Virus record (IMG/VR): IMGVR_UViG_3300042465_004839
Coordinates: 9,170-73,169 of that record
From: a virus
Length of the DNA stretch: 64,000 bases
Direction: 5' to 3' (one strand)
Part shown: in pieces, positions 1-64,000 of the stretch
How positions within the stretch are numbered: position 1 is the first letter of the stretch
How the letters are laid out: each line of letters starts with the position of its first letter
Notes under the pieces: model-generated
What the model was told of the DNA's origin: nothing
What the model saw: only the letters and a program-made list of their open reading frames with translations
The model's database searches: none
Position numbers and translations under genes: made by a program

Positions 1-1
1 T

Positions 2-886
2 GACACAAAGAAAGGTCAGAAGGAGCAAGTAGAGGCATACAGAGATATGTTAGACGAGGAAACTAAAATATTTTTACGCAAGATTGAGAATACTATTAAG
101 GCATCATTTGATGATAGAACTGAACTAACAAGTAAGGTTAAACAACACAAAGCGTGGATACAAGAAAGCCCATTGTTTGGCAAGGACTTGGATATAGAGC
201 CTTTAGATGCTGCTGAAATTCAGATGGAGTTAGAGGCGGCTAACAAGAAAAATATTCAAGTAGACAAGGTTTTAGAGAACCTTGAAATAAGGTCTAAAGA
301 CATTGCTGTTTGGGACGAGGAAATTAAACACTTACAAGCTAAAATATTTGCTGCTAAACAGTCGGATGAGTTGGCTGCTAAGTGGATTCCTGCTAACCCT
401 AAGGTAGATGTAACAACTATTACTGCTAAGTTTAACACAATAAGTGAACACAACAAGAGGGCTGAACAAGCTGCTGAACAGAAACGTAAAATAGTAAAGT
501 TAGAGAAGTTAGAGGAAGAGGTTGGAGATTTAACTGTTATAATTGAAACAGGAAGACAGTCACTTCAAGATGCTATTAGAGACATGAACCCAATTGTAGA
601 GGGTCTATACTTTGATGATGACCAACTACTTTACAATGGTATTCCTGTAAGTACAACAACATTGGCTACATCTGAAATTATTGAGTTAGGGTTTAAACTC
701 AAGATGGCACAGAATCCAGAGTTAGGGTTAGTATGTTTAGAGCATGGAGAATCGCTTGGAAACGAAAGACTTAAACATATACTTGCCATTGCCAAGAAAA
801 ACAATTGGCAGTTGATAATTGAGGAGGTTAAACGTGGTCAAGAAAACTTAACCTTTGAGTTTATAGCCGATGCTGAAGATAAGTAA
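2..886 (+). CDS. SMC/SbcC-like coiled-coil ATPase, C-terminal part (5' truncated by window edge)
   Basis: Frame is open from nt 2; long coiled coil followed by ABC-signature-like LATSE and a deviant Walker-B region (VCLEHGESL). Confidence 0.65.
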   Translation, partial: DTKKGQKEQVEAYRDMLDEETKIFLRKIENTIKASFDDRTELTSKVKQHKAWIQESPLFGKDLDIEPLDAAEIQMELEAANKKNIQVDKVLENLEIRSKDIAVWDEEIKHLQAKIFAAKQSDELAAKWIPANPKVDVTTITAKFNTISEHNKRAEQAAEQKRKIVKLEKLEEEVGDLTVIIETGRQSLQDAIRDMNPIVEGLYFDDDQLLYNGIPVSTTTLATSEIIELGFKLKMAQNPELGLVCLEHGESLGNERLKHILAIAKKNNWQLIIEEVKRGQENLTFEFIADAEDK

Positions 887-1094
887 TGAAGACTTATTTA
901 ATAGTCTAATTGCTTTAACATCAAAAGGGAATAGTTTAGAACATAGCTGCGAGATAATTAGTGTTTCTCGTGGCTATGTTTATCAAAAGCTGTCCGTAGA
1001 ACAGTTGAAAGCAATTAAAGAATCTAAAATTAAGAAACCTAAAAAACAATACAAACACGTTAATCACAAAAAAGAATTTAATGGATATTACTAA
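870..1094 (+). CDS. small HTH-like protein
   Basis: KGNSLEHSCEIISVSRGYVYQKL has an HTH pattern; overlaps both neighbours. Confidence 0.5.
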   Translation: MLKISNEDLFNSLIALTSKGNSLEHSCEIISVSRGYVYQKLSVEQLKAIKESKIKKPKKQYKHVNHKKEFNGYY

Positions 1095-1341
1095 GAAGAA
1101 GATGACAACAGAGGAGATATTAGCAGTACTTCATTACCGTAAAGACAAAGTACACGTTGGGAAGTCAATATACAAGCACGTTAGTATGTTTGAGTATGAA
1201 AAGATAGTATACTACAAGGCACAGATTGCCAAGTTTAAGTGGCATAAATTTTTTACCACAGAGAAACAAGCTGCAAAGGCAGTAGACATTAAACTAATAG
1301 AAAAAGGGTTAAGCCCACTAAACATTTTAAAAGCAAATTAA
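1081..1341 (+). CDS. AP2-domain-like DNA-binding protein
   Basis: YKHVS...YKAQI...FTTEKQAAKAVD resembles the AP2 fold consensus. Confidence 0.55.
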   Translation: MDITKKKMTTEEILAVLHYRKDKVHVGKSIYKHVSMFEYEKIVYYKAQIAKFKWHKFFTTEKQAAKAVDIKLIEKGLSPLNILKAN

Positions 1342-1343
1342 TA

Positions 1344-1883
1344 ATGAACGCAAAAGAATATTACTGTAAACAATTTACTATAAACAAAGAGAAACAAGAA
1401 AAAGATGTTCTTTACACTAAGAACGATATGATAAAATTTGCTGCTAATTATCATCTTTACAAAAAGATATCAACAGAAGATTTTGAGGATGAGGAAGATA
1501 AAATAGAAACAATAGATCAGGTTATAACGAGGGCAAAGAATGCTGTTGAATTAATAACAGGAGTAACATTTAATATGATGAATGATAAAACAAGACAAAG
1601 AAACATAGTGTACCCAAAGTATATGTTTTATGCTCTCTTAAAAAGGTATTCTAATTTAAAACTTACTGGTATAGCTAAATTGTTTTTCAGAAAATCATGG
1701 AATCCAGTACTTAAAAAGACAGTACTATGCCACCCACACCATTCAAGTATTATAAGTGGTCTTAAAAATATAGAGGACATAGAATATATGGGCAAGATAG
1801 ATGAGTGGTATCTAACTTGGGATTCAGTACATAGAACATTTTTAACAACTAATTTAAAAGAAAAAACTACTCCACAAGGGTAG
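1344..1883 (+). CDS. DnaA domain IV-like HTH protein
   Basis: KTRQRNIVYPKYMFYALLKRYSNLKLTGIAKLF...HHSSIISGLKNI follows the DnaA C-terminal pattern. Confidence 0.65.
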   Translation: MNAKEYYCKQFTINKEKQEKDVLYTKNDMIKFAANYHLYKKISTEDFEDEEDKIETIDQVITRAKNAVELITGVTFNMMNDKTRQRNIVYPKYMFYALLKRYSNLKLTGIAKLFFRKSWNPVLKKTVLCHPHHSSIISGLKNIEDIEYMGKIDEWYLTWDSVHRTFLTTNLKEKTTPQG

Positions 1884-1890
1884 TTTTTTT
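1860..1890 (+). terminator. putative intrinsic terminator
   Basis: AAAAAACTAC-TCC ACAA GG-GTAGTTTTTTT hairpin with T-run over the stop codon. Confidence 0.5.
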
Positions 1891-1898
1891 ATATCTAT

Positions 1899-2372
1899 AT
1901 GAAAATAAAAAATTGTAGCAAATGTCAAAACGATTTTACACCACATTTAAGCAGTAAAACTTGTGATGTGTGTAAACGTACCGAATATTACCTTAAAACT
2001 CAAGAGAGGGCTAAAAACAAGCCAAAAAAGGCTATTAAAAAAGTAAGTGATAAACAAAAGAGTAGAATAGTGGCTAACAAAGATTATTATGTCCAGCAAA
2101 TTGCTCGGCATATGGATGAGAATAAAGGTTTATGCCCATGTGAAAACTGTGGTGTTGAAATTGTTAATCCATCAGGAAGGAATGTGAGTCATATTATAGC
2201 AGGATCAGCTAATAGTGCTTTGTACCATCATCCATTGAATAGATTTATTCTTTGCCACGACTGTGAGAGAGTATGGACTAACGAGGACAAGACTAAACTA
2301 AAAATCTACCAAACCTCCGAAGAGAGAATGATAGACTTAAAGAATTTTTATTATACTACTACTGTGGTATAA
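1899..2372 (+). CDS. Zn-binding HNH-like nuclease (NinG/Ref-like)
   Basis: Four CxxC pairs; CENC...SHII...LNRFILCHDC. Confidence 0.6.
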   Translation: MKIKNCSKCQNDFTPHLSSKTCDVCKRTEYYLKTQERAKNKPKKAIKKVSDKQKSRIVANKDYYVQQIARHMDENKGLCPCENCGVEIVNPSGRNVSHIIAGSANSALYHHPLNRFILCHDCERVWTNEDKTKLKIYQTSEERMIDLKNFYYTTTVV

Positions 2373-2399
2373 TATTTTGTTGTGTTTTTAAATAGTTAA

Positions 2400-2582
2400 T
2401 CATTTCTTTAACTGTTTGCTAAAGAATGATTCTATCTGGTCCTTGTTTACGACAGTAAAGTCTTGTTCGTTGCAATAGTTTACAGCATTTTGTAAGTCTT
2501 TGCATAAAGTACTTTCACTTCCATCAGTTCTCTTTACTTTTACTTTACTTGATCCGATAATTACTTCTATTTTTGCATTCAT
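2400..2582 (-). CDS. hypothetical protein
   Basis: ATG start, last gene of the leftward array. Confidence 0.55.
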   Translation of the reverse strand: MNAKIEVIIGSSKVKVKRTDGSESTLCKDLQNAVNYCNEQDFTVVNKDQIESFFSKQLKK

Positions 2583-2601
2583 TTTAGTATTTGTTGTGTC
2601 T

Positions 2602-2799
2602 TTAATCAGCCAATTGATTTATAAACAAGTGTTCTATTTCTTTTATGTTATCTCTACGTTCCTGCAAATGTATAGGTTTTAGTCTTGGATTCTTACTTTG
2701 CTCTAACTTCTTTAGTTGTGCCTTGCAATTGTTAATGTATTTCAAGCTCATCCCACACAGTAACTGCCTTTGTTTTTCGGTTATGATTAGTTGTTTCAT
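2602..2799 (-). CDS. hypothetical protein
   Basis: ATG overlaps upstream stop. Confidence 0.55.
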   Translation of the reverse strand: MKQLIITEKQRQLLCGMSLKYINNCKAQLKKLEQSKNPRLKPIHLQERRDNIKEIEHLFINQLAD

Positions 2800-3062
2800 T
2801 ATTTATCTTTATTAAATCTTTTGTGGAAATATCTTTCAGAATTATCTATTAAGTCTATTAAATCGTATAGATTATTATAGTCTAACGTAATATAAGTTAA
2901 ATTTTCAGTATCTATCTTTACTGACTTGCTGTAATCAAATGTTAAATCTAATTCATCTAATTCAGCATCTAAAATTTTTGCTGTTACTGACTCCTTTTTC
3001 TTAATTAACTTGCCAACTTTTGGGCATAAAAATTTCTCTAAATCTTTTTCTTTGTTTTTCAT
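2799..3062 (-). CDS. hypothetical protein
   Basis: ATG overlaps upstream stop. Confidence 0.6.
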   Translation of the reverse strand: MKNKEKDLEKFLCPKVGKLIKKKESVTAKILDAELDELDLTFDYSKSVKIDTENLTYITLDYNNLYDLIDLIDNSERYFHKRFNKDK

Positions 3063-3580
3063 TATGATTTATTTTTTTTAATTATTTGTTTTAGTTTACT
3101 GATATATTTCTCATCCTGTGCATAGATACTTGATAGTAGTTTAAAGTACTCAGCATCGGTTGTAATGAATAGGGCATTTTGTATCTGGAATGCTTTATAG
3201 TCAAGGATACAATCTTCTACTGACTCATACTTTGCATAAGCTCCATAGTCGTGGCTGTTGATAGCAAAGGTAAATCTTTGCGCTGCGACTCGCATACCAA
3301 AGCAATTCAAATTGTTTTTAAACACTTGTGACTTAAAGTTACTGCTTTCTAATATTGCCTGTGCCATTACAATGTGGCTAAACTTTATTTTGTGCTTTTC
3401 AATACTTGACTTAAAACAATCAATGTCTATTTTGTTTTCAAGGCAGTTGGCAATAGATAATTCCTTTTCAAGTGTAGTCACTTTCTTATTAGGTAGCAGT
3501 TGAATTACTGCTACACCTGTTACTGCACCAATAATAAATATTATTAGTACTATGGCTATATCTCTTTTAAATTCTTTCAT
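3062..3580 (-). CDS. glucosaminidase (GH73-like peptidoglycan hydrolase) with N-terminal transmembrane anchor
   Basis: AQAILES, NCFGMR and YAQDxxY motifs; hydrophobic residues ~8-29. Confidence 0.85.
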   Translation of the reverse strand: MKEFKRDIAIVLIIFIIGAVTGVAVIQLLPNKKVTTLEKELSIANCLENKIDIDCFKSSIEKHKIKFSHIVMAQAILESSNFKSQVFKNNLNCFGMRVAAQRFTFAINSHDYGAYAKYESVEDCILDYKAFQIQNALFITTDAEYFKLLSSIYAQDEKYISKLKQIIKKNKS

Positions 3581-4161
3581 GTGTTTTTATTTATAGTAGC
3601 AAAATTATTAAAGTCACTATTGCTGATTACATCTCCATAAAAATCAATTTCATTTACTTCCTCATTTACCAAAGCAAAGTCTAATAAAGCTCCGAGTACA
3701 TGGCTATCTTTATCTAATACAGTAAAGTCAGATGTGTCTTCAGCCCATTCTACTGCACTATTAAATCTAAATGATGTAAAGCCATCGTATGAAGTGTATC
3801 TTTCTTTTAAATAGGTATCAAAAGCATCGTAATTACTTTGTATGTACTTTGCAATGTTACTTACTACAGGAATAACATCTACGTCTACTGCATCATTAGT
3901 GTAGTTATAGTACTTAGGGGATACAATTTTTTGATATTTCATTGACTCAATTAGTCCTAATTCAATTAGTTTAATTTCAATTTCATCAGTTAACAAATCA
4001 GCTATTTGTTCATTGTAACCTTTCCAGTCTACTTCCACGTCATCTAAATCATCTACTTCATTGTACTCACGATATTCATCTAATTCACTATCTCCATCCC
4101 ATATTGTATTGTAAAAGCCATTGAATAATGGTAACCACGTTTCTATTGTTTTATTTTCCAT
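3577..4161 (-). CDS. acidic hypothetical phage protein
   Basis: 194 aa, D/E-rich, FNGFYNT and SPKYYNY motifs; ACACA leader. Confidence 0.7.
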   Translation of the reverse strand: MENKTIETWLPLFNGFYNTIWDGDSELDEYREYNEVDDLDDVEVDWKGYNEQIADLLTDEIEIKLIELGLIESMKYQKIVSPKYYNYTNDAVDVDVIPVVSNIAKYIQSNYDAFDTYLKERYTSYDGFTSFRFNSAVEWAEDTSDFTVLDKDSHVLGALLDFALVNEEVNEIDFYGDVISNSDFNNFATINKNT

Positions 4162-4177
4162 AATTTTTATTGTGTTT

Positions 4178-4417
4178 TTAAATTGTTTGGTATTGTATGT
4201 TTAAAGGATTAATTAACTTGCCATCCATCACGATTTCAACTACTGTATACGTTTCTTTTGGGGAAATTCGTAGCATCTTGCTGATACTTTCAGCAGCTTT
4301 GATCCTTTCATTCTGATGGAATTCTAATATTTTAATAATTGTTCTTCTTAACTGTGGCGTTAGTTTTGTTACCCTGTTGTTTAGCTCTGTGGCTATTTGT
4401 CCATTAGTTAAATTCAT
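4178..4417 (-). CDS. HTH-like hypothetical protein
   Basis: AAESISKMLRISPKETYTVV. Confidence 0.5.
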   Translation of the reverse strand: MNLTNGQIATELNNRVTKLTPQLRRTIIKILEFHQNERIKAAESISKMLRISPKETYTVVEIVMDGKLINPLNIQYQTI

Positions 4418-4577
4418 AATTTTTGTACTATTTTTATGTGATTAATAATTACATCTTGTTTAATTGCTGTCAGTTTACTTAATAGTTTTATTGTTTTAAT
4501 GGTTGGATCTTCTAAATCTTGTTTTAACTGCTTATTGTATTTAAAACAATCTACTATGTTTGCCTTTTGATGACTGT

Positions 4578-4772
4578 TCATATCTTTCTTAAATTAAAAG
4601 GTATAGCATCTAATCCCCAGTTAAACTTGTAACCTACTGCTAACAGCTCTAATTCCATATTTACAAGTGTAGTAAATTCAGCATCTTCATTGCTGTAAAA
4701 GTTTACAATATCTTTTGCTTCTTGTGGTAATTGGTCAATGTTTTCAAACAAGTCTACATATTCTACTTTCAT
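4578..4772 (-). CDS. hypothetical protein
   Basis: ATG start in tightly packed array. Confidence 0.65.
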   Translation of the reverse strand: MKVEYVDLFENIDQLPQEAKDIVNFYSNEDAEFTTLVNMELELLAVGYKFNWGLDAIPFNLRKI

Positions 4773-4774
4773 AT

Positions 4775-4975
4775 TTATTGTGTATTTAAATTGTTATCAA
4801 TAAATTCTATGTCTACACATTTGCACATCAATTCCTCAGGAAATGCTCCACAATTAAAGTATGCACCAATGAAGTATGCCTTTGCTTCGGATTCAGTTAC
4901 ACTACTACTTATATTCGTAGTGTAATTGTTTTCAGCATCATCAAATTTTACGTTTACTGTATTTAGTTTGCCCAT
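4775..4975 (-). CDS. hypothetical protein
   Basis: ATG preceded by AAAAACACA leader. Confidence 0.7.
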   Translation of the reverse strand: MGKLNTVNVKFDDAENNYTTNISSSVTESEAKAYFIGAYFNCGAFPEELMCKCVDIEFIDNNLNTQ

Positions 4976-5200
4976 TTTTATGTGTTTTTTAATTTTTAAA
5001 TTTGTTTGTGTTTGTATGTTTAAAATCTTTCGTTAAATTGTTGTAATCGTTTGACAAGCATTCTATCTGATTCAAAAAGTATTTGTCTTTCAATAGGCTG
5101 TAAATCTTTGTATACATCAGTTGTTTTACTGATTAATGGATGGGGATATTGTGCTTTTAAAATATCACTTGCTAATTTTAATTGTTCGCTGTTCATAATT

Positions 5201-5404
5201 CTAAATATAATTTTCGTAGTAAAATGATTGTTCAACAACAGGTAATTGTGTTTTTAAAACAATATGGTTATTGTTAATTGGCGCAATTCCATAACCAAAA
5301 TGTATTGATAGTCTTTCTATCACTTGCTTTTTGGATGTTGCTTGTATTTGTATTTTGTGCTTTTTGTTTAAAGCTTTCGTTATTGTTACAATATAATTTT
5401 TCAT
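5201..5404 (-). CDS. hypothetical protein
   Basis: AATTATG start. Confidence 0.55.
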   Translation of the reverse strand: MKNYIVTITKALNKKHKIQIQATSKKQVIERLSIHFGYGIAPINNNHIVLKTQLPVVEQSFYYENYI

Positions 5405-5408
5405 AATT

Positions 5409-5615
5409 TTATGTGGTTTTACAAAGTTTTTTTAATTCATTTAAATCTTTAATTCTAACACTATCCCAATTGCCTTTAGTCAAATCTATTAAAGGCATAT
5501 TGTTAGTTATAGTTGTATACTTATTGTATGTAACTGGGCTTGTATAGGTTACTTCGTAGTGACCATAGCCATTGAATCTAAATGTAAAATCGTTTAGTCT
5601 AATCTTATTTTTCAT
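5409..5615 (-). CDS. hypothetical protein
   Basis: GYGHYEVTYTSP motif; triple leader repeat upstream. Confidence 0.7.
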   Translation of the reverse strand: MKNKIRLNDFTFRFNGYGHYEVTYTSPVTYNKYTTITNNMPLIDLTKGNWDSVRIKDLNELKKLCKTT

Positions 5616-5647
5616 TGTGTTTTTTATGTGTTTTTTATGTGTTTTTA
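5616..5647. repeat. tandem 11-nt repeat (TGTGTTTTTTA)x3, a triplicated leader motif
   Basis: Units start at 5616, 5627 and 5638. Confidence 0.85.
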
Positions 5648-5989
5648 AATTGTCATTCGTGTAATTTCTGATATTATTAATTGAAAACTGTTAGATTGTA
5701 ATTGTAAGTTACCCCTTTTCCACAATTCAATATCTTCAATACTTGCTACATAACCATCAATTTTTTGCAAAAAAGAAGATTCAAAACAATTGTTTTCTAA
5801 ATTTAATTCTAAATCATAGAAGTTTAATTTTGTATACAAATGTTTTTCTAAATAAATGTCAATTGCTTCTTCCCAATCAATTGCATAAATGCTTTGAATT
5901 GAATCGTAACTGCTAACCTGATCACTTTCTCCTTTTTCAAAATCATCATCACATACATGATGGAATGATTCTATTTCGTATTTTCTCAT
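5645..5989 (-). CDS. acidic hypothetical protein
   Basis: ACACA leader, ATG. Confidence 0.7.
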   Translation of the reverse strand: MRKYEIESFHHVCDDDFEKGESDQVSSYDSIQSIYAIDWEEAIDIYLEKHLYTKLNFYDLELNLENNCFESSFLQKIDGYVASIEDIELWKRGNLQLQSNSFQLIISEITRMTI

Positions 5990-6007
5990 AATAGTTTTTA
6001 TGTGTTT

Positions 6008-6247
6008 TTAAATTGATATGTAATCTAAACTTTCGTATGTATAGAATTCTATGTAGTTATTTGGATAGGCATTTTCTAATGCAGTCATTAAATCATCATT
6101 GGAATATTCTATACCATTGTTTCTTTCTGATAAAACGATAGGCTGTATCACATCCATAATTTCATCTTGTTTTAAATCAGTCAATAGTAAGAAATCTTCC
6201 TCCTGAAATGCTGTAGTATTGATGTTTATAATGTTTAACTTTTTCAT
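6008..6247 (-). CDS. acidic hypothetical protein
   Basis: ACACA leader, ATG. Confidence 0.7.
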   Translation of the reverse strand: MKKLNIININTTAFQEEDFLLLTDLKQDEIMDVIQPIVLSERNNGIEYSNDDLMTALENAYPNNYIEFYTYESLDYISI

Positions 6248-6283
6248 AATTTTTTGTTGTGTTTTTTAATTGTTGATTGTTTT

Positions 6284-6526
6284 TTAAAATTTTGATAGAT
6301 AAATATTTAAAGGTATAAGGTCAAATTCTTCTTCGGTTTCTTCTACAAAATCATCATCATTAATATAATCTATTTTTCTGTTATCGTTATGTTGTTGTAA
6401 CCATTCTGAAAAATGATTTTTATTTTCAATTATCACTTCTAATTTTTGGTTATCCCCATTTCCATAGATATCATTATATCTTACTATGTACATTTCTTTT
6501 GCTGATTTTTCTTTACTTGTTTTCAT
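6284..6526 (-). CDS. acidic hypothetical protein
   Basis: ACACA leader, ATG. Confidence 0.7.
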   Translation of the reverse strand: MKTSKEKSAKEMYIVRYNDIYGNGDNQKLEVIIENKNHFSEWLQQHNDNRKIDYINDDDFVEETEEEFDLIPLNIYLSKF

Positions 6527-6557
6527 AATTTTTTGTTGTGTTTTTTAATTTTTAGGT

Positions 6558-6752
6558 TTATAATATTTGATTTAAATAAATTGGTTTTAAGGTATAATTA
6601 TTTTTCAATTTGTATGTTTGACCAGTGCAAATGAGATCCATGTAATCAGATAACTGTAATGATTCAATACAATGCTGTTTTATAAGTTTTTTAGTGTTTT
6701 TATCAGCAGTAGAAACTGCTATAATATTACCTTTAAAATATATTGCTTTCAT
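6558..6752 (-). CDS. hypothetical protein
   Basis: ACACA leader abuts ATG. Confidence 0.6.
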   Translation of the reverse strand: MKAIYFKGNIIAVSTADKNTKKLIKQHCIESLQLSDYMDLICTGQTYKLKNNYTLKPIYLNQIL

Positions 6753-6766
6753 GTGTTTTTAAATTG

Positions 6767-6973
6767 TTAGTCTTTTAAAAGCTCTACTGTTAGGTTATAA
6801 AATTTGATGTAAAAATCAATTGGAATTAATGTGTTATATTTATCAGCTTGTCGCATAATTTCAGCCTTAATAATACTAAATTCGTTTTCGCAATTGTTTT
6901 TTTTGCAGTAATTTGTAATGTTTTCAATTCCAGCGTTTCTTAAATTGAAAGATGTTTGTTGTAATGTTTGCAT
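6767..6973 (-). CDS. hypothetical protein
   Basis: ACACA leader, ATG. Confidence 0.65.
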   Translation of the reverse strand: MQTLQQTSFNLRNAGIENITNYCKKNNCENEFSIIKAEIMRQADKYNTLIPIDFYIKFYNLTVELLKD

Positions 6974-6997
6974 AATTTTTTATGTGTTTTTAAATTA

Positions 6998-7189
6998 TTA
7001 ATTTATAAAGTCAGATAGTTTTGTATCTATTGGAAATTGCATATTACCTATCCAAATATTACCATCCTCAGATATAGACAAATCTTTTGTTTTTACATTA
7101 TCGTAATCAGTATAGAATTGTCTAAATTCCTTTATTGCCTGTTTTTCAAATTTTTTATAATTTGTTTTGAATTGTTTTGAAGTATTCAT
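6998..7189 (-). CDS. hypothetical protein
   Basis: ACACA leader, ATG. Confidence 0.65.
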   Translation of the reverse strand: MNTSKQFKTNYKKFEKQAIKEFRQFYTDYDNVKTKDLSISEDGNIWIGNMQFPIDTKLSDFIN

Positions 7190-7261
7190 AATTTTTTTAT
7201 GTGTTTTTTATATGTTTTGTTTAAGTTGAAAGCAGTTTTATAACTTGCTTAGGTTAATGTA

Positions 7262-7432
7262 TTATTGAATTACTATAGTTGAATCTAACGGATATATATT
7301 TAATTTGAGATCCATAATCATTTTGTTAAAATCAAATGACCAAAATTGCCTATCCAATTGAATCAAATTACTTTTTTCATTATAGTAATATGGAATTGAA
7401 TTGCTTTTTAAATACTTAATAATTTTTTTCAT
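7262..7432 (-). CDS. 56-aa hypothetical protein (not in ORF track)
   Basis: MKKIIKYLKSNSIPYYYNEK...IVIQ*; ACACA leader at 7443. Confidence 0.6.
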   Translation of the reverse strand: MKKIIKYLKSNSIPYYYNEKSNLIQLDRQFWSFDFNKMIMDLKLNIYPLDSTIVIQ

Positions 7433-7457
7433 AATTGTTTTATGTGTTTTTAAGTTG

Positions 7458-7781
7458 TTAGTTATTAATTAATTCTTTTAGCATTTTAGAATTGAAACAA
7501 ATTGTTTCAAATTGACTTAAATATTCATCGTTATTTTGTATTTCGTGCAATTCGCATCCAATATAATCGCAAACTGATTCATTGAATTCATTTACTGATA
7601 CAATTTTGGCATAACTACAGGCATTCATAACATCCGTAACCATCAATATTGGATCACAGCCTAAAGTATATTTATAGTATACGTTTAACGATTTTAAGTA
7701 AGGCTGTAAGCTCTCATAATTAATACTTGTGGTTTTATCATTATTTAGTTTAATGATATCGTTTAAATTTAAATTTTTCAT
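7458..7781 (-). CDS. hypothetical protein
   Basis: ACACA leader, ATG. Confidence 0.65.
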   Translation of the reverse strand: MKNLNLNDIIKLNNDKTTSINYESLQPYLKSLNVYYKYTLGCDPILMVTDVMNACSYAKIVSVNEFNESVCDYIGCELHEIQNNDEYLSQFETICFNSKMLKELINN

Positions 7782-7818
7782 AATTGTTTTTTGTGTTTTT
7801 AAATTTTTAAAATTTGTT

Positions 7819-8169
7819 TTATTTGGTCATTAAATTGATTGTATCTAAAATTTGATTTGCAGTAAAATAATCATTTATGCTATCAGTTAATTTTGTAATT
7901 TCTATTTTTTGGTTTAATTCATAATGATAGCATTTATCGTAAAAGGCAGTTTTTACCTTTCCTGAAATATGATATCGTTTATTTGAATGCTTTAAATTAT
8001 AAGGCTGTATTGTAATGATATCAACAAAACAAGTTTTATTATTAATATCTATAACTTTTTTTTGTAATGATGCGCCAACATTTACCAACTTTCCATTGGA
8101 ATAATAATTGATAGGAATAAAGCCTAAATTTTTTAAGGTATCCCAACTTTTTAATTTTGTTATGTTCAT
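7819..8169 (-). CDS. hypothetical protein
   Basis: ACACA leader, ATG. Confidence 0.65.
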   Translation of the reverse strand: MNITKLKSWDTLKNLGFIPINYYSNGKLVNVGASLQKKVIDINNKTCFVDIITIQPYNLKHSNKRYHISGKVKTAFYDKCYHYELNQKIEITKLTDSINDYFTANQILDTINLMTK

Positions 8170-8214
8170 AATTTTAAATGTGTTTTTTAATTGTTTTTAG
8201 ATAAATTCCAGTGT

Positions 8215-8310
8215 TTAAAGTAATTCTACTAAAATGATTAGTAGAATTACTGCAATTGCCAAACCGATAATTTCTGATAAAAATAAAATTGTTTTTATAA
8301 TTGTTTTCAT
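8215..8310 (-). CDS. 31-aa membrane peptide (not in ORF track)
   Basis: MKTIIKTILFLSEIIGLAIAVILLIILVELL*. Confidence 0.5.
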   Translation of the reverse strand: MKTIIKTILFLSEIIGLAIAVILLIILVELL

Positions 8311-8314
8311 AGTA

Positions 8315-8674
8315 CTAATAATTTAATTCATTAAAAAAACTACTAATCTCATTTTCGTAAGAGTAAAATTTATCCCTTTCAACTTGTGATGAAAGTAAAC
8401 TTGCTAATAATTCGCTATTGATATTTTTTAATTCATAGCCATATTCTAACGCTAATTGAATGCTAATATTTAAACTACTATCATAATCTTTTAAATATTG
8501 AATAGCAGTAGAATAATAAATTATTTCAACATCAAAACCATTGTCGTTTTCTATGGCATCCCTTAATTCATCATAACTTGTGATTTCGTCAGTCATGTAG
8601 TATGCCAAATCAATTTGGCTGTCTAAATCTGATAAAAATGATTTTGCTTTTTTTGTGTTTTCAGAGTAATTCAT
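8315..8674 (-). CDS. acidic protein, possible Ocr-like DNA mimic
   Basis: D/E-rich helical protein with EIIYYSTAIQYL...INSELLASLL; early-region position. Confidence 0.5.
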   Translation of the reverse strand: MNYSENTKKAKSFLSDLDSQIDLAYYMTDEITSYDELRDAIENDNGFDVEIIYYSTAIQYLKDYDSSLNISIQLALEYGYELKNINSELLASLLSSQVERDKFYSYENEISSFFNELNY

Positions 8675-8713
8675 AATTTGTTTTTTGTGTTTTTAAATTG
8701 TTAGGAATTTATG

Positions 8714-9247
8714 TTAGTTAATTTTTTGTATTTTTGGATTTTCTAAAAACATTTTTTGAATTTCATCTAAAAAATTTGAACATTCTAAAACATTTGAATA
8801 ATTAATTTTTTTATTATTAAAACTGATATCAAATTTTACAGTTTTATTAACTTGTTTACTTTTAGAATCAAATTGAGAATTAACATAATATGTACTCATA
8901 TGTAAATAACCATTATGCCCATAACTTTCTTCTAATTTAATGCGACAATGTTTACTTCCATCTAATTCAAAATGAAAATTATAATTTTTAAAAATTTCTT
9001 TTAAACTATCAATAAACTGCAAAAATGTAGCATTACACAAATTATCAAATATTTTATTTTCATTTTCAACATTTGTGTAAAAATCATTTTTTTCAATATT
9101 GTATTCATTTGCCTTGCTAAATAATGAATCAATAACATTGTTTTGAGATTCATTTTTTTGTTTAATAGAATTCATTTGTTGGAATTCTAACACTAAATTG
9201 CTGACCAAATTGTTTTGGCTTTCGGTTAAATTTTTAATTGTTTTCAT
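8714..9247 (-). CDS. hypothetical protein
   Basis: ACACA leader, 177 aa. Confidence 0.65.
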   Translation of the reverse strand: MKTIKNLTESQNNLVSNLVLEFQQMNSIKQKNESQNNVIDSLFSKANEYNIEKNDFYTNVENENKIFDNLCNATFLQFIDSLKEIFKNYNFHFELDGSKHCRIKLEESYGHNGYLHMSTYYVNSQFDSKSKQVNKTVKFDISFNNKKINYSNVLECSNFLDEIQKMFLENPKIQKIN

Positions 9248-9269
9248 AATTGTTTTTTGTGTTTTTAAA

Positions 9270-9455
9270 TTATTGATTGTTATAATTGAATTCTAATATT
9301 TCGGATAAACTAAAATCAATTTGAATGATTCTATTTTCAATTTCGCATATACAAGTTACTCTTTTACCTTTCATTTGTGTAACTTGTAACCATCTATCAT
9401 TTAAATTTTGATAGTTACTTTTGGTGAAAATTTTTGCTGATAATAAATTTTTCAT
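9270..9455 (-). CDS. hypothetical protein
   Basis: AATTATG start. Confidence 0.6.
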   Translation of the reverse strand: MKNLLSAKIFTKSNYQNLNDRWLQVTQMKGKRVTCICEIENRIIQIDFSLSEILEFNYNNQ

Positions 9456-9461
9456 AATTGT

Positions 9462-9617
9462 TTAGTTTTGTTTTTTGAAATTTAAAATAAATAATTTAAT
9501 TGCTGATGGAATTACTAATAATTCCGATAAACCTAACATATATATGTTAGTTGTGATAATTGAAATTAAGGCTAAAATAAAGCCTAAATAAAGAAATGTA
9601 AATAATAAGTTTTTCAT
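9462..9617 (-). CDS. 51-aa membrane protein, first gene of the leftward array (not in ORF track)
   Basis: MKNLLFTFLYLGFILALISIITTNIYMLGLSELLVIPSAIKLFILNFKKQN*; ACACA leader at 9620. Confidence 0.55.
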   Translation of the reverse strand: MKNLLFTFLYLGFILALISIITTNIYMLGLSELLVIPSAIKLFILNFKKQN

Positions 9618-10052
9618 AATGTGTTTTTTTGTTTCGTTTTGATATGCAAAGAATCATTTAATCGTTTAAAACTGAAATAAAAATAGAATTAAAACATTTT
9701 AATTTGTAAAATGCATCTATAAATCAGACAATTAAAATTTAAAATACTTAAAAATAAATATTATTTAGAATGATTCTAAAAGAAATAAGGCTAAAAATAG
9801 CAGTTTTTAACAATCAAAAAACTTTAAAGCTCTTATTTTTTATGCATAAAAAAATTGATACAAAAAACCTTGTGAAGATCAGGAAATACAAGGCTTTACA
9901 AGGTATTTTGTCAAAATATGCTTAAACACTGGTCAAACATATAATTTGAGTAAAATATGTGTTTATTTGAATTATTTTTGATAAAAAATAAGGCAATATA
10001 AACCATCAAATAAAAAGAAGTTATAATAATATAGTAAGGTAAAAACAAAAAA

Positions 10053-10304
10053 CTATTTTGATTCAAGTTGATTAATATATTTAAGTAAGTCAAAAGTAAA
10101 GTTATATTGTTTGCAAATAATGTACAAGGTATTTAAAGATACATATTGAATAGAATTATTTTTAAGTTTATTGTAAAAAAAGTATTTACTGATATTTGTA
10201 TCTTTCGCAAGTCTATAGATAGTTATTCCCTTATTACTTATTAAGTCAGTTATGAATAACTTAAATATTTCGTTTGTTGTATTCGTTAATTGTATTTTGT
10301 CCAA
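10053..10304 (-). CDS. XRE/Cro-C1-type HTH transcriptional regulator
   Basis: KGITIYRLAKDTNISKYFFYNKLKN...SLNTLYIIC; start codon uncertain. Confidence 0.75.
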   Translation of the reverse strand: MDKIQLTNTTNEIFKLFITDLISNKGITIYRLAKDTNISKYFFYNKLKNNSIQYVSLNTLYIICKQYNFTFDLLKYINQLESK

Positions 10305-10490
10305 TGTAATAATGTAAGTTAGTTATTGTCTTAAATAGGTTTAAAAGCAGTAAATTTGATTTGATATATAATAGCACCACAAAAAATTGAATGTAAAAAG
10401 TTTAAGTTATAGATGTGATTCTTTATTTATATGTAAATAATGGATCAAAAAACTTATATTTTATACTCAAATTTATTTTTAAATAATTAT

Positions 10491-10823
10491 TTACAATGGT
10501 TTATTATTTATAGTGCGAATGGAATCAATTAAACTTTCTTTATTGAACATATCACATCCTTTAAAATGAATCAGCAAAGTTTTAAATTTTATTTTTAATA
10601 ATTTTATTTGCTGTTTAATTGTAATCAAATAATATAAAAAACTGATAGCCAATGGTTTAACTGGGATGGGGCTGTTTTTTTCTGAACTTTTTTTTACTTT
10701 GAATTGAGTAGTTACCTCACTCATTTCCATACATACATTAGTAATGGAGGGGGGTGATACTTTGGGGGTGGGCTTTTTTCTTTTCGCCTTAGGTTTATCT
10801 TGTAAAGGTTTGTTTTCTTCCAT
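10491..10823 (-). CDS. hypothetical protein (likely start MEENKPLQ)
   Basis: TACCTTTG -7 element about 20 nt upstream of this ATG; 3' half looks poorly coding. Confidence 0.35.
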   Translation of the reverse strand: MEENKPLQDKPKAKRKKPTPKVSPPSITNVCMEMSEVTTQFKVKKSSEKNSPIPVKPLAISFLYYLITIKQQIKLLKIKFKTLLIHFKGCDMFNKESLIDSIRTINNKPL

Positions 10824-10983
10824 TATGTTTATATTTTCTTTAGGCAAAGGTAGTATAAAACCGTATTAAAACAAAACTCTAATAAAATCACTCCTTACTT
10901 TGTCTAAACTCGGTAAATACGAAGACAGGCTAAATAGTATCAAAACACTTGTAAAACTCGAACCGACCGCATATATTTGCAGT

Positions 10984-11394
10984 ATGGAAAAGCAAAAAGA
11001 ATACCCTAATTTAATCAGATTACCACAGAAACCTGAAGTTGCTCATATCGAAAAGAAGCAAGGAATCTATCGAATTATATACAATGATGGCACTTACTAT
11101 GTAGGTTCATCTAGTAATTTAAACAGCCGAGCATCAAATTATATGTGCGTTAGGCAATCTAAACACGCTTCTGGAGGATTAAAGAAGTTATTACAAGTTG
11201 GTGGTGTATTCGGTGTTATTGAGTACACGCCTTACCTTAACAAGGTGGATTTACTATTGTTGGAAAGAGAGGAAGTAATTAAAGATGGCAATAAGACTAT
11301 AAATAGGAGCTGCCCTGCTTGTAGAAGAAAGATTGCAACTTGTAATTGTTGTGATAATCATGAAGGGATTACTAAGATGACTGTCTTTTTATAG
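10984..11394 (+). CDS. GIY-YIG endonuclease
   Basis: GIYRI...YYVGSSSNLNSR...E; ATG 4 nt after TATATTTG (10972-10979). Confidence 0.85.
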   Translation: MEKQKEYPNLIRLPQKPEVAHIEKKQGIYRIIYNDGTYYVGSSSNLNSRASNYMCVRQSKHASGGLKKLLQVGGVFGVIEYTPYLNKVDLLLLEREEVIKDGNKTINRSCPACRRKIATCNCCDNHEGITKMTVFL

Positions 11395-11407
11395 GGTTTG
11401 GTTAAGC

Positions 11408-11441
11408 AAAAAAAAGGGGAGTAAGTTGTTAGCTTCTCCCC
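11408..11441 (-). terminator. intrinsic terminator for the leftward genes
   Basis: On minus: GGGGAG-AAG...CTT-A-CTCCCC followed by a T-run. Confidence 0.7.
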
Positions 11442-11500
11442 AGAGTTTGGAATTAGTGTTAGTATTATTTCTTTTAACTTCTAAAAATTCTTTTCATAAT

Positions 11501-11710
11501 TTATTGTATAAAGTTTTCGTTAAAAAAATTCTCACAGTCCTCTTCTGTGTTTAATCCTCCCTCATCGTAAGTTCCCTGTGCGTATGAGTTTATTAAGCAT
11601 TGCTTCTCTAATATCAAGAATCTCTGGAACTCTGTGTTTAAGTCATTACCTATAAAGTATTGATTAGTTTTCATGTAGTCTATTAGCTGTGATACTGCTG
11701 TCTTTACCAT
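11501..11710 (-). CDS. 'KQTAVEWL'-type small phage protein
   Basis: MVKTAVSQL...EKQCLINSY, similar to 23526-23735. Confidence 0.65.
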   Translation of the reverse strand: MVKTAVSQLIDYMKTNQYFIGNDLNTEFQRFLILEKQCLINSYAQGTYDEGGLNTEEDCENFFNENFIQ

Positions 11711-11858
11711 TACATTTATTATTTATTTAATTTCTTAAAATACCTTCTTGCTGATAGTAGGCATAATAATTTTTCAACATTTGGTTTTATTCCTATTTCT
11801 GGAAAAACTTCCATTATTACCTTAATTGCTTTTGTTGTTTCTTTTCTTGTGTATGTTG

Positions 11859-12131
11859 TCATTTTGTTTCTATGCTCTCTGCTAATTCTAATATATAATT
11901 GTTTATTGTTTCTTGCTCAAATGTCAAGCCAATAAGCATTGACTTAAATGCTGTAAAAAGTTCTTCAAGTCCTGCAAATTCATTGAGTTCAACTGTGTGC
12001 TTAACATATTTGTTGTTTACTGTAAACACTATTTTATCTGTCATATCTTTTGATTGTTTTTGTTCTAACATATTTTTATTTGTTATAACTTTAATTTTAT
12101 TACTTCCTTTATAAACTCTGGTGAGATCCAC
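11859..12131 (-). CDS. hypothetical protein (true start probably internal)
   Basis: ORF track; internal Met at MLEQ or MTDK. Confidence 0.55.
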   Translation of the reverse strand: MDLTRVYKGSNKIKVITNKNMLEQKQSKDMTDKIVFTVNNKYVKHTVELNEFAGLEELFTAFKSMLIGLTFEQETINNYILELAESIETK

Positions 12132-12478
12132 TTGTTAGTTGCTACATAGTACCTGTCTCCATCTTTGTAGGCTTGTACGGTTTCTTCTTTACCCTCAAAT
12201 TCAGTTCTTACCTCGTACTGATTATCAGGGTCATATCTTAAGTTGAACTCAATAGCATCCTCGTTATCATGTTCTAAAGCGTGTTGCATAGATGGATTCC
12301 TGTTTACCCATTCGTATAGCTTTGCTCTTTCTTCTGGCGTAAGCTCGTGGTAGTACTCGTTTATCGCCTTATCCCAAAACATTGCTCTTGCTATAGGTCT
12401 TGGTGGTATGCAGGCTTCCACGAGGAAGCTAAACTCAAAGAAGTCAATCTTAAACCTTTGTTTTTCTGCCTTTGCCAC
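12083..12478 (-). CDS. hypothetical protein
   Basis: 131 aa, ACIPPRPIARAMFW. Confidence 0.7.
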   Translation of the reverse strand: MAKAEKQRFKIDFFEFSFLVEACIPPRPIARAMFWDKAINEYYHELTPEERAKLYEWVNRNPSMQHALEHDNEDAIEFNLRYDPDNQYEVRTEFEGKEETVQAYKDGDRYYVATNKWISPEFIKEVIKLKL

Positions 12479-12479
12479 T

Positions 12480-12665
12480 TTAAAATAATTCTTTTAAAAC
12501 GCATTCATACACAAACTCTGAATTACAATTAAGTTCATCTAATTCGCCATCAGTTAATTCAACTCCATCTATTTCTGCATAAAAAATATAAGCATCAACG
12601 AAGTCGGGGTAATCGCTTGTATCAATATTTGCCAATTCAATATTTGTTATTTTATCTAATTCCAT
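12480..12665 (-). CDS. acidic hypothetical protein
   Basis: IDTSDYPDFVDAYI...ELTDGELDELN. Confidence 0.7.
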   Translation of the reverse strand: MELDKITNIELANIDTSDYPDFVDAYIFYAEIDGVELTDGELDELNCNSEFVYECVLKELF

Positions 12666-13000
12666 TACGACATATCTCCCTCAGCTTCTGGGTTAACAGT
12701 TATTTTATTTGCTACGTTCTTTTCGTACCATATTTTGTTTGCCTCTACTACGCTATCAAATTCTTTTTGAGGAATAATTCTTTTTAAGGCTTCCTCTCTT
12801 GTTGTTATTGGATGCGGAATGTCTTTTTCTAAAGGTGCTACTGCATTTACTAATTCCTTAGCTAAATTAGTAGCAGCAATGTACTTGTTAATTCCACCTA
12901 AACCACTTTGGCTATTTGCTAATAAGCATACTGGGCAGTAGTACTGGAACAAATATTCTCTGTACTCTTCTTGTGTGTTAAAGTCTTGTCTTGATTTCAT
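12665..13000 (-). CDS. hypothetical protein
   Basis: ATG start, coupled to next gene. Confidence 0.6.
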   Translation of the reverse strand: MKSRQDFNTQEEYREYLFQYYCPVCLLANSQSGLGGINKYIAATNLAKELVNAVAPLEKDIPHPITTREEALKRIIPQKEFDSVVEANKIWYEKNVANKITVNPEAEGDMS

Positions 13001-13027
13001 ATGTTTTATAATTTATTTATTTTAATT

Positions 13028-13101
13028 TGTCGGGAGCAAGGAATTGAACCTCATTTTCTACCTCTCGTAGGTAGTGTAATTGCCATTATACGACATCCCA
13101 A
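13028..13101 (-). tRNA. degenerate tRNA (apparent anticodon CGA, non-canonical loop)
   Basis: TTGGGA/TCCCGA acceptor, TAATGG D-loop, CTACC/GGTAG anticodon stem with TACGAGA loop (A at position 33), GGTTCAATTCC T-arm; short variable loop is atypical for Ser. Confidence 0.55.
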
Positions 13102-13104
13102 TGT

Positions 13105-13180
13105 TGATGTCTTTCCATCAGTCAGGTAAGTTCTCCAGATTAATGGACTGGATGCCATGTAGGAAGATTACCGTTTCTTC
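13105..13180 (-). ncRNA. three-hairpin RNA with probable pseudoknot between two tRNA-like genes
   Basis: GAAGA/TCTTC, TCCAG/CTGGA and TGATG/CATCA stems; loop GGTAA complementary to downstream TTACC. Confidence 0.5.
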
Positions 13181-13181
13181 G

Positions 13182-13314
13182 TAGTCGAGGGTCAGACTCG
13201 AACTGACATGATTTAGTTTCTCTATCTGTAATGTGTTAAGAGTACACAAAACATCTTAGCGTCTACCATCAGGAATCAACTTTATCAGTGTTGCCCTTGT
13301 TCCGCCACCTGACT
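13182..13314 (-). ncRNA. tRNA-like RNA (Leu/Ser-type scaffold) with expanded D-loop and remodelled anticodon arm
   Basis: AGTCAGG/CCT(C)GACT acceptor, TGGCGGAA...TGGTAGACGC D-arm, perfect GTCAG-TTCGAGT-CTGAC T-arm. Confidence 0.65.
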
Positions 13315-13322
13315 ATTTTTTA

Positions 13323-13688
13323 TTATCTACTTACTACTACTCCATTATGCATTAGCGTTACCTGACAAGGTACTTCCACGTTCTCTACTTGCTTGTGCCT
13401 CTTTCTTAACCTTTTGCAATACTGTTCGTAACTCCACTGGCAATCTTCTTTTTTATTGTAGGACTGCCACTTATAAATTAAACCTTTAGAACAATTATTA
13501 GTTAAGTCGTACACTATATCTCTGATATTAAAGTAGTAATGCTCAAAATATTTAACTATATCGCCTGATTCTTGTGCCATATTATAATCAAAACTAATCT
13601 TTTGCTTTTTTATAAATTCGTCAATATATCCTGTGCAGATACGCTCGTATTCAATGTTTAAAGTAGATACAATTTCTTTTCGTGTCAT
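13323..13688 (-). CDS. hypothetical protein
   Basis: 121 aa; preceded by TACTTTTG promoter and a 6-codon uORF. Confidence 0.65.
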   Translation of the reverse strand: MTRKEIVSTLNIEYERICTGYIDEFIKKQKISFDYNMAQESGDIVKYFEHYYFNIRDIVYDLTNNCSKGLIYKWQSYNKKEDCQWSYEQYCKRLRKRHKQVENVEVPCQVTLMHNGVVVSR

Positions 13689-13946
13689 GATTTTTGATAT
13701 TTCATTTCACAAAAGTATCAATATAATTTACAATTACTAATTAAATTATATTAATCTTTATAATAATATATTTTTATAATCTATACCTCGCCAAATGTAC
13801 CTAAAAAAACATAGTTTTGGCGAGTTATGTTCTATATATTAGATGTCAGTTTAAAACTGATACCCTTACTAAAATACCTAAATATACATTTTAAGTACTC
13901 ATTTTGTGTAATATCATACAAATACGGTACTTAAAATGTGATTTTT

Positions 13947-14144
13947 TCACATTTGCCTGTCTAAAGATATATTCTTACAGAATCTAATTTCACGATTGCT
14001 AAGAGTCCAAATCTGACCGTCATCCATAGCACATGTAAATAGTAAATCGTGTTCTTGTGAGTAGTCAATTAAAATAAAAGCATAACCCTCCATATTATCT
14101 GATACTCTAAATATCGGTATCATTGGATTTAATTGTAGTATCAT
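13947..14144 (-). CDS. hypothetical phage protein
   Basis: MILQLNPMIP...IDYSQEHDLL...GQIW. Confidence 0.7.
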   Translation of the reverse strand: MILQLNPMIPIFRVSDNMEGYAFILIDYSQEHDLLFTCAMDDGQIWTLSNREIRFCKNISLDRQM

Positions 14145-14272
14145 CTGTTTGTTATTTTGTACAATTTACTTGGTTTTGTCTGACATATCATACACGTTAC
14201 TACTGTAACTACTAGTTATTGAATGATTTATCATACATTTTGGTCACATCTCTATCCCAGATTTGTGACGAA

Positions 14273-14452
14273 CTATCTCAAGAATATTTTAATAGTTCTA
14301 CCACCATCCTGATACTGAACCTCGACTTCCTGAAAATCTCCCATTTCTTTATACATGGTTAGTAGTCTACCTATAGGTCTATCATTGCCTGCGTGGTTAA
14401 TAACCTCAAAACGAGTAACCTCTACTTTATCTTTTTCTTTATTGTTTTCCAT
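14273..14452 (-). CDS. 59-aa hypothetical protein (not in ORF track)
   Basis: VTRFEVINH...GR...QYQDGGRTIKIFLR*. Confidence 0.65.
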   Translation of the reverse strand: MENNKEKDKVEVTRFEVINHAGNDRPIGRLLTMYKEMGDFQEVEVQYQDGGRTIKIFLR

Positions 14453-14461
14453 TATTTTTTA

Positions 14462-14767
14462 TTATTTATTTGTTGTTAGGTATTGATGTAATAATCCTGC
14501 TATAGACTCCACTAATTGTTCATTCATCCAATCTGGGTTTCCACTATGGTAAAGTATGCAATGTGCAAGCTCATGGCAAAAAGTGGATTCAACTATGCTC
14601 TGCTTGTACTTTCTCCAGCCTTTCTCTGCCTTGTACTTGCTTGCTATTATGATTATGTTGTCATAAGATATAAATCTTCCGAAGCATTCGTTTTCAGCAC
14701 AGTACTTATTATCGTACTTTACTAGTATTGTTTGCCCAAGCATATTGAAGGAGGATGGTATAATCAT
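14462..14767 (-). CDS. small zincin-like metallopeptidase
   Basis: FCHELAHCIL (HExxH) plus downstream NEQLVE. Confidence 0.75.
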   Translation of the reverse strand: MIIPSSFNMLGQTILVKYDNKYCAENECFGRFISYDNIIIIASKYKAEKGWRKYKQSIVESTFCHELAHCILYHSGNPDWMNEQLVESIAGLLHQYLTTNK

Positions 14768-14769
14768 GG

Positions 14770-15927
14770 TTAAAAAATGTGTGAAATTCGTGCAATTTGA
14801 CCATTTTCCTTACAATGCAAAAATGCTTCACAACATTTTGGTGCGTGTTGATATCCGTTTCTGTGATGCCAACTGTCTGTACCTGAAGGACTTCTTAGAC
14901 TTTCAATAGTTATACCTGCATAATCCTTGCTTGTCTTATGGTGGACGTGGTGTGTATAGATGTAACGATGTTTTGTTGCAGCCCACTCTCTACTAAACTC
15001 TACTGCCATTAATAGAGGCAAATCTTGTTGTTTCGCACCATCTCCATGAGTTGTGCCTATTAAATTTTTGTAATATTGAAAACCTTTTCTATGCGCTATT
15101 GAACAATCGAATGTTATGTTTTTACAGTCTTTAAAATATGTTTCAATTACCTGAGCAAGAAAAAATCCGTTAGTATAATCGTGATTACTTGGGTTAAATG
15201 TAAAGTGTACGTCTGCTATACTAATTAATATTTCTAATACTTCAATGTATAATTGTTTTGCAATTAAAAAGTTGCTGTGCCACATTCCATCAGTATCTTG
15301 TGGAGTTCCGCTTGTAGTAGTTCTATTCGGATTATCTATGTGGAGGATATCGTTACCGCCAATAAATAAAATTTTGTCTATATTAAAACTTGAAACCTTT
15401 TGTAATATACCTTTTACTCCATCTAAAACTCTTTGAACTGCTATTTGATTATTGTATGACTCTCCACTTTCAAAAGATGTACATAGTTTCCCAATATGTA
15501 TATCTGCAGGATCTAAAACTAATAAGTAAGAATCTTTGTTTTCTATTCTTTTTAATTTAGGGAATTTAGGAATATAAGCTTGAATATCTTTTATTAGTTC
15601 TGCTCTAAAATCTAATTCTAATAGTTCCTCTGGGGCTACAAAATTAGGATTCTTAATAAACAAACTTGCGGTTTTGTTTTTAAGCCACAAGTGTTTAACA
15701 TTTCCAAAGTCTACATCTAACCCTTCAGTTGCTTCGTAAATTCCTTCGTGTTTATCTAAAATTCTATTACGATTTCTTCTTACATAAGTTCTTAGTAAGT
15801 CTACTTGGTATTTATCATCTCCTAAAATCGATTTTGCTACCTGTTGGTCTGTAAATGATTCATTTTTTAATAAACACTCCTTAATTTTATTATCGTAAAT
15901 AGTCCATTGTGATGTTTTGTTTCCCAT
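14770..15927 (-). CDS. calcineurin-like metallophosphoesterase
   Basis: DIHIG, GNDILH, SNHD, THGD and HHVHH motifs. Confidence 0.85.
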   Translation of the reverse strand: MGNKTSQWTIYDNKIKECLLKNESFTDQQVAKSILGDDKYQVDLLRTYVRRNRNRILDKHEGIYEATEGLDVDFGNVKHLWLKNKTASLFIKNPNFVAPEELLELDFRAELIKDIQAYIPKFPKLKRIENKDSYLLVLDPADIHIGKLCTSFESGESYNNQIAVQRVLDGVKGILQKVSSFNIDKILFIGGNDILHIDNPNRTTTSGTPQDTDGMWHSNFLIAKQLYIEVLEILISIADVHFTFNPSNHDYTNGFFLAQVIETYFKDCKNITFDCSIAHRKGFQYYKNLIGTTHGDGAKQQDLPLLMAVEFSREWAATKHRYIYTHHVHHKTSKDYAGITIESLRSPSGTDSWHHRNGYQHAPKCCEAFLHCKENGQIARISHIF

Positions 15928-15933
15928 ATATGT

Positions 15934-16128
15934 TTATTTAAACCCAAATAAATTTTTAATATTGTCTAATACATCATCTTCAAAAATATTAGATTTAGTA
16001 ATGTCTTCTACACTAATATAGTTTAGTCTGTCATTTACTTGTTTCTTGGCATCTTCTATATTATAAGCTCTAACCTTAGTACTCATCTTTCTACCGTAGA
16101 ATTCAAAACGTAGTATGTAATCTTTCAT
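15934..16128 (-). CDS. hypothetical protein
   Basis: ATG 4 nt after TACTTTTG (16140-16133). Confidence 0.7.
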   Translation of the reverse strand: MKDYILRFEFYGRKMSTKVRAYNIEDAKKQVNDRLNYISVEDITKSNIFEDDVLDNIKNLFGFK

Positions 16129-16279
16129 ATTGCAAAAGTAGTGATGTTTAGCTAAATAACTAATTAAATTAATTTAATCGAATTATATTCTTGGGTACTA
16201 TACCTTTGTTAGATAATATTTTAGCTAAAATTAATATTAAAAGAGTAAATAGCTAAAATGTTAGATTAAAAAAATATAA

Positions 16280-16420
16280 TTTGTTTTATTGAATGTAGTT
16301 ATTATATTTGCAGCGTACTAATTGGTATTATTGAAGTAGAGAGCAGTAATACCTATTAACTAGGATTAATTAAACAATTAATCAAGCCCTGAACAATTCT
16401 CTACTTGTTTGGGGCTTTTA
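16280..16420 (+). promoter_or_regulatory. Bacteroidota promoter plus structured leader/attenuator of the replication operon
   Basis: TTTG (16280) -19 nt- TATATTTG (16303); two hairpins then a terminator (16384-16420). Confidence 0.7.
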
Positions 16421-16426
16421 TTTTAT

Positions 16427-16888
16427 ATGAAAAACTTTGATAGTTTTAAAAACGCAATTTCGGTATACCTAAAGTTTAACGATAGATATTGCCTTCAATA
16501 TTTAGAGCCAATAGGTCATAAAAAAATTTCTATTATTTTATCTTTAATTAGAAAAGACAATGAAATTACACAGGAACAATATTATACAGTATGTTCAATG
16601 TATAGTCATTTCTATAGTAATTATTTTAAAATAAAAAATTTAAATAGTTTAGAACCAAGAAAAATTGCACAGCAGTTTATTAGTAGAAAAAAAATAAGAC
16701 ATTTTATTTTTAAAAGAGATGGTTTTAAGTGCTTAAAGTGTGGTTCTGAAAATAAATTACAGATTGACCATATATTACCAATAGCAAAAAAAGGAGAAAA
16801 TAAAATATCAAATTTACAAACACTTTGTATTTTTTGTAACAGTAAAAAAAGAGATAATTATAAAGACTATAGAAATGGCGGAAAATAA
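16427..16888 (+). CDS. HNH endonuclease
   Basis: RDGFKCLKCG...IDHILP...N..SNLQTLCIFCNSKK. Confidence 0.9.
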   Translation: MKNFDSFKNAISVYLKFNDRYCLQYLEPIGHKKISIILSLIRKDNEITQEQYYTVCSMYSHFYSNYFKIKNLNSLEPRKIAQQFISRKKIRHFIFKRDGFKCLKCGSENKLQIDHILPIAKKGENKISNLQTLCIFCNSKKRDNYKDYRNGGK

Positions 16889-17510
16889 AAAATCATTTAT
16901 TGCATATTCTGATTGGCATGGAATGTTCCACGCACTTCCAGATGAAGTTGCAGGCAAATTAATTAAACATATATTCTCTTATGTAAATGACGAGAATCCT
17001 TCAAGCGAAGATTTTATTATAAATGCTTTATTTGAGCAGATAAAAGCAACTCTTAAAAGGGATTTAATTAAATGGGATAAAGAGCGTATTCAAAGAAGTG
17101 ACGCAGGTAAAAAAAGTGCTGAATTAAGGTCAATCAAATTCAACGAGCGTTCAACGGAAGTTAACGAGCTTCAACGAAAAGCAACTGTAAGTGTAAGTGA
17201 TAGTGTAAATGAAAATGAAATAAATAAGGATATAGATTTTAAAAAACCAAGTTTAGAAAATTGCATTGAAATTTTTAAAACTAAAACTGCTTTTAATTGG
17301 ACAGAAAATTATGCATTAAAATCAGCAAACACATTTTATTATTTTTATGAATCTAAAAATTGGATGGTTGGTAAAAATAAAATGAAAAGTTTAAATGGTG
17401 CTATTGGTGGTTGGATTTCAAGGGATCAAAACCCTGAATTATCTACAACTAAATCTAAAGAACAAATAATTAACGAAAAAAAAGCATATTATAAAAATTT
17501 AGGATTCTAA
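16875..17510 (+). CDS. phage replication initiator-like protein (DUF6291-type N-terminus)
   Basis: KKSFIAYSDW...AGKLIKHIFSY; C-terminal FYYFYESKNWMVGKNKMK; directly upstream of helicase. Confidence 0.7.
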   Translation: MAENKKSFIAYSDWHGMFHALPDEVAGKLIKHIFSYVNDENPSSEDFIINALFEQIKATLKRDLIKWDKERIQRSDAGKKSAELRSIKFNERSTEVNELQRKATVSVSDSVNENEINKDIDFKKPSLENCIEIFKTKTAFNWTENYALKSANTFYYFYESKNWMVGKNKMKSLNGAIGGWISRDQNPELSTTKSKEQIINEKKAYYKNLGF

Positions 17511-17512
17511 TT

Positions 17513-18520
17513 ATGAACGTAAAAATAATTGATTATTACAAAAAAAGTGATGAATTTGAAAACTATCATACAACTGGCGGTGCAGGAATGAACTACGCAG
17601 GTTTTGAATGTTTAAACGGAGTGTTTCAGTTTGCTCAAGATGGTATTACAGATATAACAGGAACACCGGGAAGTGGTAAAACTGAATTTGGATTAGAACT
17701 TTTGTTTTATCAGTCAGAGGTTTTTGGGTTACGACACTTGATTTATGCTCCTGACATCGGTAGTTACAACGAAATAAGAAGAAAACTACTTGTAAAGTAC
17801 TACAGAAGAAGCTTTAGAGGATATGCGAACTCAATAACAAAAACAGAGTTAGTCACTTGTATAGCTTTTATTGATACACACTTTCTTATAGCTGCAAAGT
17901 CTGACATAAAAAAACCTTTAACACCAATGGACTTATGGAACTTTACCGTTGATTACAAGGATAATAGTGGTGGTATTGACACTTGCTTTATTGATAGTTG
18001 GAAAAACTTATACCACGACTATACAGGCAGAGAGGATCAGTACTTAGACTATATTTTATGTTATAGAAACGAGTTAGCAGAAGCAACAAAAAAGCATTTT
18101 ATGACTATATCCCATCCTAAATCTACTGAGTTTGACAAAGATACCAAGAAGCCAAGAATACCAACAGCGCACGATATAAGTGGTGGAGCTTCTTGGTTTA
18201 GAAATGGTAAAACCATTGTAACTATTGACTGGGCAGATAGAGAAAATGGAAACATTGATGCATACTTTTGGAAGGTAAAGCCTGACACAATTGGTAGAGC
18301 AAAGTTAATATTTCAAGAGCTTGAGTTTGATTGGAAGAAGTCAAGGTATAGGGAAACGATTGAGGGGCGAATATGTTACGCAGGACAAGGCAAGGAGTTA
18401 AGAGAAAAAGGTGAATTTATCGGATTTGGTAGCGTAGATAAAAGCATTAGGGCAGGAGAACAGATAGCAACTCAAGCAAGTTTTGATTTACCATCACAAG
18501 ATAATGATATCCCATTTTAA
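17513..18520 (+). CDS. DnaB/RecA-fold replicative helicase
   Basis: Walker A GTPGSGKT, Walker B CFIDSW, ISHP, DISGGASW; acidic DIPF tail. Confidence 0.8.
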   Translation: MNVKIIDYYKKSDEFENYHTTGGAGMNYAGFECLNGVFQFAQDGITDITGTPGSGKTEFGLELLFYQSEVFGLRHLIYAPDIGSYNEIRRKLLVKYYRRSFRGYANSITKTELVTCIAFIDTHFLIAAKSDIKKPLTPMDLWNFTVDYKDNSGGIDTCFIDSWKNLYHDYTGREDQYLDYILCYRNELAEATKKHFMTISHPKSTEFDKDTKKPRIPTAHDISGGASWFRNGKTIVTIDWADRENGNIDAYFWKVKPDTIGRAKLIFQELEFDWKKSRYRETIEGRICYAGQGKELREKGEFIGFGSVDKSIRAGEQIATQASFDLPSQDNDIPF

Positions 18521-18523
18521 ATT

Positions 18524-18925
18524 ATGACAGAAGAATTAAAACAATTTTTAGATGAGGAGAGGAAGATAAACGAAATTAGAACTGCTGACTATAAAAAATT
18601 AAAGGTAATAATGGAGGAATATTGTGGATTTACAAATCTTACTACACAGAATGAGCCTTGCTACATTAATCTTTGGGCAATAAATTCGTTTGTAGAGAGT
18701 TTTGAGAGTAAAGCCATACTATCGGAGGGTAAGTCTAAAGATAATGCCTTAAAACATCTTAAAACACTTTATGAAATTCAGCAGCAGTATGGTAAGTTTT
18801 ACTTTGAGTCAATAATATATCGTGAAAAGGTAGCCAAACTTGAAAGAAATCAATTTAAATTTATAGATAAAATAAAAGAACTTCAAAAAGAAGTTGCACT
18901 TTTGCAAAAACAAATAGAATTTTAA
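18524..18925 (+). CDS. hypothetical coiled-coil protein
   Basis: ORF in operon. Confidence 0.65.
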   Translation: MTEELKQFLDEERKINEIRTADYKKLKVIMEEYCGFTNLTTQNEPCYINLWAINSFVESFESKAILSEGKSKDNALKHLKTLYEIQQQYGKFYFESIIYREKVAKLERNQFKFIDKIKELQKEVALLQKQIEF

Positions 18926-19121
18926 AAACAAACAAAAACATGGAAAAAAAAGAATTATTATTAGAAATTGAGTGTAAGTATGGGTTCTATACCTGCGCAA
19001 ACAAAGTTGAATCATTTTGTGAAACTTGTAATGAAGGAGATAATTATGAAGACAATGGGGAATAAAATGAATTTTTTTGATGGTTTATTTTATTATGTGG
19101 ACAAATTTATTATATTTGCAT

Positions 19122-19577
19122 ATGGAAAAAATATTAGAACAATATGATAACAAATATTCAGTTACAACTGAAGGAAAAGTTTTTAGTTTAAAAGGAAACA
19201 AAAAAGAATTATTAGGGAAAATATGTAAATCAGGTTATAGACAAATTCTTATTAACCACAAAGGAATTAGAAAGTATTTTTTAGTTCATAGATTAATATT
19301 ATCATCTTTTGTTCTTAATCCTTTTAATAAAAGAACAGTTAATCATAAAGATGGAAATAAATTAAATAATAATGTATCTAATTTAGAATGGAATACAGAT
19401 TCTGAAAATCAAATTCACGCTATTGAAAAAAAACTTATTATACATAAAATTGATTACGAAATTGCTGAAAAAATAAGAAATGATGTAGGAAGTCATAGAG
19501 AATTAGCAATAAAATACAAATTAGGTAAAACACAAATTGGATATATTAAACAAAATAAAAGATGGAAAATAAAATAA
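19122..19577 (+). CDS. HNH homing endonuclease (NUMOD4/HNH_3-type)
   Basis: VHRLI...VNHKDGNKLNNNVSNLEW; ATG 3 nt after TATATTTG. Confidence 0.9.
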   Translation: MEKILEQYDNKYSVTTEGKVFSLKGNKKELLGKICKSGYRQILINHKGIRKYFLVHRLILSSFVLNPFNKRTVNHKDGNKLNNNVSNLEWNTDSENQIHAIEKKLIIHKIDYEIAEKIRNDVGSHRELAIKYKLGKTQIGYIKQNKRWKIK

Positions 19578-21310
19578 ATGTATTGTCTTTGTTCGATGGT
19601 TGTTCGTGCGGAAGACAAGCTCTTGAGAGAGCAGGAATAGAAGTAAATCAGTACTTTGCATCTGAAATTGATAAGTACGCTATTCAAGTTACAATGGCTA
19701 ACTATCCAGACACAATTCAGTTAGGTAGTGTAGTAAATGTTGATGGAAAGTCATTACCAAAGATAGAATTGCTACTTGGAGGATCCCCATGCACCAATTT
19801 TTCATTTGCAGGTAAACGTAAGGGTATGTCTACTAAAGATGAGCAAGAAATATTAACTTTAGAGCATTACTTACAGTTAAAAACTGAAGGATTTGAGTTT
19901 GAGGGTCAGTCTTACCTATTTTGGGAGTATATGAGGCTACTAAATGAGGTAAAACCTACATACTTTCTTCTTGAAAACGTAGAAATGGGTGAAAAATGGG
20001 AAAAAGTACTAAGTAAAGCCATTGGGTACAACGGAATTCATATAAATTCTGCATTAGTGTCAGCTCAGAACCGTAAAAGAATCTACTGGACAAATATTGG
20101 TATGCAACCTGCTGGATTATTTGGTGATTTAGAGTCTATTATTCAGCAACCTAAAGATAGGGGTATACTTTTAAAGGATATTTTACAAGATAATCCAAAT
20201 GCTAAGTACTATATTTCCTCAAAAATGGAGGAGCATTTAAACTCAAGAGATTCTGTTAAAATAAAAAATGGTGAAGATAAAAGTGGTACAATTACTACAA
20301 ATGGTGAGGGCAAACAAGGCAATAACTCTACATTTATTTGTCAAGAAGTTGATGAAAAGTATTTTTTAAGTGAAAGTCTAATAAGTAAGCTTCATGTATA
20401 CAACCAAAGACAGATTGATAACGGCAATGGGTTTATGGCTAAATTTAGAGATACAAATGTAGTTGAAAAGATGGACTGTATAAAAATTGGTGGTGGGATG
20501 AAGGATGACTTAATAGTTCACAACACAATGCCACGCTCATCAACTACAGGAAAGGGTGGTACTGGTCCGTTAAGTAGAAATGATGGTAAAACATACTGCT
20601 TAGACACAAAGAATACCAATGCATTAGAGATTGTATGTGGTCAGTTAGGCTACGATAAGCCATTTGAAGAAAACGATAAGGCTCAAGCACTACTACAAAG
20701 AGATTACAAGGGTATGAGTAACTACGGAATTAATGTAGTGGTAAATGCAAATGGGGCTAAAGAACAGGTAGTAGGTAGGAAAGCTCAAGAAGATGGAACT
20801 TACAAAAGAGAGTACGAGGTTTCAAATGATGAAAAGGCTAAAACATTGGAAACAAACAAACAAAAAAACAATGTTGTGATTAGAGAAATAAAACAAATAA
20901 GCCAAAACAACAAGTCAAATGGTGGCACTCAGCCTTACCAACAGGATAGAGTATACGATGTTGATGGCATAAGTCCTGCACTAACAAGTCAACTGCCTAA
21001 AGGAAGTTCTATGATTTATTTAAATGAAAATCAACAAAAAAAATTTAACCCAAACATAGATTCAGATAAAGCCAATACACTTACACTTGCTATAGGAAGA
21101 GCAGGTAGCAGTAGTGAGTATATGGACTCTGTTTCTAAAATAGCTAATATCACATCAAGAATTAGAAGACTTACCCCAGTAGAGTGTGAAAGATTACAGA
21201 CAGTTGCAGACAATTATACTGCACACGTTTCAGATTCTCAGAGGTACAAGATGCTTGGAAATGGTTGGACGATTTCAGTTATAGCCCACATATTTAGTTA
21301 CATAAAATAA
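19562..21310 (+). CDS. DNA (cytosine-5)-methyltransferase with expanded variable region
   Basis: SLFDG (I), GGSPC (IV), LENV (VI), QNRKRIY (VIII), RRLTPVECERLQ (IX), YKMLGNGW (X). Confidence 0.95.
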   Translation: MENKINVLSLFDGCSCGRQALERAGIEVNQYFASEIDKYAIQVTMANYPDTIQLGSVVNVDGKSLPKIELLLGGSPCTNFSFAGKRKGMSTKDEQEILTLEHYLQLKTEGFEFEGQSYLFWEYMRLLNEVKPTYFLLENVEMGEKWEKVLSKAIGYNGIHINSALVSAQNRKRIYWTNIGMQPAGLFGDLESIIQQPKDRGILLKDILQDNPNAKYYISSKMEEHLNSRDSVKIKNGEDKSGTITTNGEGKQGNNSTFICQEVDEKYFLSESLISKLHVYNQRQIDNGNGFMAKFRDTNVVEKMDCIKIGGGMKDDLIVHNTMPRSSTTGKGGTGPLSRNDGKTYCLDTKNTNALEIVCGQLGYDKPFEENDKAQALLQRDYKGMSNYGINVVVNANGAKEQVVGRKAQEDGTYKREYEVSNDEKAKTLETNKQKNNVVIREIKQISQNNKSNGGTQPYQQDRVYDVDGISPALTSQLPKGSSMIYLNENQQKKFNPNIDSDKANTLTLAIGRAGSSSEYMDSVSKIANITSRIRRLTPVECERLQTVADNYTAHVSDSQRYKMLGNGWTISVIAHIFSYIK

Positions 21311-21318
21311 AAAATACT

Positions 21319-21717
21319 ATGAAAAATAAAGTAAAGAGAGAAGCTCCAATGACAAAATTGGAAATTAGAAGTTTAAGTGAAGAAGAAAAAGAAAAAATGT
21401 TAATGAATGTACGAATAGCCTTAGTAGGCTTTCACGCAACCTTAAAAGCATCAAAACATTTAGCAGACTTCATTCAGTACCATAAACTTATGCTTAATCA
21501 TAAAACAGTAAAGCTGATTAAAGATGCATTTGTAGAGCAAGACTACCTATGCACAATATTAGACAAGGCATTTGACGAAAGTAAGGACTTAGACGCTCAA
21601 CACATAGCAAATCAGAAAGAAGCAAGCTATGAAATACTAGAAGCTATTGAAGAAAAGTGTAAGGAGTACCTTGAAACGGAAATGGGATTTAAAATAGTAC
21701 AAGAAACAATTGGATAA
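21319..21717 (+). CDS. hypothetical protein
   Basis: ORF in operon. Confidence 0.65.
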   Translation: MKNKVKREAPMTKLEIRSLSEEEKEKMLMNVRIALVGFHATLKASKHLADFIQYHKLMLNHKTVKLIKDAFVEQDYLCTILDKAFDESKDLDAQHIANQKEASYEILEAIEEKCKEYLETEMGFKIVQETIG

Positions 21718-21946
21718 AAATATGAACATTAGACACGCAGTAATAAAAACCTACGACAATAGGTACGAGTACTTCCTTGAAAAACATGAGGATAACTACG
21801 AGTTCAGAGAAGAAACTAACGGAAAAGTAACCCATCAAGAGTACAGAAGTAGTAACTCCGATGCAGTAGAACTCTTTGATGAGTACATTCTTGCTGTAAA
21901 AGGTGCTTTAGTAAGTATGGAAATAAACTTTAGACAGACAGATTAA
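21710..21946 (+). CDS. hypothetical protein
   Basis: ORF in operon; start may be the internal Met (MNIRH). Confidence 0.6.
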   Translation: MDKNMNIRHAVIKTYDNRYEYFLEKHEDNYEFREETNGKVTHQEYRSSNSDAVELFDEYILAVKGALVSMEINFRQTD

Positions 21947-21948
21947 TT

Positions 21949-22137
21949 ATGATAGTAACCATACACCAGCAAGGAAACTACGAAACAAGTGATGGCTACG
22001 AACTAATTATAAAAGATATTTGGTACGGATCATCACCAAGAGTAGAGTTTGTAGTAAAAGGAAAACTATTCTCAAGGACTCGTGAACAGTTTGAACAGGC
22101 TATCAGAGAAGGAAAAGTAATAAAACTGATAAATTAA
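21949..22137 (+). CDS. hypothetical protein
   Basis: AATTATG start. Confidence 0.6.
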   Translation: MIVTIHQQGNYETSDGYELIIKDIWYGSSPRVEFVVKGKLFSRTREQFEQAIREGKVIKLIN

Positions 22138-22200
22138 AAAAATTTAATTAGTTACTGTCCAACCAATTTTTAACTTTGTGAAATCAAAACAAACATAATT

Positions 22201-22872
22201 ATGAATAAATACATCACATACTTCAGAGTAAGTACAAAAGAGCAAGGACAGAGTGGCTTAGGATTAGCTGCCCAAGAACAAATGGTTCTACCCATCACCA
22301 ACAACGGAATAGTAGTGGCATCATTTACAGAAGTAGAGTCAGGAAACAAGTCTAACCGTAAAGAGTTAGAAAAGGCTATCAATACCTGTAAACAACATAA
22401 CGCCATACTCCTCGTAGCAAAACTTGATAGACTATCTCGTAACGTACACTTCATTAGTACACTTATGGAAAGTAAAGTACAGTTCAAGTGTGCCGATGCC
22501 CCAGAGATGGACTCATTCACCGTACACATATTCTCAGCTCTCGCAGAAAGAGAACGTAAAATGATTTCCGACAGAACCAAAGGCGCACTACAAAGCATCA
22601 AAAGAATCATTGACAGAGATGGTGAGTACACCACTAAAGCAGGTAGAGTAATATCTACTCTCGGTAACGGTCTACTACAAAACAAAGAAACTGCCAAAAA
22701 ACAAATGGCGTACGTTGCATCCCACAGAGTATACCAAAAAAAGTCTAACATAGGTCTTGCCCTCGTACAGTCACTATCACAAAATGGTGTTCCCAAGAAA
22801 GATATTAAACAAAAACTTGCCGATAACGGTATTAACGTGTCACTACAAACAATATATAAATATGCAAAATAA
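22201..22872 (+). CDS. small serine recombinase (resolvase/invertase family)
   Basis: YFRVST catalytic Ser, EVESG, LLVAKLDRLSR, ER..ISDRTK, C-terminal HTH; own TAACTTTG promoter at 22171. Confidence 0.92.
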   Translation: MNKYITYFRVSTKEQGQSGLGLAAQEQMVLPITNNGIVVASFTEVESGNKSNRKELEKAINTCKQHNAILLVAKLDRLSRNVHFISTLMESKVQFKCADAPEMDSFTVHIFSALAERERKMISDRTKGALQSIKRIIDRDGEYTTKAGRVISTLGNGLLQNKETAKKQMAYVASHRVYQKKSNIGLALVQSLSQNGVPKKDIKQKLADNGINVSLQTIYKYAK

Positions 22873-22873
22873 A

Positions 22874-23050
22874 ATGAGCAAACAAACAGCAGTTAAATTC
22901 TCAATGTACCAATGGTTAATTGGAAACAAAAGAAAGTATTGCAATTCGTGTAATCAAATACAATATCATTCTTGCGACCAATTAAGAGGCTACACTTGCA
23001 AATGTGGCGCTAATAAAATAATGGATTACTTTTTAGAAAAATATAAATAA
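22874..23050 (+). CDS. small Zn-ribbon protein
   Basis: MSKQTAV...CNSC...CKC; true ATG at 22874. Confidence 0.6.
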   Translation: MSKQTAVKFSMYQWLIGNKRKYCNSCNQIQYHSCDQLRGYTCKCGANKIMDYFLEKYK

Positions 23051-23053
23051 ATT

Positions 23054-23536
23054 ATGAGCAAACAAACAGCAAAATATATAATACCGCACATGACATTATC
23101 CATTGATGGTAGTTTATATAACCACAAAACAAAAAAATTTAAAAAGTGGACAAAAGATACTAATGGTTATATGAAAACACAAATTTGGGTTGGCGGAAAA
23201 CCAAAAAACGTACATCAACATAGATTACTTGCTCAAGAATTTATTAATAACTCAAAAAATAAAAAGCAAGTAAATCATATTAATGGTATTAAGCATGATA
23301 ATAGAATAGAAAATCTTGAATGGGTTACTCAATCTGAAAATGGGTTACATTCATTTGCTAATGGATTGCAAAAAGTTACAAAACCTTGTAAAAAAGTAAT
23401 TGATACTAGTAATAATAAAATTTATGATAGTGTAACAGAAGCAGCTAAACATAATGGAATATCAAGAAGTCATTTATCTAATATGCTTACAGGTAAATTT
23501 AATAATAAAACAACACTTAAATTATATGGAAAATAA
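23054..23536 (+). CDS. HNH homing endonuclease with C-terminal NUMOD1-like HTH
   Basis: HRLLAQEFI...VNHINGIKHDNRIENLEW; YDSVTEAAKHNGIS. Confidence 0.9.
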   Translation: MSKQTAKYIIPHMTLSIDGSLYNHKTKKFKKWTKDTNGYMKTQIWVGGKPKNVHQHRLLAQEFINNSKNKKQVNHINGIKHDNRIENLEWVTQSENGLHSFANGLQKVTKPCKKVIDTSNNKIYDSVTEAAKHNGISRSHLSNMLTGKFNNKTTLKLYGK

Positions 23537-23735
23537 ATCTATGACAGCAGTTGAATGGTTAGAGCAAGAATTTATTGCCCTACAAAATTATGGAGTAAAT
23601 GAACTTGGATTATTTGCAAAAGCCAAAGAAATGGAAAAGCAACAAATTATTGATGCTTGTAATCAAATAGAAGTAATTGGATTAGACTATGAATTGCCTG
23701 GAAAAAAATACTATAACCAAAATTTTAACAAATAA
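23526..23735 (+). CDS. 'TAVEWL'-type small phage protein
   Basis: MENKSMTAVEWL...AKEMEKQQIIDA. Confidence 0.7.
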   Translation: MENKSMTAVEWLEQEFIALQNYGVNELGLFAKAKEMEKQQIIDACNQIEVIGLDYELPGKKYYNQNFNK

Positions 23736-23738
23736 ATT

Positions 23739-23972
23739 ATGACACCAAAAGAAAAAGCAGAAGAGTTAGTCAGAACGTATTATACTTGGGGAATTAATAA
23801 GGAAGGACAAACATTAAGTTGGTTAGAGGCTAAACAATGTGCATTAATTGCAGTAGAGGAGATATCAAAAGTGGTAAATGATATTTGGATGGATTCTTTT
23901 ACAACAGGAGAATCTGATAATAAGTTTTATAATTATTGGCAAGAAGTTAAAAAAGAAATAGAAAAAATATGA
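23739..23972 (+). CDS. 'MTPKEKA'-type small phage protein
   Basis: MTPKEKAEELV...AKQCALIAVEEI...YWQEVKKEIEKI. Confidence 0.75.
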   Translation: MTPKEKAEELVRTYYTWGINKEGQTLSWLEAKQCALIAVEEISKVVNDIWMDSFTTGESDNKFYNYWQEVKKEIEKI

Positions 23973-24343
23973 AAGTAGAAGTATTCAAAGACATCCTTAG
24001 CAGGATAAGAAAGGCAGACGCAGTTGTTAACGTGCTGTACCCAATGGTAGATTTAACTAATGTAACGGACGATTATGTTAGCGTCATAGAGATGATGATG
24101 AAGTGTTATTACGGAGAAGACGCAGCAGAATGGATTTCTTCTTACCTATACGATTTGAGAAACCATGATAATGCGTGGGCTTGGGATAAGGATGGTAAGG
24201 CTATATTAAACAATGAGGATGAGTTGTGGGCTTATTGCGAAGAACTGAAAATGAGCAAAAAGGATTATGAGCCAGCAGCTCCAATGACAGACGAACAGAG
24301 GGCAGAACTAATGGAGGAGATGAAGAAAGCATTTTTAAATTAA
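23969..24343 (+). CDS. hypothetical protein
   Basis: ORF overlapping upstream stop. Confidence 0.7.
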   Translation: MKVEVFKDILSRIRKADAVVNVLYPMVDLTNVTDDYVSVIEMMMKCYYGEDAAEWISSYLYDLRNHDNAWAWDKDGKAILNNEDELWAYCEELKMSKKDYEPAAPMTDEQRAELMEEMKKAFLN

Positions 24344-24442
24344 AAATATTTAATTAGGAAATTAATTTAGAATACCTAATTTTGCTCTTGTGTTTAGGAA
24401 ATAGTTCTCATAATGCTATTCCTGATTAATTTGTTTTGTAAT

Positions 24443-24475
24443 AAAATCCTTCAATTAATTTTGAGGGATTTTTTT
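24443..24475 (+). terminator. intrinsic terminator
   Basis: AAAATCCTTCAA ... TTGAGGGATTTT plus T-run. Confidence 0.7.
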
Positions 24476-24491
24476 ATTTGAAATAAAGTAT

Positions 24492-24890
24492 TATATTTGC
24501 CCTGTTATAATGCGTGCGGCATAATAAAGATATTGAAAAATTCTCGTACACTTAGAGAAAATTTCAACTAAGCCTGATAGCCGCACGCTGTTGGGTTTTT
24601 TTATGCCCAAAAATTAAGGTAATAATGGTCGGCACGAAAAAATGACAGCATTATTATTTAAAGCGATACTGTGAGGTATGTATAAATCGCAATCCCAGCT
24701 ATAAAAGTAAAGGGAATACATTGGAGAATGGACACTTCAAAAGTTGTACTTAAATTTGCAAACCCCATTTGTTTGTGATGCACCAAAGAGGGTTGCGGCT
24801 CGGGAAAATAGTCGTAATTTGAATAGTGAGTAGCCAAAGAGTTTAACACCTCTAAGGCTACCGCTATGCACATGGTAAGGATTGCTCTCA
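24492..24890 (+). ncRNA. promoter-driven structured non-coding element (attenuator-like leader plus hairpin string)
   Basis: TATATTTG at 24492; terminator 24570-24602; at least six further hairpins to ~24861; no convincing ORF. Confidence 0.55.
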
Positions 24891-24971
24891 AAAAAATAGT
24901 TAGTTATAGTATAGTTTAAGTTAAAAAAAATTAATTAGAATCCTTTTAAACAATACTTTACCTTTGAACTT

Positions 24972-25154
24972 ATGGAAAACATAGAAGAATTAAAAAGAAC
25001 AGCATTAGAAGTAGCTTTAAGAAGCAGAGAGTTTACTCAATTAGCACTGGAAACAAAAGATGCAATAGAAGAAGCAGACTCATTAGAAACTCTAAAAACT
25101 TGGTTTAAAGGTACGGTAAACGAATTAGGATTAGACAAATATTTTGGATTTTAG
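24972..25154 (+). CDS. hypothetical protein
   Basis: ATG 5 nt after TACCTTTG. Confidence 0.65.
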   Translation: MENIEELKRTALEVALRSREFTQLALETKDAIEEADSLETLKTWFKGTVNELGLDKYFGF

Positions 25155-25228
25155 GTTAACTAATTAACTAATATTAATGAATATTGAATCTAATATGTTA
25201 TATTTGCAAATAAATTATATTTAATATT

Positions 25229-25843
25229 ATGGCTATACCATTAATTATACCGATAGTAGGAGCAGCAATGCAAGGTTTGGGTATGTTGGACTCTTATCAA
25301 AAAGCACAGGCACTTAGAGGCAAGGCTTCACAATTAGCAAATCAACCACTTCCAGAGATAACTCCAACAGAGCAAACTAATGAGCAATTTAGAATGGCAA
25401 CTGCTGGGGTAGCTAATCCACAAGGATATAGTGGAGCAGAAACTTCTAAATTTCAAAACAGAATGGCACAAATACTTGCTACACAACAATATAATGCTCA
25501 AAATATGGGCGGTGGAGGTAGAGCAATTGGGGCAATTGGTAATGCTAATGCTTTTAATGCAAATGCTGACTTTGCTGCTTCTGATGCAAATTTAAATAGA
25601 AGTCAAAAAAATATGGCTCAAAGCAGATTAGGTAGAGTAGTAGAGGATATTCAAAGAATGAAAAATCAACAAACTGCTTACTTACAAAATAGAAGACAGC
25701 AAACTGAACAAGCATTAGGAGCAGGTATAAGAAGTCAAGAAGATTACTTAAAAGGCACATTAATGAATATGGGTTCAGATATGCTATCGGCAGGATTGTA
25801 TCCTAAATTAGGAACTACAACTACAACTACAACAAAATTATAA
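25229..25843 (+). CDS. putative internal virion / DNA pilot (ejection) protein
   Basis: Hydrophobic Gly/Ala N-terminus, Q/A/N-rich, no Cys; own TATATTTG promoter near 25199. Confidence 0.65.
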   Translation: MAIPLIIPIVGAAMQGLGMLDSYQKAQALRGKASQLANQPLPEITPTEQTNEQFRMATAGVANPQGYSGAETSKFQNRMAQILATQQYNAQNMGGGGRAIGAIGNANAFNANADFAASDANLNRSQKNMAQSRLGRVVEDIQRMKNQQTAYLQNRRQQTEQALGAGIRSQEDYLKGTLMNMGSDMLSAGLYPKLGTTTTTTTKL

Positions 25844-25846
25844 ATT

Positions 25847-27337
25847 ATGGCAGAAGATGTAACTTTAGGGTTAGGAGGTATATTAGGCGAAAGCACTAAT
25901 TTAAAACCACTAAATGATAGACCTTTTACAAAGGCAGCACAGGCAGAATTAACTTTAGGGTTAAAAGCAAAAGCTGATGAGGCTAAATTAGCTGCTGAAA
26001 AGGCTAAAATGGAAAAAGAATATGCAAATATTATTAAACCTCCTGCAAATGTAGATAAAATTGGAGCAGATAGAATTAAGCAATTAACTATTAATGGATT
26101 AATGTCAGGAGCATTTAAAACTCAAATGGGTGCAATGTTAGGGCAACAAGAAATGAATAGAGAGCAAGAATATAGTGACCAATACCGAGAAATAAAAAAA
26201 AGTGCTGATGATATACTTTTAACGCCAGATGAAAGAACTGCTTTAAAAAATGATGATTATACTGCTATGAAGAAATTTTCAGAAAATCCTAATAGTAATA
26301 TAGGATGGGATAAAGAATCTGGCAGACCATTTGTTAAAAAAATATTACCAGATGTTGATTTAAATGCCGAATACAAGAAATACTTGACATTTGGAAATGA
26401 TGTTAAATTAGATGATACAAAAACAAAAATTGTTTATGATGTAAATGGACACGCAAGTACTGTAAAAAAAATAGCACCAGAAGTTGTTGACATGAAAATT
26501 GACGCACTTTTCAGTAATCCAAATTTTGCTCCGAACTATTTACATAAAAATAGAGAAAAAGTAGCTGTTGAATTACCTGCTGAACTTGCAAAAGTAGATG
26601 CAAGTAACCCTGAAGCAGTTGCCAAAGCAACAAGCCTTGCAATTAAATCCGCAGTTAGAAAAGAATTAGACCCTATGTTTTATAAACAGGTAGATATTAA
26701 GGATAAACCTAAAAAAAGTGGTGGGTTAAATTTTAATTTTGGTAGTGGAGGTACAATTGGAAGTAATGGTATTGAAATGAAACCTGACCCTAATGATAGT
26801 GGACTTATAAATATTAAAAAAACAGTTCAGCCGGGAAAAGACCCTGAAGTATTAAGTGCAATATTACTTGATAAAAATGGACAACCACATAATTTTGGTA
26901 AGATAGAAGCATACAGAAAAATAGGAAAAGATAATTATAGGGTAATAGGATCAACTACAGAAAGTGGTACTGCTATTGCTAAGTCTATTGCAAATATTAG
27001 TGGAGAACAATTATCTAAATCAGTTGGAATGAGTAAAGATGCATTAGAACAATTTCCAGTTTCTTTTGAATATGATAAAGAAGTAGAGGCAAGAAATAAA
27101 AAGTTTGAAATATACTTTAAAAAACATCCAACAACAAAAGGTAAACCTACTACTCAAGAATCATTATATGGAGATATAGATGTAACAAGATATATAGCAT
27201 ATAGCCCAACTACAGCAGCAAAAGCAACTACAACAGCAAAGCCAACAGGTAAAACAATGACAAGTGCTGAATACAGAAAATTAACACCAACAGAAAGATC
27301 CGCATTTAAAACAAGCGGAGGTAAAGTAGAAGGATAA
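25847..27337 (+). CDS. putative internal virion (ejection) protein
   Basis: 496 aa, Cys-free, between pilot-like and giant cargo genes. Confidence 0.6.
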   Translation: MAEDVTLGLGGILGESTNLKPLNDRPFTKAAQAELTLGLKAKADEAKLAAEKAKMEKEYANIIKPPANVDKIGADRIKQLTINGLMSGAFKTQMGAMLGQQEMNREQEYSDQYREIKKSADDILLTPDERTALKNDDYTAMKKFSENPNSNIGWDKESGRPFVKKILPDVDLNAEYKKYLTFGNDVKLDDTKTKIVYDVNGHASTVKKIAPEVVDMKIDALFSNPNFAPNYLHKNREKVAVELPAELAKVDASNPEAVAKATSLAIKSAVRKELDPMFYKQVDIKDKPKKSGGLNFNFGSGGTIGSNGIEMKPDPNDSGLINIKKTVQPGKDPEVLSAILLDKNGQPHNFGKIEAYRKIGKDNYRVIGSTTESGTAIAKSIANISGEQLSKSVGMSKDALEQFPVSFEYDKEVEARNKKFEIYFKKHPTTKGKPTTQESLYGDIDVTRYIAYSPTTAAKATTTAKPTGKTMTSAEYRKLTPTERSAFKTSGGKVEG

Positions 27338-27341
27338 AAAT

Positions 27342-30300
27342 ATGCCAGATAAAATAAAAGAAGCATTTACTGCTATAAACGACAAAGAATTATTTTTAGA
27401 CGAACAAGACTTTAGGGATAATGTAATGAAAGACCCAAAAGGAACATTTGAAGCATTAAATAATTATGGTAAAACTAAAGGATTTTTTTTAGATTATGGA
27501 GATTTTGAAAGTGCTTTAGATTTAAAAAAAAAAGAGCCTACAGCACCATCTATACCAAATTTTTCAACAAGTTTGGGAGGGGATATGCAACCTTTGCCAA
27601 GTGGTGCAAAAAATATTTCCCAATCACCATTACAATCGAATATAAAAACAGAGTTTCCGACATACATTGACCCTACAAAACCTTTAAAAACAAAAGAGGT
27701 TATAGATGTAAATGCGGAGAAGAAACCTTTTGATAGTGAAGTAATAAGAAAAGAAAGAGAGGTAAGATTAGGTACACATAGAGAAAAGATAATGTCTTCT
27801 ATTGTTAAAGAACCTGACTTATATACTAAAAAAGCATCTAAGTCACATTATGGAACTATAGCAGTACCAGAAATGCCTAACATTGATAACATATCAAAGG
27901 CAATAGATTACTATGCAACAAAATTAGTTAAACAAGGTGAATACCTTAGCCCACTTGATAAACAATATTTAGTAAATAGTGTTGCTCAACAAGTAAAACA
28001 AAGGAAAAATATTGCAGATGCAGCAGCAAATGCAAGTCTTAGAGCAATAAACAGAAAAGAATTACCTGAATACGCTTACACAGGCGTAACTAATGCTAAA
28101 GGAGAAGTGTTAGTAAAAGGACTTTTTCAAGAAGCAAACGAAAAAATAATCAACGAACAAAATAAGGAAGTTGACAATTACAAAATAAATTCTGAAAATT
28201 TAACAAAAACAGTAGCAACAGAAGTTGCCCCAGAAGTAAATGCTTTAAAACTTGATGTTAAAGCCAAAGCAGAAATATTAAATCAAGAGGTAGAAACTGC
28301 TTTTAATAAATCATTTAACGAAAAAGACAAAGCTATGTATGACCAATACAATCAATTGGTTCAAAGTGGGCAAATGACTCCTGATGTAGCAAATAATGCT
28401 TTAAAAATAAAAAGAGAAGAATTACAAAAGCAGACACAAGCAGAGATAAGTGCTGCCTATGCTCCTAAGTTTGATGCATTAAATAAAGAATCTAACTTAA
28501 AATCAAAAGACATACAAAGTACATATAACAGAAACTACTTAGCAAAAGCAAACTTACTAAAAGAAACTACTAACAAAAAACTTCAAGAAATAGCCCAAAA
28601 AAATATGGTAAATATGCCTAAAGGGTATATGGAAAGATGGGCAAAGGATTTTCAAGAAAGTTTAGCTGAAATAGAAAAGAAAAACGTAAATCAAGCTTAT
28701 TTAGATGCTAAAAGAATGCCAGCAGAGGCAAGATTAGCAAAAGCAGTTTCTTTTGGGTTTGGTAATGTATTAGGCTCAATAGGAGGGGCTATGTCATTTG
28801 CAGGATTAGATGCAAGTGCAGTAAACGATGTAGTTATTAAAACTACAATGCAAAATGAACTTACAAGTAGTGCGTATTACCGAATTAAAGATGAAGAAGC
28901 AAAAGCAAATGGAACTCCACACGCTAATTTTGTAGAGAAACTTTCTGATCCTTCTTGGTGGTATGATAATATGGGAAGTACCGCACCATTTATGTTAGTA
29001 ACTATGCCAGTAGGTATAGCATCAGGTTATGGGGCAGGCTCTATAGCAAAATTATTAGGAGCGAGTAAAAGAGCAACAGCTATTGCAAGTGCAGTAGGTG
29101 GTGGTGCAGTAAGTTGGTATGGAGAAAACACATTAGAGGCAGGAAGTGCATTTAACGATGCTATTAATCAAGGGTACTCAGAAAACGATGCATCAGAAAT
29201 AGCAGCAAGAACATTTAGAAATAACATAATAACATTACCTCTAAGTGTATTCCAGCTAATGCCAGTATTTAGTAAATCATTTAAATTTACTAAAGCATTA
29301 CCGTTAGAAATAATTTCTGGAGGTGTTGAAGAAGTGTTTCAAGGTTGGTCACAAGCTGAAGCAAATGCAGCAGCAAATGGGTATGATGTAAGTTTATTTG
29401 AGTATGCTAAAACCCCACAAGCATTAGAGGAGGGAACTATTGGAGGTGCGATGCAAGCAGGTATGGCAATGTTTGCATTAAATGAAACTCCAAATATTGA
29501 CAAACAAATATCTGCATTAATGAGTTCTATAAGTGTAGGTGGCGAACAGTATGCAAGAGCAGTATTGGATGTAATGAACAAGAATCAAGCCATTACAGAT
29601 GCTGAATTTAAAGAAGCTAACCTACAAATAGACTACATCTTAAATGGTATTGAAAGTGTTCAAAACTTTAATGTAGACGACAATTTAAAGGCAGGATTAG
29701 TAGGTAAATTTGCTAAAATAGGCAGAGCAAAGGCATTAATTACAGATGATGAGAATGACTTGGCAAGTCAAGCTGCAAAAGAAATGATTGCAGAGCAAGA
29801 GAAGGATATAAAAGAAATTTTAAAAGGTAATACACCTTTATATTTAGTATTCCAAAAAGGGAATCCAATACCAACTTTAGCAAGTGAAGAGCAGTTTAAC
29901 ACAATACTAAAAGACCCAAAACTAAGAGAGGAATTTACATTACAAGCAATAAATGATGATGCATTGCAAAGTAAAATAGATGAAACATATAAAACAGGAG
30001 TAGTAACAGAAGAAGAAACAATAAATGCAGAACAAGAAATTATACCAGCAACTGAAACCCCTGCTGCACCACCTAGCGGTGTTAGTGGTGAGGTACAGGC
30101 ATCTGGTGATGTAGAAGCAAATATAGCCAACAGAAAAAGAAAAGATTTATTCCCTGACAAATCAAGATTTGCTAATGACGTAGGTCAAAGTGGAGAAAAC
30201 TCTCAAATATCATCATACAAAGAAGTAAATGGAATTGGATTATCAGAATATTCTAATCCTAAAAATGGTTTAGTAGATGTTATAATGACAGGAACTTCTG

Positions 30301-33300
30301 ATAATGATTATGTTGGATACATAAGAATATACGAAAACGGCAAGCCAACAAATAGATGGACATCTAAAATGTCAAACAAATCTGGCAATAAAGGCAACTT
30401 TAAAACCATGATAACAGAAGCTCAAAAATTACTTCCAGAGGGTCACGAATATACTGAAACTACAAATATATCTTTAGATGGTTTAAGGGTTTATGCTAAC
30501 AGTTTAAGCAGAGATTATGAAATAGCTACTGATGAAGATGGAAAACCTATAACAAATAATGTTGAATTAAATAATGCAACATTAGCAGCACTACAAGGCG
30601 CAAAAAATCAACAAGAAACTGAAGATTTGTTTGACACTAAACGAGGAATTACAAGAGATGAATTTAATCAAATAAAAGAGCAAGTAAATAAATTATTGCC
30701 AAATACAAGATTATTATTTGACACGGCAAATGGAATTGTAACAATACAATTACCTGTACTAAAATCAACTAAAAAACAATTAACAACTAACGAACAACAA
30801 AAAGCATCTAAAAAAGTTGCTGAAGTAACTCCTAAAGAAGGCGACAGCGTTATTATAAAATCACGTTTTGGTCGTGATGAAAAGTTGGTATTTAATAAAG
30901 GAGAGTGGAGAGTACAATTTGGTAAAGATGAATTTAGTGATATTGGTAAGGCTGCTCAACAAGAAGCTCAAGATGCATTTAATAAAAAGAATGAACCTGT
31001 TGCTGAGGTTAAGGAACAAGCACCTGTAGTTAAGGAACAAGCTCCTAATAGGGCAGAAGGAAATGTTAAAGTAAAATCTTTTAAACAAGGAGATGGCGGA
31101 ACAAAAGGAGTTTTTGAAGGAGAAGATGGTAAACTTTATAAATCTATTGAGCCACAAGAATCAGTTCAAGACAAAGAAGGAAACTTTAAGCGTCAAACCA
31201 TTAAAGATACACTAACAGACGAGCATAAAATATTGTCTGAACTTCAAGATAACCCTCATGTACCTAAAGTAGGTAAAATTGTAGATACTACGGAAGGCAA
31301 AGCTTTTGAAATAGAAAAATTAGATGAAGTTGATACTTTTACTAAAGATGAGTATAGGGAAATTCAAAAAATACTAAATGACTTAAACGACAAAGGTTAT
31401 CATGTAGGAGATAGAGTTACTGTTATGAAACGCCCAAAAACAGGCGAACTTGTTATTATTGATTTTTCTGCTGGGTACAAAGGAAGTAGAATGTCAAGAG
31501 ATGCCGATGAATATATGGGTGACGTAGCAAAGAAACTAAGTAAATCTGATGCTATAAATATTAAATTAGAAGACTTGTCAGAAATAAATAGAGAACAAGC
31601 AGATGCTTTTTTTGACAAAGAATCAACTACTGAATACTACTTAACACAAAGACCTCCAAGCATAGGAACACACCCAACAGAAGGATTATTATCGGTTAAC
31701 GAAGCAGAATATAGAAACAGAAAAAATGTTTATATACTTAAATATGATAGAAAACTTACACCAAACGAAATAGCTAACTTTGAACTAACTCCTAAAGTAA
31801 CAAATAAAGAATTTTTAGGTCAAAAAATATTAGGTGTATATGGTAAAGTTCCATTTTATGTAACTAAAATAGATTACAAAAATGGAACTGTAAAAATGGC
31901 TGCGGAGGTAGTTGGAAAAGAAGTAGAAAAAGAAATTTCTTTTAGGGAGTTTAGTAAAAATATAGACGAAGGTAAATATAAAGTAGAAACACCCAAAGAA
32001 GAAAAACCTGTTAAGGAACAAAAAGAGCCTGTTAAGGAACAAACTGAAAAAGAAAAGGCTAAAGAAAAGGCTAAGGAAGAATTAAGAGCAAGAGCAGCAA
32101 AAGCTAAAGCTGAGGCTATTAGTGCTGCACAAAAAGTTCAACAAGCATTAGAGGCAACAGGAATAACTGTTGAAGTAGTTGATAGTGAGCAAGAGTTCCA
32201 AGATAAATTAGATGCTGAGGGTGTTAATAGAGCAAGTTCAGCAGGTAAAAGCGGTGTATTTATATCTAAGTCAGGTAAAATATTTATTAACGGTAGCAAG
32301 GTTGATGCTAACTGGGGTAGTGTAGATGTATGGCACGAAGGAACTCACCCTATTATTAACATAATAAGGAACACAAACCCTAAACTATACAATTCAATAA
32401 TAGATGGACTAAATAAATTAGTTACAAGTAATCCAGAGATTGCTGATGTTTTAAAGTGGGCGCAAAAAAATTATAAAGGCAAAAACACTTTAGAGGATGA
32501 AACTATAACTGAAACCATAGCAAGAATAGCAAATGGCAATATAGATATATCAAAGATACCTACATCATTAAGAGATAAGATAATAGATTTCATTAATGAG
32601 ATTGCTAAGTCATTAGGAATAAAACCTATGTTCAAAAGTTCTAATGTTGCAACATTTAAAAAGATAGCAGGCGAAATATCTGCTGCACTTAAAGAAGGTA
32701 AAGATATTAGTAGTATAGTAGGTGCAGAAAATGTTAAGAATTATGAGTCAAAAATAACAATAGAAGACTCAGAGTCTTATGTTAAAAAAGCAAATGAATC
32801 AGAAACATCAGAAGGTATTAATAATGAAAATATATCTATTAGCGATATAAGCGGTAACTCTAGAAAAGGCATTCAGTTTTCAAAAGGCAAGGAAAGAACC
32901 GAAGAGAAAGCTAAAGAAACAGTTGAAGATAAAATCAAGGCAGAAACAATAAAAGCAGTAAAAAAATCTATATTAGACTACAAAAGTTTAAAAGGTAAAA
33001 TATCAAGAACACTATTTTATGATAACACAAGGGTTGGTTCTTTAGAAATAAAAAACAGAATTACAGGATACACTCCACCTGTTATGGGTAAGGGTGGCTT
33101 CTTTTATTCTTATATGCCTAGTTCTTTAAAAAATAAAGCAGTATTAGCATTTACAAGTATTAACCAAGCCATACAAACCTTAAAGAGGCAAATGCTATAC
33201 CCTGATGGGTTACAGGCTATTGCTGCTCAAAATTTTCAAACTGCACATCTTGGGAATAAGTCTACCTTAGAAGCATTGTTTGGGAAAAGTGGTTCTGAAA

Positions 33301-36300
33301 ATTTAGGCATATTTCAAGACTCTGTAAAAGATGTAAAAAACAATCCGAATGGGGAAGCTGAGTTGCTAGAAACATTGAAAAAAGCAACAATAGATATTGC
33401 CAATCAAAAAGTGCAGTCAGGAGTTAATGAAGGCAAGCCAACGGCATCAGCAGAAGAGATAAAAAAAATAATAGAAAGAAATGGAGGAAATTTAGATGGT
33501 ATAAAATCACTTGATGATTATAGGGATAAAGTTTTGACATTTACAGGAGGTGACTCATTTGGAGCAAGAAATATATTATTTACTGAAGTACTTCAAGAAA
33601 AACCAACAAAAATAACTAAATCCACAAGGGAATCTCACCAAATAATACATTATAAGTATGGCATTCCTACCTTATCTGAAATAGCCGAAGGTAATAATCA
33701 AAGTGAACTAAATAATGCCGAAACAGGAGATGTTGTTAAATTTGTAAAGCCATACACAGACCCTGTTGTATACACTACTGACAAAAAAATATATAAACAA
33801 TACTCTGAAAATCCAACGCCTGAAATGGTTGAGAATGGCATTAAAATAAAGTTATTGCCTAAAGATGCTGCACACGAATCTTATGCTTTTGTTTTAAAAG
33901 GTGAAAACGTAGGTTTGTTAGACAACTACATTTCAGCCACTCAGTTATATGAAAAAAATGAAAAAATAGCCAACACCCCTAAAAAGCAAAGTTTTTATAA
34001 AGTGGGAAGGATGCCTGCAAATGCAGAGGCTGGAGTGTATCCAGAAAACCCCATTGCTCAGGGAAAGGCTCAATACTCACAAGGGAACAGAGATGCTGTT
34101 GCAAATAAGAATACAGAAAAAAATAATATTATAATAAAAGATAATAACATAGAGGGCAAACTTCTTAACAATCAAGAGTCACAAAAATTACAAAAAGAAA
34201 TTGAATCTAAATATAATGACTCAGGAATACAAAAATTTGGACAAGAAAATGAAGATATACGTCAGAATTTATATAACTATGATAACCCATTAGCAGAAAA
34301 AGATGTAAATGGGATTAATATAAGAATTGCAGAGGGATTATTAGAGGGAGATAAATATTCTGGAAACAGGAAAAAAACTTATTTGTTATATGCAGATGGT
34401 AAGATAGCAGGTAAATTCTATTCTGTAGCAGATGCAAAAAAAGTTGTAAGTTTTATTGAGCAAAACTTAATAAAACCAAAATCATTAGCACCAAGTAATC
34501 CTCAATACTCTCAAGGTAACAGAGATGCTGTTGCTAATGAAAACTTAATAAATGGATTCTATTCACCATTAGAGAAAACAATTAACGATTCTAAGCAAGA
34601 TAAGATGCCTGCTAAACAATGGATAGAAAAGTTTGCTAAAGGTGAAGAAGCTAAATGGACAGGACTAACTGATTGGTTAAGCTCTCAAACAGGCTCGGTA
34701 TCTAAAGCAGATATTCAGCAATACTTAAAGGACAATAGAATAGAAATTGAGGAAAAAGTTAAAGGAAGTTCTGATTGGATTAAAGAAGGTAAATCATATT
34801 TTTCACAAAATAAAAAATATGAAATAAGAGATTTAGGTGATAATGAATATACAGTAATTAAAGATGGCAGATATAATTTAGGTAGTCGTGATGGTCTTGA
34901 AAGGGCTAAAGAACTTGCATTTGAAGATGGATATTCAAATGAAGAAGATATAAATAATGACACTAACTTTGGCAACCGACCTGATTTACAATTAGAAGGA
35001 GAGAAAGAAAATTACAAAGAGATATTGGTGACGTTGCCAAATAAAGAAGCAATAAAAGAATCTGAAATTGAAGAAAAAAGACGAAAAGCTGGAATTATGG
35101 ATAATTTTAACTTTGAAACAATGGGTTATAATGATACTCGAAATGTTCCAAAGTTTGTATCATCTCACTTTGATGAACCCAACATACTCGTTCATTTAAG
35201 GATGAATACTCGTATAGATTCAAATGGTAATAAAGTATTGTTAATTGAAGAAGCACAAAGCGATTGGGGTCAAACAGGGAAAAAGAAAGGGTTTAAACCA
35301 ACTTTTGAAATTAGAAACGAAAAAGGTATGTTCAATGTTTATTCTTCTGTAAACAATATGAAAGAACCTGCATTTTCTTTTGATACAAAGGAAGATGCAA
35401 ATAAAATGCTTGAAACTTTAAATAAAACAAATGAAAGTAAAGTTCCAACTGCACCATTTGTAATGGACACAAATGCATGGGCTAAACTTGGTTTAAAGGT
35501 AGCATTAAAAGAAGCAGTTGCACAAGGAGTTGATAAGATTGCTTGGACTACTGGAGAGCAACAAAATGATAGGTATGATTTAAGCAAACAAGTTGATGAA
35601 ATCAATTACAGTAAAAATTCAGATGGAACTTATGATGTATCCGCCAACAAAAATGACAACCAAGTATTTGACAAGTCTTACATAAAAGAAAATGAATTAG
35701 AGGGAATAGTAGGCAAAGAAGTTGCTCAAAGAATAATAAACAATGAGGGTAAAGAACCGGTAAGGGGTAGTGGTAATTATAAAAAATCATTAAGTGGTGA
35801 TGGATTAAAAGTTGGCGGTAAAGGAATGAAAGGCTTTTACGGATCACCAACAGAAGGTAAATTAGGTATAGTAGGTGAGGTTGCTAAGAGTTTGTTTAAG
35901 CAAGAACCGAAAACGGTAAGTATAGAAGGAATATTAAGTTTTAATGTTTACGATAATAAAGATGGGAATTTGCAAGGTAATTTTGCCGACTTTAATTCTG
36001 CAAAAGAATTTGCAAAAAAAATAGATGGTAGTGTTCAAAAAACAAATATTTCAACTCAAAATTCAATAGACATAACACCAGAGTTAAAAGCACAAGTTGA
36101 AGAAGGTCTGCCTCAATTCTCGCAAGGGAGTAGAGATATACAATCTCTTGTAGATATAATTACAGAAACTCAAGAAAAAGGACAATTAGATGATAATGAA
36201 ATAGCAGAAACTTTAGAAGCTTCTTACTCTAAAGAAGAAATTCAAGAAGCATTTGATTATATCAATAACCCACCTATAAATGAGCCTACTGCAACAGAAA

Positions 36301-36581
36301 CTGTAGAACCATCTAAAGTTGAATCTGAAAAAGTAGTTAATTCATTAAACACAGCAGAAGTAGAGGCGGTAGCAAAAGCTTTAGCAAAGGAAGAAAAGAA
36401 AGGATTTGATAAAACCAATAATACCGAAAGGAATAATGCAAGGAATAAAGAAGCAGAAAAGGAATTAAAGGATTTGGAAAATGCTGCTACCGTACTTGCT
36501 ATAACTCAAAATATAAATGAGATTAGAGCAAAATTACTCGAAAATGGTAACATAAAAACTATTGACTGTAAATGGGGATAA
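27342..36581 (+). CDS. giant polyvalent cargo protein (membrane-type N-terminal region, GNAT-like, kinase-like, DarA_C-like, zincin peptidase, further modules)
   Basis: 3079 aa; Gly/Ala hydrophobic segments ~aa 470-720; kinase-like HVGD...IIDFS; RPPSIG...YDRKLT..EI..FEL; HEGTH; IEEAQSDW module. Confidence 0.8.
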   Translation: MPDKIKEAFTAINDKELFLDEQDFRDNVMKDPKGTFEALNNYGKTKGFFLDYGDFESALDLKKKEPTAPSIPNFSTSLGGDMQPLPSGAKNISQSPLQSNIKTEFPTYIDPTKPLKTKEVIDVNAEKKPFDSEVIRKEREVRLGTHREKIMSSIVKEPDLYTKKASKSHYGTIAVPEMPNIDNISKAIDYYATKLVKQGEYLSPLDKQYLVNSVAQQVKQRKNIADAAANASLRAINRKELPEYAYTGVTNAKGEVLVKGLFQEANEKIINEQNKEVDNYKINSENLTKTVATEVAPEVNALKLDVKAKAEILNQEVETAFNKSFNEKDKAMYDQYNQLVQSGQMTPDVANNALKIKREELQKQTQAEISAAYAPKFDALNKESNLKSKDIQSTYNRNYLAKANLLKETTNKKLQEIAQKNMVNMPKGYMERWAKDFQESLAEIEKKNVNQAYLDAKRMPAEARLAKAVSFGFGNVLGSIGGAMSFAGLDASAVNDVVIKTTMQNELTSSAYYRIKDEEAKANGTPHANFVEKLSDPSWWYDNMGSTAPFMLVTMPVGIASGYGAGSIAKLLGASKRATAIASAVGGGAVSWYGENTLEAGSAFNDAINQGYSENDASEIAARTFRNNIITLPLSVFQLMPVFSKSFKFTKALPLEIISGGVEEVFQGWSQAEANAAANGYDVSLFEYAKTPQALEEGTIGGAMQAGMAMFALNETPNIDKQISALMSSISVGGEQYARAVLDVMNKNQAITDAEFKEANLQIDYILNGIESVQNFNVDDNLKAGLVGKFAKIGRAKALITDDENDLASQAAKEMIAEQEKDIKEILKGNTPLYLVFQKGNPIPTLASEEQFNTILKDPKLREEFTLQAINDDALQSKIDETYKTGVVTEEETINAEQEIIPATETPAAPPSGVSGEVQASGDVEANIANRKRKDLFPDKSRFANDVGQSGENSQISSYKEVNGIGLSEYSNPKNGLVDVIMTGTSDNDYVGYIRIYENGKPTNRWTSKMSNKSGNKGNFKTMITEAQKLLPEGHEYTETTNISLDGLRVYANSLSRDYEIATDEDGKPITNNVELNNATLAALQGAKNQQETEDLFDTKRGITRDEFNQIKEQVNKLLPNTRLLFDTANGIVTIQLPVLKSTKKQLTTNEQQKASKKVAEVTPKEGDSVIIKSRFGRDEKLVFNKGEWRVQFGKDEFSDIGKAAQQEAQDAFNKKNEPVAEVKEQAPVVKEQAPNRAEGNVKVKSFKQGDGGTKGVFEGEDGKLYKSIEPQESVQDKEGNFKRQTIKDTLTDEHKILSELQDNPHVPKVGKIVDTTEGKAFEIEKLDEVDTFTKDEYREIQKILNDLNDKGYHVGDRVTVMKRPKTGELVIIDFSAGYKGSRMSRDADEYMGDVAKKLSKSDAINIKLEDLSEINREQADAFFDKESTTEYYLTQRPPSIGTHPTEGLLSVNEAEYRNRKNVYILKYDRKLTPNEIANFELTPKVTNKEFLGQKILGVYGKVPFYVTKIDYKNGTVKMAAEVVGKEVEKEISFREFSKNIDEGKYKVETPKEEKPVKEQKEPVKEQTEKEKAKEKAKEELRARAAKAKAEAISAAQKVQQALEATGITVEVVDSEQEFQDKLDAEGVNRASSAGKSGVFISKSGKIFINGSKVDANWGSVDVWHEGTHPIINIIRNTNPKLYNSIIDGLNKLVTSNPEIADVLKWAQKNYKGKNTLEDETITETIARIANGNIDISKIPTSLRDKIIDFINEIAKSLGIKPMFKSSNVATFKKIAGEISAALKEGKDISSIVGAENVKNYESKITIEDSESYVKKANESETSEGINNENISISDISGNSRKGIQFSKGKERTEEKAKETVEDKIKAETIKAVKKSILDYKSLKGKISRTLFYDNTRVGSLEIKNRITGYTPPVMGKGGFFYSYMPSSLKNKAVLAFTSINQAIQTLKRQMLYPDGLQAIAAQNFQTAHLGNKSTLEALFGKSGSENLGIFQDSVKDVKNNPNGEAELLETLKKATIDIANQKVQSGVNEGKPTASAEEIKKIIERNGGNLDGIKSLDDYRDKVLTFTGGDSFGARNILFTEVLQEKPTKITKSTRESHQIIHYKYGIPTLSEIAEGNNQSELNNAETGDVVKFVKPYTDPVVYTTDKKIYKQYSENPTPEMVENGIKIKLLPKDAAHESYAFVLKGENVGLLDNYISATQLYEKNEKIANTPKKQSFYKVGRMPANAEAGVYPENPIAQGKAQYSQGNRDAVANKNTEKNNIIIKDNNIEGKLLNNQESQKLQKEIESKYNDSGIQKFGQENEDIRQNLYNYDNPLAEKDVNGINIRIAEGLLEGDKYSGNRKKTYLLYADGKIAGKFYSVADAKKVVSFIEQNLIKPKSLAPSNPQYSQGNRDAVANENLINGFYSPLEKTINDSKQDKMPAKQWIEKFAKGEEAKWTGLTDWLSSQTGSVSKADIQQYLKDNRIEIEEKVKGSSDWIKEGKSYFSQNKKYEIRDLGDNEYTVIKDGRYNLGSRDGLERAKELAFEDGYSNEEDINNDTNFGNRPDLQLEGEKENYKEILVTLPNKEAIKESEIEEKRRKAGIMDNFNFETMGYNDTRNVPKFVSSHFDEPNILVHLRMNTRIDSNGNKVLLIEEAQSDWGQTGKKKGFKPTFEIRNEKGMFNVYSSVNNMKEPAFSFDTKEDANKMLETLNKTNESKVPTAPFVMDTNAWAKLGLKVALKEAVAQGVDKIAWTTGEQQNDRYDLSKQVDEINYSKNSDGTYDVSANKNDNQVFDKSYIKENELEGIVGKEVAQRIINNEGKEPVRGSGNYKKSLSGDGLKVGGKGMKGFYGSPTEGKLGIVGEVAKSLFKQEPKTVSIEGILSFNVYDNKDGNLQGNFADFNSAKEFAKKIDGSVQKTNISTQNSIDITPELKAQVEEGLPQFSQGSRDIQSLVDIITETQEKGQLDDNEIAETLEASYSKEEIQEAFDYINNPPINEPTATETVEPSKVESEKVVNSLNTAEVEAVAKALAKEEKKGFDKTNNTERNNARNKEAEKELKDLENAATVLAITQNINEIRAKLLENGNIKTIDCKWG

Positions 36582-36627
36582 AAATGAAAATTAGGAATTT
36601 ATTGTTAAAAATAGGTATATTTGCAAT

Positions 36628-37116
36628 ATGAAATACGAAATACCAAAGAAGGCAATGGCAATTGTAGATAGTTTAGCAAAATTAGAGTTAGGGCAAACCT
36701 CTTTCTATAAAAGACTTGCTCAACAAGCTAACAAAACAGGCTTTCTGTTAGCAGAAAAATACTTTGTAGCAGAAAGTATAGAAGAGAATGAACACTTTTT
36801 AGGATGGCAAAACTATGTTAATGGTAGAGGAAATGACTTTTCCATACCAAGTATTGAAGAGTATGATATAGAGGCTAAAGACTTAACTGAACTAATAAAC
36901 CTAAGTTTAGAGAAAGAGATAGATGTTAGTATGGCTTACAACGAAGCGTACAGCGAACTGTTATCATTAGATGTACCAACTGCTATAAAAGTAACAAAAT
37001 ACATTAAAATTCAAACATTAGCAGTAGCAATATACAAAGACTACGCAGCAACATTTAGTGGATTAGACAAAAGTGGACAGTTAGTAGCTGAACACACTAT
37101 TTTTGAGGAAAACTAA
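36628..37116 (+). CDS. ferritin-like protein
   Basis: E..Y in helix A, ESIEENEH (ExxEExxH), EKE, IQ; 162 aa. Confidence 0.8.
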   Translation: MKYEIPKKAMAIVDSLAKLELGQTSFYKRLAQQANKTGFLLAEKYFVAESIEENEHFLGWQNYVNGRGNDFSIPSIEEYDIEAKDLTELINLSLEKEIDVSMAYNEAYSELLSLDVPTAIKVTKYIKIQTLAVAIYKDYAATFSGLDKSGQLVAEHTIFEEN

Positions 37117-37140
37117 TAACACATTACAATTTTTAATAAT

Positions 37141-37187
37141 GCTCACCATGCCTCTCAACGATGCACACTTTGGTGGGCTTTTTTTTT
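37141..37187 (+). terminator. intrinsic terminator of the ferritin cassette (large structured loop)
   Basis: GCTCACCA...TGGTGGGC followed by T9. Confidence 0.7.
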
Positions 37188-37234
37188 GTTATAAAAAAGA
37201 CTAAATTTGTTACTTTAAATAAACATAATAATCA

Positions 37235-40200
37235 ATGGCTTGTAATATAAATTATACCCCTATTGGGAAGACAGAACCTATAAAACTTACTGAAGCAGAG
37301 TTTATTGTATACCTTGCAACGCCAGATGAGAATGGAGAAACAGAGTATCAACGACTACTTGATGCAGGAATAGATTTACCTAAAATAACCCAACCAAAAG
37401 CAACTAAAAAAGAAGCTGAACCTGTTCAAGAAGGCGAGAAGAGAGAAAAGTCTGTACTAAATAAATTTATGAATAGTACAGCAGGATCTAAGTTTAAGAA
37501 AGACATAGAAACTTTAGGTTTAGAGTATGTAATAAAAGACCAAGCAGCAGCAAACGAGTACGCCCAGTACCTTTATAATAACTTAGGTTTTGCAGAAGCA
37601 TTAAGAGAGGCTACTTACAATGATGTTAAAACATTAGTATTTGGGGCAGCAATAGATGACTTATCAAAGAAAATAGAAACAGCAACAGGAAAAGAGTTAG
37701 CAGACTTAGAGGCAGAACGCAAGAAGGTAGTAAATGAGTTTGATGAGTTTGCAAGAGATTTAGGTAGAGGAGTAGCAGCAATAGGCTACTGGTATCTAAA
37801 CAATGCATCGGCAATTGAGTTTATGCTAAAAAGACAGATAGAGAATCAAGCTAAAGAAATACTATCACCAAAAGGACAAAAAGCAAACGAAACATTACAA
37901 CACAAGTTAGACCAAGTAAGTAAAGAGTTAGCAGATTTAAAAGCAAGTGCAAGTAGTGAGGCAGCAGCAAGGGCAGCAGCAAAAGCAGAGAAAGAGGCAG
38001 GTATAAGTATAGAGAAAGAGTTAGCTAAAAAGGATGGTATTGGTAAAAATGCTACTGAGGCTAAGAAAAAGCAAGTAAGAGATTTTATGAGTAAGTTTTT
38101 GGTTGATGAATCAAAACCTTTAAGTAATAAAACCTTTTCAACAATACTTCCTGTCAATGTTATAATTGACCCTAAAAAGTATAATAAGTTTATAGAGTTT
38201 CTTACAAAGCGACTTGAGGATGGAGTTGATATTCAAATGGCAATATCACAAGCATCAACAGATATGTTACTCTTTGCAAAAAGTAAGGAAATAAAAGATA
38301 TTGTAAATCTTTTTAATAAAAAAAGAAAAGAGTCAACTAACGAAAAACCTAAATCAGAACTACAGGAACAAAGAGAAGCTGCTAAAAAAGCATTTTACGA
38401 TATAGCTAATATGGGCAAGAAAGCTATGCGTGGAGAGATGACTCCTAAAGAATACAAACAATTTATAGAGGAGTTACTACTATCATCTGATGAGATACAG
38501 GCAAAAAGCAAGCAAGACTTTATAGATAAACTAACAGCAAAATTAAAGGAGTACGGAATAGAAAATGCAAGTGAGTATGTAAAAATATTTGTTGCTGAAA
38601 GAGAGGCTATTATTAATCAGAAAGCACAACAAATATTAGACAGAACTTTTAAGGGAATAAAAGATAAGTTAAGTGGAACATTTTTCCCAAGCAGAAAGAA
38701 AATAGAAACTCAAAGAATAATGGAGGCTATTATGTATGGCGCATTACAAAATGAGGACTATGCTAAATTATTCTACGAAAAGTACGGTATAGTAGATGCA
38801 AACGACCCACAAGTAGCAGAAAAATTAAAGGAACTTACAGAAATGTATAAAAATGCTACTACACCATTCTACAAAGAAATGGTATTAGCAAGGGCTGCTG
38901 GATACATTGGGTACATAAAAGCTAAAAATAAAACTTTAGGAGCTTGGTTAAACTATTTCTACAATAATATTTTACTTCATTACGATACTATTTTCAAAAT
39001 GATAAAGTTTAACGTAACTGCAAAGTTAGGAGGTACAGCGATGTTAATGGCAAAGAATCCTTACAATGCTATGTATTTTGCAAAAAAGATGTTTACAAGG
39101 AGTGGACTAAACTTTAGTAGGTCTTTGGCAATGGCAGAAGCAGCTTTTAGAGATAAGGTAAACATGAAGTTTGACTTAAAGGATAACGATGCAATATTAA
39201 ACTTAAAAGACTATATAGGTAATAAGTTTAAAAGATTTGTTCAATCTTTTAATAGAATGGCATCAAGAAGTTTAGGAGGCGGTGATGCTTTGTTTAGTTC
39301 AGTTGCAGCAGAAGCAAAATTAACTGAACTGTTATTTAACGAGTTTAGTAAAGAATTAAAGGCTAAAGGTATAAAGTTAAGCAAAAAAGAAACACAGGCT
39401 CTTATAAACGATATAATGGGTCACGATGCAGTAATTATAGATGCTATAAACGAGCAGTCAATAAAAGATGCATTAGCATATTATAATAAGAATAGTTATG
39501 AGGAATTAACTGCTGATGAAAAGCATGATGTAAAATTAAATACATTGTACACCTTGAATAAAAGAATGATTACAAGGGGTGCTGAGTTAGCAACAGAATT
39601 TGATTTAGCAAATATTAATGCACAAAGCATAATGATGGATAAGGAAAGAGCTGACAAGTGGGCTAAGACATCAGTAATGTACGGTAGACCAGAAGGAACA
39701 GTTGGACTTATTGCCGATGTAATAGGAACAGTAGGGGAAGGATTACAATGGTCAAAACCATTCTTTGCAACTATTATAAATGCACCATTGAATATGCTAA
39801 ACTTATATATTAACGGATCACCTTTAGGTATTGCAAGGTTAGCACTTAACTTATCAAGAAGTAAGAGAGGATTATTCTTGAGTGATGCATACATTAAAAA
39901 GCATGGGTTAGAGGCAGGAGTAAACATTACACCTGACCAAAAGAAGGAAATGATTATAAGAGTTGCTGCTGCACAGTTGTTAACAATTGGTATTTGTGCT
40001 TTACAGGGAGCTTTTGATGATGATGATGATTTAGAAGAAGAATGGAAAAAAGGTACATGGAGAGATAGAAAATTATATATAACAGCCGACTTGACAGGTG
40101 ACTACAAAAAGAATGAAACATTAAAGAAGACAGCAGGCGGTGCAGGATTAGAGGAGTACTCTGTGTATGCATATGGTCGAAAGGTTTGGGATTATAAAGA

Positions 40201-41356
40201 TGATTTTAGTGGAATATTCTTTTTACAGTCAGGTATTTATATGGATGCAAGAAGAAGTGGCAGAATAAATAAAGATAGAACTTGGGCTGATAAGTTACTT
40301 GCAGCACAAATGTTAGAAATAGAAGCACTAAAGGATATATCTTCATTAAAATCTGTAGCAGAAACTATAGATGTAGTTTTAGGTGGTGGAAAGTATAAAG
40401 GGGAAGAGTTAAATATTACACAAAGAATGAAAGACCATTGGGAAACATCAATGGCTAAAACTATAACAGCAGGAGGATTCCCAGCAGGTAGGATGTGGCA
40501 ATCAGCAATTGAAGACTACAGAGGTTTAACATCTCAAGATAAAAAAGAACCTTACGGAGTTTTAGATAAATTAAAAGGAATGGTAGCCTTACAAGAAGAT
40601 TTAAGAACTAAAACAGACTTCTTTGGTAGACCAATAAAAGAAAGATTTAAAGTAGCATCACCTTTAGCAACTAACTTTGTAAGGCAAACTCCTACAAACG
40701 AATGGTTGATATTATGGCAAAAGGCAAAACTGTCAGACCCTTTATTTACGTTATTGGCTGAACATGATTTTAATGAAATAAAACATAAGCTTAGAACAAA
40801 TCAAGCTATGACAGACTTAGGTAAGTACGGAATAGGTAAGATAGACCTTACACAAAGACAGATAGATGAGATAAATGAGGCAAGGGGTAAAGCACTTTTA
40901 ACATTCCTATCAGACCCAACTAATTTTGAGGCAATGGATATGCTTGACGACAAAGAATTTGCAACAGTAGCAACACTTGTACTAAATACTGCAAATAGAA
41001 ATGCATTCCAAAAAGTAGTAGAAGGCAAAACAACAAACACGCTATCAACAGGATACATAGAGGCACAAGAGCAGGCGGACTTGAAAGAAATTGATGCTAA
41101 AATGAAGAAGGCTAAGGAAGAAGTTATTGCTGAAGAAAAACGTATACAAAGAAATCGTATCACTCAAGAAGAGTTAGACTTTAGTAAAAAAGTAGGAAAG
41201 GGTGACTGGGATAGAAGAAAAGATTATTTCATACTTGACTTACAAAACAGCAATTCTCCAGAAAGCCAAATAAGAAGGTGGACAAAAGGATTTGGCGGTA
41301 CAGATGATATTACAGTAACCGAAGCAGAAGATTTAAGAAAACAATTAAAAAAATAA
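37235..41356 (+). CDS. large internal virion / cargo protein
   Basis: 1373 aa, helical; hydrophobic segment followed by DDDDD; KTDFFGRPI near C-terminus; begins MAC. Confidence 0.7.
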   Translation: MACNINYTPIGKTEPIKLTEAEFIVYLATPDENGETEYQRLLDAGIDLPKITQPKATKKEAEPVQEGEKREKSVLNKFMNSTAGSKFKKDIETLGLEYVIKDQAAANEYAQYLYNNLGFAEALREATYNDVKTLVFGAAIDDLSKKIETATGKELADLEAERKKVVNEFDEFARDLGRGVAAIGYWYLNNASAIEFMLKRQIENQAKEILSPKGQKANETLQHKLDQVSKELADLKASASSEAAARAAAKAEKEAGISIEKELAKKDGIGKNATEAKKKQVRDFMSKFLVDESKPLSNKTFSTILPVNVIIDPKKYNKFIEFLTKRLEDGVDIQMAISQASTDMLLFAKSKEIKDIVNLFNKKRKESTNEKPKSELQEQREAAKKAFYDIANMGKKAMRGEMTPKEYKQFIEELLLSSDEIQAKSKQDFIDKLTAKLKEYGIENASEYVKIFVAEREAIINQKAQQILDRTFKGIKDKLSGTFFPSRKKIETQRIMEAIMYGALQNEDYAKLFYEKYGIVDANDPQVAEKLKELTEMYKNATTPFYKEMVLARAAGYIGYIKAKNKTLGAWLNYFYNNILLHYDTIFKMIKFNVTAKLGGTAMLMAKNPYNAMYFAKKMFTRSGLNFSRSLAMAEAAFRDKVNMKFDLKDNDAILNLKDYIGNKFKRFVQSFNRMASRSLGGGDALFSSVAAEAKLTELLFNEFSKELKAKGIKLSKKETQALINDIMGHDAVIIDAINEQSIKDALAYYNKNSYEELTADEKHDVKLNTLYTLNKRMITRGAELATEFDLANINAQSIMMDKERADKWAKTSVMYGRPEGTVGLIADVIGTVGEGLQWSKPFFATIINAPLNMLNLYINGSPLGIARLALNLSRSKRGLFLSDAYIKKHGLEAGVNITPDQKKEMIIRVAAAQLLTIGICALQGAFDDDDDLEEEWKKGTWRDRKLYITADLTGDYKKNETLKKTAGGAGLEEYSVYAYGRKVWDYKDDFSGIFFLQSGIYMDARRSGRINKDRTWADKLLAAQMLEIEALKDISSLKSVAETIDVVLGGGKYKGEELNITQRMKDHWETSMAKTITAGGFPAGRMWQSAIEDYRGLTSQDKKEPYGVLDKLKGMVALQEDLRTKTDFFGRPIKERFKVASPLATNFVRQTPTNEWLILWQKAKLSDPLFTLLAEHDFNEIKHKLRTNQAMTDLGKYGIGKIDLTQRQIDEINEARGKALLTFLSDPTNFEAMDMLDDKEFATVATLVLNTANRNAFQKVVEGKTTNTLSTGYIEAQEQADLKEIDAKMKKAKEEVIAEEKRIQRNRITQEELDFSKKVGKGDWDRRKDYFILDLQNSNSPESQIRRWTKGFGGTDDITVTEAEDLRKQLKK

Positions 41357-41369
41357 CTATCTTTGTAAC

Positions 41370-41993
41370 ATGACAGGAGCAGAAATATACGGAATATTAG
41401 GAGCATTATATGACTTTCCTATGAACGGGATTATACCAAAGGCAAAGGTAAATCAACAGTTAGTAATGATTCAAGCAGAGTACTTTAAACCTATGTTTAA
41501 ATTATTTGGTGAGAATGGTGAAATAAATGGTGAGTTAGAGCCACTAATGAAAACATTTTCTGTTGCAACACCTACTAATAATAAGGTATCTAAAACAGCA
41601 AGTATGGTAGACTACTTTGCTTTAATAGGTATTGATGCAACATTTGCTGTAAACGGTAACAACTACACAAATACTGCTGCTCCTTTACCACCAAACTCAA
41701 TGACCAATAGTTTCAGCAATGGAACATTTTTGTACCCTAAGTACTATATAGTAAATGATGACATAATAATATACCCTAAAAACATTCAATGCACATTAGC
41801 AGAGGGCAACTATTTTAGAACACCATTTACCATAGATGTAACAAATAGTGGTACACAGATACTTTATAACATTAACACAGTAACAGGAATAGTAAGACAG
41901 TTACTTTCAAGTTACGGATTAAGTTTATCAGACCCACGTTATCAACAATGGGAACGTGAAATTATGCAAACAAATAACACCGTAATTAAATAA
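41370..41993 (+). CDS. putative head-tail connector / ring protein
   Basis: 207 aa; YPKYY...IIIYP...YFRTP pattern of podovirus ring proteins. Confidence 0.55.
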   Translation: MTGAEIYGILGALYDFPMNGIIPKAKVNQQLVMIQAEYFKPMFKLFGENGEINGELEPLMKTFSVATPTNNKVSKTASMVDYFALIGIDATFAVNGNNYTNTAAPLPPNSMTNSFSNGTFLYPKYYIVNDDIIIYPKNIQCTLAEGNYFRTPFTIDVTNSGTQILYNINTVTGIVRQLLSSYGLSLSDPRYQQWEREIMQTNNTVIK

Positions 41994-42868
41994 TGGCACT
42001 ACTACCAAAAATAAACCTATACCAAAACAGCGAAGATAATTCAGTTGTAGAAATACTTGATACAACAGGTCTATACGCAACAAATAATATTGGAGGATAC
42101 AATTCACCTAATTTATCTATATCAAGTGCTTACGGAGTATTAAGAGTAGGAAACTACCTAAGCTTACAGAACCTTAATATTTTAAGTAGTGGTAACTTAA
42201 CTCAATACAAAGAGTACATTAAAACAGCAGGCACTAATAAAACATACGATAACAAAGTATTAGTAGTAGGAAGTGTGTTCACACCATTTATAAGTGTAGC
42301 AGTACAAAGTGGCGATACATTTGAAGAAACTGGGTATTACTACTCACCACTTGGAACATGGCTACCAAGTGTAACTACTCCAATATACTTGACAAGTCAG
42401 AATTTAGGTTTAGGTGCAAGTGATGTAATAACCGATACGATATTCCCAATAGAATATAAGGTGTACGGTGCAATACTAACTAACCCTACAACAACAGTAG
42501 GAACAGAGTACTTAGTACAAAGTAACTCAACAACGTGGGGTGGAAACACATACCGCAAAGGAGAACTATTTATAGCAAGTGCAGCAAGTGCAGTTGTAGG
42601 AACAGTAAGTCCTTACGCAGGAGGTTACTACAATACTTTCCAGACATCGTTCAATATTAGTCAGCAATTGAAGGATTTAATTGTGAGTAATATTAACAAT
42701 CCTAAACCCAAAAACGAACAGTTCCAAATGGAGATAGCAAGACTATACTCAAGAATAGAGGCAATGAACTGGAACAACGGATTAGGTAATGTAAGTCAAA
42801 CAAATGCTTACGATAACATACAAGACATAGCAAACACTTGTACAGCATTAGCAACTAATAATTACTAA
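41993..42868 (+). CDS. virion structural protein (tail hub-like), paralog of 51583-52449
   Basis: DTTGLY...GGY start; collinear similarity to 51583-52449. Confidence 0.55.
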   Translation: MALLPKINLYQNSEDNSVVEILDTTGLYATNNIGGYNSPNLSISSAYGVLRVGNYLSLQNLNILSSGNLTQYKEYIKTAGTNKTYDNKVLVVGSVFTPFISVAVQSGDTFEETGYYYSPLGTWLPSVTTPIYLTSQNLGLGASDVITDTIFPIEYKVYGAILTNPTTTVGTEYLVQSNSTTWGGNTYRKGELFIASAASAVVGTVSPYAGGYYNTFQTSFNISQQLKDLIVSNINNPKPKNEQFQMEIARLYSRIEAMNWNNGLGNVSQTNAYDNIQDIANTCTALATNNY

Positions 42869-42869
42869 A

Positions 42870-43124
42870 GTGAACGAACATAAACTATACGAAATAATGC
42901 TATCACAGATAACCTTAGAACAACAAGGGTTACCAAACAATAGTTATTTGAATAAAATAATAATGGAAACTACAAACTTACTACAAGCATTAAAATTTGT
43001 AGGATGTACTGCAACTGATACGTTACAGATAGAGAATAGATTAGATGCAATGTTAGGATTTTGGAGGGCAACAACACGCTACACACAAAATATATTTAAC
43101 GGATATTTCCAAACAATAGCTTAA
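42870..43124 (+). CDS. small structural protein, paralog of 51360-51590
   Basis: TDTLQIENRLDAMLGFW vs TDTVSMNNNLDFLLTQW. Confidence 0.55.
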   Translation: MNEHKLYEIMLSQITLEQQGLPNNSYLNKIIMETTNLLQALKFVGCTATDTLQIENRLDAMLGFWRATTRYTQNIFNGYFQTIA

Positions 43125-43133
43125 ATTTGTAGT

Positions 43134-43820
43134 ATGAATACCTTAAAAATAGTAGATGAATTAGTAAGAGCCGTAAATAGCGGTTATAATAGTAGTGACA
43201 AGAAAGTTGATGACAATTATATATTTGAAATGCTACCACAATGGAGAGCGCAGATGATGATACTTGCCTACAACGGAGGTAAAGTACCAAACAGCAATAC
43301 TATTATAAAAGGGAATAGATTAATTCCAAGTGATTGGAAGCAAGAAATAACCTATACTATAAACCCATCACAACAAGACCCAACAGCAGAATATTTAACA
43401 GTAACAGGAACACAGTTAGTGAGCTTAAATGAATTCAATGATGGTATGCAATATTTCGGAACTAAAAGCATTGCTAACAGTTTCTTTTATGCAAGGAGTC
43501 TAAATGAAATACAACAGTTAAGAGATTTAAAATTATTAACTAAAAAACCTGCTGTACTAATAGTAGGAAACGAAAGAAGAATTTACGGTAATAAACTATT
43601 AAAAGAAATATTAGAGGTAGGTATATATCAAGATCCATACGCTGCTAATACAGTATTTAATTACAATACAGATAAGTTCCCAATAGCAGAGGATAATATT
43701 TACCTAATGAAAGAAATAGCAATTGCTGCATTAAGGACAGAGTTCAAGGCAATAAAAGATGTAACTGCCGATGGCGGTCAGATTGAACAAGCAACTTTGA
43801 AAAACAATATTTTAGGATAG
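43134..43820 (+). CDS. putative ring / tail tubular protein
   Basis: W R A..I near N-terminus, GIYQDP, FPI, DVTADG as in crAss-type ring proteins. Confidence 0.6.
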   Translation: MNTLKIVDELVRAVNSGYNSSDKKVDDNYIFEMLPQWRAQMMILAYNGGKVPNSNTIIKGNRLIPSDWKQEITYTINPSQQDPTAEYLTVTGTQLVSLNEFNDGMQYFGTKSIANSFFYARSLNEIQQLRDLKLLTKKPAVLIVGNERRIYGNKLLKEILEVGIYQDPYAANTVFNYNTDKFPIAEDNIYLMKEIAIAALRTEFKAIKDVTADGGQIEQATLKNNILG

Positions 43821-43825
43821 AAATA

Positions 43826-43858
43826 AAAAAGCCCTAACTAAAAATTAGGGCTTTTCTT
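43826..43858. terminator. bidirectional terminator between convergent structural operons
   Basis: AAAAAGCCCTAA CTAAAAA TTAGGGCTTTT. Confidence 0.85.
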
Positions 43859-44524
43859 TTAGTAAGTCTTGAATGCAAATTTGTTGTTAATATCAGCCAC
43901 TCGTTTGGTATCCTGTGAGTCATTCTCCGCAGCAAGACCTCTGATGTATCTTTTCTCTACCTTGTACTCGTGAACATAAGTAGCGTACTTAGCCATTTGA
44001 GATGGGTCACCACGTTCTAAACAGAAGTCAGCGCATACTCCGAAGGTCAAACATAAATCAGCTACACGAGGTAAAACTAAATCTCCGTTCTCATCGGTAT
44101 TAATTCCTATGTAAGAAATTTCACACCACAAGTCCTCTATGGCACTTCCGAACCAAATGTAATTATCCTTAACTCTTGCTGAAGTATTGTTATTAAAGTC
44201 ACCCTTATAGAATCCAGTTGTAGGTGCATAAGGTGCAGTAGAGTTAATGTCATTTAAGGCTTTAAAAGTTCTAATAGGATTATGACCCTCAAGAATAATA
44301 AAACCTTTCGGCAACGGTGCTGTAAACGTAGTCAAATCAATTGGTATTTGAGCAATTTGAGTAGGAAACACAAAGAAATTCCTTAACTTCCTTACGTTAT
44401 CGTTTATACTGTTATAAAGATAAGCATCGTGCAGGGGAGTATCACTAATCCCAAGTTTTAACTTAACCCTTTGTAGAATCTCATTTTCAGAAACTACATC
44501 AAAAATACCATTGTCGTTAGTCAT
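43859..44524 (-). CDS. putative ring / connector protein
   Basis: ISYIGINTDENGDLVLP motif; downstream of portal. Confidence 0.6.
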   Translation of the reverse strand: MTNDNGIFDVVSENEILQRVKLKLGISDTPLHDAYLYNSINDNVRKLRNFFVFPTQIAQIPIDLTTFTAPLPKGFIILEGHNPIRTFKALNDINSTAPYAPTTGFYKGDFNNNTSARVKDNYIWFGSAIEDLWCEISYIGINTDENGDLVLPRVADLCLTFGVCADFCLERGDPSQMAKYATYVHEYKVEKRYIRGLAAENDSQDTKRVADINNKFAFKTY

Positions 44525-44526
44525 TA

Positions 44527-45753
44527 TTATTTAGTTTTAATTATATAAGGAGTTTTTTCAACTCTTACTCTTTCTATTTCAGATGAATACCATTCTTGCA
44601 ACTCAACACTTGAAATTCTAGGGTCTTGTGCTAATTCAGATATACACTTAGCTTCACTTTTACCTGTATCGGCTAAGAACTGGTATCTATTTTTAACCAT
44701 ATCGGCAGTCACATCTTGACCTTTAAATATGATTTGCATCAACTTATTACTTATTTTAAGTTTACTGCTTTCAGTTTCCTTGAAATCTCTATCCTTTTCC
44801 ATACGTTCAAATACAGCAGGTTTAGTTTTTAATCCATCACCAACAGGCTCAACAGTAGTTTCTGCTAATTGGATGTCAGCACTTGGCTCAGAAATTCCTA
44901 ACTCAAACTTCAATAAGTTATATTGTTGCTTGTTCTTTTTAAAGTATGCTACAGCCTCGTTTACATCAGTACCTACATTCTCTTCGTTAAACATAAAGTA
45001 TGCACCAACCTTTTCAATAATGAATTTATCATTCTTAATTAGAACAGTACCTTTAGTAATAGCAACTTGCATTGAGTCCTCTAATTTCTTAGATACAATA
45101 GTATACTTTTCAATATCAGAATTAACTAATGAAACACAATGATTGAATAGACTTCTTTCTTCGTACCCACTAATATTTTTAACACCCCAGATGTAAGCAA
45201 AATCAATCAACTTTTGTTTATCATTCTCAAACCAAGACTTTAATTGAGATGTAGCATCAATAACTAAGAAATTAGTTTCAGTTGCTTTTTCAATTTTAGC
45301 CACGTTGTCAATGTAGTCAAATTTAACCAAGTTAAAGTTTACGTTAGGGTTTAACTCTGCACCTGCTTCGTTTTTAACAGACACTTCGTTATGAAGTTTA
45401 AGGAACGCTAACAATACTTTAATATTGTCGTTATCTTCTGGTGACAAACCATTTTCTACTGCTTCTGAATTTGTATCAAAATAAGTAAAGGAAGTAAAGA
45501 ATATTTTCTTTTCTCCTTCTGTCATAAACCCATTCAATTCAATTGAGTGAATCTTATTTCTTTCGGCAGCTTGTGTCGAATGCTCATCTAACCCACTTGG
45601 TAGATAATCTAACTTACGCAATACATTACCTTCAGAAATAAGGCAAGCCCAATCTCCTTTGTTTACGTTGGTGGTTCTCGCTTTCGTTTCAAACCTAATC
45701 TTTGGAGCAGCACTTAGGGCTTGCTTCGTTTTAATTGTTACTTCTCTTTTCAT
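44527..45753 (-). CDS. conserved morphogenesis-region protein
   Basis: 408 aa, directly downstream of portal. Confidence 0.55.
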   Translation of the reverse strand: MKREVTIKTKQALSAAPKIRFETKARTTNVNKGDWACLISEGNVLRKLDYLPSGLDEHSTQAAERNKIHSIELNGFMTEGEKKIFFTSFTYFDTNSEAVENGLSPEDNDNIKVLLAFLKLHNEVSVKNEAGAELNPNVNFNLVKFDYIDNVAKIEKATETNFLVIDATSQLKSWFENDKQKLIDFAYIWGVKNISGYEERSLFNHCVSLVNSDIEKYTIVSKKLEDSMQVAITKGTVLIKNDKFIIEKVGAYFMFNEENVGTDVNEAVAYFKKNKQQYNLLKFELGISEPSADIQLAETTVEPVGDGLKTKPAVFERMEKDRDFKETESSKLKISNKLMQIIFKGQDVTADMVKNRYQFLADTGKSEAKCISELAQDPRISSVELQEWYSSEIERVRVEKTPYIIKTK

Positions 45754-45770
45754 TGTTTGTTTGTTTTCTT

Positions 45771-47915
45771 TTATTGTATATTATTTTGATTTTCTTGTTC
45801 AAGCATTTGTTGCATTAATTTACTGTCAAGTTCTGCATCTTTATTTTCCATACTTGCAGCAGCACCTGTAGCAGCTATATTTTGTTGTGCTTGTGCCTGC
45901 ATTGCTGAATTAGCAGCAGCAGCATCTTGTTGTTGTTTAACAGCAGCCTGTTCAGCTTGCATACGAAGTAGTGCCATATTATCAAGTATTTCCTCTACTG
46001 CATCAAGAGTTTCTGCTCTCATTATCTTAATAAACTCACGTTTAGCGTCAGGATTAACACCTGCCTCTTGAACAGTAATTTGAGATAATGTAGCCTTAAC
46101 TTGTTCTGTTAACTGACTATCAAAATCAAATCTAATTTCAAAGTCATCATTAAGCATTTCTTGTACTGAATCCATTTTAAGTAATGTAGCAGCAGTATCA
46201 CCTATTTGTAAACTGAATGCTCCCTCATCTTGGTCAGCAAGTACTAACCTTGTCTTGTCAACCCCTAAAGATATTACATCTTGAAAGAAGGTAGTTAATC
46301 CACCGTATAGCCATTGTGTACCTGTTTCGGCACTAAGTATATTATTCTGTAATTGAGCCTCACCAACGTAAGTAGAAGAACCTAATCTTGACTGTACAGG
46401 CATATTAAGTACATCAGCAAGTACATTATCCCAATACTGTAGTTGTCCTAAGTATAATTGAACATTAGGGTCAACAGTCATATCAAGAATTTCAATCATC
46501 TTGTTAGTCTTTTCTTGTCCTGCCTCTACCTCTGTTCTGTTACCTACTAGTATACCTTGCTGTTTCATCATAGCAAGCATATCGGGAGTTTTCATAAAGT
46601 CAGGCAACTGAGATGTATCTACGAAAGGAATCTTACCCATTGCCCTTGCAAGCATACCTTGCATAGTAGTAGTTAAGGCATCTTTCATATCTTGAATCTT
46701 GTGTACAAGCATTACAACGCCCATATTACTACCAAGTAACGTGAAAGGAGTAAAGGCACAAAAATCTAATCTACGTCTTGACTTATCTCTCTTATCAGAA
46801 ACACTATTAGCTTTAATACCACAGTTTCTTAAATATTTATTTCCAATTAATTGTCCTTGTCTAATACACTCTACAGGTACACCATCAATATAAGTAAGAG
46901 AACGCCACTCAACATCTGCTACCCATACTTTAGGCACAGTAGTCATGTTAGAGTACCAATTAATAAAATTCCATCCTTGAACGTAAGGAGCTTGTGCATT
47001 ACCAGTATTCATAGCAATTGCCTCTAAGTCCTTTACTTCTTCTGATGTAAAATCAAATCTTGCAACAATATCAGCAACTGAGTAAGGTTTAAACTCACCT
47101 GCTAAAGCATCATTAATGTGATGGTCTTCGTTACGAGTCATATCAATAATAGCGTATTCAGGTTCTACAACCCTCATATAAACTCTACCTTTACTTTCGT
47201 AAATTCTAATTAAAGAACGACCTCCGATAAAACAATACTGAGCAGCTTTCAAGAATAAATCAAAGTAACGATTACGATACAAGAAGTCTTTACCTAAGTT
47301 TCTATAAGCAAACTCCATTTCATCCATAAAAGTTTTAAAGTACTTTTGGATACTCATCTCATCGTTAATGTTTAAACCTTGAGGTATTTCTAACTCAATA
47401 TTACCTAACTCTTTTTCGTATAATAAAAACTCTTTAGCATCTACAACTGACTTTAATACATTTAATTTTAAAGCTTTCCTACTTAATATTCCTTCGCTAA
47501 TACCATTAGCTTGAAGTATTTTAGGTAGTGGCTTAAATTGTTGGCGGCACTTACCATCAAAGTAACGGAACATAGCAGATATTTCAAGTCCACGCCACAT
47601 TGGTATTTGAGTGGCAGCATTTGTCGCATCCTTAGAAGCCCATTCGTATTCAGTATTGTACTGCAATCCGTAAATGTAACGAGCAGCAAATACATATTGG
47701 TCTATAAATCTTGTGTTTATTCTATCGTAAGGGTCACCAATAGCACCTCTCATTTGAGTAGAAACAATTGGCTGATTGTAAGAAGTACCTACAATCCATC
47801 TAATATTTTTAGCATAATCAGAGCCTTCCCACTCTCTTCCATCGTTAGATTGATTGGGCTGTATTGAAGGAGAAGCCCCTCCTGATATAACTGAATTTAT
47901 TAGTTTCATTTTCAT
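45771..47915 (-). CDS. portal protein
   Basis: 714 aa directly after TerL; helical, Q/A-rich C-terminal barrel; LNMPVQSRLG. Confidence 0.8.
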   Translation of the reverse strand: MKMKLINSVISGGASPSIQPNQSNDGREWEGSDYAKNIRWIVGTSYNQPIVSTQMRGAIGDPYDRINTRFIDQYVFAARYIYGLQYNTEYEWASKDATNAATQIPMWRGLEISAMFRYFDGKCRQQFKPLPKILQANGISEGILSRKALKLNVLKSVVDAKEFLLYEKELGNIELEIPQGLNINDEMSIQKYFKTFMDEMEFAYRNLGKDFLYRNRYFDLFLKAAQYCFIGGRSLIRIYESKGRVYMRVVEPEYAIIDMTRNEDHHINDALAGEFKPYSVADIVARFDFTSEEVKDLEAIAMNTGNAQAPYVQGWNFINWYSNMTTVPKVWVADVEWRSLTYIDGVPVECIRQGQLIGNKYLRNCGIKANSVSDKRDKSRRRLDFCAFTPFTLLGSNMGVVMLVHKIQDMKDALTTTMQGMLARAMGKIPFVDTSQLPDFMKTPDMLAMMKQQGILVGNRTEVEAGQEKTNKMIEILDMTVDPNVQLYLGQLQYWDNVLADVLNMPVQSRLGSSTYVGEAQLQNNILSAETGTQWLYGGLTTFFQDVISLGVDKTRLVLADQDEGAFSLQIGDTAATLLKMDSVQEMLNDDFEIRFDFDSQLTEQVKATLSQITVQEAGVNPDAKREFIKIMRAETLDAVEEILDNMALLRMQAEQAAVKQQQDAAAANSAMQAQAQQNIAATGAAASMENKDAELDSKLMQQMLEQENQNNIQ

Positions 47916-47954
47916 TTGAATGCAAATTTACGTTAAAACATTATAATTACAAAA

Positions 47955-49955
47955 TTATCCTTCCTTTAGTTCCCATTTAAACTCACCATTCACATATTTG
48001 CTTGTCCACATCTGTGATTTTACTTTTTCTTTAGCAGAACTTTGAGTTTCTGGATCAAAGTTTCCACAAGCCATACAGCCTACACCATAAGCATCGGACA
48101 AATCGGAGTTCTCACTACCATATATTAATAAATCTTGTACAATTCGTAAAGAATTTATTTGATGTCCATACAATCGTAAATATTTATTCATAACAGAGGT
48201 CCGGTAATCTTTGTTGTTTGCATCTAAATATATTCCGTACGCATTACCACTCTTCTCAAGTAACTTATCTGTATTATGTTTAGTTAACTGTCTTATTAGT
48301 AACTTCTGTTGACCTTCTGCCTCAAATAAATCGGTAATAGTACTTCCTGCACTTGCATTCCTCTCAGGGTAAGTTCTTAGCCCACCAAACTTATTGTAGT
48401 ACATACATAGCCATAAAGCAGCCTTTTCTACCATAGTTCTTTTATCTGGTCTAATACATATATTAGCCACATCAACATATTGGTTATCTCCTGTTATTCT
48501 ATGAACTACTAATGCATACTTAGATTTAGTTTTACCTTTTTCAGAACCATCAGCATTTTTATTTGTACTGCTAATATCCGTACTTGTAGCATCTAAACCT
48601 ACACGATACAAATGATGTTCTTGTGGTTGTTCAAATACTTCACACGAAAATTCATTAGCCTCCTCACCTTTAGCCATAGGGTTTAAAGATATTTCTTTAG
48701 TAGTTGGGTTCTTATGAATTTTATACATAGGTGAGGGTGTACCCCTTAATTGTTTTTCTCTTAACCTTAAAGTTTCAATCACGTCAACTTCTAATCCTCC
48801 ACTTCTATTTATATCAAAAATATCTTCTACTCTTTCAGGGAACTGTCTTTTAAGTAAAGCTCTTTTAGAGTCAGTAAGACCTTCGCACATATTAGCAAAG
48901 TAAGCTTTTGCTTCTTCAACTTTTGGGTTGCCATACTCATCAATAAACGAAGGGTCTGATAGGTAGTAAGGTATAAGCATACGATACAAACCACTTTGAG
49001 TTCTACCATTAGCATTTCTTTTATTAATATCACTAGCATACCAAAGTTCTTTACTAAAAGGAACTGCTTTAGCCTTACCATTCTCAACAGTAGATACCAT
49101 CCATAGTTTACCTATAATATCTTTTGTCCCTTCTGTACACTGGGCAATTAAAGTTTGAAACAATTGCTCCATATCCATAAGTTCTTGACTCGCAAACTCA
49201 TCTAAAAAATATTCGGTTACTCTTTCCCCTTGAATAGAGGTTATTTTACTTGGCAATGCTTCAATACGAGTATAGTTGCCATCTTTAAAAGTTACCTTAT
49301 CCGAACTTCTCTTAATAGTTTGATTCTGACGAAAGAATATACTATCATTTTTGTATGTATGTTGATAAATATAAGGTAATGAATTGTTCAAAGAAAGGAA
49401 TGCATTTAATGTTCTTTGGAATAAAGCTTGAGCCTTATCATCTTTTGTAGCTTGCAAGAAATAACTTGCTTTAGGTTTCAATAAACTATCAAAAAGCATA
49501 CGAGATGGTATCATTTCTGACTTACCCCAACGCTTTTGTGTATAGGCTACTAAACCATAACAGTTTGAATCCTTTTTACAAATGTCTTGTAAGTAAGCTA
49601 ACTGAGCATGACTCCATCTATATTTAGGATAAACACCACCTCCTAAGTCCCAGTGTTTTAAAAATCCATAGTGTGCGCCTGTAAGATAAACTAACTCACC
49701 ATTGTTATAAAAATGAAATCCATTCTCTAATCTAAATAGTTCCTTTAGCTGATAGTTTTGTTTTTCCTCAACAGTCATGTGACTAAAGTTAGGGTCTTTA
49801 GGTCTTTCCCACTTTTGTTGCTTCTTTGGTAAGTCTTTATTATATACGGGTTCAAAAGGCTCTGGGCATTCGTAGAACATATTTTTAGGTTCTACATCAC
49901 TTTCACCTTTTTCTCCTTGCGTTCCAAATAATTCTACACTATGCTTTTTCGCCAT
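47955..49955 (-). CDS. terL: terminase large subunit
   Basis: YLTGAHYGFL N-terminal motif, Walker A QKRWGKS, Walker B YFLDE, nuclease GLD...DLSDA. Confidence 0.92.
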   Translation of the reverse strand: MAKKHSVELFGTQGEKGESDVEPKNMFYECPEPFEPVYNKDLPKKQQKWERPKDPNFSHMTVEEKQNYQLKELFRLENGFHFYNNGELVYLTGAHYGFLKHWDLGGGVYPKYRWSHAQLAYLQDICKKDSNCYGLVAYTQKRWGKSEMIPSRMLFDSLLKPKASYFLQATKDDKAQALFQRTLNAFLSLNNSLPYIYQHTYKNDSIFFRQNQTIKRSSDKVTFKDGNYTRIEALPSKITSIQGERVTEYFLDEFASQELMDMEQLFQTLIAQCTEGTKDIIGKLWMVSTVENGKAKAVPFSKELWYASDINKRNANGRTQSGLYRMLIPYYLSDPSFIDEYGNPKVEEAKAYFANMCEGLTDSKRALLKRQFPERVEDIFDINRSGGLEVDVIETLRLREKQLRGTPSPMYKIHKNPTTKEISLNPMAKGEEANEFSCEVFEQPQEHHLYRVGLDATSTDISSTNKNADGSEKGKTKSKYALVVHRITGDNQYVDVANICIRPDKRTMVEKAALWLCMYYNKFGGLRTYPERNASAGSTITDLFEAEGQQKLLIRQLTKHNTDKLLEKSGNAYGIYLDANNKDYRTSVMNKYLRLYGHQINSLRIVQDLLIYGSENSDLSDAYGVGCMACGNFDPETQSSAKEKVKSQMWTSKYVNGEFKWELKEG

Positions 49956-50328
49956 TTGCTTTTAAATGTAATGCTAAAATGTTTTCTGCTTCTCCTGCCT
50001 TTACTCTTTCTACTTCTGACTTCTCATCAGTAGTCATCTTAATATAAAGCTTTTCTAAATCAGTATCAAGATCAGGCAGTAGTTTGATTATTTTTAAACT
50101 TGTTTCAGATTGCGCTCTTGCATCTTCGTCTTCGTGCTGACTACGAATAGTAAAAGGAGATTTATCTATCTCATCTTGCCAAGATTTTTTCTGTTTATAA
50201 ATAGTCATATAAGTAGAAAGAGAATGACTTTTTTTGACAATTGAAAATAATCTGCTCCACTCTTTAATTTTAATTTGAAAGTCTAAATTTAATTTAACTA
50301 ATTCTTTCTTTTCTATTTCTGTAAGCAT
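49939..50328 (-). CDS. probable terminase small subunit
   Basis: 129-aa helical ORF overlapping the TerL start; positional inference. Confidence 0.45.
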   Translation of the reverse strand: MLTEIEKKELVKLNLDFQIKIKEWSRLFSIVKKSHSLSTYMTIYKQKKSWQDEIDKSPFTIRSQHEDEDARAQSETSLKIIKLLPDLDTDLEKLYIKMTTDEKSEVERVKAGEAENILALHLKANGEKA

Positions 50329-50329
50329 A

Positions 50330-50824
50330 TTATAATACGTTTAAATTAACAAATTCTTGACGATTTATTATAGCAGCAACATCGTAAGCAACTGCTGCAT
50401 CTAATTCTTTTGCAAAAAATCCCAAATGCTTTACATTTCCATTTATTCTTATTTGAGAATGCCATTTATTACCTGCTCTATACCAAGAAACTCCCAAATA
50501 TTTGCTACTACTATTTTTAGCACTTGTTGCGTTCCAATTATTTTGAAGTGATGTGCATACTCTTAAATTTGATTTTTGATTATCTAATCCATTGTGGTTT
50601 ATGTGGTCAACAACTAATTTATTGCCTTCTTTCAGCTTCATTATAAATCGGTGCATTTTAACTGATGTTCTTTTGTTGCCAATCCACACCATTCGTTTTA
50701 CATAAAAAGTATTTTTTTCTTTTTGTACGCCCCACTTGAATTGATTCAATTCCTCAAAATCTTCATCATCTACTAGTACTTTAAAAGTCCCGTATTTCGG
50801 TGACTCAATTATTATTTTTTCCAT
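50330..50824 (-). CDS. HNH-AP2 homing endonuclease
   Basis: MHRFIM...VDHINHNGLDNQKSNLR; SKYLGVSW...HLGFF..ELDAAVAYD. Confidence 0.92.
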   Translation of the reverse strand: MEKIIIESPKYGTFKVLVDDEDFEELNQFKWGVQKEKNTFYVKRMVWIGNKRTSVKMHRFIMKLKEGNKLVVDHINHNGLDNQKSNLRVCTSLQNNWNATSAKNSSSKYLGVSWYRAGNKWHSQIRINGNVKHLGFFAKELDAAVAYDVAAIINRQEFVNLNVL

Positions 50825-50839
50825 AATGTTTGTTTTTTA

Positions 50840-50871
50840 AGCAAGTACTAACTTCCAAATTAGTACTTGCT
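50840..50871. repeat. 12-bp perfect inverted repeat upstream of HNH-AP2
   Basis: AGCAAGTACTAA CTTCCAAA TTAGTACTTGCT. Confidence 0.8.
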
Positions 50872-50890
50872 GTTATTGTAATGTTTATTA

Positions 50891-51358
50891 TTATACGCAA
50901 ATATAAGTTCCTGAAACATACCAATCATCAGCTACTGAAAGTGGATTTACAGGAGTGTTATATTTAAATGCTAAATCATTAGTAGTTCCACCGTACCATA
51001 ATAGCATATTAGTACTTGAAGGAATGCCTTCCCCAAGTATTCTATAATGCTGAACAGCAGAATCGTCATAAACTTGTCCATCTCTAAACACATACTGAAC
51101 AGATGGGGCAAAAGGTAATGTTACCGAGTATTGACCAGTTCCAAAGTTAGTAACAGTAGCACAATTGATATTTATAGTAAAATGTACAAGCCTTCCTATT
51201 TTAATATAAGAACCCGTAGCAGGGTTAGAAGAATAAGTAAGCCCTGTTCCAGACCAAATTGGTGTATATGATACAACATCAGAGTTTGCTCTGTTATCTA
51301 TATAATCATTTAAAGAATCCATTACGGATTGAGGTATTGGTGTTTTTAGTATTGTCAT
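50891..51358 (-). CDS. tail fibre tip-like protein
   Basis: YTPIWSG...GSYIKIGRLVHF...VTLPF. Confidence 0.65.
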   Translation of the reverse strand: MTILKTPIPQSVMDSLNDYIDNRANSDVVSYTPIWSGTGLTYSSNPATGSYIKIGRLVHFTININCATVTNFGTGQYSVTLPFAPSVQYVFRDGQVYDDSAVQHYRILGEGIPSSTNMLLWYGGTTNDLAFKYNTPVNPLSVADDWYVSGTYICV

Positions 51359-51359
51359 A

Positions 51360-51590
51360 TTAGTATTGCCATTGAGTTAGTAAAAAGTCTAAATTATTAT
51401 TCATTGAAACTGTGTCGGTATCGTTTGACTGTAAAGAATCTACAATAGACAAGCTTATAAAAGGATAAAAAGAAATAAGATTGTTAGGATAGTTACTTCC
51501 TTTTGTGTACTCATTTGTTACCAATCCTTCACTTAAAAGTATTTTATTAATAGCAGTCTTAAAAGTAGTTGCGTATCTTGGTCTAAGCAT
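51360..51590 (-). CDS. small structural protein, paralog of 42870-43124
   Basis: Shared C-terminal motif. Confidence 0.55.
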   Translation of the reverse strand: MLRPRYATTFKTAINKILLSEGLVTNEYTKGSNYPNNLISFYPFISLSIVDSLQSNDTDTVSMNNNLDFLLTQWQY

Positions 51591-52449
51591 TTCTTACATT
51601 TTTATTAGTGTCAAACAGTACTGAATTTATGTAGTCAAGATTATTTTGAATGTCACTTGCGCTATAAGTAGCATCTGTAAAAGATTGTATGTAAGGCATA
51701 GACAAACAAGTAACTGCTTTAATATAATTTGCTCTAAAATCTTCGCTCACATTATAAGTTCCATTAGCTAATGAATCGTTATATCCTTTAATGACATCGG
51801 TAGCATTAGCGTCTGTCCAAAATGCAGAAGTAGAAGTATCTAAAAATGCTACTACATAAGCAGTACCACTTACTGTAAAATCATCGTTTGCAACTCCTGT
51901 AAAAGTTTGCCCAACATAATAGGTAGAAACAGAATTAACTACTATAGAACTTCCTAAAGTACCTTGAACTAAATAAACACCATCTGAAAGTAAATCACCG
52001 CTATTATATCTTGTATTAAAAATATCGTAACGGACATACCTAAAGTTATCTTGAAAGTAAGTATCAGCCTCACCAATTGTACTTGGGGTATAAACACTTG
52101 TAATTTTAGAGCTTGGAATAGTTAAGTTAGGCAAACAGTAGTATCCTGTAGTTTTAACTACAACACCACTTGTAGGTAATATAAAGTCATCGTGTGCTAC
52201 AAATACATTATTAGCAACATAAGTATGCCCATTAAGAGCAAAAGAACCACTAACAACAGTATACTCAGTATTGGCTAATAAAGAAGAAACCGTTGTAGCA
52301 TTGAGAATGCTATTGTAAGTAGCAAATAAGTACCTAATACCATTAATAGAGGAAATACTAACACCAAGTGTAGTATAGTCTGTACTATCAGCCACACTAA
52401 TTGTTTCATTTGTATTCTTGTCATAAGAAATTATTATATCTGTTGCCAT
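51583..52449 (-). CDS. virion structural protein (tail hub-like), paralog of 41993-42868
   Basis: Collinear motifs with 41993-42868. Confidence 0.55.
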   Translation of the reverse strand: MATDIIISYDKNTNETISVADSTDYTTLGVSISSINGIRYLFATYNSILNATTVSSLLANTEYTVVSGSFALNGHTYVANNVFVAHDDFILPTSGVVVKTTGYYCLPNLTIPSSKITSVYTPSTIGEADTYFQDNFRYVRYDIFNTRYNSGDLLSDGVYLVQGTLGSSIVVNSVSTYYVGQTFTGVANDDFTVSGTAYVVAFLDTSTSAFWTDANATDVIKGYNDSLANGTYNVSEDFRANYIKAVTCLSMPYIQSFTDATYSASDIQNNLDYINSVLFDTNKNVRNA

Positions 52450-53753
52450 TATGGAGTACCTGCTATTTGTGAAACTATGTAGAAATTGTCTAATTTATTA
52501 TAAACTATTTCTATTGAACTGTTGTTATATAAAAGTGATATATCCGAACTTGAACCATCAATAAGTTTAGGAGAAACTTGAATTTTTACTGTATTAGCAC
52601 CTCCTGCTATTCTTTTGTAGAAAAATCTTTCCCCACCAACAAATGATGTTACATCTGGAGGAGTAAGTACTACTATATTGGTAGATGTAGGGTCTAAAAA
52701 TAAATTCCTATCTGTAACAGCAGTAGTATAAGAAGCAGTTGTAATAGTTTTTATGGCAGTATTGTTAATAGTAGAAACTAAAACCTTTTTTAAGTTTCCG
52801 CTATCACTATTATCAGAAACAAGTATTGAATCATTTTGAGCAGCACTTACAATTGTTTTTCCTGTAATTGCTGTTTTATCTATAGTTAAAGCACCGCTGC
52901 CTAGAACATCACCTGTATGAGTAGCGTTAGTAACCTTTGCTGTGTTAGCAGCCATCTCTGCTATTTCAGTTGCAGTGTACCACTTATTAGTAGCTCCTGC
53001 TACAATATTATCAGCACCAAGTGTTACTGTAGCTCCTGTTAGTCCGTTTAATGTTACAATTCCAACTGAAGGTGATGCCCAAACCGCATTATCAGAACCG
53101 TCTACTGTTAAAACTTTAGTCCTGTTTGTCACAGTTCCTACTGCTGCTAAAGCATTTATTGCTGTTTGTGCTGTTGATGCACCTGTTCCTCCTTTAGCAA
53201 TACTTAATTTAGTAGTTGCTGCAAGAGTATCTATCTCTATTTTAGTCGGATCAACATCTATTGTAAGTTTATTTGGTGTGCCACTACTTGGAGTTAAAGT
53301 AATTTTATCTCCACTTGCAGCAACCATTGTGAACCATTCATTTGCATTACCTGCACTATTTACTCTAAGCATTTGATATGCTCCTCCTATTGTAGTAAGT
53401 CCATTACCACCTTTACCGTAAGGTACTGTTGGTAAGTCTGCTGCTACCATTGCTCTCATTGTAGGTTTAGCAGAACCCACAGATACTGCACTTGCATAAA
53501 TAAGATTAGCAGCAGTAGCTACTTTAGTAAAAGTAATTACAGGAGCTGTAGTAGGATTAGTTATATTAACATTAAGAAAATCAGCGTTAGTATCGGAGTC
53601 GACTTCAGCAACAGAAGTTACACTTCCGCTACTTGGAGAAGCATCTTGTAAGGCTCTGATTGCTGCTTGTATTTGTGCTTGGCTTGTGGCAAAGTCTATA
53701 ATTGTTAGTTCCTTCCCTGCTTCTGGTGTAGGGAGTGTAAATGTGCTTGGCAT
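52449..53753 (-). CDS. tail fibre protein
   Basis: T/A/S/G-rich; IAKGGTGAST, VTNATHTGDV and VTLNGLTG fibre motifs. Confidence 0.75.
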   Translation of the reverse strand: MPSTFTLPTPEAGKELTIIDFATSQAQIQAAIRALQDASPSSGSVTSVAEVDSDTNADFLNVNITNPTTAPVITFTKVATAANLIYASAVSVGSAKPTMRAMVAADLPTVPYGKGGNGLTTIGGAYQMLRVNSAGNANEWFTMVAASGDKITLTPSSGTPNKLTIDVDPTKIEIDTLAATTKLSIAKGGTGASTAQTAINALAAVGTVTNRTKVLTVDGSDNAVWASPSVGIVTLNGLTGATVTLGADNIVAGATNKWYTATEIAEMAANTAKVTNATHTGDVLGSGALTIDKTAITGKTIVSAAQNDSILVSDNSDSGNLKKVLVSTINNTAIKTITTASYTTAVTDRNLFLDPTSTNIVVLTPPDVTSFVGGERFFYKRIAGGANTVKIQVSPKLIDGSSSDISLLYNNSSIEIVYNKLDNFYIVSQIAGTP

Positions 53754-53768
53754 GGTACAAATATAATA

Positions 53769-54011
53769 TTATTTTGATAAACTCTTATGTTTTTTAATAT
53801 ATTCTGTTAGCGCAGCACAAATAATTGCACTTTCACCTTTTAGACCATTTTGGTCTATAATCTCATACATATCAATAAGCTGATTAACACTAACCCTTGT
53901 TTGAATAATAGAACTAACGTACATTCCTATGCCTATTTTCTTAACACATTTAAGCCTAATATCCTCTGGCAATGCATCAATTCTCATCTTTTGATTATTA
54001 CTTAATTCCAT
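53769..54011 (-). CDS. possible ribbon-helix-helix regulator
   Basis: IIQTRVS...ESAIICAALTEYI; divergent from the capsid operon. Confidence 0.45.
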   Translation of the reverse strand: MELSNNQKMRIDALPEDIRLKCVKKIGIGMYVSSIIQTRVSVNQLIDMYEIIDQNGLKGESAIICAALTEYIKKHKSLSK

Positions 54012-54099
54012 ATATGTATGACAATAACATACGCAAAGGTATGAAAATAGTATTAATAAACAATATTAATATGACATTTGTAGCGAAAACAACCATATA

Positions 54100-55125
54100 A
54101 TGAGTACAGAAGCAGAAAGACTTGCAGCAGAGTACATGGAGGAAAACTCCAAAAATGCTGACCCAATTGTAGTAGAAACGCCAGTTGAGGTAGAAAAACC
54201 AGTAGCAGTAGAACCTACAACAGTAGTAGCAGATGAGGTGGTAACACTAAAAACTGAAACAGAAGAAGTAGAAAAAATATCGCTCTTTGACAACATTGAT
54301 AACATAGACAAAACTGAAACTGCAACGAAAGAAGTAACATCAGAATTGCCTGAAAGTATTAAAGCACAGTTAGCCGAATACGAAGCCTTAAAGGCTGAAC
54401 GTGAAGCAGAAGCTAATTCAGATATGTACAAACTACTTAAAAGTGGTTTAACATTAGAACAAATAGCTAATGGAATTACCAAAGTAGACTACTCAAGCTT
54501 TACTACATCTGACTTAATTAAGTTAGAGTTAGAGAAGGCAGGCTTAACAGGTGAAGAGTTAGAAGAAGCGTTAGAGGAAGAGGTAAGTGGATTTAATTCC
54601 CTAACACCTTTAGCTAAAGCAAAGTACGAAAACGAATTAAAGTCTAACTATAAGACAGAGATTAAGTACGATGAGGCTACTAAACTTTTAGAAGATGCTT
54701 TAAAGGCAAATGCTAAGAACCCTGTAAGTCAAGAAGAGTATATTAAACAGCAAGAGGAACAGACTGCTGCTAATATTAAGGCTGACACAGAAAGCATAGA
54801 TAAGTACTTAGGTATTTTGAAAGGCAAAGGAGAATTAGACGATGCGACAGTAGAAGCAATTAAAAGCAGTTATAACTTTAACAAAAGTATTGGCTACTTA
54901 AATGACGATAAGTTTGATGCGTTATCATTTATAAAGAACGAATACAAGATACAAAACTTTGAAAAAGCAGTAGCAGAAGCAGAGAAAAGAGGATTCGACA
55001 AAGCAGCTAAGAAGTTCGGTAGTCCTGAACAACATGGCGGTGGAGGTGGAGTAGGTACAGATAAGACAGCTGACCAAATCTATGAAGAGTACTTGAGCAA
55101 TGCAACTAAACCAAAATATAATTAA
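54100..55125 (+). CDS. capsid scaffolding protein
   Basis: Very acidic, helical, directly upstream of the capsid gene. Confidence 0.7.
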   Translation: MSTEAERLAAEYMEENSKNADPIVVETPVEVEKPVAVEPTTVVADEVVTLKTETEEVEKISLFDNIDNIDKTETATKEVTSELPESIKAQLAEYEALKAEREAEANSDMYKLLKSGLTLEQIANGITKVDYSSFTTSDLIKLELEKAGLTGEELEEALEEEVSGFNSLTPLAKAKYENELKSNYKTEIKYDEATKLLEDALKANAKNPVSQEEYIKQQEEQTAANIKADTESIDKYLGILKGKGELDDATVEAIKSSYNFNKSIGYLNDDKFDALSFIKNEYKIQNFEKAVAEAEKRGFDKAAKKFGSPEQHGGGGGVGTDKTADQIYEEYLSNATKPKYN

Positions 55126-55151
55126 AAAACTTTAAAAACCAAAAATAAAGA

Positions 55152-56468
55152 ATGAATACAATCCCAATAGGGCAAAACGCAGGTAGCATTTTTGATGCAG
55201 CGAATTTCACCCCGTTACAAGTTTATAACTTAGTAACTCAAACAAACAAGGCATTCAAAATGGGTCAAGCCAATATGCCGAAAGTAATGCGTGAACTATC
55301 AAAATTGAATGGTTCTACGGGTTCAATTTTAAGTGGTACAAGAACTTACAAGTTCCCTCGTATCGGAAACCAATTCCCTTACGCTGTAAGTGGTGCAGCT
55401 CCTCAATTAACAAACAGTAACAAAACTGTTACAATTACTTTGACTGACTCAAGTTACAAAGAAATTGGTGTAGGGTCTTACATCTCTGACACTACAACAG
55501 GTGTATCTTGTAAAGTATCGGCTATTTCTTCTGGTGTTATCACAGCAGACTTATCGTTTAGCCCTTCAGGTTCAACAGTATTAACTGCAAATGACTTTGC
55601 TATCAACAACCAAATATCTTTCATAGGATATAACGGTGGAACTAGAGTTTACAAAGCTCAAGAGCAAGGAACTCCTTTACCTCATTATGACACTTACCAA
55701 ATTGGTCAATTTACAGCAGATGCTTTTGTTAAGGCTGAAGATGCAAATCAAGCTACTTGGTTCAAGTTAAACGGTCAAAACTACTACGCTGCTAAAGAAG
55801 AAATGTACAAAATTGATTTAATGCATTCTGCAATGTACAACTACTACTTAGGTAATTTTGGTGCAATCGGTGGCGAAAATCCTTTACCTGCATCTTTCTT
55901 AAACCAATTGAAACAGTATGGTGCAATGACTCAATCAAAAGCAGCTAACTTATCTTTAAATGATTTTGAAGATATTGCTACTGACTTTATGCGTCAAGGT
56001 GCTGTAAGTGATGGTACTGAAATGTTTGTTTTCTGTGGTTTAGACTACGCTAAAAACATCTCAAGAGTATTAAGACCTTACGTTGCAACTGCTGGTACAA
56101 ACAACATCTTAAAAGCAACAAGCGGTTTAGATATTCGTAGATTTGAAGTATCTGGATTAATCTTAAACGTAGTTGTTGAAATGTACTTTGAAAACAAAAA
56201 CCAAGTAGGAGCAGGTAAGTCTGATTCAGCTTATTGGGTTTGTGCAGATGGTGCTTATTCAGAAGATGGAAAATATATTCCACCAATCGTAGATGTATAC
56301 TACGGACAAGAAGGATTACAAAGAAGTGTAATTTTAGGAAAGAAAGATTTAATGGGTAAACACGTTGCAAATCCTGTAAACGACCAACCATTTAGTCAAG
56401 TATCTTTTGAAATGAATGCTGCTAAAGTTATCACAGATGTTCAAAAATGTATGTATCATGGTAATTAA
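55152..56468 (+). CDS. major capsid protein
   Basis: 438 aa after scaffold; A-rich leader; FVFCG, LNQLKQYG. Confidence 0.7.
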   Translation: MNTIPIGQNAGSIFDAANFTPLQVYNLVTQTNKAFKMGQANMPKVMRELSKLNGSTGSILSGTRTYKFPRIGNQFPYAVSGAAPQLTNSNKTVTITLTDSSYKEIGVGSYISDTTTGVSCKVSAISSGVITADLSFSPSGSTVLTANDFAINNQISFIGYNGGTRVYKAQEQGTPLPHYDTYQIGQFTADAFVKAEDANQATWFKLNGQNYYAAKEEMYKIDLMHSAMYNYYLGNFGAIGGENPLPASFLNQLKQYGAMTQSKAANLSLNDFEDIATDFMRQGAVSDGTEMFVFCGLDYAKNISRVLRPYVATAGTNNILKATSGLDIRRFEVSGLILNVVVEMYFENKNQVGAGKSDSAYWVCADGAYSEDGKYIPPIVDVYYGQEGLQRSVILGKKDLMGKHVANPVNDQPFSQVSFEMNAAKVITDVQKCMYHGN

Positions 56469-56495
56469 TTTTTAACTAAATAAATAAATAACGAA

Positions 56496-57533
56496 ATGAC
56501 AATTTTAAGACAAACGATAATTTTAAATACATTAGCAGACAATGCTGCTGATGCATTTGTAGATGCTAGTGGCAATTTACAAATAACAGGTGCAGCTTAT
56601 GGCGCACCTAAAGCAACTTCTTGTTCATTAACAAGACAAAATGCAGTTTCAGAAACATTAGGTGTTGTTACTACTACTTTTACAGCAGTAAGTGGCGCAA
56701 CTTATGTATTGAAAGTATTTGGTGGTAACGCAATTCAAGGTGGTTACAACCCATCAGTTAAGACTTACACTTATACTGCTACTTCAACTGACACAGCAAC
56801 AACTATTGGTGATGTATTCAGAGCATTTATTAATGCTGATGTAAACATTTTAAACATAGTTGCTACTGGTACTACTACTTTAATTTGTACTGCTAAAACA
56901 GGTTTTGCAGAAATATTCTGTACAACTACTACAGCTAATACTGTTATTGTACAGACTACCGCAGGTGTACCAAGTATAGGTCAAGGAACAGTATTAGCTA
57001 CTGATCCAAGTTTTTTAACAAGTTCTACTTACGGTACATTTACCGCAGGTGCTACTTACACACGTTGGACTATTAGTTGGTCAACTCCTAACACAAAAGC
57101 TGCTCCTTCAAGCAATTCAATTGCTAACAACGAGTATGTGTTGTTTATTAACAATGTTCCTACAAGTAATGGAGCTGCTAATTTAGCTGCTGTTAATTTA
57201 GCTGCTATTCAGAATACTTCTTACGGTACTTTAACTTTACTACAAGCAGGTTACAGAGCAATTGTTACAACAGCCACTCCTACAATTGGTATTGCAAGTA
57301 ATATTGCTACACTAGGAGGAAGTGGTAACAGCGTAATTACAGCAGGGATAATGCCAAATGACTGGGTTGTTGCTGATCCAATTATTGCAGGTACAGCTTC
57401 GGCAGGTCAAGTTTTAGCATTAGGTGCTGGAGCAACTGCAGGAACATGGTCAGCAACTTTGTTTTATGTAAGTGCAGGTTCTGCTACTGGTAAAACTTTT
57501 ACATTAGTACAAGTTCGTAACTTACCTCGTTAA
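56496..57533 (+). CDS. auxiliary capsid / decoration protein
   Basis: T/A/G-rich beta protein directly after MCP. Confidence 0.55.
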   Translation: MTILRQTIILNTLADNAADAFVDASGNLQITGAAYGAPKATSCSLTRQNAVSETLGVVTTTFTAVSGATYVLKVFGGNAIQGGYNPSVKTYTYTATSTDTATTIGDVFRAFINADVNILNIVATGTTTLICTAKTGFAEIFCTTTTANTVIVQTTAGVPSIGQGTVLATDPSFLTSSTYGTFTAGATYTRWTISWSTPNTKAAPSSNSIANNEYVLFINNVPTSNGAANLAAVNLAAIQNTSYGTLTLLQAGYRAIVTTATPTIGIASNIATLGGSGNSVITAGIMPNDWVVADPIIAGTASAGQVLALGAGATAGTWSATLFYVSAGSATGKTFTLVQVRNLPR

Positions 57534-57549
57534 TTAATAATTAAACAAA

Positions 57550-57729
57550 ATGGCTAATACGGTAACATTCCCAGCAACACCTAATACAGAGAAAGATTAC
57601 TATGTAACAAGAAAAGAGTTACAAGCAATTTTAGCTACATTAGTTTTAACGATTCCTGTAACAGGAGCAATTGGTGACTTACAAACAAGTCCAACAAATG
57701 CAACTCCGGTTTATAGAAGAGATTCTTAA
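57550..57729 (+). CDS. 59-aa small virion-operon protein (not in ORF track)
   Basis: MANTVTFPATPNTEKDYYVTRKELQAIL...RRDS*. Confidence 0.6.
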   Translation: MANTVTFPATPNTEKDYYVTRKELQAILATLVLTIPVTGAIGDLQTSPTNATPVYRRDS

Positions 57730-57782
57730 ACCATAAAAACATACATTATTTGTTTCCATGCTTGTAATGTTTGTTTTCTTCC

Positions 57783-57819
57783 AACACAAAGACCTCCGAT
57801 AAGGGGGTTTTTGTGTTTT
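57783..57819 (+). terminator. terminator of the capsid operon
   Basis: AACACAAAGACCTCC GATAA GGGGGTTTTTGTGTT. Confidence 0.75.
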
Positions 57820-57882
57820 ATAGCGTATTGCGATATGCGATAAATTAATTAAAATATTAATAAAAATAATTACTTTTGTAAA

Positions 57883-58071
57883 ATGGAAGAACAATTAAAT
57901 ACAGAAAAAGACGTAGAAAAAGAAAAATCAGATGCGTTTTTCAGAGCAGCTCACTTTAGATACTGGTACGGAGTAAAAGAAGAAGAAGAAGAAGAAGAAG
58001 AAGGATGTTGCAGTTTCTTTCATGAGCATGAAATTATTAACCCAAAAGAACTTTTTAATCATAACAATTAA
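57883..58071 (+). CDS. small acidic protein with poly-Glu tract
   Basis: ATG 4 nt after TACTTTTG; (GAA)8 at 57979-58002. Confidence 0.5.
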   Translation: MEEQLNTEKDVEKEKSDAFFRAAHFRYWYGVKEEEEEEEEGCCSFFHEHEIINPKELFNHNN

Positions 58072-58091
58072 AATTTGGTTATCTTTGCTGT

Positions 58092-61000
58092 ATGCAATCA
58101 AGCCAATTAAACGACCTATCAAAGGGTCTTAACAGAGATACAGACTACGCTTCAATGCCAGATAATTACTATCCGTATGCTTCTGACTTAGAACAAGTTA
58201 GTGATGATGAATTTTCTTCAAACATTAAAAGCAGTAAATTAGGAACACTTCAAATAACAAAAGTACCTAATGCAACTACTCAAACAAAAATGTTTAGGGT
58301 AAGAACTTACGCAGATTTTAATCAAGCAGCAAATGGACAGTATTACTTATCTCAAGTATTTATTTTTAGAGATGCTAATGGAGTTCAGCAAAATTATATA
58401 TCAATAACAAATTCTAGCCCAACAGTTAACAATACAGATTTTGCTACAGCACTACAGACAGCAATAGGATCAGGAGCAACAGTTCCTCCTCCGCCTGCTC
58501 CTGATAGTATTTATAAATTATATACCACAATAGAATTTGCATTAGGTACTTTTTCTAATATTGTAAGCATAGACCAAATAGTAACTATTAATTCAGTAGC
58601 AGGAACACAGACAAATACTCTTACAGTTTTAAGAGATTATATAGCTACTGAAACAGAATTAGAACCATTAGCATACGTTAATAGCCAAAATTTAGGGTTT
58701 ATATTAAGTGTAAGCGCAGATAATACTATTACGGAACTTGGTGTAGTAGATGAAGATAATAATTGGACTTACACAAGATTACTAAGAACAAAAAACTTTA
58801 TACTTAGCAAAACACAACCTATTAAATTTATAGTAGAACAACAAAACGATGGTGTGTATGCCTTATACTTTACCGACAACACTATTAAAGACAAATGTAT
58901 TTACGTTCCGCAATCATTAACTCAAGACTGTTGTTTAACATACAGCCCTACAAACATTCAAGTAGCAGGAAAAGGAATTTATAATTTAGTAAAAACCGAT
59001 GCACAAACTAACAGCCAATTAATAAATAATATTGGTTATGTCACTTACAAAAATACGCTACAAAGCGGTGGTGGATTGCTTACAGGAGGGAAAAGATATG
59101 CGTGCAGGTTTGGAATAAATGGATCTAACATAACTACTCAATGGAGTATATTAAGCAATATTGTTCCCGTAATTCAAGCAAGTGCCGATAGCGGACTTGC
59201 TTGGGTAAGTACACAAGGAACGCCTAATGGTACTGCTACAAGCAAACAAAATATCATTACAGTTAATAACGCACAAGCTGATGTATTCAACTTTGTGGAG
59301 TTAGCAGTTGTAAACTATACTGCCGAAAACGCAAGTAGTGCTGAGTTAGTTGGAAGGTATGATGTGTTAGGAGAAAGTTTTGACATTATTCATAGTGGGC
59401 TTGAACTAACAACATTATTAGATGTAGTAAGTCTTATAGAGGCAGAGCCTGTAATTCTTAAAGTTAAGGACATTGAAACTAAAAAGAATAGAATAAACAG
59501 AGCAAATATTGTTACTGCTAACGAAGATGCTAAGTGGCAAACAATAGCTGAGAATGCTATTGTTACTACTCAAAGATTTGAAGTACAAAACACAGGTGCT
59601 TTGCCGACAGATACAGGAAACCAAAGGTTTAATGGCAATTTACTATATAGCACAACATCTCCTTTATATGCAACTTCAACAAATACTAAACAAGTATTGC
59701 CATTAAATTCAATACCAATACCGACAGTAACTCCATCTCCCTATGTTTCTGCAACAGGTACTTATACTGTAACATCTAGTGATGCGCCTAATATGCAGTT
59801 TAATCTTACAGCATATGGCACAGTAACTGGATTGGGTGCTTATGTATTTAATTCTTTAAGTGGTGAAACAAAAGATTTAGGTGCTTCTGCTTTTAATATG
59901 TATTTTGTCGTAGAAAAAGCAGGTGTAGAAGTTGGAGCAATTTTAATGGGAAGTAGAAGTGATATCCCTTCAAGAGCATCTGATTATATTATTAATGTAA
60001 ATCAAGTTGTTAGTGTATTTGTTTCGGCAGGAGATATACTTACCTTTAAAGTACAATTATTTGCAACAAATGGAGGTATAACTTCATTTAATACGAGTCA
60101 AGATGGAATAAATTTAAGAATAAACTCAACTTTATCACAAAATGCAATTCAATTCAAAGGAACACAAGTAGGCGAATATCAAATACCATATAATGTAGCT
60201 AACAAAGCAGGTTATATGCTATATGAGTATTACATGACTTATGTTAGATTTCACTTAAAGAATGGTTATACAACAGCCCCATACCCTTTAGGAAAGTACT
60301 ACATAGACAATGCTAATTACAAAAGAGGGTTAGTACAGATACTTCCAATAGACCCTAAAACTCCATTTACCGATTTTAGTGGAATAACAGCAAGTAGAAA
60401 AGTATATAACTATGCTTTAAGTGTGGCTAATTTAGACCTTACTTATGTTAAAGACGAATTATTAGGAGTAAGCTTTGAAAGAAGTGACCCTTTGAATACA
60501 GTTATTGGAAGTGGTATTTACCACAATGCAAGAGTAATAGATGGCGATACTTATACTTCTGGAATAGGCACAGGAACTGTTCTTTCAATTGCAGATAACA
60601 GAAGAAAGTTTGGAATATTTATTAGTAACGATTTAGACAGCCAAACTATCAAGTACAGTAAAGGTGATTACCTTAAACTTTCAGGAATACCTTTAGATTA
60701 TGGATATAATCCAAATTATAAAAGTGGTATTGATAAAATAGGAGTTGTAACAGAATTATTAGGAAGTGTTTATACTGATACTTCTAATACAATGATACAG
60801 TCTAATTGGGATATTGAAGATAGTACAAGTGTGGACTTTAATTCAGTAGGAGATATTATTTATAATACCTTTTCAGATTTGTATTACAAACCTAGTACAA
60901 GTACTTTAAACAATTCCTATGCTAATTCTAAAGGAGTAGGAGTAGCAACAAAAGGCTTTGTAAGAACTAATGGAGGTATAAAAGATGGAATAAATACTTA

Positions 61001-62684
61001 TGTAGCATTTTATATTAGACCTATTGATTTAAGCACAATAGATTACAAGAATTATAGACCAATTCCAACAGGAGAAATAGTAAAGATTACTTCATCAACT
61101 CCAGCTGTATTACCTGCTACTACAGTATATGGCGGAGATACTTATACTCAAAAAGTAATAAGAAAAGAAGCTGACTGGTATATCCGACCGGATGATTCTA
61201 AAATAATAAGTACTATGATTACGTTTTATGCACAAAACAGATTAAATAGTCAATTGTTTTATACAGACACCACAGCACCAAAAGGAACTTGGAACTTACA
61301 AGGCAGTAAAAGCTTGTACCAATACTTATTTCCATTTGCAACTTCAAGTGAAATAGTTGATGAACAACATAACTTTGACAAGTCTTACATAGGCGCAAAT
61401 CAAATAAATAGAATTAGCCCTTACAACCCAAAACTACCATACCCTACGAATAATCCAACAAGGATATACTACTCTGACGAGAAAGCAGTAGGTAGCCTCT
61501 ACGATGCTTACAGAAAGGTAAAACCATTAAATTATGTTGACTTAGAACTTCAGAACGGTGCTATTACAGCAATATTTGACATAAGAGATGTAATGGTAGT
61601 TATTCAACCAAACTTTGTAGGAGCAATTCCTTACGCTGCCGACACTATGATTCAAAGTGATAATACTGCTAAGATATTAGTTGGAAGTGGTGGAGTGTAT
61701 AGTAATAGAGTTTATCCACTATCAAGTTTTGGAACAGAATTAAAAACAGCAACCTTAAAGGGGTACAACATTAACGGGAACCCTCAAGTGTACTGGCTAA
61801 GTAAAGACTTTACTAACATTAATCGTTACGATTATAGTGGGGTAAAGATACTTACAGATCAGAATAGTATGAGAACATTTATTAAAAACAATGTAGCGCA
61901 TATTAAGAATGAGTTTGATGTAAATCTATACTACGATGTTAATAAAAGTGACGTAACAGTAACTGCAAGAGCAAGTAAAATATTCCCTAATTGGATAAGT
62001 AATTATCCCTATGTAGTAGGTGACACAGTATCATTTGGAGCAGAAGGATATTATCCAGAAGGAGATTTTGAGAAAATTAATGCAACTTATGTGTGTAAAA
62101 ACAATGTTACAAGTACAGTTAATCCATTTTTAGATTCAACACTAAGTACAAGTAATTGGACACTAAAAGAATTTACAGATACTGCTTACTACAACCACTG
62201 GAGTTTAATCTTTAATGAGGTTGATAATATGTTCTTAACTTTCTTGAGTGCATTACAAAAAAGATACTTTACCCATAACAAACGAATATTTTCACCAAGA
62301 GGAATAAGTGAGTTTGGTAGAATATATGAGATAAACGTGGGTGAGCCATTAAAGTTTTTTGAACAGAATGGAACTTGGAAGCAAGGACAGTTTTGTTTAG
62401 ATGTTCTTATCAATAAAGGAGGAGCTTTTAAAAGATTCTTAACACTAACTCTTGAGAATGGTAGCTATGCTATAATAGATGCCGATGTAACTGCTGAAAC
62501 AGATACTAATTTTAGTACTTGTACGGAACACGAAACAAGAGCAAATATTACTTACTACCCTGTACAGCCTGACTTTAACAATGAATTATTTGGAACGTAC
62601 TTATTAGTAAAAATTAGGAGTTACAACTTAGTAAAAATAAGAAGTGTTAGTGGAATATTTAATAATATTAACCTAAGAAGATAA
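58092..62684 (+). CDS. tail stabilization / muzzle (nozzle) protein, P22 gp10- / crAss muzzle-like
   Basis: KGLNRDTD N-terminus, YGGDTY, RIYYSDEK...NYVDL..QNGAIT. Confidence 0.8.
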   Translation: MQSSQLNDLSKGLNRDTDYASMPDNYYPYASDLEQVSDDEFSSNIKSSKLGTLQITKVPNATTQTKMFRVRTYADFNQAANGQYYLSQVFIFRDANGVQQNYISITNSSPTVNNTDFATALQTAIGSGATVPPPPAPDSIYKLYTTIEFALGTFSNIVSIDQIVTINSVAGTQTNTLTVLRDYIATETELEPLAYVNSQNLGFILSVSADNTITELGVVDEDNNWTYTRLLRTKNFILSKTQPIKFIVEQQNDGVYALYFTDNTIKDKCIYVPQSLTQDCCLTYSPTNIQVAGKGIYNLVKTDAQTNSQLINNIGYVTYKNTLQSGGGLLTGGKRYACRFGINGSNITTQWSILSNIVPVIQASADSGLAWVSTQGTPNGTATSKQNIITVNNAQADVFNFVELAVVNYTAENASSAELVGRYDVLGESFDIIHSGLELTTLLDVVSLIEAEPVILKVKDIETKKNRINRANIVTANEDAKWQTIAENAIVTTQRFEVQNTGALPTDTGNQRFNGNLLYSTTSPLYATSTNTKQVLPLNSIPIPTVTPSPYVSATGTYTVTSSDAPNMQFNLTAYGTVTGLGAYVFNSLSGETKDLGASAFNMYFVVEKAGVEVGAILMGSRSDIPSRASDYIINVNQVVSVFVSAGDILTFKVQLFATNGGITSFNTSQDGINLRINSTLSQNAIQFKGTQVGEYQIPYNVANKAGYMLYEYYMTYVRFHLKNGYTTAPYPLGKYYIDNANYKRGLVQILPIDPKTPFTDFSGITASRKVYNYALSVANLDLTYVKDELLGVSFERSDPLNTVIGSGIYHNARVIDGDTYTSGIGTGTVLSIADNRRKFGIFISNDLDSQTIKYSKGDYLKLSGIPLDYGYNPNYKSGIDKIGVVTELLGSVYTDTSNTMIQSNWDIEDSTSVDFNSVGDIIYNTFSDLYYKPSTSTLNNSYANSKGVGVATKGFVRTNGGIKDGINTYVAFYIRPIDLSTIDYKNYRPIPTGEIVKITSSTPAVLPATTVYGGDTYTQKVIRKEADWYIRPDDSKIISTMITFYAQNRLNSQLFYTDTTAPKGTWNLQGSKSLYQYLFPFATSSEIVDEQHNFDKSYIGANQINRISPYNPKLPYPTNNPTRIYYSDEKAVGSLYDAYRKVKPLNYVDLELQNGAITAIFDIRDVMVVIQPNFVGAIPYAADTMIQSDNTAKILVGSGGVYSNRVYPLSSFGTELKTATLKGYNINGNPQVYWLSKDFTNINRYDYSGVKILTDQNSMRTFIKNNVAHIKNEFDVNLYYDVNKSDVTVTARASKIFPNWISNYPYVVGDTVSFGAEGYYPEGDFEKINATYVCKNNVTSTVNPFLDSTLSTSNWTLKEFTDTAYYNHWSLIFNEVDNMFLTFLSALQKRYFTHNKRIFSPRGISEFGRIYEINVGEPLKFFEQNGTWKQGQFCLDVLINKGGAFKRFLTLTLENGSYAIIDADVTAETDTNFSTCTEHETRANITYYPVQPDFNNELFGTYLLVKIRSYNLVKIRSVSGIFNNINLRR

Positions 62685-62742
62685 TAATTTTGTTTTAATC
62701 AGAAAAAAAATGCAAATTTGTAGTATTAAATAATTTATAAAA

Positions 62743-63126
62743 ATGGCAGCACCAACTAAAGTAGCAGATATAAAAAAGAACTTTAATGCTTCAGCACTTG
62801 TTAATAACAATGAGCCAGCTTTAATAGCAACAACTCAAGAGGGTTTAATGAATAAAGTAAGTTCTGAAAACTTAGACAAAATAAGTGGTAGTGGAGGATT
62901 TAAATATATTCCTACAACAACTGCTCAAACAGGATTATTATATAAAGGTATTGTAATTAATGCTGATGCCGTAATTTCTGCTGTAAGCATTGATGGGGTA
63001 GATTCTTTATCAGCTTTAGGACTAAGTGGTGTAACTATTAGTGCAGGTATGTACTTACCTGCTCCTTTAGGATCTGTGTTTACAGCAGTTACTTTAACAA
63101 GTGGTACAGCAATAGGATATAACTAA
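62743..63126 (+). CDS. small structural protein
   Basis: C-terminal FTAVTLTSGTAIGY beta motif; precedes spike/fibre gene. Confidence 0.65.
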   Translation: MAAPTKVADIKKNFNASALVNNNEPALIATTQEGLMNKVSSENLDKISGSGGFKYIPTTTAQTGLLYKGIVINADAVISAVSIDGVDSLSALGLSGVTISAGMYLPAPLGSVFTAVTLTSGTAIGYN

Positions 63127-64000
63127 TGTTAGGTATTGGATTAGGTTTAGGAGTCAATAATGTAAAGACAGCGATATCTAGTTACCTTGCAGGAGCAATG
63201 GTATGGGGATTTAGGTCTAAATTTAAGTGGAGTCAAACTTCTACTGATATATGGGGATTTGCTAATCCTAATGATATAGACCCTGAATCTCAGGTAGTCT
63301 ATGATAGAATTATTGCTGACGGTGGTGTGTCTAATTTGATTCGCCTAAATTATTTTGTAGTTGGTTTAAAAACTATATACGGTTCACTTACTAACGTGCC
63401 TGTGTGTTACGATGCTCATTGGATTGGTTATAAATTAGGTTCAGGAACAGGCGCAACAGCAGGACAAGCAGCAGCGAAATTGTATAGTCTTAAAAGTACC
63501 GAAAATTTATTACTTCAATCTGAAGTTTTTGACAATGCATATTGGAATAAAACAAATGTATTAGTAACGCCAAATATTTTGAATGACCCAAATGGTAATT
63601 TAACTGCTGATTTGGTTGCAAATACAGTTGCAGGTGGTTATATTAATAATACAAATATTGTCGGAAGCACAGGGTCGGTTTATACTTTTTCTTTTTATAT
63701 AAAAAATAACGATTCAACTGCCAGTTTAGTTTTATTAAGAACATCATTATCTGCATTGCAATCAACTATAAATTGGAGTGGAAATACTATAACAAGCGTA
63801 ACAAATAGTATTGGAAGTATAAATTTTGTTTCTGTTGGTAATGATTGGTATAGAATTACAGGAACTTACACAGCATTAGAAAGTAATCAGCAATTAAGAA
63901 TTTATCCTCAATCAGGTGTAACTATAAGCGGTATTTACGTTTGGGGTGCTCAATTTAATACAGGTTCAGTAGCATTACCTTACACACAAACAACAACTAC
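63126..64000 (+). CDS. head spike / fibre protein (3' truncated by window edge; not in ORF track)
   Basis: MLGIGLGLG start; NLLLQSEVFDNAYW...PNGNLTAD...GNDWYRI...VWGAQ...PY. Confidence 0.7.
   Translation, partial: MLGIGLGLGVNNVKTAISSYLAGAMVWGFRSKFKWSQTSTDIWGFANPNDIDPESQVVYDRIIADGGVSNLIRLNYFVVGLKTIYGSLTNVPVCYDAHWIGYKLGSGTGATAGQAAAKLYSLKSTENLLLQSEVFDNAYWNKTNVLVTPNILNDPNGNLTADLVANTVAGGYINNTNIVGSTGSVYTFSFYIKNNDSTASLVLLRTSLSALQSTINWSGNTITSVTNSIGSINFVSVGNDWYRITGTYTALESNQQLRIYPQSGVTISGIYVWGAQFNTGSVALPYTQTTT

Follow-up and report, generated by a model that had tools for sequence, protein, structure and literature searches.

A putative attenuator leader with loop-to-loop pairing at the start of an early/replication operon in a phage of Flavobacterium-type bacteria

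For the control of plasmid replication, loop-loop recognition between RNAs is well described. In the rep attenuation of pT181, pIP501, and pAMbeta1 and in the RNA I/RNA II pair of ColE1, it takes place with a separate counter-transcript from the opposite strand. The P4 CI RNA (seqA/seqB/seqC) and the c4 RNA of P1/P7 are processed, trans-acting immunity factors, and termination there is Rho dependent or due to a translation block. In the leaders of T-even homing endonucleases (I-TevI, mobE, and others), a hairpin buries the ribosome-binding site and a late promoter lies inside. The cobalamin riboswitch joins its sensor hairpin to the regulatory hairpin by a kissing loop within one molecule (L5-L13), and HK022 put consists of two sequence-conserved hairpins that directly follow a phage promoter and act in cis on downstream terminators. 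Little is known of how phages of Bacteroidota control their genes; their hosts have their own promoter type, and translation in them is not led by Shine-Dalgarno sequences.

In the excerpted text of PMC13401043, the cATTpLS20 system of Bacillus conjugative plasmids is described as an upstream stem-loop complementary to the terminator, which results in antitermination by default. According to the excerpted text of PMC11109978, the trpB motif (RF04312) of Firmicutes and Fusobacteria is a candidate riboswitch whose antiterminator lies in the right shoulder of the P1 stem. Here, a leader of comparable layout was analyzed in a 64,000-nucleotide stretch of viral DNA (IMG/VR record IMGVR_UViG_3300042465_004839, positions 9,170 to 73,169), hereafter the window, which is derived from a phage of Flavobacterium-type bacteria. 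An earlier note on this DNA had placed a promoter, two hairpins, and a third, terminator hairpin in front of a replication operon. Sequence reading found all four elements at the positions it had given, and RNAfold agreed (Table 1). As judged from sequence and fold, positions 16303-16426 may represent a promoter with a 5' leader of ~110 nt that acts as an attenuator of an uncatalogued class, a reading to which we assign a probability of roughly 0.5.

Table 1. Positions in the window of the leader elements, the genes behind them, and the second copy
Feature	Position	Strand	Basis
Candidate -33 element TTTG	16280-16283	+	19 nt upstream of the -7 box; sequence reading
-7 promoter box TATATTTG, Bacteroidota-type sigma-A (TAnnTTTG)	16303-16310	+	Sequence reading
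Hairpin 1, GGTATTATTG/CAGTAATACC, loop AAGTAGAGAG	16324-16353	+	Sequence, RNAfold
X, the hairpin 1 loop AAGTAGAGAG, 5' partner of the loop-loop helix	16334-16343	+	Complementarity
Hairpin 2, GATTAATT/AATTAATC, loop AAAC	16364-16383	+	Sequence, RNAfold
Terminator-like hairpin, loop TTCTCTAC, tail TTATTTTATA	16384-16417	+	Sequence, RNAfold
X', TTCTCTACTT, 3' partner of the loop-loop helix	16397-16406	+	All of the apical loop and 2 nt of the 3' arm
U-rich tail TTATTTTAT, reaching the start codon	16418-16426	+	Sequence reading
HNH endonuclease gene, 153 aa, first after the leader	16427-16888	+	Pfam HNH, E 3.5e-10; PHROG HNH families
DUF6291 protein, primosomal or replication-organizer-like	16875-17510	+	Pfam DUF6291, E 7.7e-20; weak phrog_6451 primosomal match
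Helicase-like P-loop protein	17513-18520	+	31% identity to L082 protein; phrog_239 primase/helicase, E 1.2e-6
Second leader, same architecture	24492-24602	+	Scan, fold, inspection

The -33 element was assigned by its spacing, which we take to follow the Bacteroides promoter consensus. For the -7 box, the excerpted text of PMC9723704 gives the sigma-A consensus TAnnTTTG at -12 to -5. With the box as the reference, the transcription start is predicted at about 16315, and the RNA would begin about 4 nt before hairpin 1. The stem of hairpin 1 has 10 pairs including one G-U, closes a 10-nt loop, and can be extended to 16319-16358, while hairpin 2 has 8 pairs made of A+T only. The terminator-like hairpin consists of 13 pairs (5 G-C and 2 G-U) with an 8-nt loop and an energy of -17.1 kcal/mol, and positions 16384-16426 have the form of an intrinsic (Rho-independent) terminator, a G+C-rich hairpin directly followed by a U-run. 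Exactly these three hairpins made up both the minimum-energy and the centroid structure in RNAfold, at -33.4 kcal/mol versus -18.5 ± 3.1 kcal/mol for shuffled sequences (z of -4.82; 0 of 200 shuffles as good).

The neighbor upstream of the leader is transcribed divergently. Because the leader lies in this divergent intergenic region, its terminator cannot serve the upstream operon. Other palindromes (TTTAGCTAAA) lie beside the divergent promoters in the leader region. Between the -7 box and the HNH start codon, which lies outside the terminator-like hairpin and 10 nt past it, no further TAnnTTTG was found (16311-16426), and a leader peptide was ruled out by the lack of an ATG in the same interval. 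The leader thus stands where the earlier note had put it, ahead of the HNH/DUF6291/helicase-like operon: the only plausible promoter precedes it and the first gene follows, and rightward transcription cannot reach that gene without crossing the terminator-like hairpin. Since every transcript of the operon would pass this promoter-proximal hairpin, we moderately favor the view that the leader is a promoter-proximal attenuator. Termination at the hairpin, the direction in which the pairing described below would act, and a signal that would act on it are inferences on our part.

The pairing in question was found between the loop of hairpin 1 and that of the terminator-like hairpin. As the earlier note had reported, AAGTAGAGA (16334-16342) and TCTCTACTT (16398-16406) are perfect 9-nt complements; counting a terminal G-U, the X:X' helix has 10 pairs and a duplex energy of -11.4 kcal/mol. 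Over both strands of the window, the AAGTAGAGA 9-mer was counted 3 times versus 0.78 expected, and 7 of 100 shuffles reached 3, so this recurrence taken alone is weak evidence; the third copy, at 13382-13390, was rejected as within chance at that expectation. When all terminator-like hairpins of the window with stems of at least 7 pairs were scanned, with expectations derived from loop shuffles, 3 of 15 on the + strand had a hairpin-loop complement of at least 9 nt (0.09 expected), versus 0 of 17 on the - strand. One of the three, at 24443-24472, was discarded: its 9-nt "complement" is AAATTAATT, an A+T string complementary to itself, and the upstream copy precedes the promoter box, which also counts against it. 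In the related loci, where the terminator form (G+C-rich foot and U-run) was itself a selection criterion of the scan, complements of at least 8 nt accompanied 17 of 96 distinct terminators on the + strand (1.48 expected) and 3 of 184 on the - strand (2.93 expected).

This strand bias bears on whether the region works as DNA, with operator half-sites, a cruciform, or an origin placed before the replication genes. Hairpin 2 is a perfect, invariant A+T palindrome, and divergent promoters and the palindromes mentioned above adjoin it. However, the loop complements are enriched on the transcribed strand only, each arm of the long-range repeat lies exactly in a hairpin loop, and the stems retain pairing through G-U, which is mismatched in DNA and on the other strand. 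In the window, the G-U pairs of hairpin 1 and of the terminator would be A-C mismatches on the opposite strand, and the promoter box and U-run are also on the + strand. Compensatory changes, described next, alter the sequence without restriction, as would not be expected of a site recognized by a protein. A DNA element is therefore very improbable.

Covariation, which the earlier note had proposed as a check on its kissing loop, was assessed in two families and upheld the pairing. Family A comprises three alleles: the window, L082, and L193. The X:X' helix retains 8 to 10 pairs in all of them, with duplex energies of -11.4, -11.8, and -13.2 kcal/mol. In L193, positions 6, 7, and 9 are changed on both sides (G-C to A-U, A-U to G-C, and A-U to C-G); in L082, there are two A/G changes opposite U. 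The X alleles of L082 (GAGTAGAGAA) and L193 (AAGTAAGGCG) each match their own terminator loop. In the hairpin 1 stem of these two loci, one pair changes from A-U to G-C and one from U-A to U-G. The stem of hairpin 2 is invariant in the three members and its loop differs; since the stem never varies, covariation gives no evidence for or against it. Terminator pairs in family A were counted by script, the MAFFT alignment of the three leaders being out of register there.

Family B, a sister family, contains 17 distinct leaders. In its loop-loop helix, 5 of the 10 pairs are changed on both sides and none on one side only, 97.1% of cells pair, and one pair occurs in all four Watson-Crick types. None of 500 shuffles reached the covariation score of the three-helix structure, and slid controls paired in 30 to 50% of cells. 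When 13 leaders were given to RNAalifold, the loop-loop helix emerged unprompted as the consensus structure. With changes on both sides in both families, we regard the X:X' loop-loop pairing as very probably real.

Whether families A and B share descent is a separate matter. The covariance model of family B matches the window leader over its full length, with 10 of 10 pairs standard, as the top-scoring site in the window (28.7 bits; E of 0.006 to 0.02). However, the reverse strands of true members reach 29 to 32 bits, so the match was rejected as proof of homology and taken as shared architecture. At the DNA level, comparison of the leader with the first 80 loci collected gave blastn matches of only 13 to 15 nt and none with nhmmer, and the sole match among GenBank phages was an irrelevant 44-nt A+T-rich stretch in Clostridium phages. 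A pattern search of metagenomes with the terminator loop left free returned 0 matches; a scan with the 18-nt linker gave, among 80 of 97 matches, two leaders, both identical to that of L082. No relatives of the HNH protein were found in genome contigs and viral contigs. Of the contigs from four runs compared with 15800-17700, those spanning the leader came from runs X2 and X5; they do not differ from the window in this region and so provide no covariation. Among the RNA runs searched, none contained the leader sequence.

The architecture extends well beyond these families. It was found in the cultured Flavobacterium phages tooticki6-1, sniff9-1, and 11b and in many uncultured freshwater and marine phages, and the sequence evidence suggests that the window leader belongs to a widespread, uncatalogued class in Flavobacteriia-type phages. 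In tooticki6-1 (MN812240; leader at about 12625-12740), a plain terminator (12565-12586) closes the preceding genes and is followed by a promoter and a leader with its own terminator (12680-12732). The leader of phage 11b (AJ842011) lies at about 33620-33725. Rfam gave no family at gathering score for the window leader, which agrees with the earlier note's failure to recognize a named family; the only match at gathering score to Rfam 15 in the whole window was abiF, at 37142-37178. Nine leader-bearing loci gave 0 Rfam matches at E up to 1, and one sub-threshold match was obtained in 7 others. The literature searched contained no description of a leader in phages that links a 5' hairpin loop to a terminator loop, the nearest system being that of PMC13401043.

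Of the 31 candidate leaders, 21 have a TAnnTTTG box no more than 45 nt ahead of hairpin 1; the end of this box falls between 3 nt inside hairpin 1 and 14 nt before its first base. A downstream open reading frame (at least 40 aa) is present in 29 of the 31 and starts 8 to 69 nt past the second hairpin, at most 47 nt in 28 of the 29. This regular spacing would also suit a 5'-untranslated-region module in which no useful termination takes place and a 5'-terminal hairpin is locked to the second hairpin, although we consider such a structure improbable. To a similarly low degree, it may serve to shield the 5' end of the mRNA and to keep an A/U-rich start region unstructured in a host without Shine-Dalgarno sequences. 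The predicted transcription start at the foot of hairpin 1, with the box position recurring in the 21 candidates, and the short distance to the start codon are in line with this explanation. In addition, the excerpted text of PMC6847099 states that translation in Flavobacterium depends on mRNA structure and not on Shine-Dalgarno sequences. Against it, the second hairpin has the canonical form of a terminator (the G+C-rich foot and U-run being selection criteria as well), and no gene lies behind the second copy in the window.

That second copy has its box TATATTTG at 24492-24499, X GCGTGCGGC at 24512-24520, and X' GCCGCACGC at 24580-24588, inside a terminator-like hairpin at 24571-24597 whose U-run spans 24596-24602. 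Here, X' takes up the loop together with two flanking stem pairs on either side, the X:X' duplex energy is -18.5 kcal/mol, and in the minimum-energy fold X and X' are paired and the terminator is not formed. About 370 nt downstream of this leader contain no gene, an arrangement easier to reconcile with a free-standing small RNA than with an attenuator.

Such an RNA might act in trans: the terminated leader would be a stable product of ~100 nt that meets the nascent leaders of other genomes through X or X'. We think this rather unlikely, and hold it equally unlikely that the result would be copy-number control or immunity, like that of P4 CI, P1/P7 c4, or plasmid antisense attenuation. A promoter with a terminator ~100 nt away inherently yields a small RNA, the second copy is isolated, and the leader precedes replication genes, on which copy-number control usually acts. 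Moreover, each leader has its own code, with two in the window and 8 different X among the 17 leaders of family B. However, X and X' belong to the same RNA, and pairing in cis would be expected to win over pairing in trans. No extra copies of the codes beyond chance were found, with one for AAGTAGAGA (13382-13390) and none in the window for GCGTGCGGC. The codes are also no more variable than their surroundings: pairwise diversity was 0.28 for X and 0.23 for X', versus 0.27 to 0.43 for unpaired linkers. A hypervariable private code under diversifying selection is therefore not supported, and there is no sign of selection for private codes.

The genes behind the leaders were compared for a link to a particular function. 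In family A, the first gene is a Lin1244-type initiator (Lin1244_N) in L082 and an unrelated gene in L193, and neither locus has an HNH gene behind the leader; the L082 protein that is 31% identical to the helicase-like protein has a weak DnaB_C match. The earlier note had tied the leader to DUF6291-type genes. This did not hold, since the L082 and L193 leaders head other genes and loci L005 to L007, the closest by DUF6291 sequence and synteny, have no such leader. At 20 leader loci, which were retrieved via replication proteins and are biased towards replication genes accordingly, the first downstream gene is of a replication initiator or organizer type in 9 (DUF6291 in four, Lin1244_N in three, Phage_rep_org_N in one, and Phg_2220_C in one); the other 11 comprise one nuclease-like gene, two other families, and eight without a Pfam match.

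In the window, the HNH open reading frame begins 10 nt after the hairpin, and the leader could belong to this homing-endonuclease gene and keep a risky enzyme at a low level. In keeping with this, tooticki6-1 has a weaker copy with a 7-nt complement (11608 / 11641-11678) before the NUMOD4 endonuclease gene gp032, and the leader of locus L010 precedes a T5orf172/MUG113 nuclease-like gene. We consider a nuclease-specific leader unlikely, however. The same leader family heads non-nuclease genes in L082 and L193; the 9 replication-type first genes stand against one nuclease-like gene, in a sample with the bias stated above; and the other HNH_3 genes of the window (19077-19577 and 23054-23536) have no leader. 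In contigs of related phages, another terminator-like sequence lies directly before the position corresponding to 16875. The comparison suggests that the HNH gene is probably an insertion behind the leader.

For the attenuator, the following course of events is proposed. The rightward early/replication operon (HNH, DUF6291, the helicase-like gene, and others) would start with the leader. X in hairpin 1 would be exposed first and would pair with X', the apical loop of the terminator-type hairpin, capturing it as soon as it is made and before the 3' arm of the terminator exists. Read-through would then be the default, with X:X' delaying or weakening termination, and termination would follow when X is unavailable. 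It speaks against such a switch that X lies in an open loop, unmasked by hairpin 1, and that no competing structure that excludes the X:X' pairing, and no obvious route to switch it off, is evident in the leader. Because X' includes 2 nt of the 3' arm besides all 8 nt of the loop, the terminator cannot close completely while the X:X' helix is complete, and we therefore lean, tentatively, towards pairing that favors read-through. The second copy, with X:X' in place of the terminator in its minimum-energy fold, points the same way. In family B and in most other alleles, X' lies inside a loop of 12 to 27 nt with unpaired linkers on either side; such a loop leaves room for a closed terminator, and the pairing may just as well aid the terminator or be neutral.

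A broader and doubtful extension is that the loop-loop code serves as a set of RNA addresses by which transcription is controlled without a sequence-specific protein. A private code of 8 to 10 nt would possibly be carried by every early transcription unit of these phages and tie the 5' hairpin to its own nascent terminator. In one version, the tie might bring the hairpin, or a factor that recognizes the shape of the kissing complex, to RNA polymerase at the terminator, which would make it a nut-like antitermination handle addressed by base pairing. In another, free leader RNA might titrate the code in trans, and read-through would sense copy number or a co-infecting relative.

A short, recognizable leader that is backed by covariation and recurs at early/replication units provides a handle on temporal control in Bacteroidota phages. 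At ~110 nt with a swappable code of 8 to 10 nt, it could serve as a compact, orthogonal regulatory part for Bacteroidota. In addition, RNA family libraries should include it, since such intergenic regions are now annotated as empty.

The leader shares with pT181, pIP501, pAMbeta1, and ColE1 the private loop-loop codes and a terminator in the leader of replication genes, but here a single transcript contains both partners, and no promoter for an antisense RNA was identified. With P4 CI and P1/P7 c4 it has in common complementary segments in one phage leader, codes that vary among relatives, and a link to premature termination; those are processed immunity RNAs, whereas the window leader matches no Rfam family at threshold. 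The T-even endonuclease leaders are likewise structured, sometimes with an upstream terminator, and precede free-standing endonucleases, as the window leader precedes an HNH gene. Here, however, the ATG lies outside the hairpin, no promoter lies inside, and non-nuclease genes are headed too. The cobalamin riboswitch has a similar kissing loop, but the window leader has no room for a ligand-binding domain. In HK022 put, hairpins also follow the promoter, but put RNA does not pair with a terminator.

The best Rfam match to the leader is RF04312, which resembles it in having a hairpin and then an intrinsic terminator in a 5' untranslated region. Membership was rejected on scores of 27.1 bits (window) and 36.2 bits (L082) versus a gathering score of 59 and on the different taxon; as described in the excerpts of PMC11109978, the antiterminator of RF04312 lies in the right shoulder of P1, and loop-loop pairing forms no part of it.

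By the excerpts of PMC13401043, cATTpLS20 likewise opens a long operon carried by a mobile element, with its terminator just before the first gene. The order of a weak or small upstream stem-loop, a central stem-loop, and an intrinsic terminator is the same in both. In cATTpLS20, as described in those excerpts, the complementary stretches lengthen the central stem and open the hairpin on either side of it, whereas two apical loops pair here; the segments 16344-16363 and 16384-16396 showed no complementarity by which hairpin 2 could be lengthened, in either the sequence or the RNAfold structure. Further differences from the system in that excerpted text are a leader of 456 nt versus about 110 nt, Firmicutes plasmids versus a Bacteroidota-type phage in which no conAn antitermination genes follow the leader, and a function demonstrated there versus one proposed here from sequence and predicted fold. 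By analogy, cATTpLS20 may be taken as a precedent for pairing that opposes termination, and the leader described here would add a loop-to-loop variant to the known interactions between an upstream segment and a terminator.

Reading of the sequence at 15900-16800 located the promoter box and all three hairpins where the earlier note had placed them. The minimum-energy and centroid folds of the leader were identical and consisted of exactly these three hairpins (RNAfold; -33.4 kcal/mol; z, -4.82, with 0 of 200 shuffles equal). The proposed complementarity between the loop of hairpin 1 (X) and the apical part of the terminator-like hairpin (X') also held, with 9 Watson-Crick pairs plus one G-U (-11.4 kcal/mol). 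The leader is preceded by a Bacteroidota-type promoter box. TAnnTTTG is described as the flavobacterial sigma-A -7 box, occupying positions -12 to -5 (PMC9723704), so transcription is predicted to start near 16315, about 4 nt ahead of the extended hairpin 1. The leader is without any ATG and therefore encodes no leader peptide.

Positions of the two leaders and of surrounding features in the window
Feature	Position	Strand	Detail
tRNA-Ser (anticodon cga)	13029-13101	-	phage-encoded
64-aa gene and DNA-repair exonuclease homologue			left of leader, divergently transcribed
TACTTTTG box of 64-aa gene	16128-16141	-	16134-16141 on + strand
Palindrome TTTAGCTAAA	16147-16156, 16220-16229		divergent intergenic region
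Palindrome TAGCTAAA	16250-16257		divergent intergenic region
Promoter box TATATTTG	16303-16310	+	sequence reading
Hairpin 1	16324-16353	+	10 pairs, one of them G-U; loop AAGTAGAGAG
Hairpin 2	16364-16383	+	8 A-T pairs; loop AAAC
Terminator-like hairpin	16384-16417	+	13 pairs (5 G-C, 2 G-U); loop TTCTCTAC
Tail TTATTTTAT			directly 3' of terminator-like hairpin, then HNH ATG
HNH gene	16427-16888	+	first gene 3' of leader; ATG at 16427
DUF6291 gene	16875-17510	+	right of leader
Helicase-like protein gene	17513-18520	+	right of leader
Further HNH_3/NUMOD4 gene	19077-19577		right of helicase-like gene
C5 methylase gene	19562-21310		right of leader
Serine recombinase gene	22201-22872		early region
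Third HNH-type gene (HNH_3)	23054-23536		early region
Second leader, box TATATTTG	24492-24499	+	runs on to U-run
Second leader, X GCGTGCGGC	24512-24520	+	
Second leader, terminator-like hairpin	24571-24597		
Second leader, X' GCCGCACGC	24580-24588	+	
Promoter-like TAAATTTG	24752-24759		
G+C-richer segment	24764-24900		fold -37.4 kcal/mol, z -2.2
Very long ORF (3079 aa)	27342-36581	+	
abiF RNA	37142-37178	+	Rfam match

The window spans 9170-73169 of a virus record of 73,169 bases that is rated complete; its G+C content is ~32%, and its DNA is present in lake-water metagenomes. Among cultured phages, those of Flavobacterium, Cellulophaga, and Olleya carry the nearest relatives of the DUF6291 protein. 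The leader lies within a divergent intergenic region, and therefore its terminator-like hairpin cannot end an upstream operon. In addition, the 10 nt between this hairpin and the HNH ATG hold no promoter box; therefore, rightward transcription must cross the hairpin. It is this position that suggests an attenuator, while fold, pairing, and position themselves are observed. The three palindromes of the same intergenic region look like candidate operator sites for a repressor of both divergent promoters. On the leftward side, the box of the 64-aa gene ends 5 nt before the ATG, so a leaderless mRNA is predicted; in the related phage loci L005-L007, a TATATTTG box stands 21 nt ahead of the corresponding ATG.

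L005-L007, which are closest to the window in DUF6291 and synteny, have no such leader, and a 54-aa ORF occupies its place. Close relatives of the leader (family A) were found in L082, via a pattern fixing only the terminator foot and loop, and in L193, via the 18-nt linker. The L082 leader is 88% identical to that of the window and is present unchanged on at least two metagenome contigs among the matches listed. It directly precedes a Lin1244_N initiator unrelated to DUF6291, after which comes a DnaB-like gene with 31% identity to the window helicase-like protein; the L193 leader precedes yet another gene, differing from both. The X/X' alleles are AAGTAGAGAG / TTCTCTACTT in the window, GAGTAGAGAA / TTCTCTACTT in L082, and AAGTAAGGCG / AGCCTTACTG in L193. 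Both A/G changes in the L082 X face U. In L193, both partners are altered with pairing kept at positions 6, 7, and 9, and the two end positions no longer pair. The hairpin 1 stem changed from A-U to G-C once and from U-A to U-G once, and the hairpin 2 stem is invariant across the family.

A sister family (family B) occurs in L135 and four other loci, where a promoter nearly base-identical to that of L082 is followed by another leader with the same architecture. When family B was collected with a 20-mer from the middle hairpin, 26 viral stretches matched; two were discarded as unrelated coding sequence, and the remaining 24 were leaders, comprising 17 distinct sequences over 136 nt, with 8 different X. 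In their alignment (A2), 97.1% of the cells of the 10-pair X:X' helix pair, no pair is altered on one side only, and one pair is seen as U-A, A-U, C-G, and G-C. With all three helices taken together, the covariation score was matched by 0 of 500 shuffles, and pairing fell to 30-50% once the partner was slid by 1-3 columns. Without structure input, RNAalifold gave the loop-loop helix as the consensus of 13 leaders. Covariation, named in the earlier note as a check on the loop-loop pairing, is thus present in both families, with both-sided changes at 3 positions in family A and in 5 of 10 pairs in family B.

The best match of the family B covariance model within the window was the window's leader (28.7 bits, full length, 10/10 pairs standard), which we read as the same architecture and not as proof of common descent because genuine members score 29-32 bits when read on the reverse strand. 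The model also matched further leaders on the same contigs (L193, 2777-2886 [-], 48 bits; L176, 10041-10141 [-], 38.9 bits), and several transcription units per phage bear such leaders. The promoter regions of L082 (1580-1628) and L135, L128, and L130 (~719-767) are 94-100% identical over 45-49 nt and are joined to wholly different leaders and downstream genes; phage modules seem to have been joined by recombination where promoter and leader meet.

All fetched loci were scanned by script for terminator-like hairpins (stem of ≥7 pairs, U-run, interior of 4-45 nt) and then for a complement of the interior in an upstream hairpin loop; shuffled interiors supplied the expected counts. Complements of ≥8 Watson-Crick pairs were present in 17 of 96 distinct gene-strand terminators (1.48 expected), versus 3 of 184 on the opposite strand (2.93 expected). 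That the repeats act as a DNA element is next to negligible as an explanation, being contradicted by this strand-specific enrichment and by the strand-specific G-U pairs. Among 31 candidates with a complement of ≥7 nt, TAnnTTTG lay ≤45 nt upstream of hairpin 1 in 21, and a downstream ORF of ≥40 aa was found for 29, its start codon 8-69 nt past the terminator-like hairpin (≤47 nt in 28/29). Further compensatory changes were seen between close pairs (L101, GGTCTCAC / GTGAGACC; L106, CGTCTCAC / GTGAGACG). Among cultured phages, tooticki6-1 and sniff9-1 carry the leader ahead of a small gene preceding the DUF6291 and primase genes; in phage 11b it stands ahead of gene 62/63, and Cellulophaga phage phi19:3 shows a less strict form, with X outside a clean hairpin. 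In tooticki6-1, the preceding genes close with a plain terminator, beyond which stand the promoter and then the leader with a terminator of its own.

The first gene 3' of the leader was inspected in 20 leader loci, a sample biased because the loci were fetched with replication proteins. It encoded DUF6291 in four, Lin1244_N in three, and Phage_rep_org_N, Phg_2220_C, KilA-N, a T5orf172-type nuclease, and a QSregVF_b/DnaJ match in one each; eight had no Pfam match. Within 7 kb of its early region, the window has three genes for HNH-type endonucleases, and only the first has a leader ahead of it. The HNH gene is absent behind the same leader in L082 and L193. In related lake-phage contigs (loose ends from metagenome runs X2 and X3), a different sequence, ending with a G-rich arm and U-run, abuts 16875, the DUF6291 start. 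On these three grounds, the HNH gene was probably inserted behind a pre-existing leader. Leader and nuclease as one unit is a conceivable alternative, and a nuclease-specific leader is unlikely.

A second copy of the leader was present in the window. Its X' spans a 5-nt loop plus two pairs on each side, X is paired with X' in the minimum-energy fold, and the X:X' duplex reaches -18.5 kcal/mol versus -13.7 for the hairpin. Of 22 terminator-like hairpins on the + strand, five had TAnnTTTG ≤140 nt upstream, and three of these five had a 9-nt complement, one of which was discarded on inspection; the complement was ≤7 nt in the other 17 and in all 25 on the - strand. No ORF was found in the ~370 nt behind this leader (24604-24971), a stretch that contains the promoter-like sequence and the G+C-richer segment and may be another noncoding RNA adjoining the gene cluster starting at 24972.

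The earlier note did not recognize the leader as a named Rfam family, and none reached threshold on the window leader or on 16 leader-bearing loci. The best match, the trpB motif, a riboswitch candidate of Firmicutes/Fusobacteria (PMC11109978), was dismissed on its taxa and on a score below half its threshold. The only above-threshold Rfam match within the window was abiF (39.9 bits; gathering score, 37), a terminator-like hairpin 35 nt past a TATTTTTG box. A search of the main text of full-text articles found no description of the leader class. We rate the leader as falling within the known leader/attenuator RNAs with long-range pairing to the terminator, and this variant as new.

Weighing the points on both sides, we put the probability of an attenuator at about 60% and consider it doubtful that X:X' pairing favors read-through. 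In most other alleles, free linkers flank X' within a large loop, so pairing could coexist with a closed terminator or even help it, and no way of masking X was seen in the leader; both points count against the read-through direction. A stabilizing 5' UTR module is distinctly improbable, and a trans-acting leader RNA is given still less weight. In favor of read-through, X would be transcribed first and displayed in its loop, and its pairing with X' would oppose termination; X' extends into the terminator stem in both family A and the second copy. The precedent, counted on the same side, is the pLS20 zipper-type attenuator, studied by experiment, in which antitermination is the default (PMC13401043) and, as in the leader described here, an upstream stem-loop is complementary to the terminator.

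Follow-up and report, generated by a model that had tools for sequence, protein, structure and literature searches.

A promoter-proximal RNA unit with complementary hairpin tips in a Flavobacterium-type phage, and units of the same build in other phages

Genomic setting of the unit

The DNA analysed here, referred to as the window, is a stretch of 64,000 nucleotides that corresponds to bases 9170–73169 of a virus record whose 73,169 bases are rated as a complete genome. The sequencing runs listed as containing window sequence are DNA runs of lake-water metagenomes, with no RNA run among them. Among the matches listed, which are contigs of four DNA runs, no variant was seen within either of the two RNA units described below, beginning at 24492 and 16303, and related contigs from DNA runs cease to match at 24322–24337, the end of the gene upstream of the 24492 unit. 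The nearest cultured relatives of the helicase-like protein encoded in the window are Flavobacterium phages (34–37% identity), and 79 of the 80 records with relatives of this protein are named as Flavobacterium phage, the other being an unclassified Caudoviricetes.

The 24492 unit occupies part of a region of about 630 bases, between the end of a 124-aa gene and a 60-aa ORF, that is devoid of plus-strand ORFs of at least 40 aa. The features of this region, and others of the window referred to below, are as follows.

13029–13101 (−): tRNA-Ser gene (anticodon CGA)
16303–16424 (+): companion unit of the same build as the 24492 unit
16427–16888, 19077–19577 and 23054–23536 (+): HNH endonuclease genes, three within 7 kb
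22201–22872 (+): serine recombinase or invertase-like gene
24343: end of the 124-aa gene
24377–24478 (+): small promoter-to-terminator unit
24492–24602 (+): the unit analysed here
24603–24971: about 370 bases lacking a credible ORF
24658–24891 (−): ORF with no credible family match
24972: start of the 60-aa ORF

The next ORF thus begins about 370 bases beyond the 24492 unit, and the only frame in its immediate 3′ vicinity is one of four codons. The segment 24603–24971 has a raised G+C content, carries a further promoter motif at 24751, and gives no Rfam match. No promoter motif was found on the opposite strand between 23590 and 25594.

Directly 5′ of the 24492 unit lies the small promoter-to-terminator unit at 24377–24478 (+), which consists of a promoter motif at 24377, a hairpin, and a terminator at 24443–24472. 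Its sequence is kept in three related records (L222, L223 and L249; 88% mean column identity) with compensatory changes in the terminator stem, and it is a candidate conserved small RNA that has no loop-loop complement of the kissing type. A pattern search for it returned three viral loci and four metagenome loci. Of the metagenome loci, two match by chance and the other two duplicate relatives already known. We also note an AT-rich palindromic motif about 20–25 nt upstream of some promoter motifs, found in the window at about 16160–16180, 22130–22150, 24344–24365 and 24925–24940, on the minus strand at 13730–13750 and 16150–16175, and in relatives at L222 484–500 and L223 1848–1864, where it precedes the conserved small RNA. 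This palindrome may serve as an operator, or else as an upstream element of promoters that belong to one temporal class.

At least 11 genes of the window genome have their ATG 3–5 nt after a promoter −7 motif, which suggests that leaderless or near-leaderless mRNAs are the norm in this phage; examples of such ATG-proximal motifs are those at 10972, 19111, 36616, 41358, 43122, 57871 and 58080 (+) and at 53765, 16140 and 13717 (−). Against this background, the structured units of about 100 nt at 24492 and 16303 are exceptions.

Structure of the 24492–24602 unit

The original prediction proposed a promoter, two hairpins, a terminator and a T-run between 24492 and 24602, and all five are found where it placed them. 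Together with the two pairing arms, they are listed below.

24492–24499 (+): promoter −7 type motif TAnnTTTG, predicted by motif match
24510–24522 (+): hairpin 1, a 4-bp stem with a 5-nt loop, which carries the first pairing arm and is present in the minimum free energy (MFE) fold of the leader only
24512–24520 (+): pairing arm L1, nine bases comprising the loop and two stem bases on each side
24533–24567 (+): hairpin 2, a spacer hairpin of 6 + 5 pairs, present in both of the folds described below
24570–24598 (+): intrinsic terminator hairpin, a 12-bp stem including four G-U pairs, with a 5-nt loop (−13.2 kcal/mol)
24580–24588 (+): pairing arm L3, the terminator loop and two stem bases on each side
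24596–24602 (+): terminator T-run

The motif TAnnTTTG is what we take to be the Bacteroidota sigma-A −7 consensus; the 16303 unit also shows a matching −33 element with the usual spacing, whereas none is clear here. The terminator was picked up by terminator scans and has the stem-loop and T-run of an intrinsic terminator, and since four of its 12 pairs are G-U it folds only in plus-strand RNA. L1 is perfectly complementary to L3 over all nine bases, and the duplex has a predicted energy of −18.5 kcal/mol; by the exact match, L3 begins at 24580, one base before the start in a reading of 24581–24589. Each loop holds only five bases, so that the full 9-bp contact requires the opening of two pairs in each stem; four of the nine bases of L3 accordingly sit in terminator pairs.

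A 4-codon frame (ATG, three codons and a stop) at 24510–24524 (+) exactly spans hairpin 1, and start-stop pairs are also seen in the first loop of some other units. A leader peptide was considered as a general mechanism and rejected, as the frame is not consistent across units.

The proposal that the loop-loop complement extends to nine bases withstands comparison with chance: in dinucleotide-preserving shuffles of the leader, a complement of this length arose in none of 2000 and in one of 5000. The 9-mer has no other occurrence in the window when up to one mismatch is allowed, and the whole unit folds with a z of −4.45, none of 200 shuffles folding as well. Other convincing terminators of the window genome (at 1862, 43827 on both strands, 50840 and 57785) have only 4–6 complementary bases.

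In the nested MFE fold of the unit, the nine bases form a long-range helix in place of the terminator. For a transcript that ends at the terminator stem, the fold with the long-range capture helix has an energy of −29.1 kcal/mol and that with the terminator −27.0 kcal/mol, and the terminator and loop-capture folds are therefore nearly equal in predicted energy.

A companion unit at 16303 and its family

The original prediction also pointed to an element of the same build at 16303, and this is indeed present, with a 9-base complement between its own L1 and L3.

16303–16310 (+): promoter motif
16324–16353 (+): hairpin 1, with a 10-nt loop
16334–16342 (+): L1, the 9-base complement of L3
16364–16383 (+): hairpin 2
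16384–16417 (+): terminator, followed by a T-run
16398–16406 (+): L3

The 16303 unit folds with a z of −4.46, and its 9-base complement was reached in 14 of 2000 and 38 of 5000 shuffles. The gene that follows, encoding an HNH endonuclease, has its ATG at 16427; several kissing units of relatives are likewise followed by endonuclease-like ORFs. That the 24492 and 16303 units share no sequence, as had been stated, is nearly right, except that their terminator arms look alike in an alignment, and these two terminators could conceivably be of common descent.

Although the 16303 unit has no nucleotide-level match in the phage collection, it belongs to a family that extends across distant phages. 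A homologue in L131/L207 shares 79% nucleotide identity and an identical loop pair with it, whereas the helicase-like protein of L131/L207 is only 28–29% identical to that of the window and nothing else aligns at the DNA level. A third member, in L206, differs from those of the window and L207 by one compensatory change of an L1:L3 pair. Furthermore, about 51 loci of another phage group share with the 16303 unit both the 10-nt first loop and the loop of the spacer hairpin; these at first looked like chance matches and on inspection proved to be a real family, which sits between a repressor-like gene and a gene for a Rha-type (antirepressor-like) regulator.

Closer relatives show replacement of the loop letters. 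In L182/L183 and L184, whose helicase-like proteins are 86–90% identical to that of the window, a unit lies at the place of the 16303 unit, before a DUF6291 gene, and three different loop pairs are thus found at one place in the window, L182/L183 and L184. The units of L182/L183 and L184 are homologous to each other, and of their eight L1:L3 pairs three adjacent ones are changed on both sides, as is one pair of hairpin 1; the observed pairing score was reached by seven of 500 shuffles. A unit of this type is not obligatory before the replication genes, since none is present there in G001.

In the large family of the other phage group (L085 2184–2310 and about 50 similar loci, including L086, L088 and L091), the terminator is approximately the full reverse complement of hairpin 1, with a 13-base tip complement and the same stem letters. 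A 22-pair long-range helix (MFE about −46 kcal/mol) would therefore compete with the two hairpins in this family.

Syntenic counterparts of the 24492 unit

The 24492 unit itself has no nucleotide-level match in the phage collection. An exact search of IMG/VR for its two 9-mers with a gap of 50–70 bases returned 83 loci, none of which is a homologue; they are unrelated, G+C-rich sequences, and in none do a promoter and a terminator occur together. The pairing in the 24492 unit thus rests on statistics and on analogy with the units described here.

Its syntenic place can be recognised in other phages through the 496-aa protein encoded downstream. A single-protein search with this protein found no relatives, and an alignment-based search recovered four records, L221 and L222 (74% identical), L223 (51%) and L249 (42%), the last being a contig of a Bacteroidia MAG. 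The order of features is shared by L221/L222, L223 and L249: a 124-aa gene, a palindrome-preceded promoter, the conserved small RNA, a kissing-type unit, and the 496-aa gene. The units at this place have the same build as the 24492 unit and other, matching loop letters, with 10 complementary bases in L222 (terminator 722–754), 10 in L249 (terminator 1796–1826) and seven in L223 (terminator about 2095–2126). The letters of L1 and L3 are therefore not conserved at the syntenic place. The L249 unit, like that at 24492, has no adjacent long ORF, and the DNA 3′ of the 24492 unit (24599–24975) shows no real similarity to the equivalent region of L249.

The units of L222 and L249 are homologous, with 85% column identity, and of their seven L1:L3 pairs two adjacent ones are changed on both sides; 100% of the positions remain paired, as compared with 24–65% in slid controls. 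Together with the double changes between L182/L183 and L184, these substitutions reflect selection for the L1:L3 pairing in the related units.

A class of promoter-proximal terminators with complementary tips

The wider occurrence of such units was surveyed in five genomes (the window genome, three relatives and one distant genome), which contain 37 compact strong terminators. Seven of the 37 have a promoter motif 50–140 nt upstream, and in five of these seven an ATG occurs no more than 12 nt downstream. Each of the five has a 7–10-base complement between the terminator tip and a site 45–58 nt upstream; in the remaining two cases the terminator is that of the adjacent conserved small RNA. Among the compact terminators that lack a promoter motif, only two of 30 reach at least seven complementary bases.

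The survey was confined to compact strong hairpins because an unfiltered scan is noisy. Across 198 terminator-like hairpins, complements of at least seven bases were found in 49, against 47 and 46 in controls, which is no enrichment, and complements of at least eight in 26, against 13 and 17, a weak enrichment. A further set of 215 compact terminators was drawn from other viral loci, about 1.48 Mb in all, and here no complement of eight bases arose in the reversed-sequence control. In shuffles of the individual leaders, the observed complement length was reached in between one and 1535 of 5000; the weak units by this measure are G002 24155 (949 of 5000), G004 6006 (1535 of 5000) and G002 64271 (249 of 5000), and several units were located by looking for the complement itself, so that these figures carry a selection bias.

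The distance from promoter motif to terminator is 74–82 nt in most units. Further kissing units were located at G002 64271–64320 and in L208 from 3056, and the cultured Flavobacterium phage FL-1 has two, at positions 3761–3801 and 18975–19022 of its record; no unit was found in the 10.8 kb examined of a second cultured relative (V156). An ATG lies 4–12 bases after the T-run in eight units other than that at 24492, and a gene directly follows the T-run of the companion unit (ATG at 16427), L222, L223, L182–L184, G002 64271–64320 and FL-1 3761–3801. The term leader, as used in the original prediction, suits those eight units and is uncertain for the 24492 unit, with no ORF for about 370 bases beyond it. 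The genes downstream of the units encode HNH endonucleases, a helix-turn-helix protein or a DUF6291 protein, or are small ORFs, or are lacking altogether.

The nested MFE fold retains the terminator in 13 of 14 units, the exception being that at 24492 (L085 was left out of this energy comparison), and few or no L3 bases fall outside the loop in most units.

The suggestion that a structure-defined class of RNAs is present is thus borne out by the five of five survey terminators, by the syntenic units with other letters, and by the double compensatory changes. We refer to this class as kissing-loop terminator leaders and define it by the pairing of the tip of the first hairpin (L1) with the tip of the terminator (L3). 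The 24492 unit shares the tip complementarity (9 of 9 bases) with the class and departs from it in having no gene right after the T-run.

Comparison with known RNAs

Neither unit has a match at gathering thresholds in Rfam 15, which presumably includes the guanidine-IV family, and in a search of 24300–25250 and 16100–16500 with E values up to 10 all matches were far below threshold. The sole Rfam match at gathering threshold is the abiF RNA motif at 37142–37178 (+), with 39.9 bits against a threshold of 37 and an E value of 0.0009. It coincides with a terminator-like hairpin after a 162-aa gene; the match may be a borderline one, or the phage may carry a copy of this defence-associated RNA. 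The literature covered on terminator-loop kissing, pseudoknots and phage leaders contains, in the parts consulted, no description of units of the present kind, and the kissing-loop terminator leaders appear from their sequences to be an uncatalogued class.

The closest studied device is the guanidine-IV riboswitch (mepA motif), for which the accounts cited propose a kissing loop with the terminator hairpin that leads to read-through (PMC11611296, PMC7736828). As in the 24492 unit, the loop of an upstream hairpin is, in these accounts, proposed to kiss the loop region of the terminator hairpin. The riboswitch, however, has conserved guanidine-binding loop nucleotides, whereas the letters of the kissing units vary from unit to unit and covary; the kissing units have a long linker with a spacer hairpin; and guanidine-IV genes are exporters, whereas the neighbours of the kissing units are phage genes. 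With no Rfam match and no guanidine exporter among their neighbours, the two units of the window do not appear to belong to the guanidine-IV family.

Phages provide several other points of comparison. The c4 RNA of P1 and P7 is a leader-derived immunity RNA whose covarying specificity letters distinguish related phages. The CI RNA of P4 is likewise made from a leader and, as outlined in PMC4825925, pairs with two sites of its own transcript to bring about termination. Complementarity within the same transcript is common to these RNAs and the 24492 unit (L1 with L3), but the P4 and P1 RNAs are processed out, and trans action on linear targets has been demonstrated for them, whereas in the 24492 unit both partners are hairpin tips of a single unit of about 100 nt and one of them is the terminator. 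The PR′–6S RNA–tR′ arrangement of lambdoid phages precedes a block of genes and consists of a strong promoter with an intrinsic terminator close behind it; transcription yields a short RNA except when Q makes the polymerase terminator-resistant. The kissing units resemble it in having a promoter and then a close terminator at the head of a gene block; the lambda unit differs in relying on a DNA-bound protein and in requiring no tertiary contact within the RNA.

Fully paired loops of 6–8 nt are the recognition step in the antisense systems ColE1 RNA I/RNA II and R1 CopA/CopT, in pT181 attenuation, and in the ColIb-P9 repZ pseudoknot. Such antisense kissing systems control the expression of replication genes, and in pT181 the outcome is termination in the leader. 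Their partners are transcribed from opposite strands, whereas those of the 24492 unit are on one strand and in one transcript. The phi29-type packaging RNA uses intermolecular loop-loop pairing in the packaging motor; the 24492 unit has instead its own terminator and a regulatory intergenic place, and with no Rfam match it does not appear to be a member of that family.

Interpretation and alternatives

We consider the segment 24492–24602 to be a real RNA unit of a Flavobacterium-type phage, strand-specific and promoter-proximal, that would act in cis as a transcription gate, a reading we place ahead of the others while holding it at slightly less than even confidence. The unit belongs to an uncatalogued phage RNA family that probably gates or times gene expression. 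The L1:L3 pairing is well supported through the covariation seen in related units, and from the arrangement of the parts we infer an active promoter at the motif, termination at the unit, and the sign and size of the effect that pairing would have.

In such a gate, L1 would be made about 60 nt before L3, and would be already folded and exposed as L3 leaves the polymerase. It would capture L3 while the 3′ arm of the terminator has yet to be transcribed, and this capture would compete with, or otherwise control, closure of the terminator stem. The outcome would be the share of polymerases from the strong promoter (as predicted) that read into the downstream DNA; a terminated transcript would be an RNA of about 95–100 nt. 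Because the capture helix (nine pairs, eight of them G-C) is similar to the terminator in energy, the 24492 unit should act as a two-state switch. Across the class, the terminator persists in the best fold for 13 of 14 units and L3 is located mostly in the loop, which implies that pairing need not block termination, and by these folding models it could equally well reinforce it. A gate with no adjacent gene is odd, and this aspect of the 24492 unit fits an RNA product with a function of its own.

Ranked second, after the cis gate, is a possible if somewhat doubtful alternative in which the unit is a trans-acting, self-addressed regulatory RNA that serves as an immunity determinant or a timer: the terminated RNA of about 100 nt would accumulate, and its L3 or L1 would bind the complementary loop on transcripts still being made from that promoter, whether in the same phage or in a co-infecting one, and so decide their termination. 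If so, the loop pair would be an address code and should differ between units and between close relatives, and the matched loop letters are indeed replaced among the window, L182/L183 and L184. It would also accommodate the identical loop pair in phages whose helicase-like proteins share only 28–29% identity, the same 10-nt loop in about 51 loci between repressor-like and Rha-type regulator genes, and the intactness of the unit in the window and in L249 despite the lack of an adjoining gene; the P4 CI RNA, as the cited account describes it, provides a precedent (PMC4825925). However, the cis partner is always closer, and the two loops of a free RNA could pair with one another; the locus has neither a processing site nor a sign of lysogeny control, and the 9-mer has no other target in the window. 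We think it unlikely that the unit is instead a stand-alone small RNA, with a loop-loop contact that only shapes or stabilises the molecule and a function elsewhere, for instance in binding a host target, acting as a decoy for a protein or protecting a 5′ end. Its own promoter motif and terminator, the lack of an adjacent ORF in the window, the conserved small promoter-terminator unit in the same 630-base non-coding region, and the coexistence of hairpin 1 and terminator in the best fold of most units would all agree with this, but the ATG located 4–12 bases after the T-run in eight other units marks the position of a leader rather than of a free-standing gene, there is no conserved single-stranded seed beyond L1 and L3, and the letters of these two vary at the syntenic place.

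An improbable explanation is that the unit is a constant stop close to the promoter, which an antitermination factor of the phage or the host would open, with the kissing fold serving as a recognition shape or as reinforcement of the terminator; this corresponds to the common phage factor of the original prediction. It draws on the consensus-like promoter with a terminator immediately after it ahead of gene blocks, and on the presence of two units in one genome, one at the head of the replication block and one before a block of very large genes. Against this, no candidate factor was seen, Pfam and PHROG scans of 26 neighbour proteins naming no Q-like or N-like protein, and the downstream genes are heterogeneous (HNH endonucleases, helix-turn-helix, DUF6291 or none). 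The two units of the genome differ in their loop letters, so that a reader would have to recognise shape only, and to judge from these letters a sequence-specific reader of the loops is argued against. Least probable by far is that the inverted repeat acts at the level of DNA, as a recombination or protein-binding site, or is a by-product of chance or mutation. A 9-base inverted repeat is a DNA feature in itself, and a serine recombinase or invertase-like gene is present in the window, yet the arms coincide exactly with the tips of two hairpins in the RNA, and one of these hairpins is a strand-specific terminator with G-U pairs; inversion between the arms would leave both hairpins as before, and the letters vary between units of one genome, unlike the sites of one protein. 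Chance is excluded by the leader shuffles, the five-genome survey and the compensatory changes (L222/L249 and L182/L183/L184).

The cis gate remains our preferred reading, and if pairing controls termination the units would be a ligand-free relative of kissing-loop riboswitches and a natural set of mutually orthogonal transcription gates, useful for synthetic biology in Bacteroidota. The timing of gene expression in Bacteroidota phages is barely known, and here a simple, recurrent RNA device is found in front of genes for replication, regulators and homing endonucleases; what defines it is a pairing that has been retained in evolution while the letters changed. More speculatively, and with low confidence, we suggest that the units form a family of orthogonal RNA switches, self-addressed through loop pairs that would work as address codes, in which the terminated RNA would feed back only on nascent transcripts with matching loops. 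On this view, RNA timers or immunity determinants would be specific to the operon and to the phage strain, and diversifying selection on the code would explain the differing matched pairs of close relatives at one locus, as well as the identical unit in distant phages and the survival of units with no adjacent gene.

The two units of the cultured phage FL-1, which infects Flavobacterium sp. B183, make the class amenable to testing at the bench. We note that the first of these lies within a 1-kb gap after the terminase gene (record positions 3137–4201; L248), in which at least four units of promoter motif and terminator stand in a row, one of them of the kissing type.

Follow-up and report, generated by a model that had tools for sequence, protein, structure and literature searches.

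A conserved peptide at the cassette borders of a giant phage polyvalent protein is an in-frame recombination joint and a candidate cleavage site for its zincin-like peptidase

The window analysed here is a stretch of 64,000 nucleotides (positions 9,170 to 73,169 of IMG/VR record IMGVR_UViG_3300042465_004839) from the 73,169-bp genome of an uncultured phage. The genome encodes a portal, a large terminase and a crAss-type muzzle protein (PF25731, E 4.4e-19, ORF 58092-62684), the last being the one Crassvirales hallmark examined. A single giant gene of this phage, here called P0001, contains the following features, all of which lie on the plus strand.

27342-36581, plus strand: giant polyvalent protein gene P0001, 3079 aa, from the ORF list and its translation.
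31632-31793, plus strand: DarA_C domain (aa 1431-1484), Pfam PF18789, E 7.2e-09, 36.4 bits against a cutoff of 27.
32154-32720, plus strand: predicted zincin-like metallopeptidase domain (about aa 1605-1793), AF2 model residues 50-238, pLDDT 55-82.
32334-32348, plus strand: HEGTH, the HExxH metal-binding/catalytic motif (aa 1665-1669), with H1665, E1666 and H1669 invariant.
32499-32501, plus strand: Glu1720, a candidate for the third zinc ligand; column E165 of alignment A1 (37 sequences), without variation.
32721-32909, plus strand: linker 1 (aa 1794-1856), acidic, pLDDT <50 over AF2 model residues 239-301.
32874-32888, plus strand: motif 1, QFSKG (aa 1845-1849; QFSKGKER), by pattern match; conserved as G-R-G-P-Q-F-S-K.
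32910-34076, plus strand: module 2 (aa 1857-2245), no assigned function; well folded, pLDDT mostly >90.
34071-34106, plus strand: motif 2, QYSQGNRDAVAN (aa 2244-2255), first arm of a 36-nt direct repeat.
34263-34469, plus strand: core of module 3 (aa 2308-2376), a small alpha/beta domain, AF2 model residues 753-821, pLDDT about 68.
34503-34538, plus strand: motif 3, QYSQGNRDAVAN (aa 2388-2399), second arm of the 36-nt direct repeat.
34539-36122, plus strand: module 4 (aa 2400-2927), no assigned function; delimited by homolog search, pile-ups of HSP ends and AF2 fold.
36114-36137, plus strand: motif 4, QFSQGSRD (aa 2925-2932), pattern match at the end of module 4.
36138-36578, plus strand: C-terminal helical module (aa 2933-3079), helices at AF2 model residues 554-688.

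The preliminary description had taken the gene product for a polyvalent, cargo-type protein, which was borne out by the DarA_C match and by the domains of its relatives. P0001 is very large, multidomain and phage-encoded and carries a domain typical of the class, and its 345 large relatives (E<=1e-3) display variable combinations that include PF18760 ART-PolyVal, PF18857, PF18838, PF18762/3 and others, together with ParB-like, methylase and helicase domains. The unit formed by the peptidase and module 2 had no carrier among the cultured phages of the phage collection, the plasmids or 185,579 species genomes.

The peptidase assignment starts from the HEGTH motif, which had been read as that of a zincin. 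All 46 rows of a larger alignment show its two His and its Glu, and in an alignment of 37 sequences these three never vary; a downstream Glu is invariant in the same 37 relatives. This residue, Glu1720, lies 51 residues past the second His of HEGTH in a helical segment of the AF2 model, and probably serves as the third metal ligand. Structural comparison with VIA-align returned middling matches of the peptidase model to the N-terminal domain of Certhrax (Z 7.6, rmsd 4.5, 167 aligned), the N-terminal domain of anthrax LF (Z 7.0/6.9) and the LF catalytic domain 1yqy_A (Z 5.5, rmsd 3.8, 146 aligned), along with the metal-dependent hydrolase 3dl1 (Z 5.3). These matches are mutually coherent but fall under the reliability level of the tool, and the top Foldseek match was LF at E 0.5. 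No Pfam peptidase family was matched by P0001 (E<=0.1) or by five relatives (E<=0.05), and phmmer against the PDB found nothing; the peptidase is thus placed under no curated family. The label zincin-like is drawn only from the motif, the conserved Glu and a weak fold match, and the activity is a predicted one.

Downstream of the peptidase, linker 1 contains a conserved S-S-x-G-x-D island in addition to motif 1. Module 2 has many invariant residues and gave middling matches to YTH/ASCH-like domains (Z 5.9-6.3, VIA-align). Module 3 as a whole unit occupies 432 nt, from 34071 to 34502, with the repeated linker on both borders, and its 8 homologs occur in varied contexts. The fold of module 4 starts at about residue 21 of its AF2 model. 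A 1200-aa query (aa 1840-3039) retrieved 9567 clusters at E<=1e-3 and, among the matches listed, most were on module 4. No Pfam model was matched by the peptidase clade, module 2 or module 4.

The preliminary description had located four copies of one linker, together with HEGTH, in a single ORF between mutually unrelated blocks. Every coordinate proved right, and self-BLAST detected no similarity between blocks of P0001. Successive motifs are spaced by 399, 144 and 537 aa. The four copies of Q[FY]SxG compare with 0.04 expected from the protein composition, and across six frames of the 73,169-bp genome all four matches inside real ORFs are in P0001; a fifth match lies on the minus strand with a stop codon in its context. 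Motifs 2 and 3 agree at 12/12 aa and differ at 3/36 nt, every change being synonymous. These silent differences had been offered as a sign of selection on the peptide. The observation itself stands, but the argument drawn from it is weak: the motif 3 DNA is identical at 36/36 nt to the motif 2 copy of a sister phage, so the two middle copies are a recent duplication that has undergone ordinary synonymous drift.

Conservation across relatives argues better for selection on the peptide. The motif consensus is G-x-P-Q-[FY]-[SQ]-K-G, extended ahead of module 4 by N-R-D-A-V-A-N. Among 243 relatives there are 89 occurrences of PQF[SQ][KR], where 20 shuffles gave a mean of 0.6 and a maximum of 3, and 155 of a looser form, compared to 11.4 in shuffles. 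An alignment of 46 sequences (P0001 and 45 relatives, mostly 37-60% identical to it and one at 21%) retained the residues of motif 1 as Q 37/46, F 33/46, S 38/46 and K 37/46; at the aligned position of motif 2, P was found in 42, Q in 30 and F in 38. QFSK is therefore kept in 33-38 of the 46 sequences within a variable, gapped linker, and it is this, more than the synonymous differences, that points to selection. When the 150 4-mers most over-represented in 83 proteins were ranked, in an unbiased scan, by the mixing of their flanking contexts, QFSK (13) and PQFS (11) came first, followed by one in-module island (5) and PQFQ (4), with all other rows listed scoring <=1. From these sequence comparisons, the motif is a conserved junction element throughout the family.

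The AF2 models agree with the earlier proposal that the linkers lie between domains. Motifs 1 and 3 are wholly inside segments of pLDDT <50, and motifs 2 and 4 place their Gln and aromatic residue on the last folded residues, with the remainder in a low-confidence stretch. At motif 2, confidence falls at model residue 691, directly past Q-Y. At motif 4, P-Q-F forms the final folded stretch of module 4, pLDDT is <50 at model residues 549-553, and the low-confidence stretch that follows is only about 5 residues long. As modelled, the Gln and aromatic residue of the motif thus cap the upstream domain or sit in a flexible linker. The F at the end of module 4 is nearly invariant even in relatives that read P-L-F-K-D there and have none of the remaining motif, so motif 4 is in part a feature of the fold, which, like the shortness of the stretch behind it, weighs against cleavage.

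Module gain, loss and exchange in homologs occur exactly at the motif, as had been anticipated. P0001 and P0002 are 87% identical through the G of motif 3 (aa 2392) and unrelated thereafter, and at the DNA level P0001 matches the sister phage L003 with 90.5% identity that stops at nt 34523, inside motif 3. In P0010, module 2 passes to module 4 via a single linker and the 144-aa module 3 is absent, while in P0081 the same C-terminal helical module follows another upstream module with QFSKG as the joint. In P0142 the end of the Pfam ART-PolyVal domain lies 7 residues ahead of an IQFQK copy, and six proteins share a common ART-type C-terminal sequence, then IQFQK, then differing downstream sequences. 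HSP boundaries pile up at the same places, with 167 of 367 starting at aa 2390-2409 and 158 of 367 ending at aa 2920-2939. At the 165 junction copies, 35 sequence clusters on the upstream side and 51 on the downstream side form 80 different pairings; the end of module 4 pairs with 19 different downstream clusters and its start with 10 different upstream ones. Because cassettes have been inserted, deleted and exchanged exactly at the motif, the compared sequences identify it as an in-frame recombination joint.

It may be that the motif is nothing further, i.e. a conserved flexible in-frame linker that caps the preceding domain of a protein working as an uncut chain. The breakpoints exactly on the motif between 90%-identical phages, the 36-nt direct repeat around module 3 with its identical DNA copy in the sister phage, the number of cassette combinations, and the Gln and aromatic residue at the ends of folded modules are all accounted for in this way. 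Exchange does not, however, explain why the motif is retained at a junction that is never exchanged: the peptidase and module 2 are a fixed pair in 28/28 cases, and QFSK is kept there all the same. The peptide also persists among relatives at the identities given above, where 15 nt of DNA homology cannot, and a mere spacer needs no invariant aromatic residue flanked by Q and S/Q-K. Moreover, P0139, a standalone module-4 protein, begins just past the motif position and lacks the motif. We consider a joint without further function rather unlikely, and favour a motif that is both exchanged at and cut.

The distribution of the motif relative to the peptidase bears on the cleavage reading. Of 83 proteins that carry this peptidase type, 61 have the motif and 22 do not (mean 1.42 copies); where the peptidase type is lacking, the figures are 8 of 160 (0.07) and, for short module-4 proteins, 1 of 110. 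Among module-4 ends, 29 of 33 in the PQF[SQ] class belong to proteins with this peptidase, as do 11 of 107 in the P[LM]F class. After module 3, the motif occurs in 2/2 proteins with the peptidase, which are close relatives, and in 0/6 without. In an IMG/VR sample of 36 loci, each comprising the giant ORF and flanks of up to 10 kb on each side, there were 32 motifs per 99,829 aa in giant ORFs compared to 2 per 140,882 aa in other ORFs, a 23-fold difference in density. The cleavage reading is weakened by the 22 proteins with the peptidase, and by the 18 of these 36 giant ORFs, in which no copy occurs. The association is also confounded by shared ancestry. When relatedness was controlled for on the module-4 tree, which offers only 10 independent contrasts, the link between motif and peptidase was not significant (sign test p about 0.375), with 4.6 contrasts in the same direction, 1.3 opposite and 4.2 without difference, a result that counts in favour of a joint alone.

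The published precedent also points both ways. In the text of PMC5512222 available to us (Iyer, Burroughs, Anand, de Souza and Aravind, 2017), polyvalent proteins are proposed to be autoprocessed by their zincin domains, releasing domains, yet the virion RNA polymerase of phage N4 carries such a peptidase domain and is packaged unprocessed; the latter again suits an uncut chain. P0001 shares with the polyvalent proteins described there its nature as a giant multidomain phage protein, the DarA_C domain and the HExxH peptidase. It differs in that a defined motif marks the joints in its family and in that the peptidase clade and modules 2 and 4 lie outside Pfam. That text describes no cleavage-site or junction motif, and the word "linker" occurs in it 0 times. 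The polyvalent-protein theme and the autoprocessing proposal are accordingly known, and what appears to be new, judged against that text, is the defined junction motif at module joints.

The motif could instead be cut by another protease, of phage head maturation or of the host, with the zincin serving another role such as attacking host proteins. Prohead proteases of other phages do trim head-internal proteins at short consensus sites, and among the more distant relatives of this zincin half are without the motif (18 of the 36 IMG/VR giant ORFs), many of these sharing the peptidase only, at about 38% identity. Against this, PHROGs or Pfam searches of 30 of the ORFs in the window recovered portal and terminase but recognised no protease, and the single further HExxH in an open frame of the phage is in a 101-aa ORF. 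Head proteases usually trim further head proteins as well, but the motif is in no other ORF of this phage and is concentrated in the giant ORFs of the IMG/VR loci. We therefore regard cutting by another protease as improbable. A docking peptide for a partner (capsid interior, portal, chaperone or host factor), by which the cassettes would be retained or passed on one by one, would also present itself as a conserved linear motif in disordered segments. It is, in our judgement, very improbable: the motif stands strictly at cassette borders and not anywhere in linkers, standalone module proteins lack it, and no partner was indicated by any analysis here.

The reading we prefer is that the motif is a cleavage site of the zincin embedded in the same chain, to which we assign about an even chance. 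Overall, the earlier interpretation, in which one linker is both cut by the embedded protease and used for module exchange, is partly supported. We take P0001 to be a polyvalent protein that the virion of this uncultured phage (about 73 kb) delivers; its C-terminal half is a string of independent cassettes, in which the zincin-like peptidase is followed by modules 2, 3 and 4 and the helical tail. The zincin would recognise and cut the motif in cis or in trans, either in the head or after ejection, its main specificity pocket being occupied by the invariant aromatic residue. Cutting would leave an N-terminal piece of aa 1-1845, peptidase included, and four products of about 45, 16, 60 and 17 kDa. 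Features of a polyprotein are present, namely a repeated motif at unit borders, flexible sites and conservation whatever the flanking units. Somewhat less probable is the fuller proposition that these are true polyproteins, each effector cassette being bounded by a cognate G-x-P-Q-F-S-K-G site of one in-chain zincin clade so that the same peptide is release signal and exchange joint. If true, a multi-effector delivery logic like that of MARTX toxins, with a defined and portable cleavage module, would exist in dsDNA phages.

MARTX toxins possess an internal cysteine protease domain that cuts the inter-domain linkers between effector domains after delivery. P0001 resembles them as one giant chain with an embedded protease and exchangeable effector cassettes, with cleavage being predicted in its case; unlike MARTX, its protease is zincin-like, and it is encoded by a bacteriophage and acts on bacteria. 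A repeated short motif at product borders, which in P0001 are putative, is likewise found in viral polyproteins that contain their own protease and in the substrates of phage prohead proteases. The proteases of those systems are chymotrypsin-like or herpesvirus/HK97-type serine proteases, whereas the candidate here, from a dsDNA phage, is a metallopeptidase that forms part of its own substrate. Large, virion-stored cargo proteins are also found in crassviruses (PhiCrAss001 gp45-gp50, PMC10172136); in the main text of that source the strings "proteoly-", "cleav-" and "protease" occur 0 times, and the likeness consists of size and a phage with a crAss-type muzzle.

With regard to the junction logic alone, the motif is comparable to the pre-toxin motifs of polymorphic toxins, e.g. 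VENN in CdiA and the DPxGL region of Rhs, where a short conserved peptide at the cassette border is the recombination point. In Rhs, autoproteolysis takes place at this site as well. P0001 has no recognised toxin domain and differs from polymorphic toxins in having several joints with cassettes exchangeable on both sides, a different motif sequence, and the character of phage cargo instead of a secreted toxin.

The 64,000-bp window is drawn from one 73,169-bp contig that encodes a portal and a large terminase, and one protein of the contig matches the crassvirus muzzle model PF25731 (E 4.4e-19). The giant gene is a single ORF encoding a polyvalent protein, P0001. Translation of P0001 confirmed every position reported in the preliminary description for the HEGTH motif and for the four linker copies, referred to here as motifs 1–4.

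Features of the giant gene (window positions)
27342–36581, plus strand: P0001, single ORF, 3079 aa
32334, plus strand: HEGTH, aa 1665 of P0001
32874, plus strand: motif 1, QFSKGKER, aa 1845 of P0001
34071, plus strand: motif 2, QYSQGNRDAVAN, aa 2244 of P0001
34503 (34503–34538), plus strand: motif 3, QYSQGNRDAVAN, aa 2388 of P0001
36114, plus strand: motif 4, QFSQGSRD, aa 2925 (2925–2932) of P0001

The four copies of Q[FY]SxG in P0001 compare with 0.04 expected from protein composition, and a six-frame scan of the whole genome detected the pattern in real ORFs only as these four copies. The blocks between the motif copies measure 399, 144 and 537 aa. They had been described as unrelated, and self-BLAST indeed gave no HSP between them, which also ruled out internal protein repeats in P0001. 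The sole domain recognised by Pfam in P0001 was DarA_C at aa 1431–1484; a PHROGs search with P0001 returned no family, and a Kyte-Doolittle scan revealed no strongly hydrophobic segment (mean above 1.4 over 19 residues).

A search with aa 1600–3079 as the query returned 345 large relatives, 120 of which were listed, and motif statistics were collected on a set of 243 proteins that includes P0001. Among the first 120 relatives, 46 copies of Q[FYW]SxG were observed in 31 proteins versus 5.5 copies expected. PQF[SQ][KR] occurred 89 times in the 243 proteins versus a mean of 0.6 (maximum 3) over 20 shuffles, while the looser pattern P[QLMKA][FYW][SQ][KRQ] occurred 155 times versus 11.4 after shuffling. 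A consensus of G(-4) x P Q F S K G was obtained from 80 non-redundant contexts, with the aromatic position occupied by F (67), Y (10) or W (3) and the next position by S (59) or Q (21). A chance origin of the motif was ruled out by the composition expectation, the shuffles and the genome-wide scan.

The 83 proteins sharing the peptidase type of P0001 were also scanned without bias: of their 150 most over-represented 4-mers, QFSK (13) and PQFS (11) led by far for mixing of flanking contexts, with PQFQ at 4 and the other rows listed, apart from YQLP, at 1 or less. YQLP (score 5) was rejected as a second junction motif, being a conserved island within module 4 that lies between variable inserts. 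A context-diversity filter for junction motifs did not discriminate when applied to the 160 proteins lacking this peptidase type. Conserved across a lineage of phage polyvalent proteins, the motif marks their junctions and belongs to the whole family, not just to the gene of P0001. The recurrent linker noticed in the preliminary description is thereby confirmed, and is far stronger than could have been known at that stage.

The borders of the blocks were located from the 367 BLAST HSPs between P0001 and the remaining 242 proteins. HSP starts were concentrated at aa 2390–2409, directly past motif 3 (167), and HSP ends at aa 2920–2939, which is motif 4 (158); a further 38 HSPs ended at aa 2230–2259, which is motif 2, and 20 at aa 1800–1809, where the peptidase domain stops some 40 residues short of motif 1. 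Some 100 relatives share the module-4 terminus I-D-I-T-P-E-L-K-A-x-V-E-x-G-x-P-x-F and diverge totally directly after the F. Grouping the sequences around 165 motif copies gave 35 clusters upstream and 51 downstream, joined in 80 combinations; the module-4 end was followed by 19 clusters, the module-2 end by 12, and the module-4 start was preceded by 10. Six proteins carry one and the same ART-type C-terminal sequence and IQFQK, followed by six different continuations; in one relative, P0142, Pfam ART-PolyVal spans residues 583–718 and IQFQK stands 7 residues on.

Individual relatives display the same borders. P0001 and its relative P0002 share 87% identity between aa 1557 and the G of motif 3; past that residue they are unrelated. 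L003, a 64.5-kb metagenome contig from a sister phage that carries a protein of the P0002 kind, shares 90.5% DNA identity with window nt 32121–34523, and the similarity stops within motif 3, at the P-Q-[YF]-S codons; a different tail module comes next. In another relative, P0010, module 2 is joined straight to module 4 by one linker (QFSKGNRENIAAN), without module 3. Cassette gain, loss and exchange in homologs at the motif, as had been anticipated, are evident from these proteins and from the 80 combinations: it is precisely at the motif that cassettes are inserted, lost and exchanged. Module 3 of the window is flanked on either side by a 12-residue linker copy, and the two copies can be read as a 36-nt direct repeat that arose when a cassette was inserted at a linker. 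Motif 2 of the window differs from motif 3 at three synonymous sites, and these differences between identical peptides had been offered as a sign of selection. That argument is weak. Because the DNA of window motif 3 is identical to that of L003 motif 2 (36/36), the synonymous differences are what a recent duplication under ordinary purifying selection would leave, and do not by themselves speak for a special constraint.

AF2 models were computed from two family alignments, A1 (37 rows) and A3 (34 rows), with mean pLDDT of 70.4 and 69.7, respectively.

Segments of P0001 in the AF2 models
aa ~1605–1793: peptidase domain, pLDDT 55–82
aa 1794–1856: linker 1 including motif 1, pLDDT below 50
aa 1857–2245 (window 32910–34076): module 2, pLDDT mostly above 90, collapsing directly past the Q-Y of motif 2
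aa 2246–2307: segment past motif 2, about 60 low-confidence residues
aa 2308–2376 (window 34263–34469): module 3, pLDDT about 68
aa 2388–2399: motif 3, pLDDT below 50 in both models
aa 2400–2927 (window 34539–36122): module 4, folded from aa 2400
aa 2925–2932: motif 4, with P-Q-F ending the ordered part of module 4; a stretch of five low-confidence residues leads to the helical C-terminal module

The linkers fall in the predicted gaps between domains, in line with the earlier proposal, with the nuance that the Gln and aromatic residue of the motif can, in the models, cap the preceding domain. Where module 4 ends, at motif 4, a G and the F are nearly invariant. No match at E ≤ 0.001 was obtained for either model by Foldseek against the PDB, and phmmer against the PDB with the peptidase, module 2 and module 4 returned nothing; in the ESM Atlas, module 4 matched unnamed clusters only (best score 0.88) and module 2 had no match.

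Several observations were made on the modules themselves. Module 2 contains many invariant residues (His, Asp, Arg, Tyr), and in structure it comes closest to YTH and ASCH/PUA-like domains (Z 5.9–6.3, 126–142 residues aligned); it may be a reader of modified bases in nucleic acid. The weak structural matches of module 3 include chain 7eni_C of an anti-Cas protein complex (Z 5.5) and the AcrIF protein 7dtr_A (Z 5.0), a possible lead for an anti-defence role from matches too weak for naming. Module 4 is extremely widespread: a full-library search with a 1200-aa query containing it (aa 1840–3039) gave 9567 clusters at E ≤ 1e-3, and most of the matches listed fell on module 4. It matched no Pfam family, solved structure or named Atlas cluster, and the set of columns that are invariant in it (H, R, D, K, E-E, E and R) hints at an enzyme.

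The junction between the peptidase and module 2 was never exchanged among motif-bearing proteins (28/28); in these proteins module 2 always follows a P0001-type peptidase. Aligned locally, 46 collinear sequences (P0001 plus 45 relatives, mostly 37–60% identical to it) show a linker at this junction that is variable and gapped apart from two islands. One is G-R-G-P-Q-F-S-K, in which Q is conserved in 37, F in 33, S in 38 and K in 37 of the 46 sequences. At the end of module 2, P (42/46), Q (30/46) and F (38/46) are retained and divergence follows. Conservation at a junction that is never exchanged is evidence, from the alignment, of selection acting on the peptide itself. The other island, S-S-x-G-x-D (S 36/46, G 44/46, D 40/46), lies at aa 1823–1827 (window 32808–32822) and is more conserved than QFSK, which sits about 20 residues downstream; it could fold back onto the active site.

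We put the chance that the embedded zincin cleaves at the motif at about even. The main alternative, in our view improbable, is that the motif acts as a joint and domain cap without any cleavage. A joint serving recombination alone would not persist at a fixed junction, nor across such divergence. A complex prediction of the peptidase domain, Zn and a 41-residue piece containing motif 2 (score 0.00, mark 0.32) is neutral on binding. A check of natural termini in short module-4 proteins, of which the anchor patterns caught only 7, yielded little more than two cases: P0246 begins 17 residues before the domain, and P0139, a standalone protein of 596 aa, begins 9 residues before it with M-N-S-R-E-N-I-E-V, just before the domain and past the Q-F-S-x-G place. 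Eight homologs of module 3 were found, and the motif came next in 2/2 with the peptidase type of P0001 versus 0/6 in others; the two are close relatives and therefore count as one event.

In the peptidase of P0001, H1665, E1666, H1669 and Glu1720 are invariant across the aligned relatives. Fold comparison of its model gave middling but coherent matches to the N-terminal domains of Certhrax (Z 7.6) and anthrax lethal factor (Z 7.0 and 6.9), the lethal factor catalytic domain (Z 5.5) and a metal-dependent hydrolase (Z 5.3). Lethal factor was also the top Foldseek match (E 0.5), and curated profiles (Pfam; phmmer against the PDB) gave no match for the peptidase of P0001 or of the relatives searched. 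The lethal-factor-like matches agree with the link reported for polyvalent-protein peptidases in the available text of Iyer et al. (PMC5512222).

In raw counts, the motif goes strongly with the peptidase type. The pattern [PVIA]Q[FYW][SQ][KR] was present in 61 of 83 proteins with the P0001 type (mean 1.42 copies) versus 8 of 160 without it (mean 0.07 copies) and 1 of 110 short module-4 proteins without it; the P0001 peptidase accompanied 29 of 33 module-4 ends of the PQF[SQ] class and 11 of 107 of the P[LM]F class. This association is confounded by relatedness: a FastTree phylogeny of 178 module-4 segments requires no fewer than 14 changes of motif state and provides only 10 independent contrasts, of which 4.6 went the same way as the peptidase, 1.3 went opposite and 4.2 showed no difference (p about 0.375). 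Across 36 metagenomic viral loci retrieved from IMG/VR with a profile of the peptidase and module 2, motif density was 32 per 99,829 aa in giant ORFs versus 2 per 140,882 aa in the remaining ORFs of these loci. The motif is missing from 18 of the 36 giants, which counts against the link to the peptidase; many of these 18 have only the peptidase in common, at about 38% identity, and some others carry variants such as PEFSR or PTFSR. In the wider family, a different compact HExxH domain starts 31–39 residues past the final F at 49 of 183 module-4 ends, so module 4 habitually adjoins a zincin of some clade. PHROGs or Pfam searches of 30 window ORFs detected no protease. Elsewhere in the genome, HExxH occurs in just one open frame, a 101-aa ORF (window 14462–14767, minus strand; context C-H-E-L-A-H-C), which might encode a small metallopeptidase like those that accompany phage repressors.

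Self-cutting of phage and plasmid polyvalent proteins by their own zincins has been proposed since 2017 without a site or an experiment. A defined, conserved junction peptide that in raw counts goes with one peptidase clade opens that proposal to a simple and direct experiment. The motif also shows exactly where several very abundant domains without assigned function begin and end, so that they can be expressed alone, and it explains diversification, in which whole cassettes are moved in frame through a single joint. Should cleavage be confirmed, the peptidase-site pair could be a compact processing module. Comparable systems include VENN/Rhs junctions, MARTX toxins, viral polyproteins and prohead proteases.

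In the text available for Iyer et al. 2017 (PMC5512222), zincin domains are proposed to process polyvalent proteins and the N4 virion polymerase is described as packaged uncut; no site motif was seen there, and 'linker' occurs 0 times in the main text. The main text of the crassvirus atlas (PMC10172136) has 0 occurrences of proteoly-, cleav- or protease, and a 2026 N4 paper (PMC13434306), in the text available, mentions an HExxH subdomain and no processing. Titles and abstract openings retrieved with the strings QFSKG, QFSxG, QYSQG and QFSQG belonged to four unrelated papers only, none on phage.

Metagenomic viral contigs of about 40–73 kb were the sole source of the peptidase-module 2 unit. 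The unit was absent from 50,697 phage records, two of which matched module 4 only, and was not found in plasmids or in 185,579 species genomes. Among IMG/VR viral contigs, the profile scan gave the 36 loci and a single-protein scan gave no close relative. A cultured cyanophage, Dolichospermum phage Dfl-JY45 (L001), encodes a 2387-aa hypothetical protein (3748–10911) with two module 4 copies (27–28% identity) and neither HExxH nor the motif; this phage may be the nearest cultured system for the study of module 4.

Other genes of the window were also noted. Three separate HNH endonuclease genes were identified (16409–16888, plus; 19077–19577, plus; 50330–50824, minus), one of them directly upstream of a 582-aa C5 cytosine methylase (19562–21310) whose Pfam match falls in two stretches. 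A serine recombinase/invertase gene (22201–22872, plus; Resolvase N-terminal domain, E 1.4e-23) is overlapped almost completely by a 208-aa antisense ORF (22170–22796, minus), and no sign of integration of the phage was found in any genome searched. Window 6001–10000 has a G+C content of 21–23% versus about 32–34% elsewhere and contains several small minus-strand ORFs, and a tRNA-Ser with anticodon CGA lies at 13029–13101 (minus). Directly 3' of the giant gene is a ferritin-like 162-aa protein (36628–37116, plus; E 2.6e-05, just at the Pfam cutoff), and further downstream is a 1373-aa protein (37235–41356, plus) with no Pfam or PHROGs match.

Follow-up and report, generated by a model that had tools for sequence, protein, structure and literature searches.

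Giant, cysteine-poor phage proteins that share a conserved core carry a cysteine close to one chain end when the adjacent gene encodes a cysteine-poor protein with the reciprocal terminal cysteine. In the window, the whole 64,000-nucleotide stretch of viral DNA analysed here, this arrangement is found in a protein of 3079 residues and one of 1373 residues (p1373), and a head-to-tail link between the two is the reading that the sequences best support. We consider it probable that the two proteins together correspond to one giant, which in many related phages is a single chain of 2,000–5,500 residues, and that such split pieces are packed in the particle, joined end to end by a terminal disulfide and threaded out in order.

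The gene pair in the window

Translation of the window yields a 3079-residue protein whose sole cysteine is residue 3076, with three residues after it (...KTIDCKWG, then stop). The second giant, p1373, starts with Met-Ala-Cys; Cys3 and Cys921 (codon 39995–39997) are its only two cysteines, and Cys921 is otherwise found just in the two closest homologs. The ATG at 37235 is the earliest possible start of this frame downstream of the preceding stop. The sequence-only reading had described both proteins in these terms and had called the two ejection-type proteins encoded upstream cysteine-free; our translation bears it out on each count (Table 1).

Table 1. Features of the window that bear on the proposed link (positions in the window).
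Feature	Position	Strand	Basis or remark
204-aa protein, 0 Cys, hydrophobic N-terminus (MAIPLIIPIVGA)	25229..25843	+	First of conserved three-gene order
496-aa protein, 0 Cys	25847..27337	+	Second of conserved three-gene order
3079-aa giant polyvalent-type protein	27342..36581	+	Own translation of the window
DarA_C domain (PF18789), aa 1431-1484 of 3079-aa protein	31632..31793	+	Pfam
Conserved core of ~520 aa (aa ~2400-2925) of 3079-aa protein	34539..36116	+	Common to all homologs
Predicted long C-terminal helix, aa ~3031-3067 of 3079-aa protein	36432..36542	+	AlphaFold2, low confidence
TGT codon of Cys3076, four residues from C-terminus	36567..36569	+	
162-aa bacterial-type non-heme ferritin, 0 Cys, between the two giants	36628..37116	+	Pfam PF00210, E 2.6e-5
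1373-aa second giant protein (p1373)	37235..41356	+	Own translation of the window
TGT codon of Cys3 of p1373	37241..37243	+	

The DarA_C match of the 3079-residue protein (E 7e-9) scores 36.4 bits, against a curated Pfam cut-off of 27. Scoring of 7985 candidates gave 1257 homologs at E≤1e-3, in which varied Pfam domains surround the one shared core. PF18760, PF18762, PF18763, PF18857, PF04002 and PF00176, which we take to be typical polyvalent-protein domains, occur among them together with other families. The core, whose motifs include NILVHLRM, EEVQSDWGQ, WTTGEQQ and KVGGKGMKGFYG, belongs to no Pfam family and matches no PDB sequence at E≤0.1; in cultured relatives it was not found except for two weak matches. 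Neither p1373 nor the 204-residue upstream protein has a match in Pfam or PHROG.

AlphaFold2 models of the facing termini are of low confidence. In a 190-residue C-terminal construct of the 3079-residue protein (mean pLDDT 55.9), a helix is predicted at construct residues 142–178 (pLDDT 57–68), and Cys3076 lies in the unstructured 12-residue tail behind it. The model of the p1373 N-terminus has a mean pLDDT of 53.9 and reaches 67–80 over residues 1–49, with predicted strands at residues 4–7 and 16–19 and helices at 20–28 and 37–43; Cys3 directly precedes the first of these strands.

Small protein, mid-size protein and giant form a conserved gene order, with cysteine-free counterparts of the first two in related loci. 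Counterparts of the 496-residue protein measure 413–777 residues (up to ~935 in high-GC loci), almost all have no cysteine, and in nearly every locus they precede the giant; from this position the protein is presumed to serve as an ejection or cargo protein. Being free of cysteine, the two upstream proteins would stand outside any cysteine-linked chain. Among the other genes of the window are those for portal, large terminase and a muzzle protein of the crAss type (PF25731, E 4e-19), and other virion proteins encoded there do have cysteines.

Terminal cysteines in split and unsplit homologs

Could cysteines at two facing termini be a coincidence? The 120 giant-protein homologs that were counted comprise 353,299 residues and 91 cysteines. 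Of these cysteines, 59 are no more than 8 residues away from a terminus, where uniform placement predicts ~0.5; many of these homologs are related, so that the 59 are not independent events and the raw counts overstate independence. The cysteine is C-terminal only in 32 proteins, N-terminal only in 22 and present at both termini in one; two more combine terminal and internal cysteines, 13 have internal ones only, and 50 have none. C-terminal cysteines are mostly followed by 0–4 residues (in one case by 6), and N-terminal ones occupy positions 3–9. Giant cysteine-poor proteins of related loci contain 0.026% cysteine (77 in 295,996 residues), compared to 1.14% in the other 894 open reading frames of the same loci, some of which are spurious. 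All seven homologs of p1373, at 21–45% identity, begin M-[A/P/S]-C. The sequence-only reading had judged facing terminal cysteines hard to explain by chance, and by these sequence counts their placement is indeed more than chance.

Adjacent genes were compared in a first set of 80 loci and a second of 42 fresh ones, 121 distinct loci in all (L053 equals L054 in sequence), with a simple caller of open reading frames that assigns start codons by a simple rule. The first 80 loci contain 16 adjacent cysteine pairs in 15 loci, each consisting of a cysteine-poor giant that ends in cysteine and, after it, a cysteine-poor protein that starts M-x(1-4)-C. One locus, L026, holds a chain of three (...ITCN, stop; MAC......NCKL, stop; MAC...), the middle protein having both cysteines. 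Out of sample, three of three split pairs carry the cysteine pair (L100, L116 and L130), two of them only when the N-terminal window is widened or translation is taken to start further downstream (cysteine within 8 residues). The sequence-only reading had proposed terminal cysteine conservation in homolog pairs as a check. Across the 121 loci, all 17 complete core-bearing giants with a terminal cysteine adjoin a cysteine-poor protein with the reciprocal one, leaving no orphan among them, and all 71 complete giants that have no partner piece have no terminal cysteine either. The outcome of this check, which could have refuted the link, favours it.

Split and fused forms can be aligned directly. 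The pair of locus L029 (...EKGLITKKGNCP, stop, and MASPCIITFEGKKY...) aligns to the contiguous protein P0024 (3582 residues, 0 cysteines), which reads ...EKGLISSDG-KK-VVYEGKSY... at the joint; both L029 cysteines map onto the two-residue KK linker, and P0013 resembles P0024 here. Likewise, the N-terminal 220 residues of p1373 match the interior of unsplit giants, for example residues 2750–2919 of the L023 protein (3886 residues) and 1630–1794 of P0107, and by this match p1373 corresponds to the C-terminal portion of such giants. Both alignments uphold the earlier suggestion of one ancestral gene that later broke in two. In a FastTree phylogeny of the core domain, the terminal-cysteine state switches 41 times across 166 labelled proteins, a count that is inflated by tree error and domain shuffling and that points to repeated origins.

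Intergenic gaps of -1, 0, 8 and 59 nt in the pairs exclude introns or bypassing as a general cause of the splits. One split has no cysteine at all: in L003 the two pieces (1149 and 731 residues) lie in different frames beside a G-run, and this split may be an assembly frameshift.

A candidate end-to-end disulfide, its precedent and its alternatives

How could two separately made chains behave as one? From gene position and family we infer that the 3079- and 1373-residue proteins are packaged and delivered. The pieces would be packed in the capsid and would exit via the tail partly unfolded, before or together with the DNA. The first piece would dock by its C-terminal tail, with its long helix and Cys3076, on an N-terminal mini-domain of the second, with Cys3 and its beta-strand, and in an oxidising medium the two cysteines in the particle would form an inter-chain disulfide. 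Such a bond would substitute for the lost peptide bond, permitting one-to-one packing and an ordered pull through the channel as a single thread, and its reduction in the host cytoplasm would free the pieces. With the cysteines only a few residues from the ends of the chains, the joint would stay nearly linear, and the scarcity of further cysteines would avoid cross-links that would block threading.

A precedent by analogy exists in cyanopodophage A4 (Anabaena phage A-4L, Saffermanviridae), where cryo-EM revealed a disulfide from Cys1715 of gp27 to Cys5 of gp26, both pre-ejectosome proteins (PNAS 2025, PMC12002296). In the A-4L record, Cys1715 is the only cysteine of gp27 (1717 residues) and Cys5 the only one of gp26, and the pair is kept in six of six A4-type phages examined, the five relatives besides A-4L being at 23–27% identity. 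As in the window, the two genes adjoin each other in this order, and two smaller cysteine-poor internal proteins are encoded ahead of them. Like the 3079-residue protein, gp27 has its sole cysteine few residues from the C-terminus (2–3 in A4) after a long helix, which in the window is predicted at low confidence; like p1373, gp26 has a cysteine near its N-terminus, although p1373 has Cys921 in addition. The likeness does not extend to homology: jackhmmer found no match between A-4L gp26–gp29 and any protein of the window or the related loci, and hhalign found no profile homology between the p1373 and gp26 families (probability 0.06%). The window proteins are about twice as long, belong to a mosaic polyvalent class with a conserved 520-residue core that A4 does not have. 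The bond was observed in the A4 virion, whereas for the window proteins we infer it from the genes. In the present clade, fused and split forms coexist, which allows the cysteine pair to be tied to gene fission, a matter not discussed in the available sections of the A4 paper (PMC12002296).

Do the two cysteines necessarily bind each other, and as a disulfide? Each might bond elsewhere, in a homodimer (A-A or B-B), to a portal or tail protein, or to a host target after injection. Other virion proteins of the window have cysteines to offer, the neighbour is a partner proposed on sequence grounds, and several disulfides hold the crassvirus tail in the available sections of the structural report (PMC10172136). 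We regard this as unlikely: wherever a locus has one of the terminal cysteines it also has the other, C-terminal before N-terminal along the genes and only at split giants, with no orphan among 17, and independent partners would not give such reciprocity. The middle protein of L026, with a cysteine at either end, and the mapping of both cysteines onto one linker of the fused form speak against it as well. A slightly smaller chance goes to a joint made by other chemistry, for example a metal ion shared by the two cysteines, possibly together with additional ligands or another heterodimer, or a thioester-based ligation by which the peptide bond is re-formed. The pairing rule shows that the two cysteines go together, not the type of bond, and 9 of the 16 pairs have a ferritin gene at the break; that gene is missing, however, in the other 7 and also follows unsplit genes, no conserved histidine or second cysteine adjoins the terminal ones, and the bond in the solved A4 virion is a plain disulfide (PMC12002296, available sections). 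A stub of variable length after the C-terminal cysteine is a misfit with precise enzymatic ligation, Pfam detected no Hint or intein domain, and the fused homologs have no cysteine at the joint.

Least probable of all, and in our view very unlikely, is that the terminal cysteines have no linking role, being a by-product of gene splitting or an artefact of gene calling or of counting related sequences. The relatedness of the 120 homologs and the simple rule for start codons leave some room for this, as does P0078, which ends ...SCPTSFDFC where the 94%-identical P0084 continues and whose end looks like a frameshifted tail. Yet at least seven unlike junction contexts carry the cysteine pair, in low-GC and high-GC lineages alike, the N-terminal cysteine is kept throughout both the p1373 and the A4-type homolog sets at low identity, cysteine is otherwise nearly absent from these proteins, and the A4 bond is real (PMC12002296, available sections). 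An end-to-end disulfide between the split pieces is the reading we prefer.

A split intein, which likewise has two separately encoded halves with a cysteine on both sides of the break, was considered and rejected. In split inteins, Hint-fold fragments flank the break, and the N-intein, which is at least about 25 residues long, begins with Cys1. Here, the cysteine lies 0–6 residues from the end, which leaves no room for an intein fragment; the fused homologs and the Pfam search for Hint gave the results described above.

The preferred reading also meets two other systems. Phage polyvalent proteins were predicted to be virion-packaged and to reach the host along with the DNA (Iyer, Burroughs, Anand, de Souza and Aravind 2017, PMC5512222), and the window agrees with their description in its giant multidomain protein of 3079 residues beside virion genes (portal, terminase and muzzle) and in the DarA_C domain. 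Split forms and a terminal-cysteine rule are absent from that description, the words 'cysteine', 'disulfide' and 'split' not occurring in its main text, and embedded peptidases are proposed there to set the domains free, in contrast to the redox release proposed here. In crassvirus PhicrAss001, with which the window shares the crAss-type muzzle protein, large capsid-stored cargo proteins are argued to need partial unfolding on their way through the tail, and their exit order was proposed to depend on cargo interactions (PMC10172136, available sections). Disulfides are reported there in tail and portal-vertex proteins only, not between cargo proteins, and the word 'cysteine' is absent from the main text.

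For podophages, which load and expel megadaltons of protein in a set order, a single terminal disulfide in place of a peptide bond would fix stoichiometry and order, provide a redox switch for release and explain the extreme depletion of cysteine; fused and split forms in one family amount to a natural experiment that supports the link. Might the pieces of a giant injected protein, whenever its gene is broken up, be tied together again end to end inside the particle by single terminal disulfides, with short docking peptides as guides? We see the case for such a general rule as evenly balanced. If it is true, the particle would shoot out a single linear thread, thousands of residues long, in fixed order, to be cut by reduction in the host cytoplasm; the rule would span unrelated lineages, the A4-type cyanopodophages and the present Flavobacteriia-type clade with crAss-like muzzle, and would account for the near-absence of cysteine in injected giants. 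In annotation, a reciprocal pair would also be an inexpensive sign that genes of an uncultured phage encode parts of a single cargo protein.

The ferritin gene at the split

The sequence-only reading had suggested that the ferritin cassette could have split the ancestral gene. Its position at the split stands for the 9 pairs mentioned, and the gene may have caused some splits; 7 pairs have the cysteines and no ferritin gene, the gene also follows the unsplit genes of L006 and L007, and it is not needed for the terminal-cysteine link. As a conserved neighbour, it was found in 11 of the 80 loci searched. The 162-residue protein of the window scores 24.6 bits against the PF00210 cut-off of 24.5, and a profile of the family (12 members) matches PDB ferritins over its full length, positions 6–161, with E 5.7e-24. 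Invariant in all 12 members are E20, E49, E53, H56, E97 and Q129, which we take to be the ferroxidase centre of ferritin.

Terminal cysteines in the window and in related loci

Five consecutive genes of the window, which comes from a 73-kb virus contig with a G+C content of 32%, encode two small proteins, a giant polyvalent-type protein of 3079 aa (p3079), a 162-aa ferritin and a second giant of 1373 aa (p1373). The sequence-only reading had pointed to lone cysteines at the facing ends of the two giants, and this observation is real and exact. The single cysteine of p3079 is residue 3076, in the terminal ...IDCKWG; p1373 opens with MAC (Cys3) and has only one other cysteine, residue 921. Both proteins encoded upstream (204 and 496 aa) are free of cysteine, as is the 162-aa protein between the giants.

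Features of the window, with positions and strand
Feature	Position	Strand	Remark
Serine-recombinase/invertase-like gene	22201-22872
HNH endonuclease	23054-23536
204-aa ORF	25229-25843	+	first of five consecutive genes
496-aa ORF	25847-27337	+	second of five consecutive genes
3079-aa ORF (giant, p3079)	27342-36581	+	third of five consecutive genes
Conserved core of p3079	34539-36116		~520 aa, about aa 2400-2925
Cys3076 codon of p3079	36567-36569		TGT
162-aa ORF (ferritin)	36628-37116	+	fourth of five consecutive genes
1373-aa ORF (second giant, p1373)	37235-41356	+	fifth of five consecutive genes
Cys3 codon of p1373	37241-37243		TGT
207-aa protein	41370-41993
291-aa protein	41993-42868
Portal gene	45771-47915	-	phrog_6547
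Large terminase gene	47955-49955	-	phrog_6681
1530-aa protein matching crassvirus muzzle protein	58092-62684		PF25731, E 4.4e-19

Does such a cysteine pair recur where related giants are encoded? Eighty loci around homologues of the p3079 core were fetched and their ORFs called by a simple script; a second scan, ranked on another first sequence, gave 42 fresh loci, for 121 distinct loci with L054, identical to L053, set aside. Throughout the first 80 loci, a core giant ending in cysteine is followed by a next large, cysteine-poor protein that opens M-x(1-4)-C, and a core giant opening with cysteine has upstream of it a large, cysteine-poor protein that ends in cysteine. Split pairs number 16 in 15 of these loci, plus the window (L053 and L054 being duplicates), and the fresh loci added three, all with the cysteine pair (3/3). 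One locus, L026, encodes three consecutive giants, the first ending ...ITCN, the second running from MAC to NCKL and the third opening with MAC. In L100 and L130 the N-terminal cysteine lies within 8 residues of the start only if a later start codon is used.

Seventeen complete core proteins among the 121 loci carry a terminal cysteine (C-terminal in 10, N-terminal in 6, at each end in 1), and the reciprocal partner is present for 17 of 17, so that the terminal cysteines are indeed conserved in homologue pairs. Another 71 complete core proteins lack a terminal cysteine, and 33 are cut off by a contig end on one side or on both. Exceptions to the rule are few: L039, set aside, has a frameshift inside the core, and L003 (9740-9800) is the sole split polyvalent gene without a terminal cysteine. 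Its two pieces occupy different frames next to a G-run, which may reflect a frameshift made in assembly; alternatively, L003 may be a genuine exception.

The same placement is seen in the residue counts of 120 homologues (353,299 residues), which hold 91 cysteines, 14 of these in the single protein P0087, retained in the counts. Twenty-four cysteines fall within 8 residues of the N-terminus and 35 within 8 of the C-terminus, against a uniform expectation of about 0.5, the terminal counts being inflated by kinship among the homologues, the chain-end sequences of which nevertheless differ widely. By site, 32 homologues have cysteine at the C-terminus only, 22 at the N-terminus only, 1 at both ends, 2 at a terminus and internally, and 13 internally only; 50 have none. 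The C-terminal cysteine is mostly followed by 0-4 residues, once by 6, and the N-terminal one occupies positions 3-9 (P0078, with a probable frameshifted tail, was dropped as an example). Homologues of p1373 begin M-[A/P/S]-C in 7 of 7 cases, down to 21% identity. Overall, cysteine makes up 0.026% of the giants (77 in 295,996 residues) versus 1.14% of the remaining ORFs in these loci, and in nearly every related locus the two small proteins encoded ahead of the giant contain none.

Split giant genes and the ferritin gene

Where in an undivided giant would the paired cysteines lie? In locus L029 the first piece ends in ...EKGLITKKGNCP before its stop codon and the second opens MASPCIITFEGKKY..., and the two pieces share 56% and 76% identity with the contiguous, cysteine-free homologue P0024 (...EKGLISSDG-KK-VVYEGKSY...); both L029 cysteines map onto the two-residue linker of P0024. 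P0013 corresponds to the L029 split pair in the same way, and the first 220 residues of p1373 match interior parts of unsplit giants. Together, the L029 cysteines on the P0024 linker and the p1373 N-terminus inside unsplit giants place the cysteine pair exactly at the missing peptide bond. In a tree of the core (FastTree, 185 rows, 166 of known state) the terminal-cysteine state changes 41 times, a count inflated by tree error and domain shuffling, which suggests that the state arose repeatedly.

What, then, divides the genes? The gap between paired genes ranges from -1 to 3108 nt; several gaps measure 0-59 nt, and pairs at -1, 0, 8 and 59 nt rule out an intron, a ribosomal hop or bypass, or read-through as the general cause. 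A split intein, which also brings a cysteine to a protein junction, was rejected as well: three residues follow Cys3076, no Hint or intein Pfam match was found, and fused homologues have no cysteine at the joint. The reading made from the window had further proposed that the ferritin cassette could have split an ancestral single gene. Sequence comparison shows the 162-aa protein to be a genuine ferritin of bacterial type, its family profile matching PDB ferritins (E 5.7e-24) with putative metal ligands (carboxylate, His, Gln) that are invariant. Ferritin homologues occur in 11 of the 80 loci besides the window (L002, L006, L007, L014, L019, L029, L030, L031, L050, L057 and L081), in 9 between the halves and in 2 after unsplit giants. 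This part of the proposal may thus hold for some loci but fails as a rule, 7 of the 16 pairs having no such gene. With 2 of 11 ferritin genes also beside unsplit giants, an obligatory partnership with the cysteine pair was rejected, and the ferritin is no part of the cysteine link. In L061 (10594-11364), what lies between the two cysteine-tipped giants is instead a 256-aa ORF whose NUMOD1 match is weak and falls below the Pfam cut-off, a hint that an insertion of the homing-endonuclease type took place at the split. Given ferritin at many splits and this ORF at another, gene insertion may have caused some of them. Possible roles of the ferritin in the cargo cluster are iron handling, protection of incoming DNA, or packaged cargo.

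Mosaic giants and a precedent for the proposed disulfide joint

Outside its core, p3079 carries DarA_C (PF18789; E 7e-9) at aa 1431-1484; Pfam and PHROGs searches of seven cargo-region proteins returned nothing beyond DarA_C and Ferritin. The core, with motifs NILVHLRM, EEVQSDWGQ, WTTGEQQ and KVGGKGMKGFYG, had no match in Pfam, and a PDB sequence search with core plus C-terminus found nothing. With the last 500 residues of p3079 as query, 1257 proteins matched at E<=1e-3 among 7985 candidates scored; the core is thus shared by no fewer than 1257 giants, and tblastn confirmed it in 553 or more stretches of viral contigs. In cultured phages it gave no more than two weak matches. Close relatives of p1373 were found neither in cultured phages (tblastn) nor in viral contigs (single-protein patterns). 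The 120 listed homologues, p3079 included, span 1,721-4,960 residues and have the core in common, many with differing Pfam domains elsewhere; the core is the only constant part of these otherwise mosaic giants. The same mosaic build characterizes the phage polyvalent proteins, for which the main text of Iyer et al. 2017 (PMC5512222) predicts packing in the particle and delivery to the host. The giants of the window would presumably be packaged likewise.

A precedent for the joint is cyanopodophage A4 (Anabaena phage A-4L), for which the main text of the cryo-EM study (PMC12002296) describes a disulfide between Cys1715 of gp27 and Cys5 of gp26, its pre-ejectosome proteins. The disulfide cysteine is the sole cysteine of both gp27 (1717 aa) and gp26 (1114 aa) as given in the A-4L record. 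Five further relatives (Pf-WMP3, Pf-WMP4, LPP-1, TR020 and CHP58) keep the pair at 23-27% identity, their gp27 homologue having a cysteine 2-3 residues short of the C-terminus and their gp26 homologue Cys5 or Cys8. The window pair would be comparable to gp27-gp26 in its working but is not of the A4 family by sequence, neither jackhmmer (sequence) nor hhalign (profile) finding similarity between the two sets of proteins, and its disulfide is one that we infer. A predicted head-to-tail disulfide linking the p3079 and p1373 pieces is well supported. The short stubs past the terminal cysteines would fit a joint kept nearly linear through a narrow channel; in the view of the authors of the crassvirus structure (PMC10172136), cargo proteins have to unfold in part on their way through the tail, and their exit order depends on how they interact with one another. 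Low-confidence AlphaFold2 models place a long helix ahead of the C-terminal cysteine of p3079 and a small strand-strand-helix unit directly after Cys3 of p1373. Complex prediction for p3079 2960-3079 with p1373 1-160 scored 0.29 and 0.23 against a mark of 0.32, with alignments of 10 rows for both.

The single A4 disulfide is already published; a rule by which gene fission is accompanied by a reciprocal terminal-cysteine pair, and the occurrence of such pairs in polyvalent giants, were not found in our literature search of main texts, and the supplementary information of the A4 paper may bear on conservation of the two cysteines in A4 relatives. The words 'cysteine', 'disulfide' and 'split' are all absent from the main text of PMC5512222.

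Other genes of the window

Judged by terminase, the cultured phages nearest to this one are podophages of Flavobacterium and Cellulophaga (~29% identity), and this 73-kb phage also encodes the match to the crassvirus muzzle protein. Upstream of the cargo cluster (19562-23536) lie three genes, for a 582-aa DNA methyltransferase, an invertase-like protein and an HNH endonuclease. A terminator scan over 36400-37400 gave none by its criteria. The spacer between the ferritin and 1373-aa genes (37117-37234) contains a ten-T run and then TAAATTTG, which we take to be similar to the Bacteroidota -7 promoter element. Downstream, the 207-aa protein has a single cysteine at residue 141, and the sole cysteine of the 291-aa protein is residue 283, nine residues before the C-terminus.
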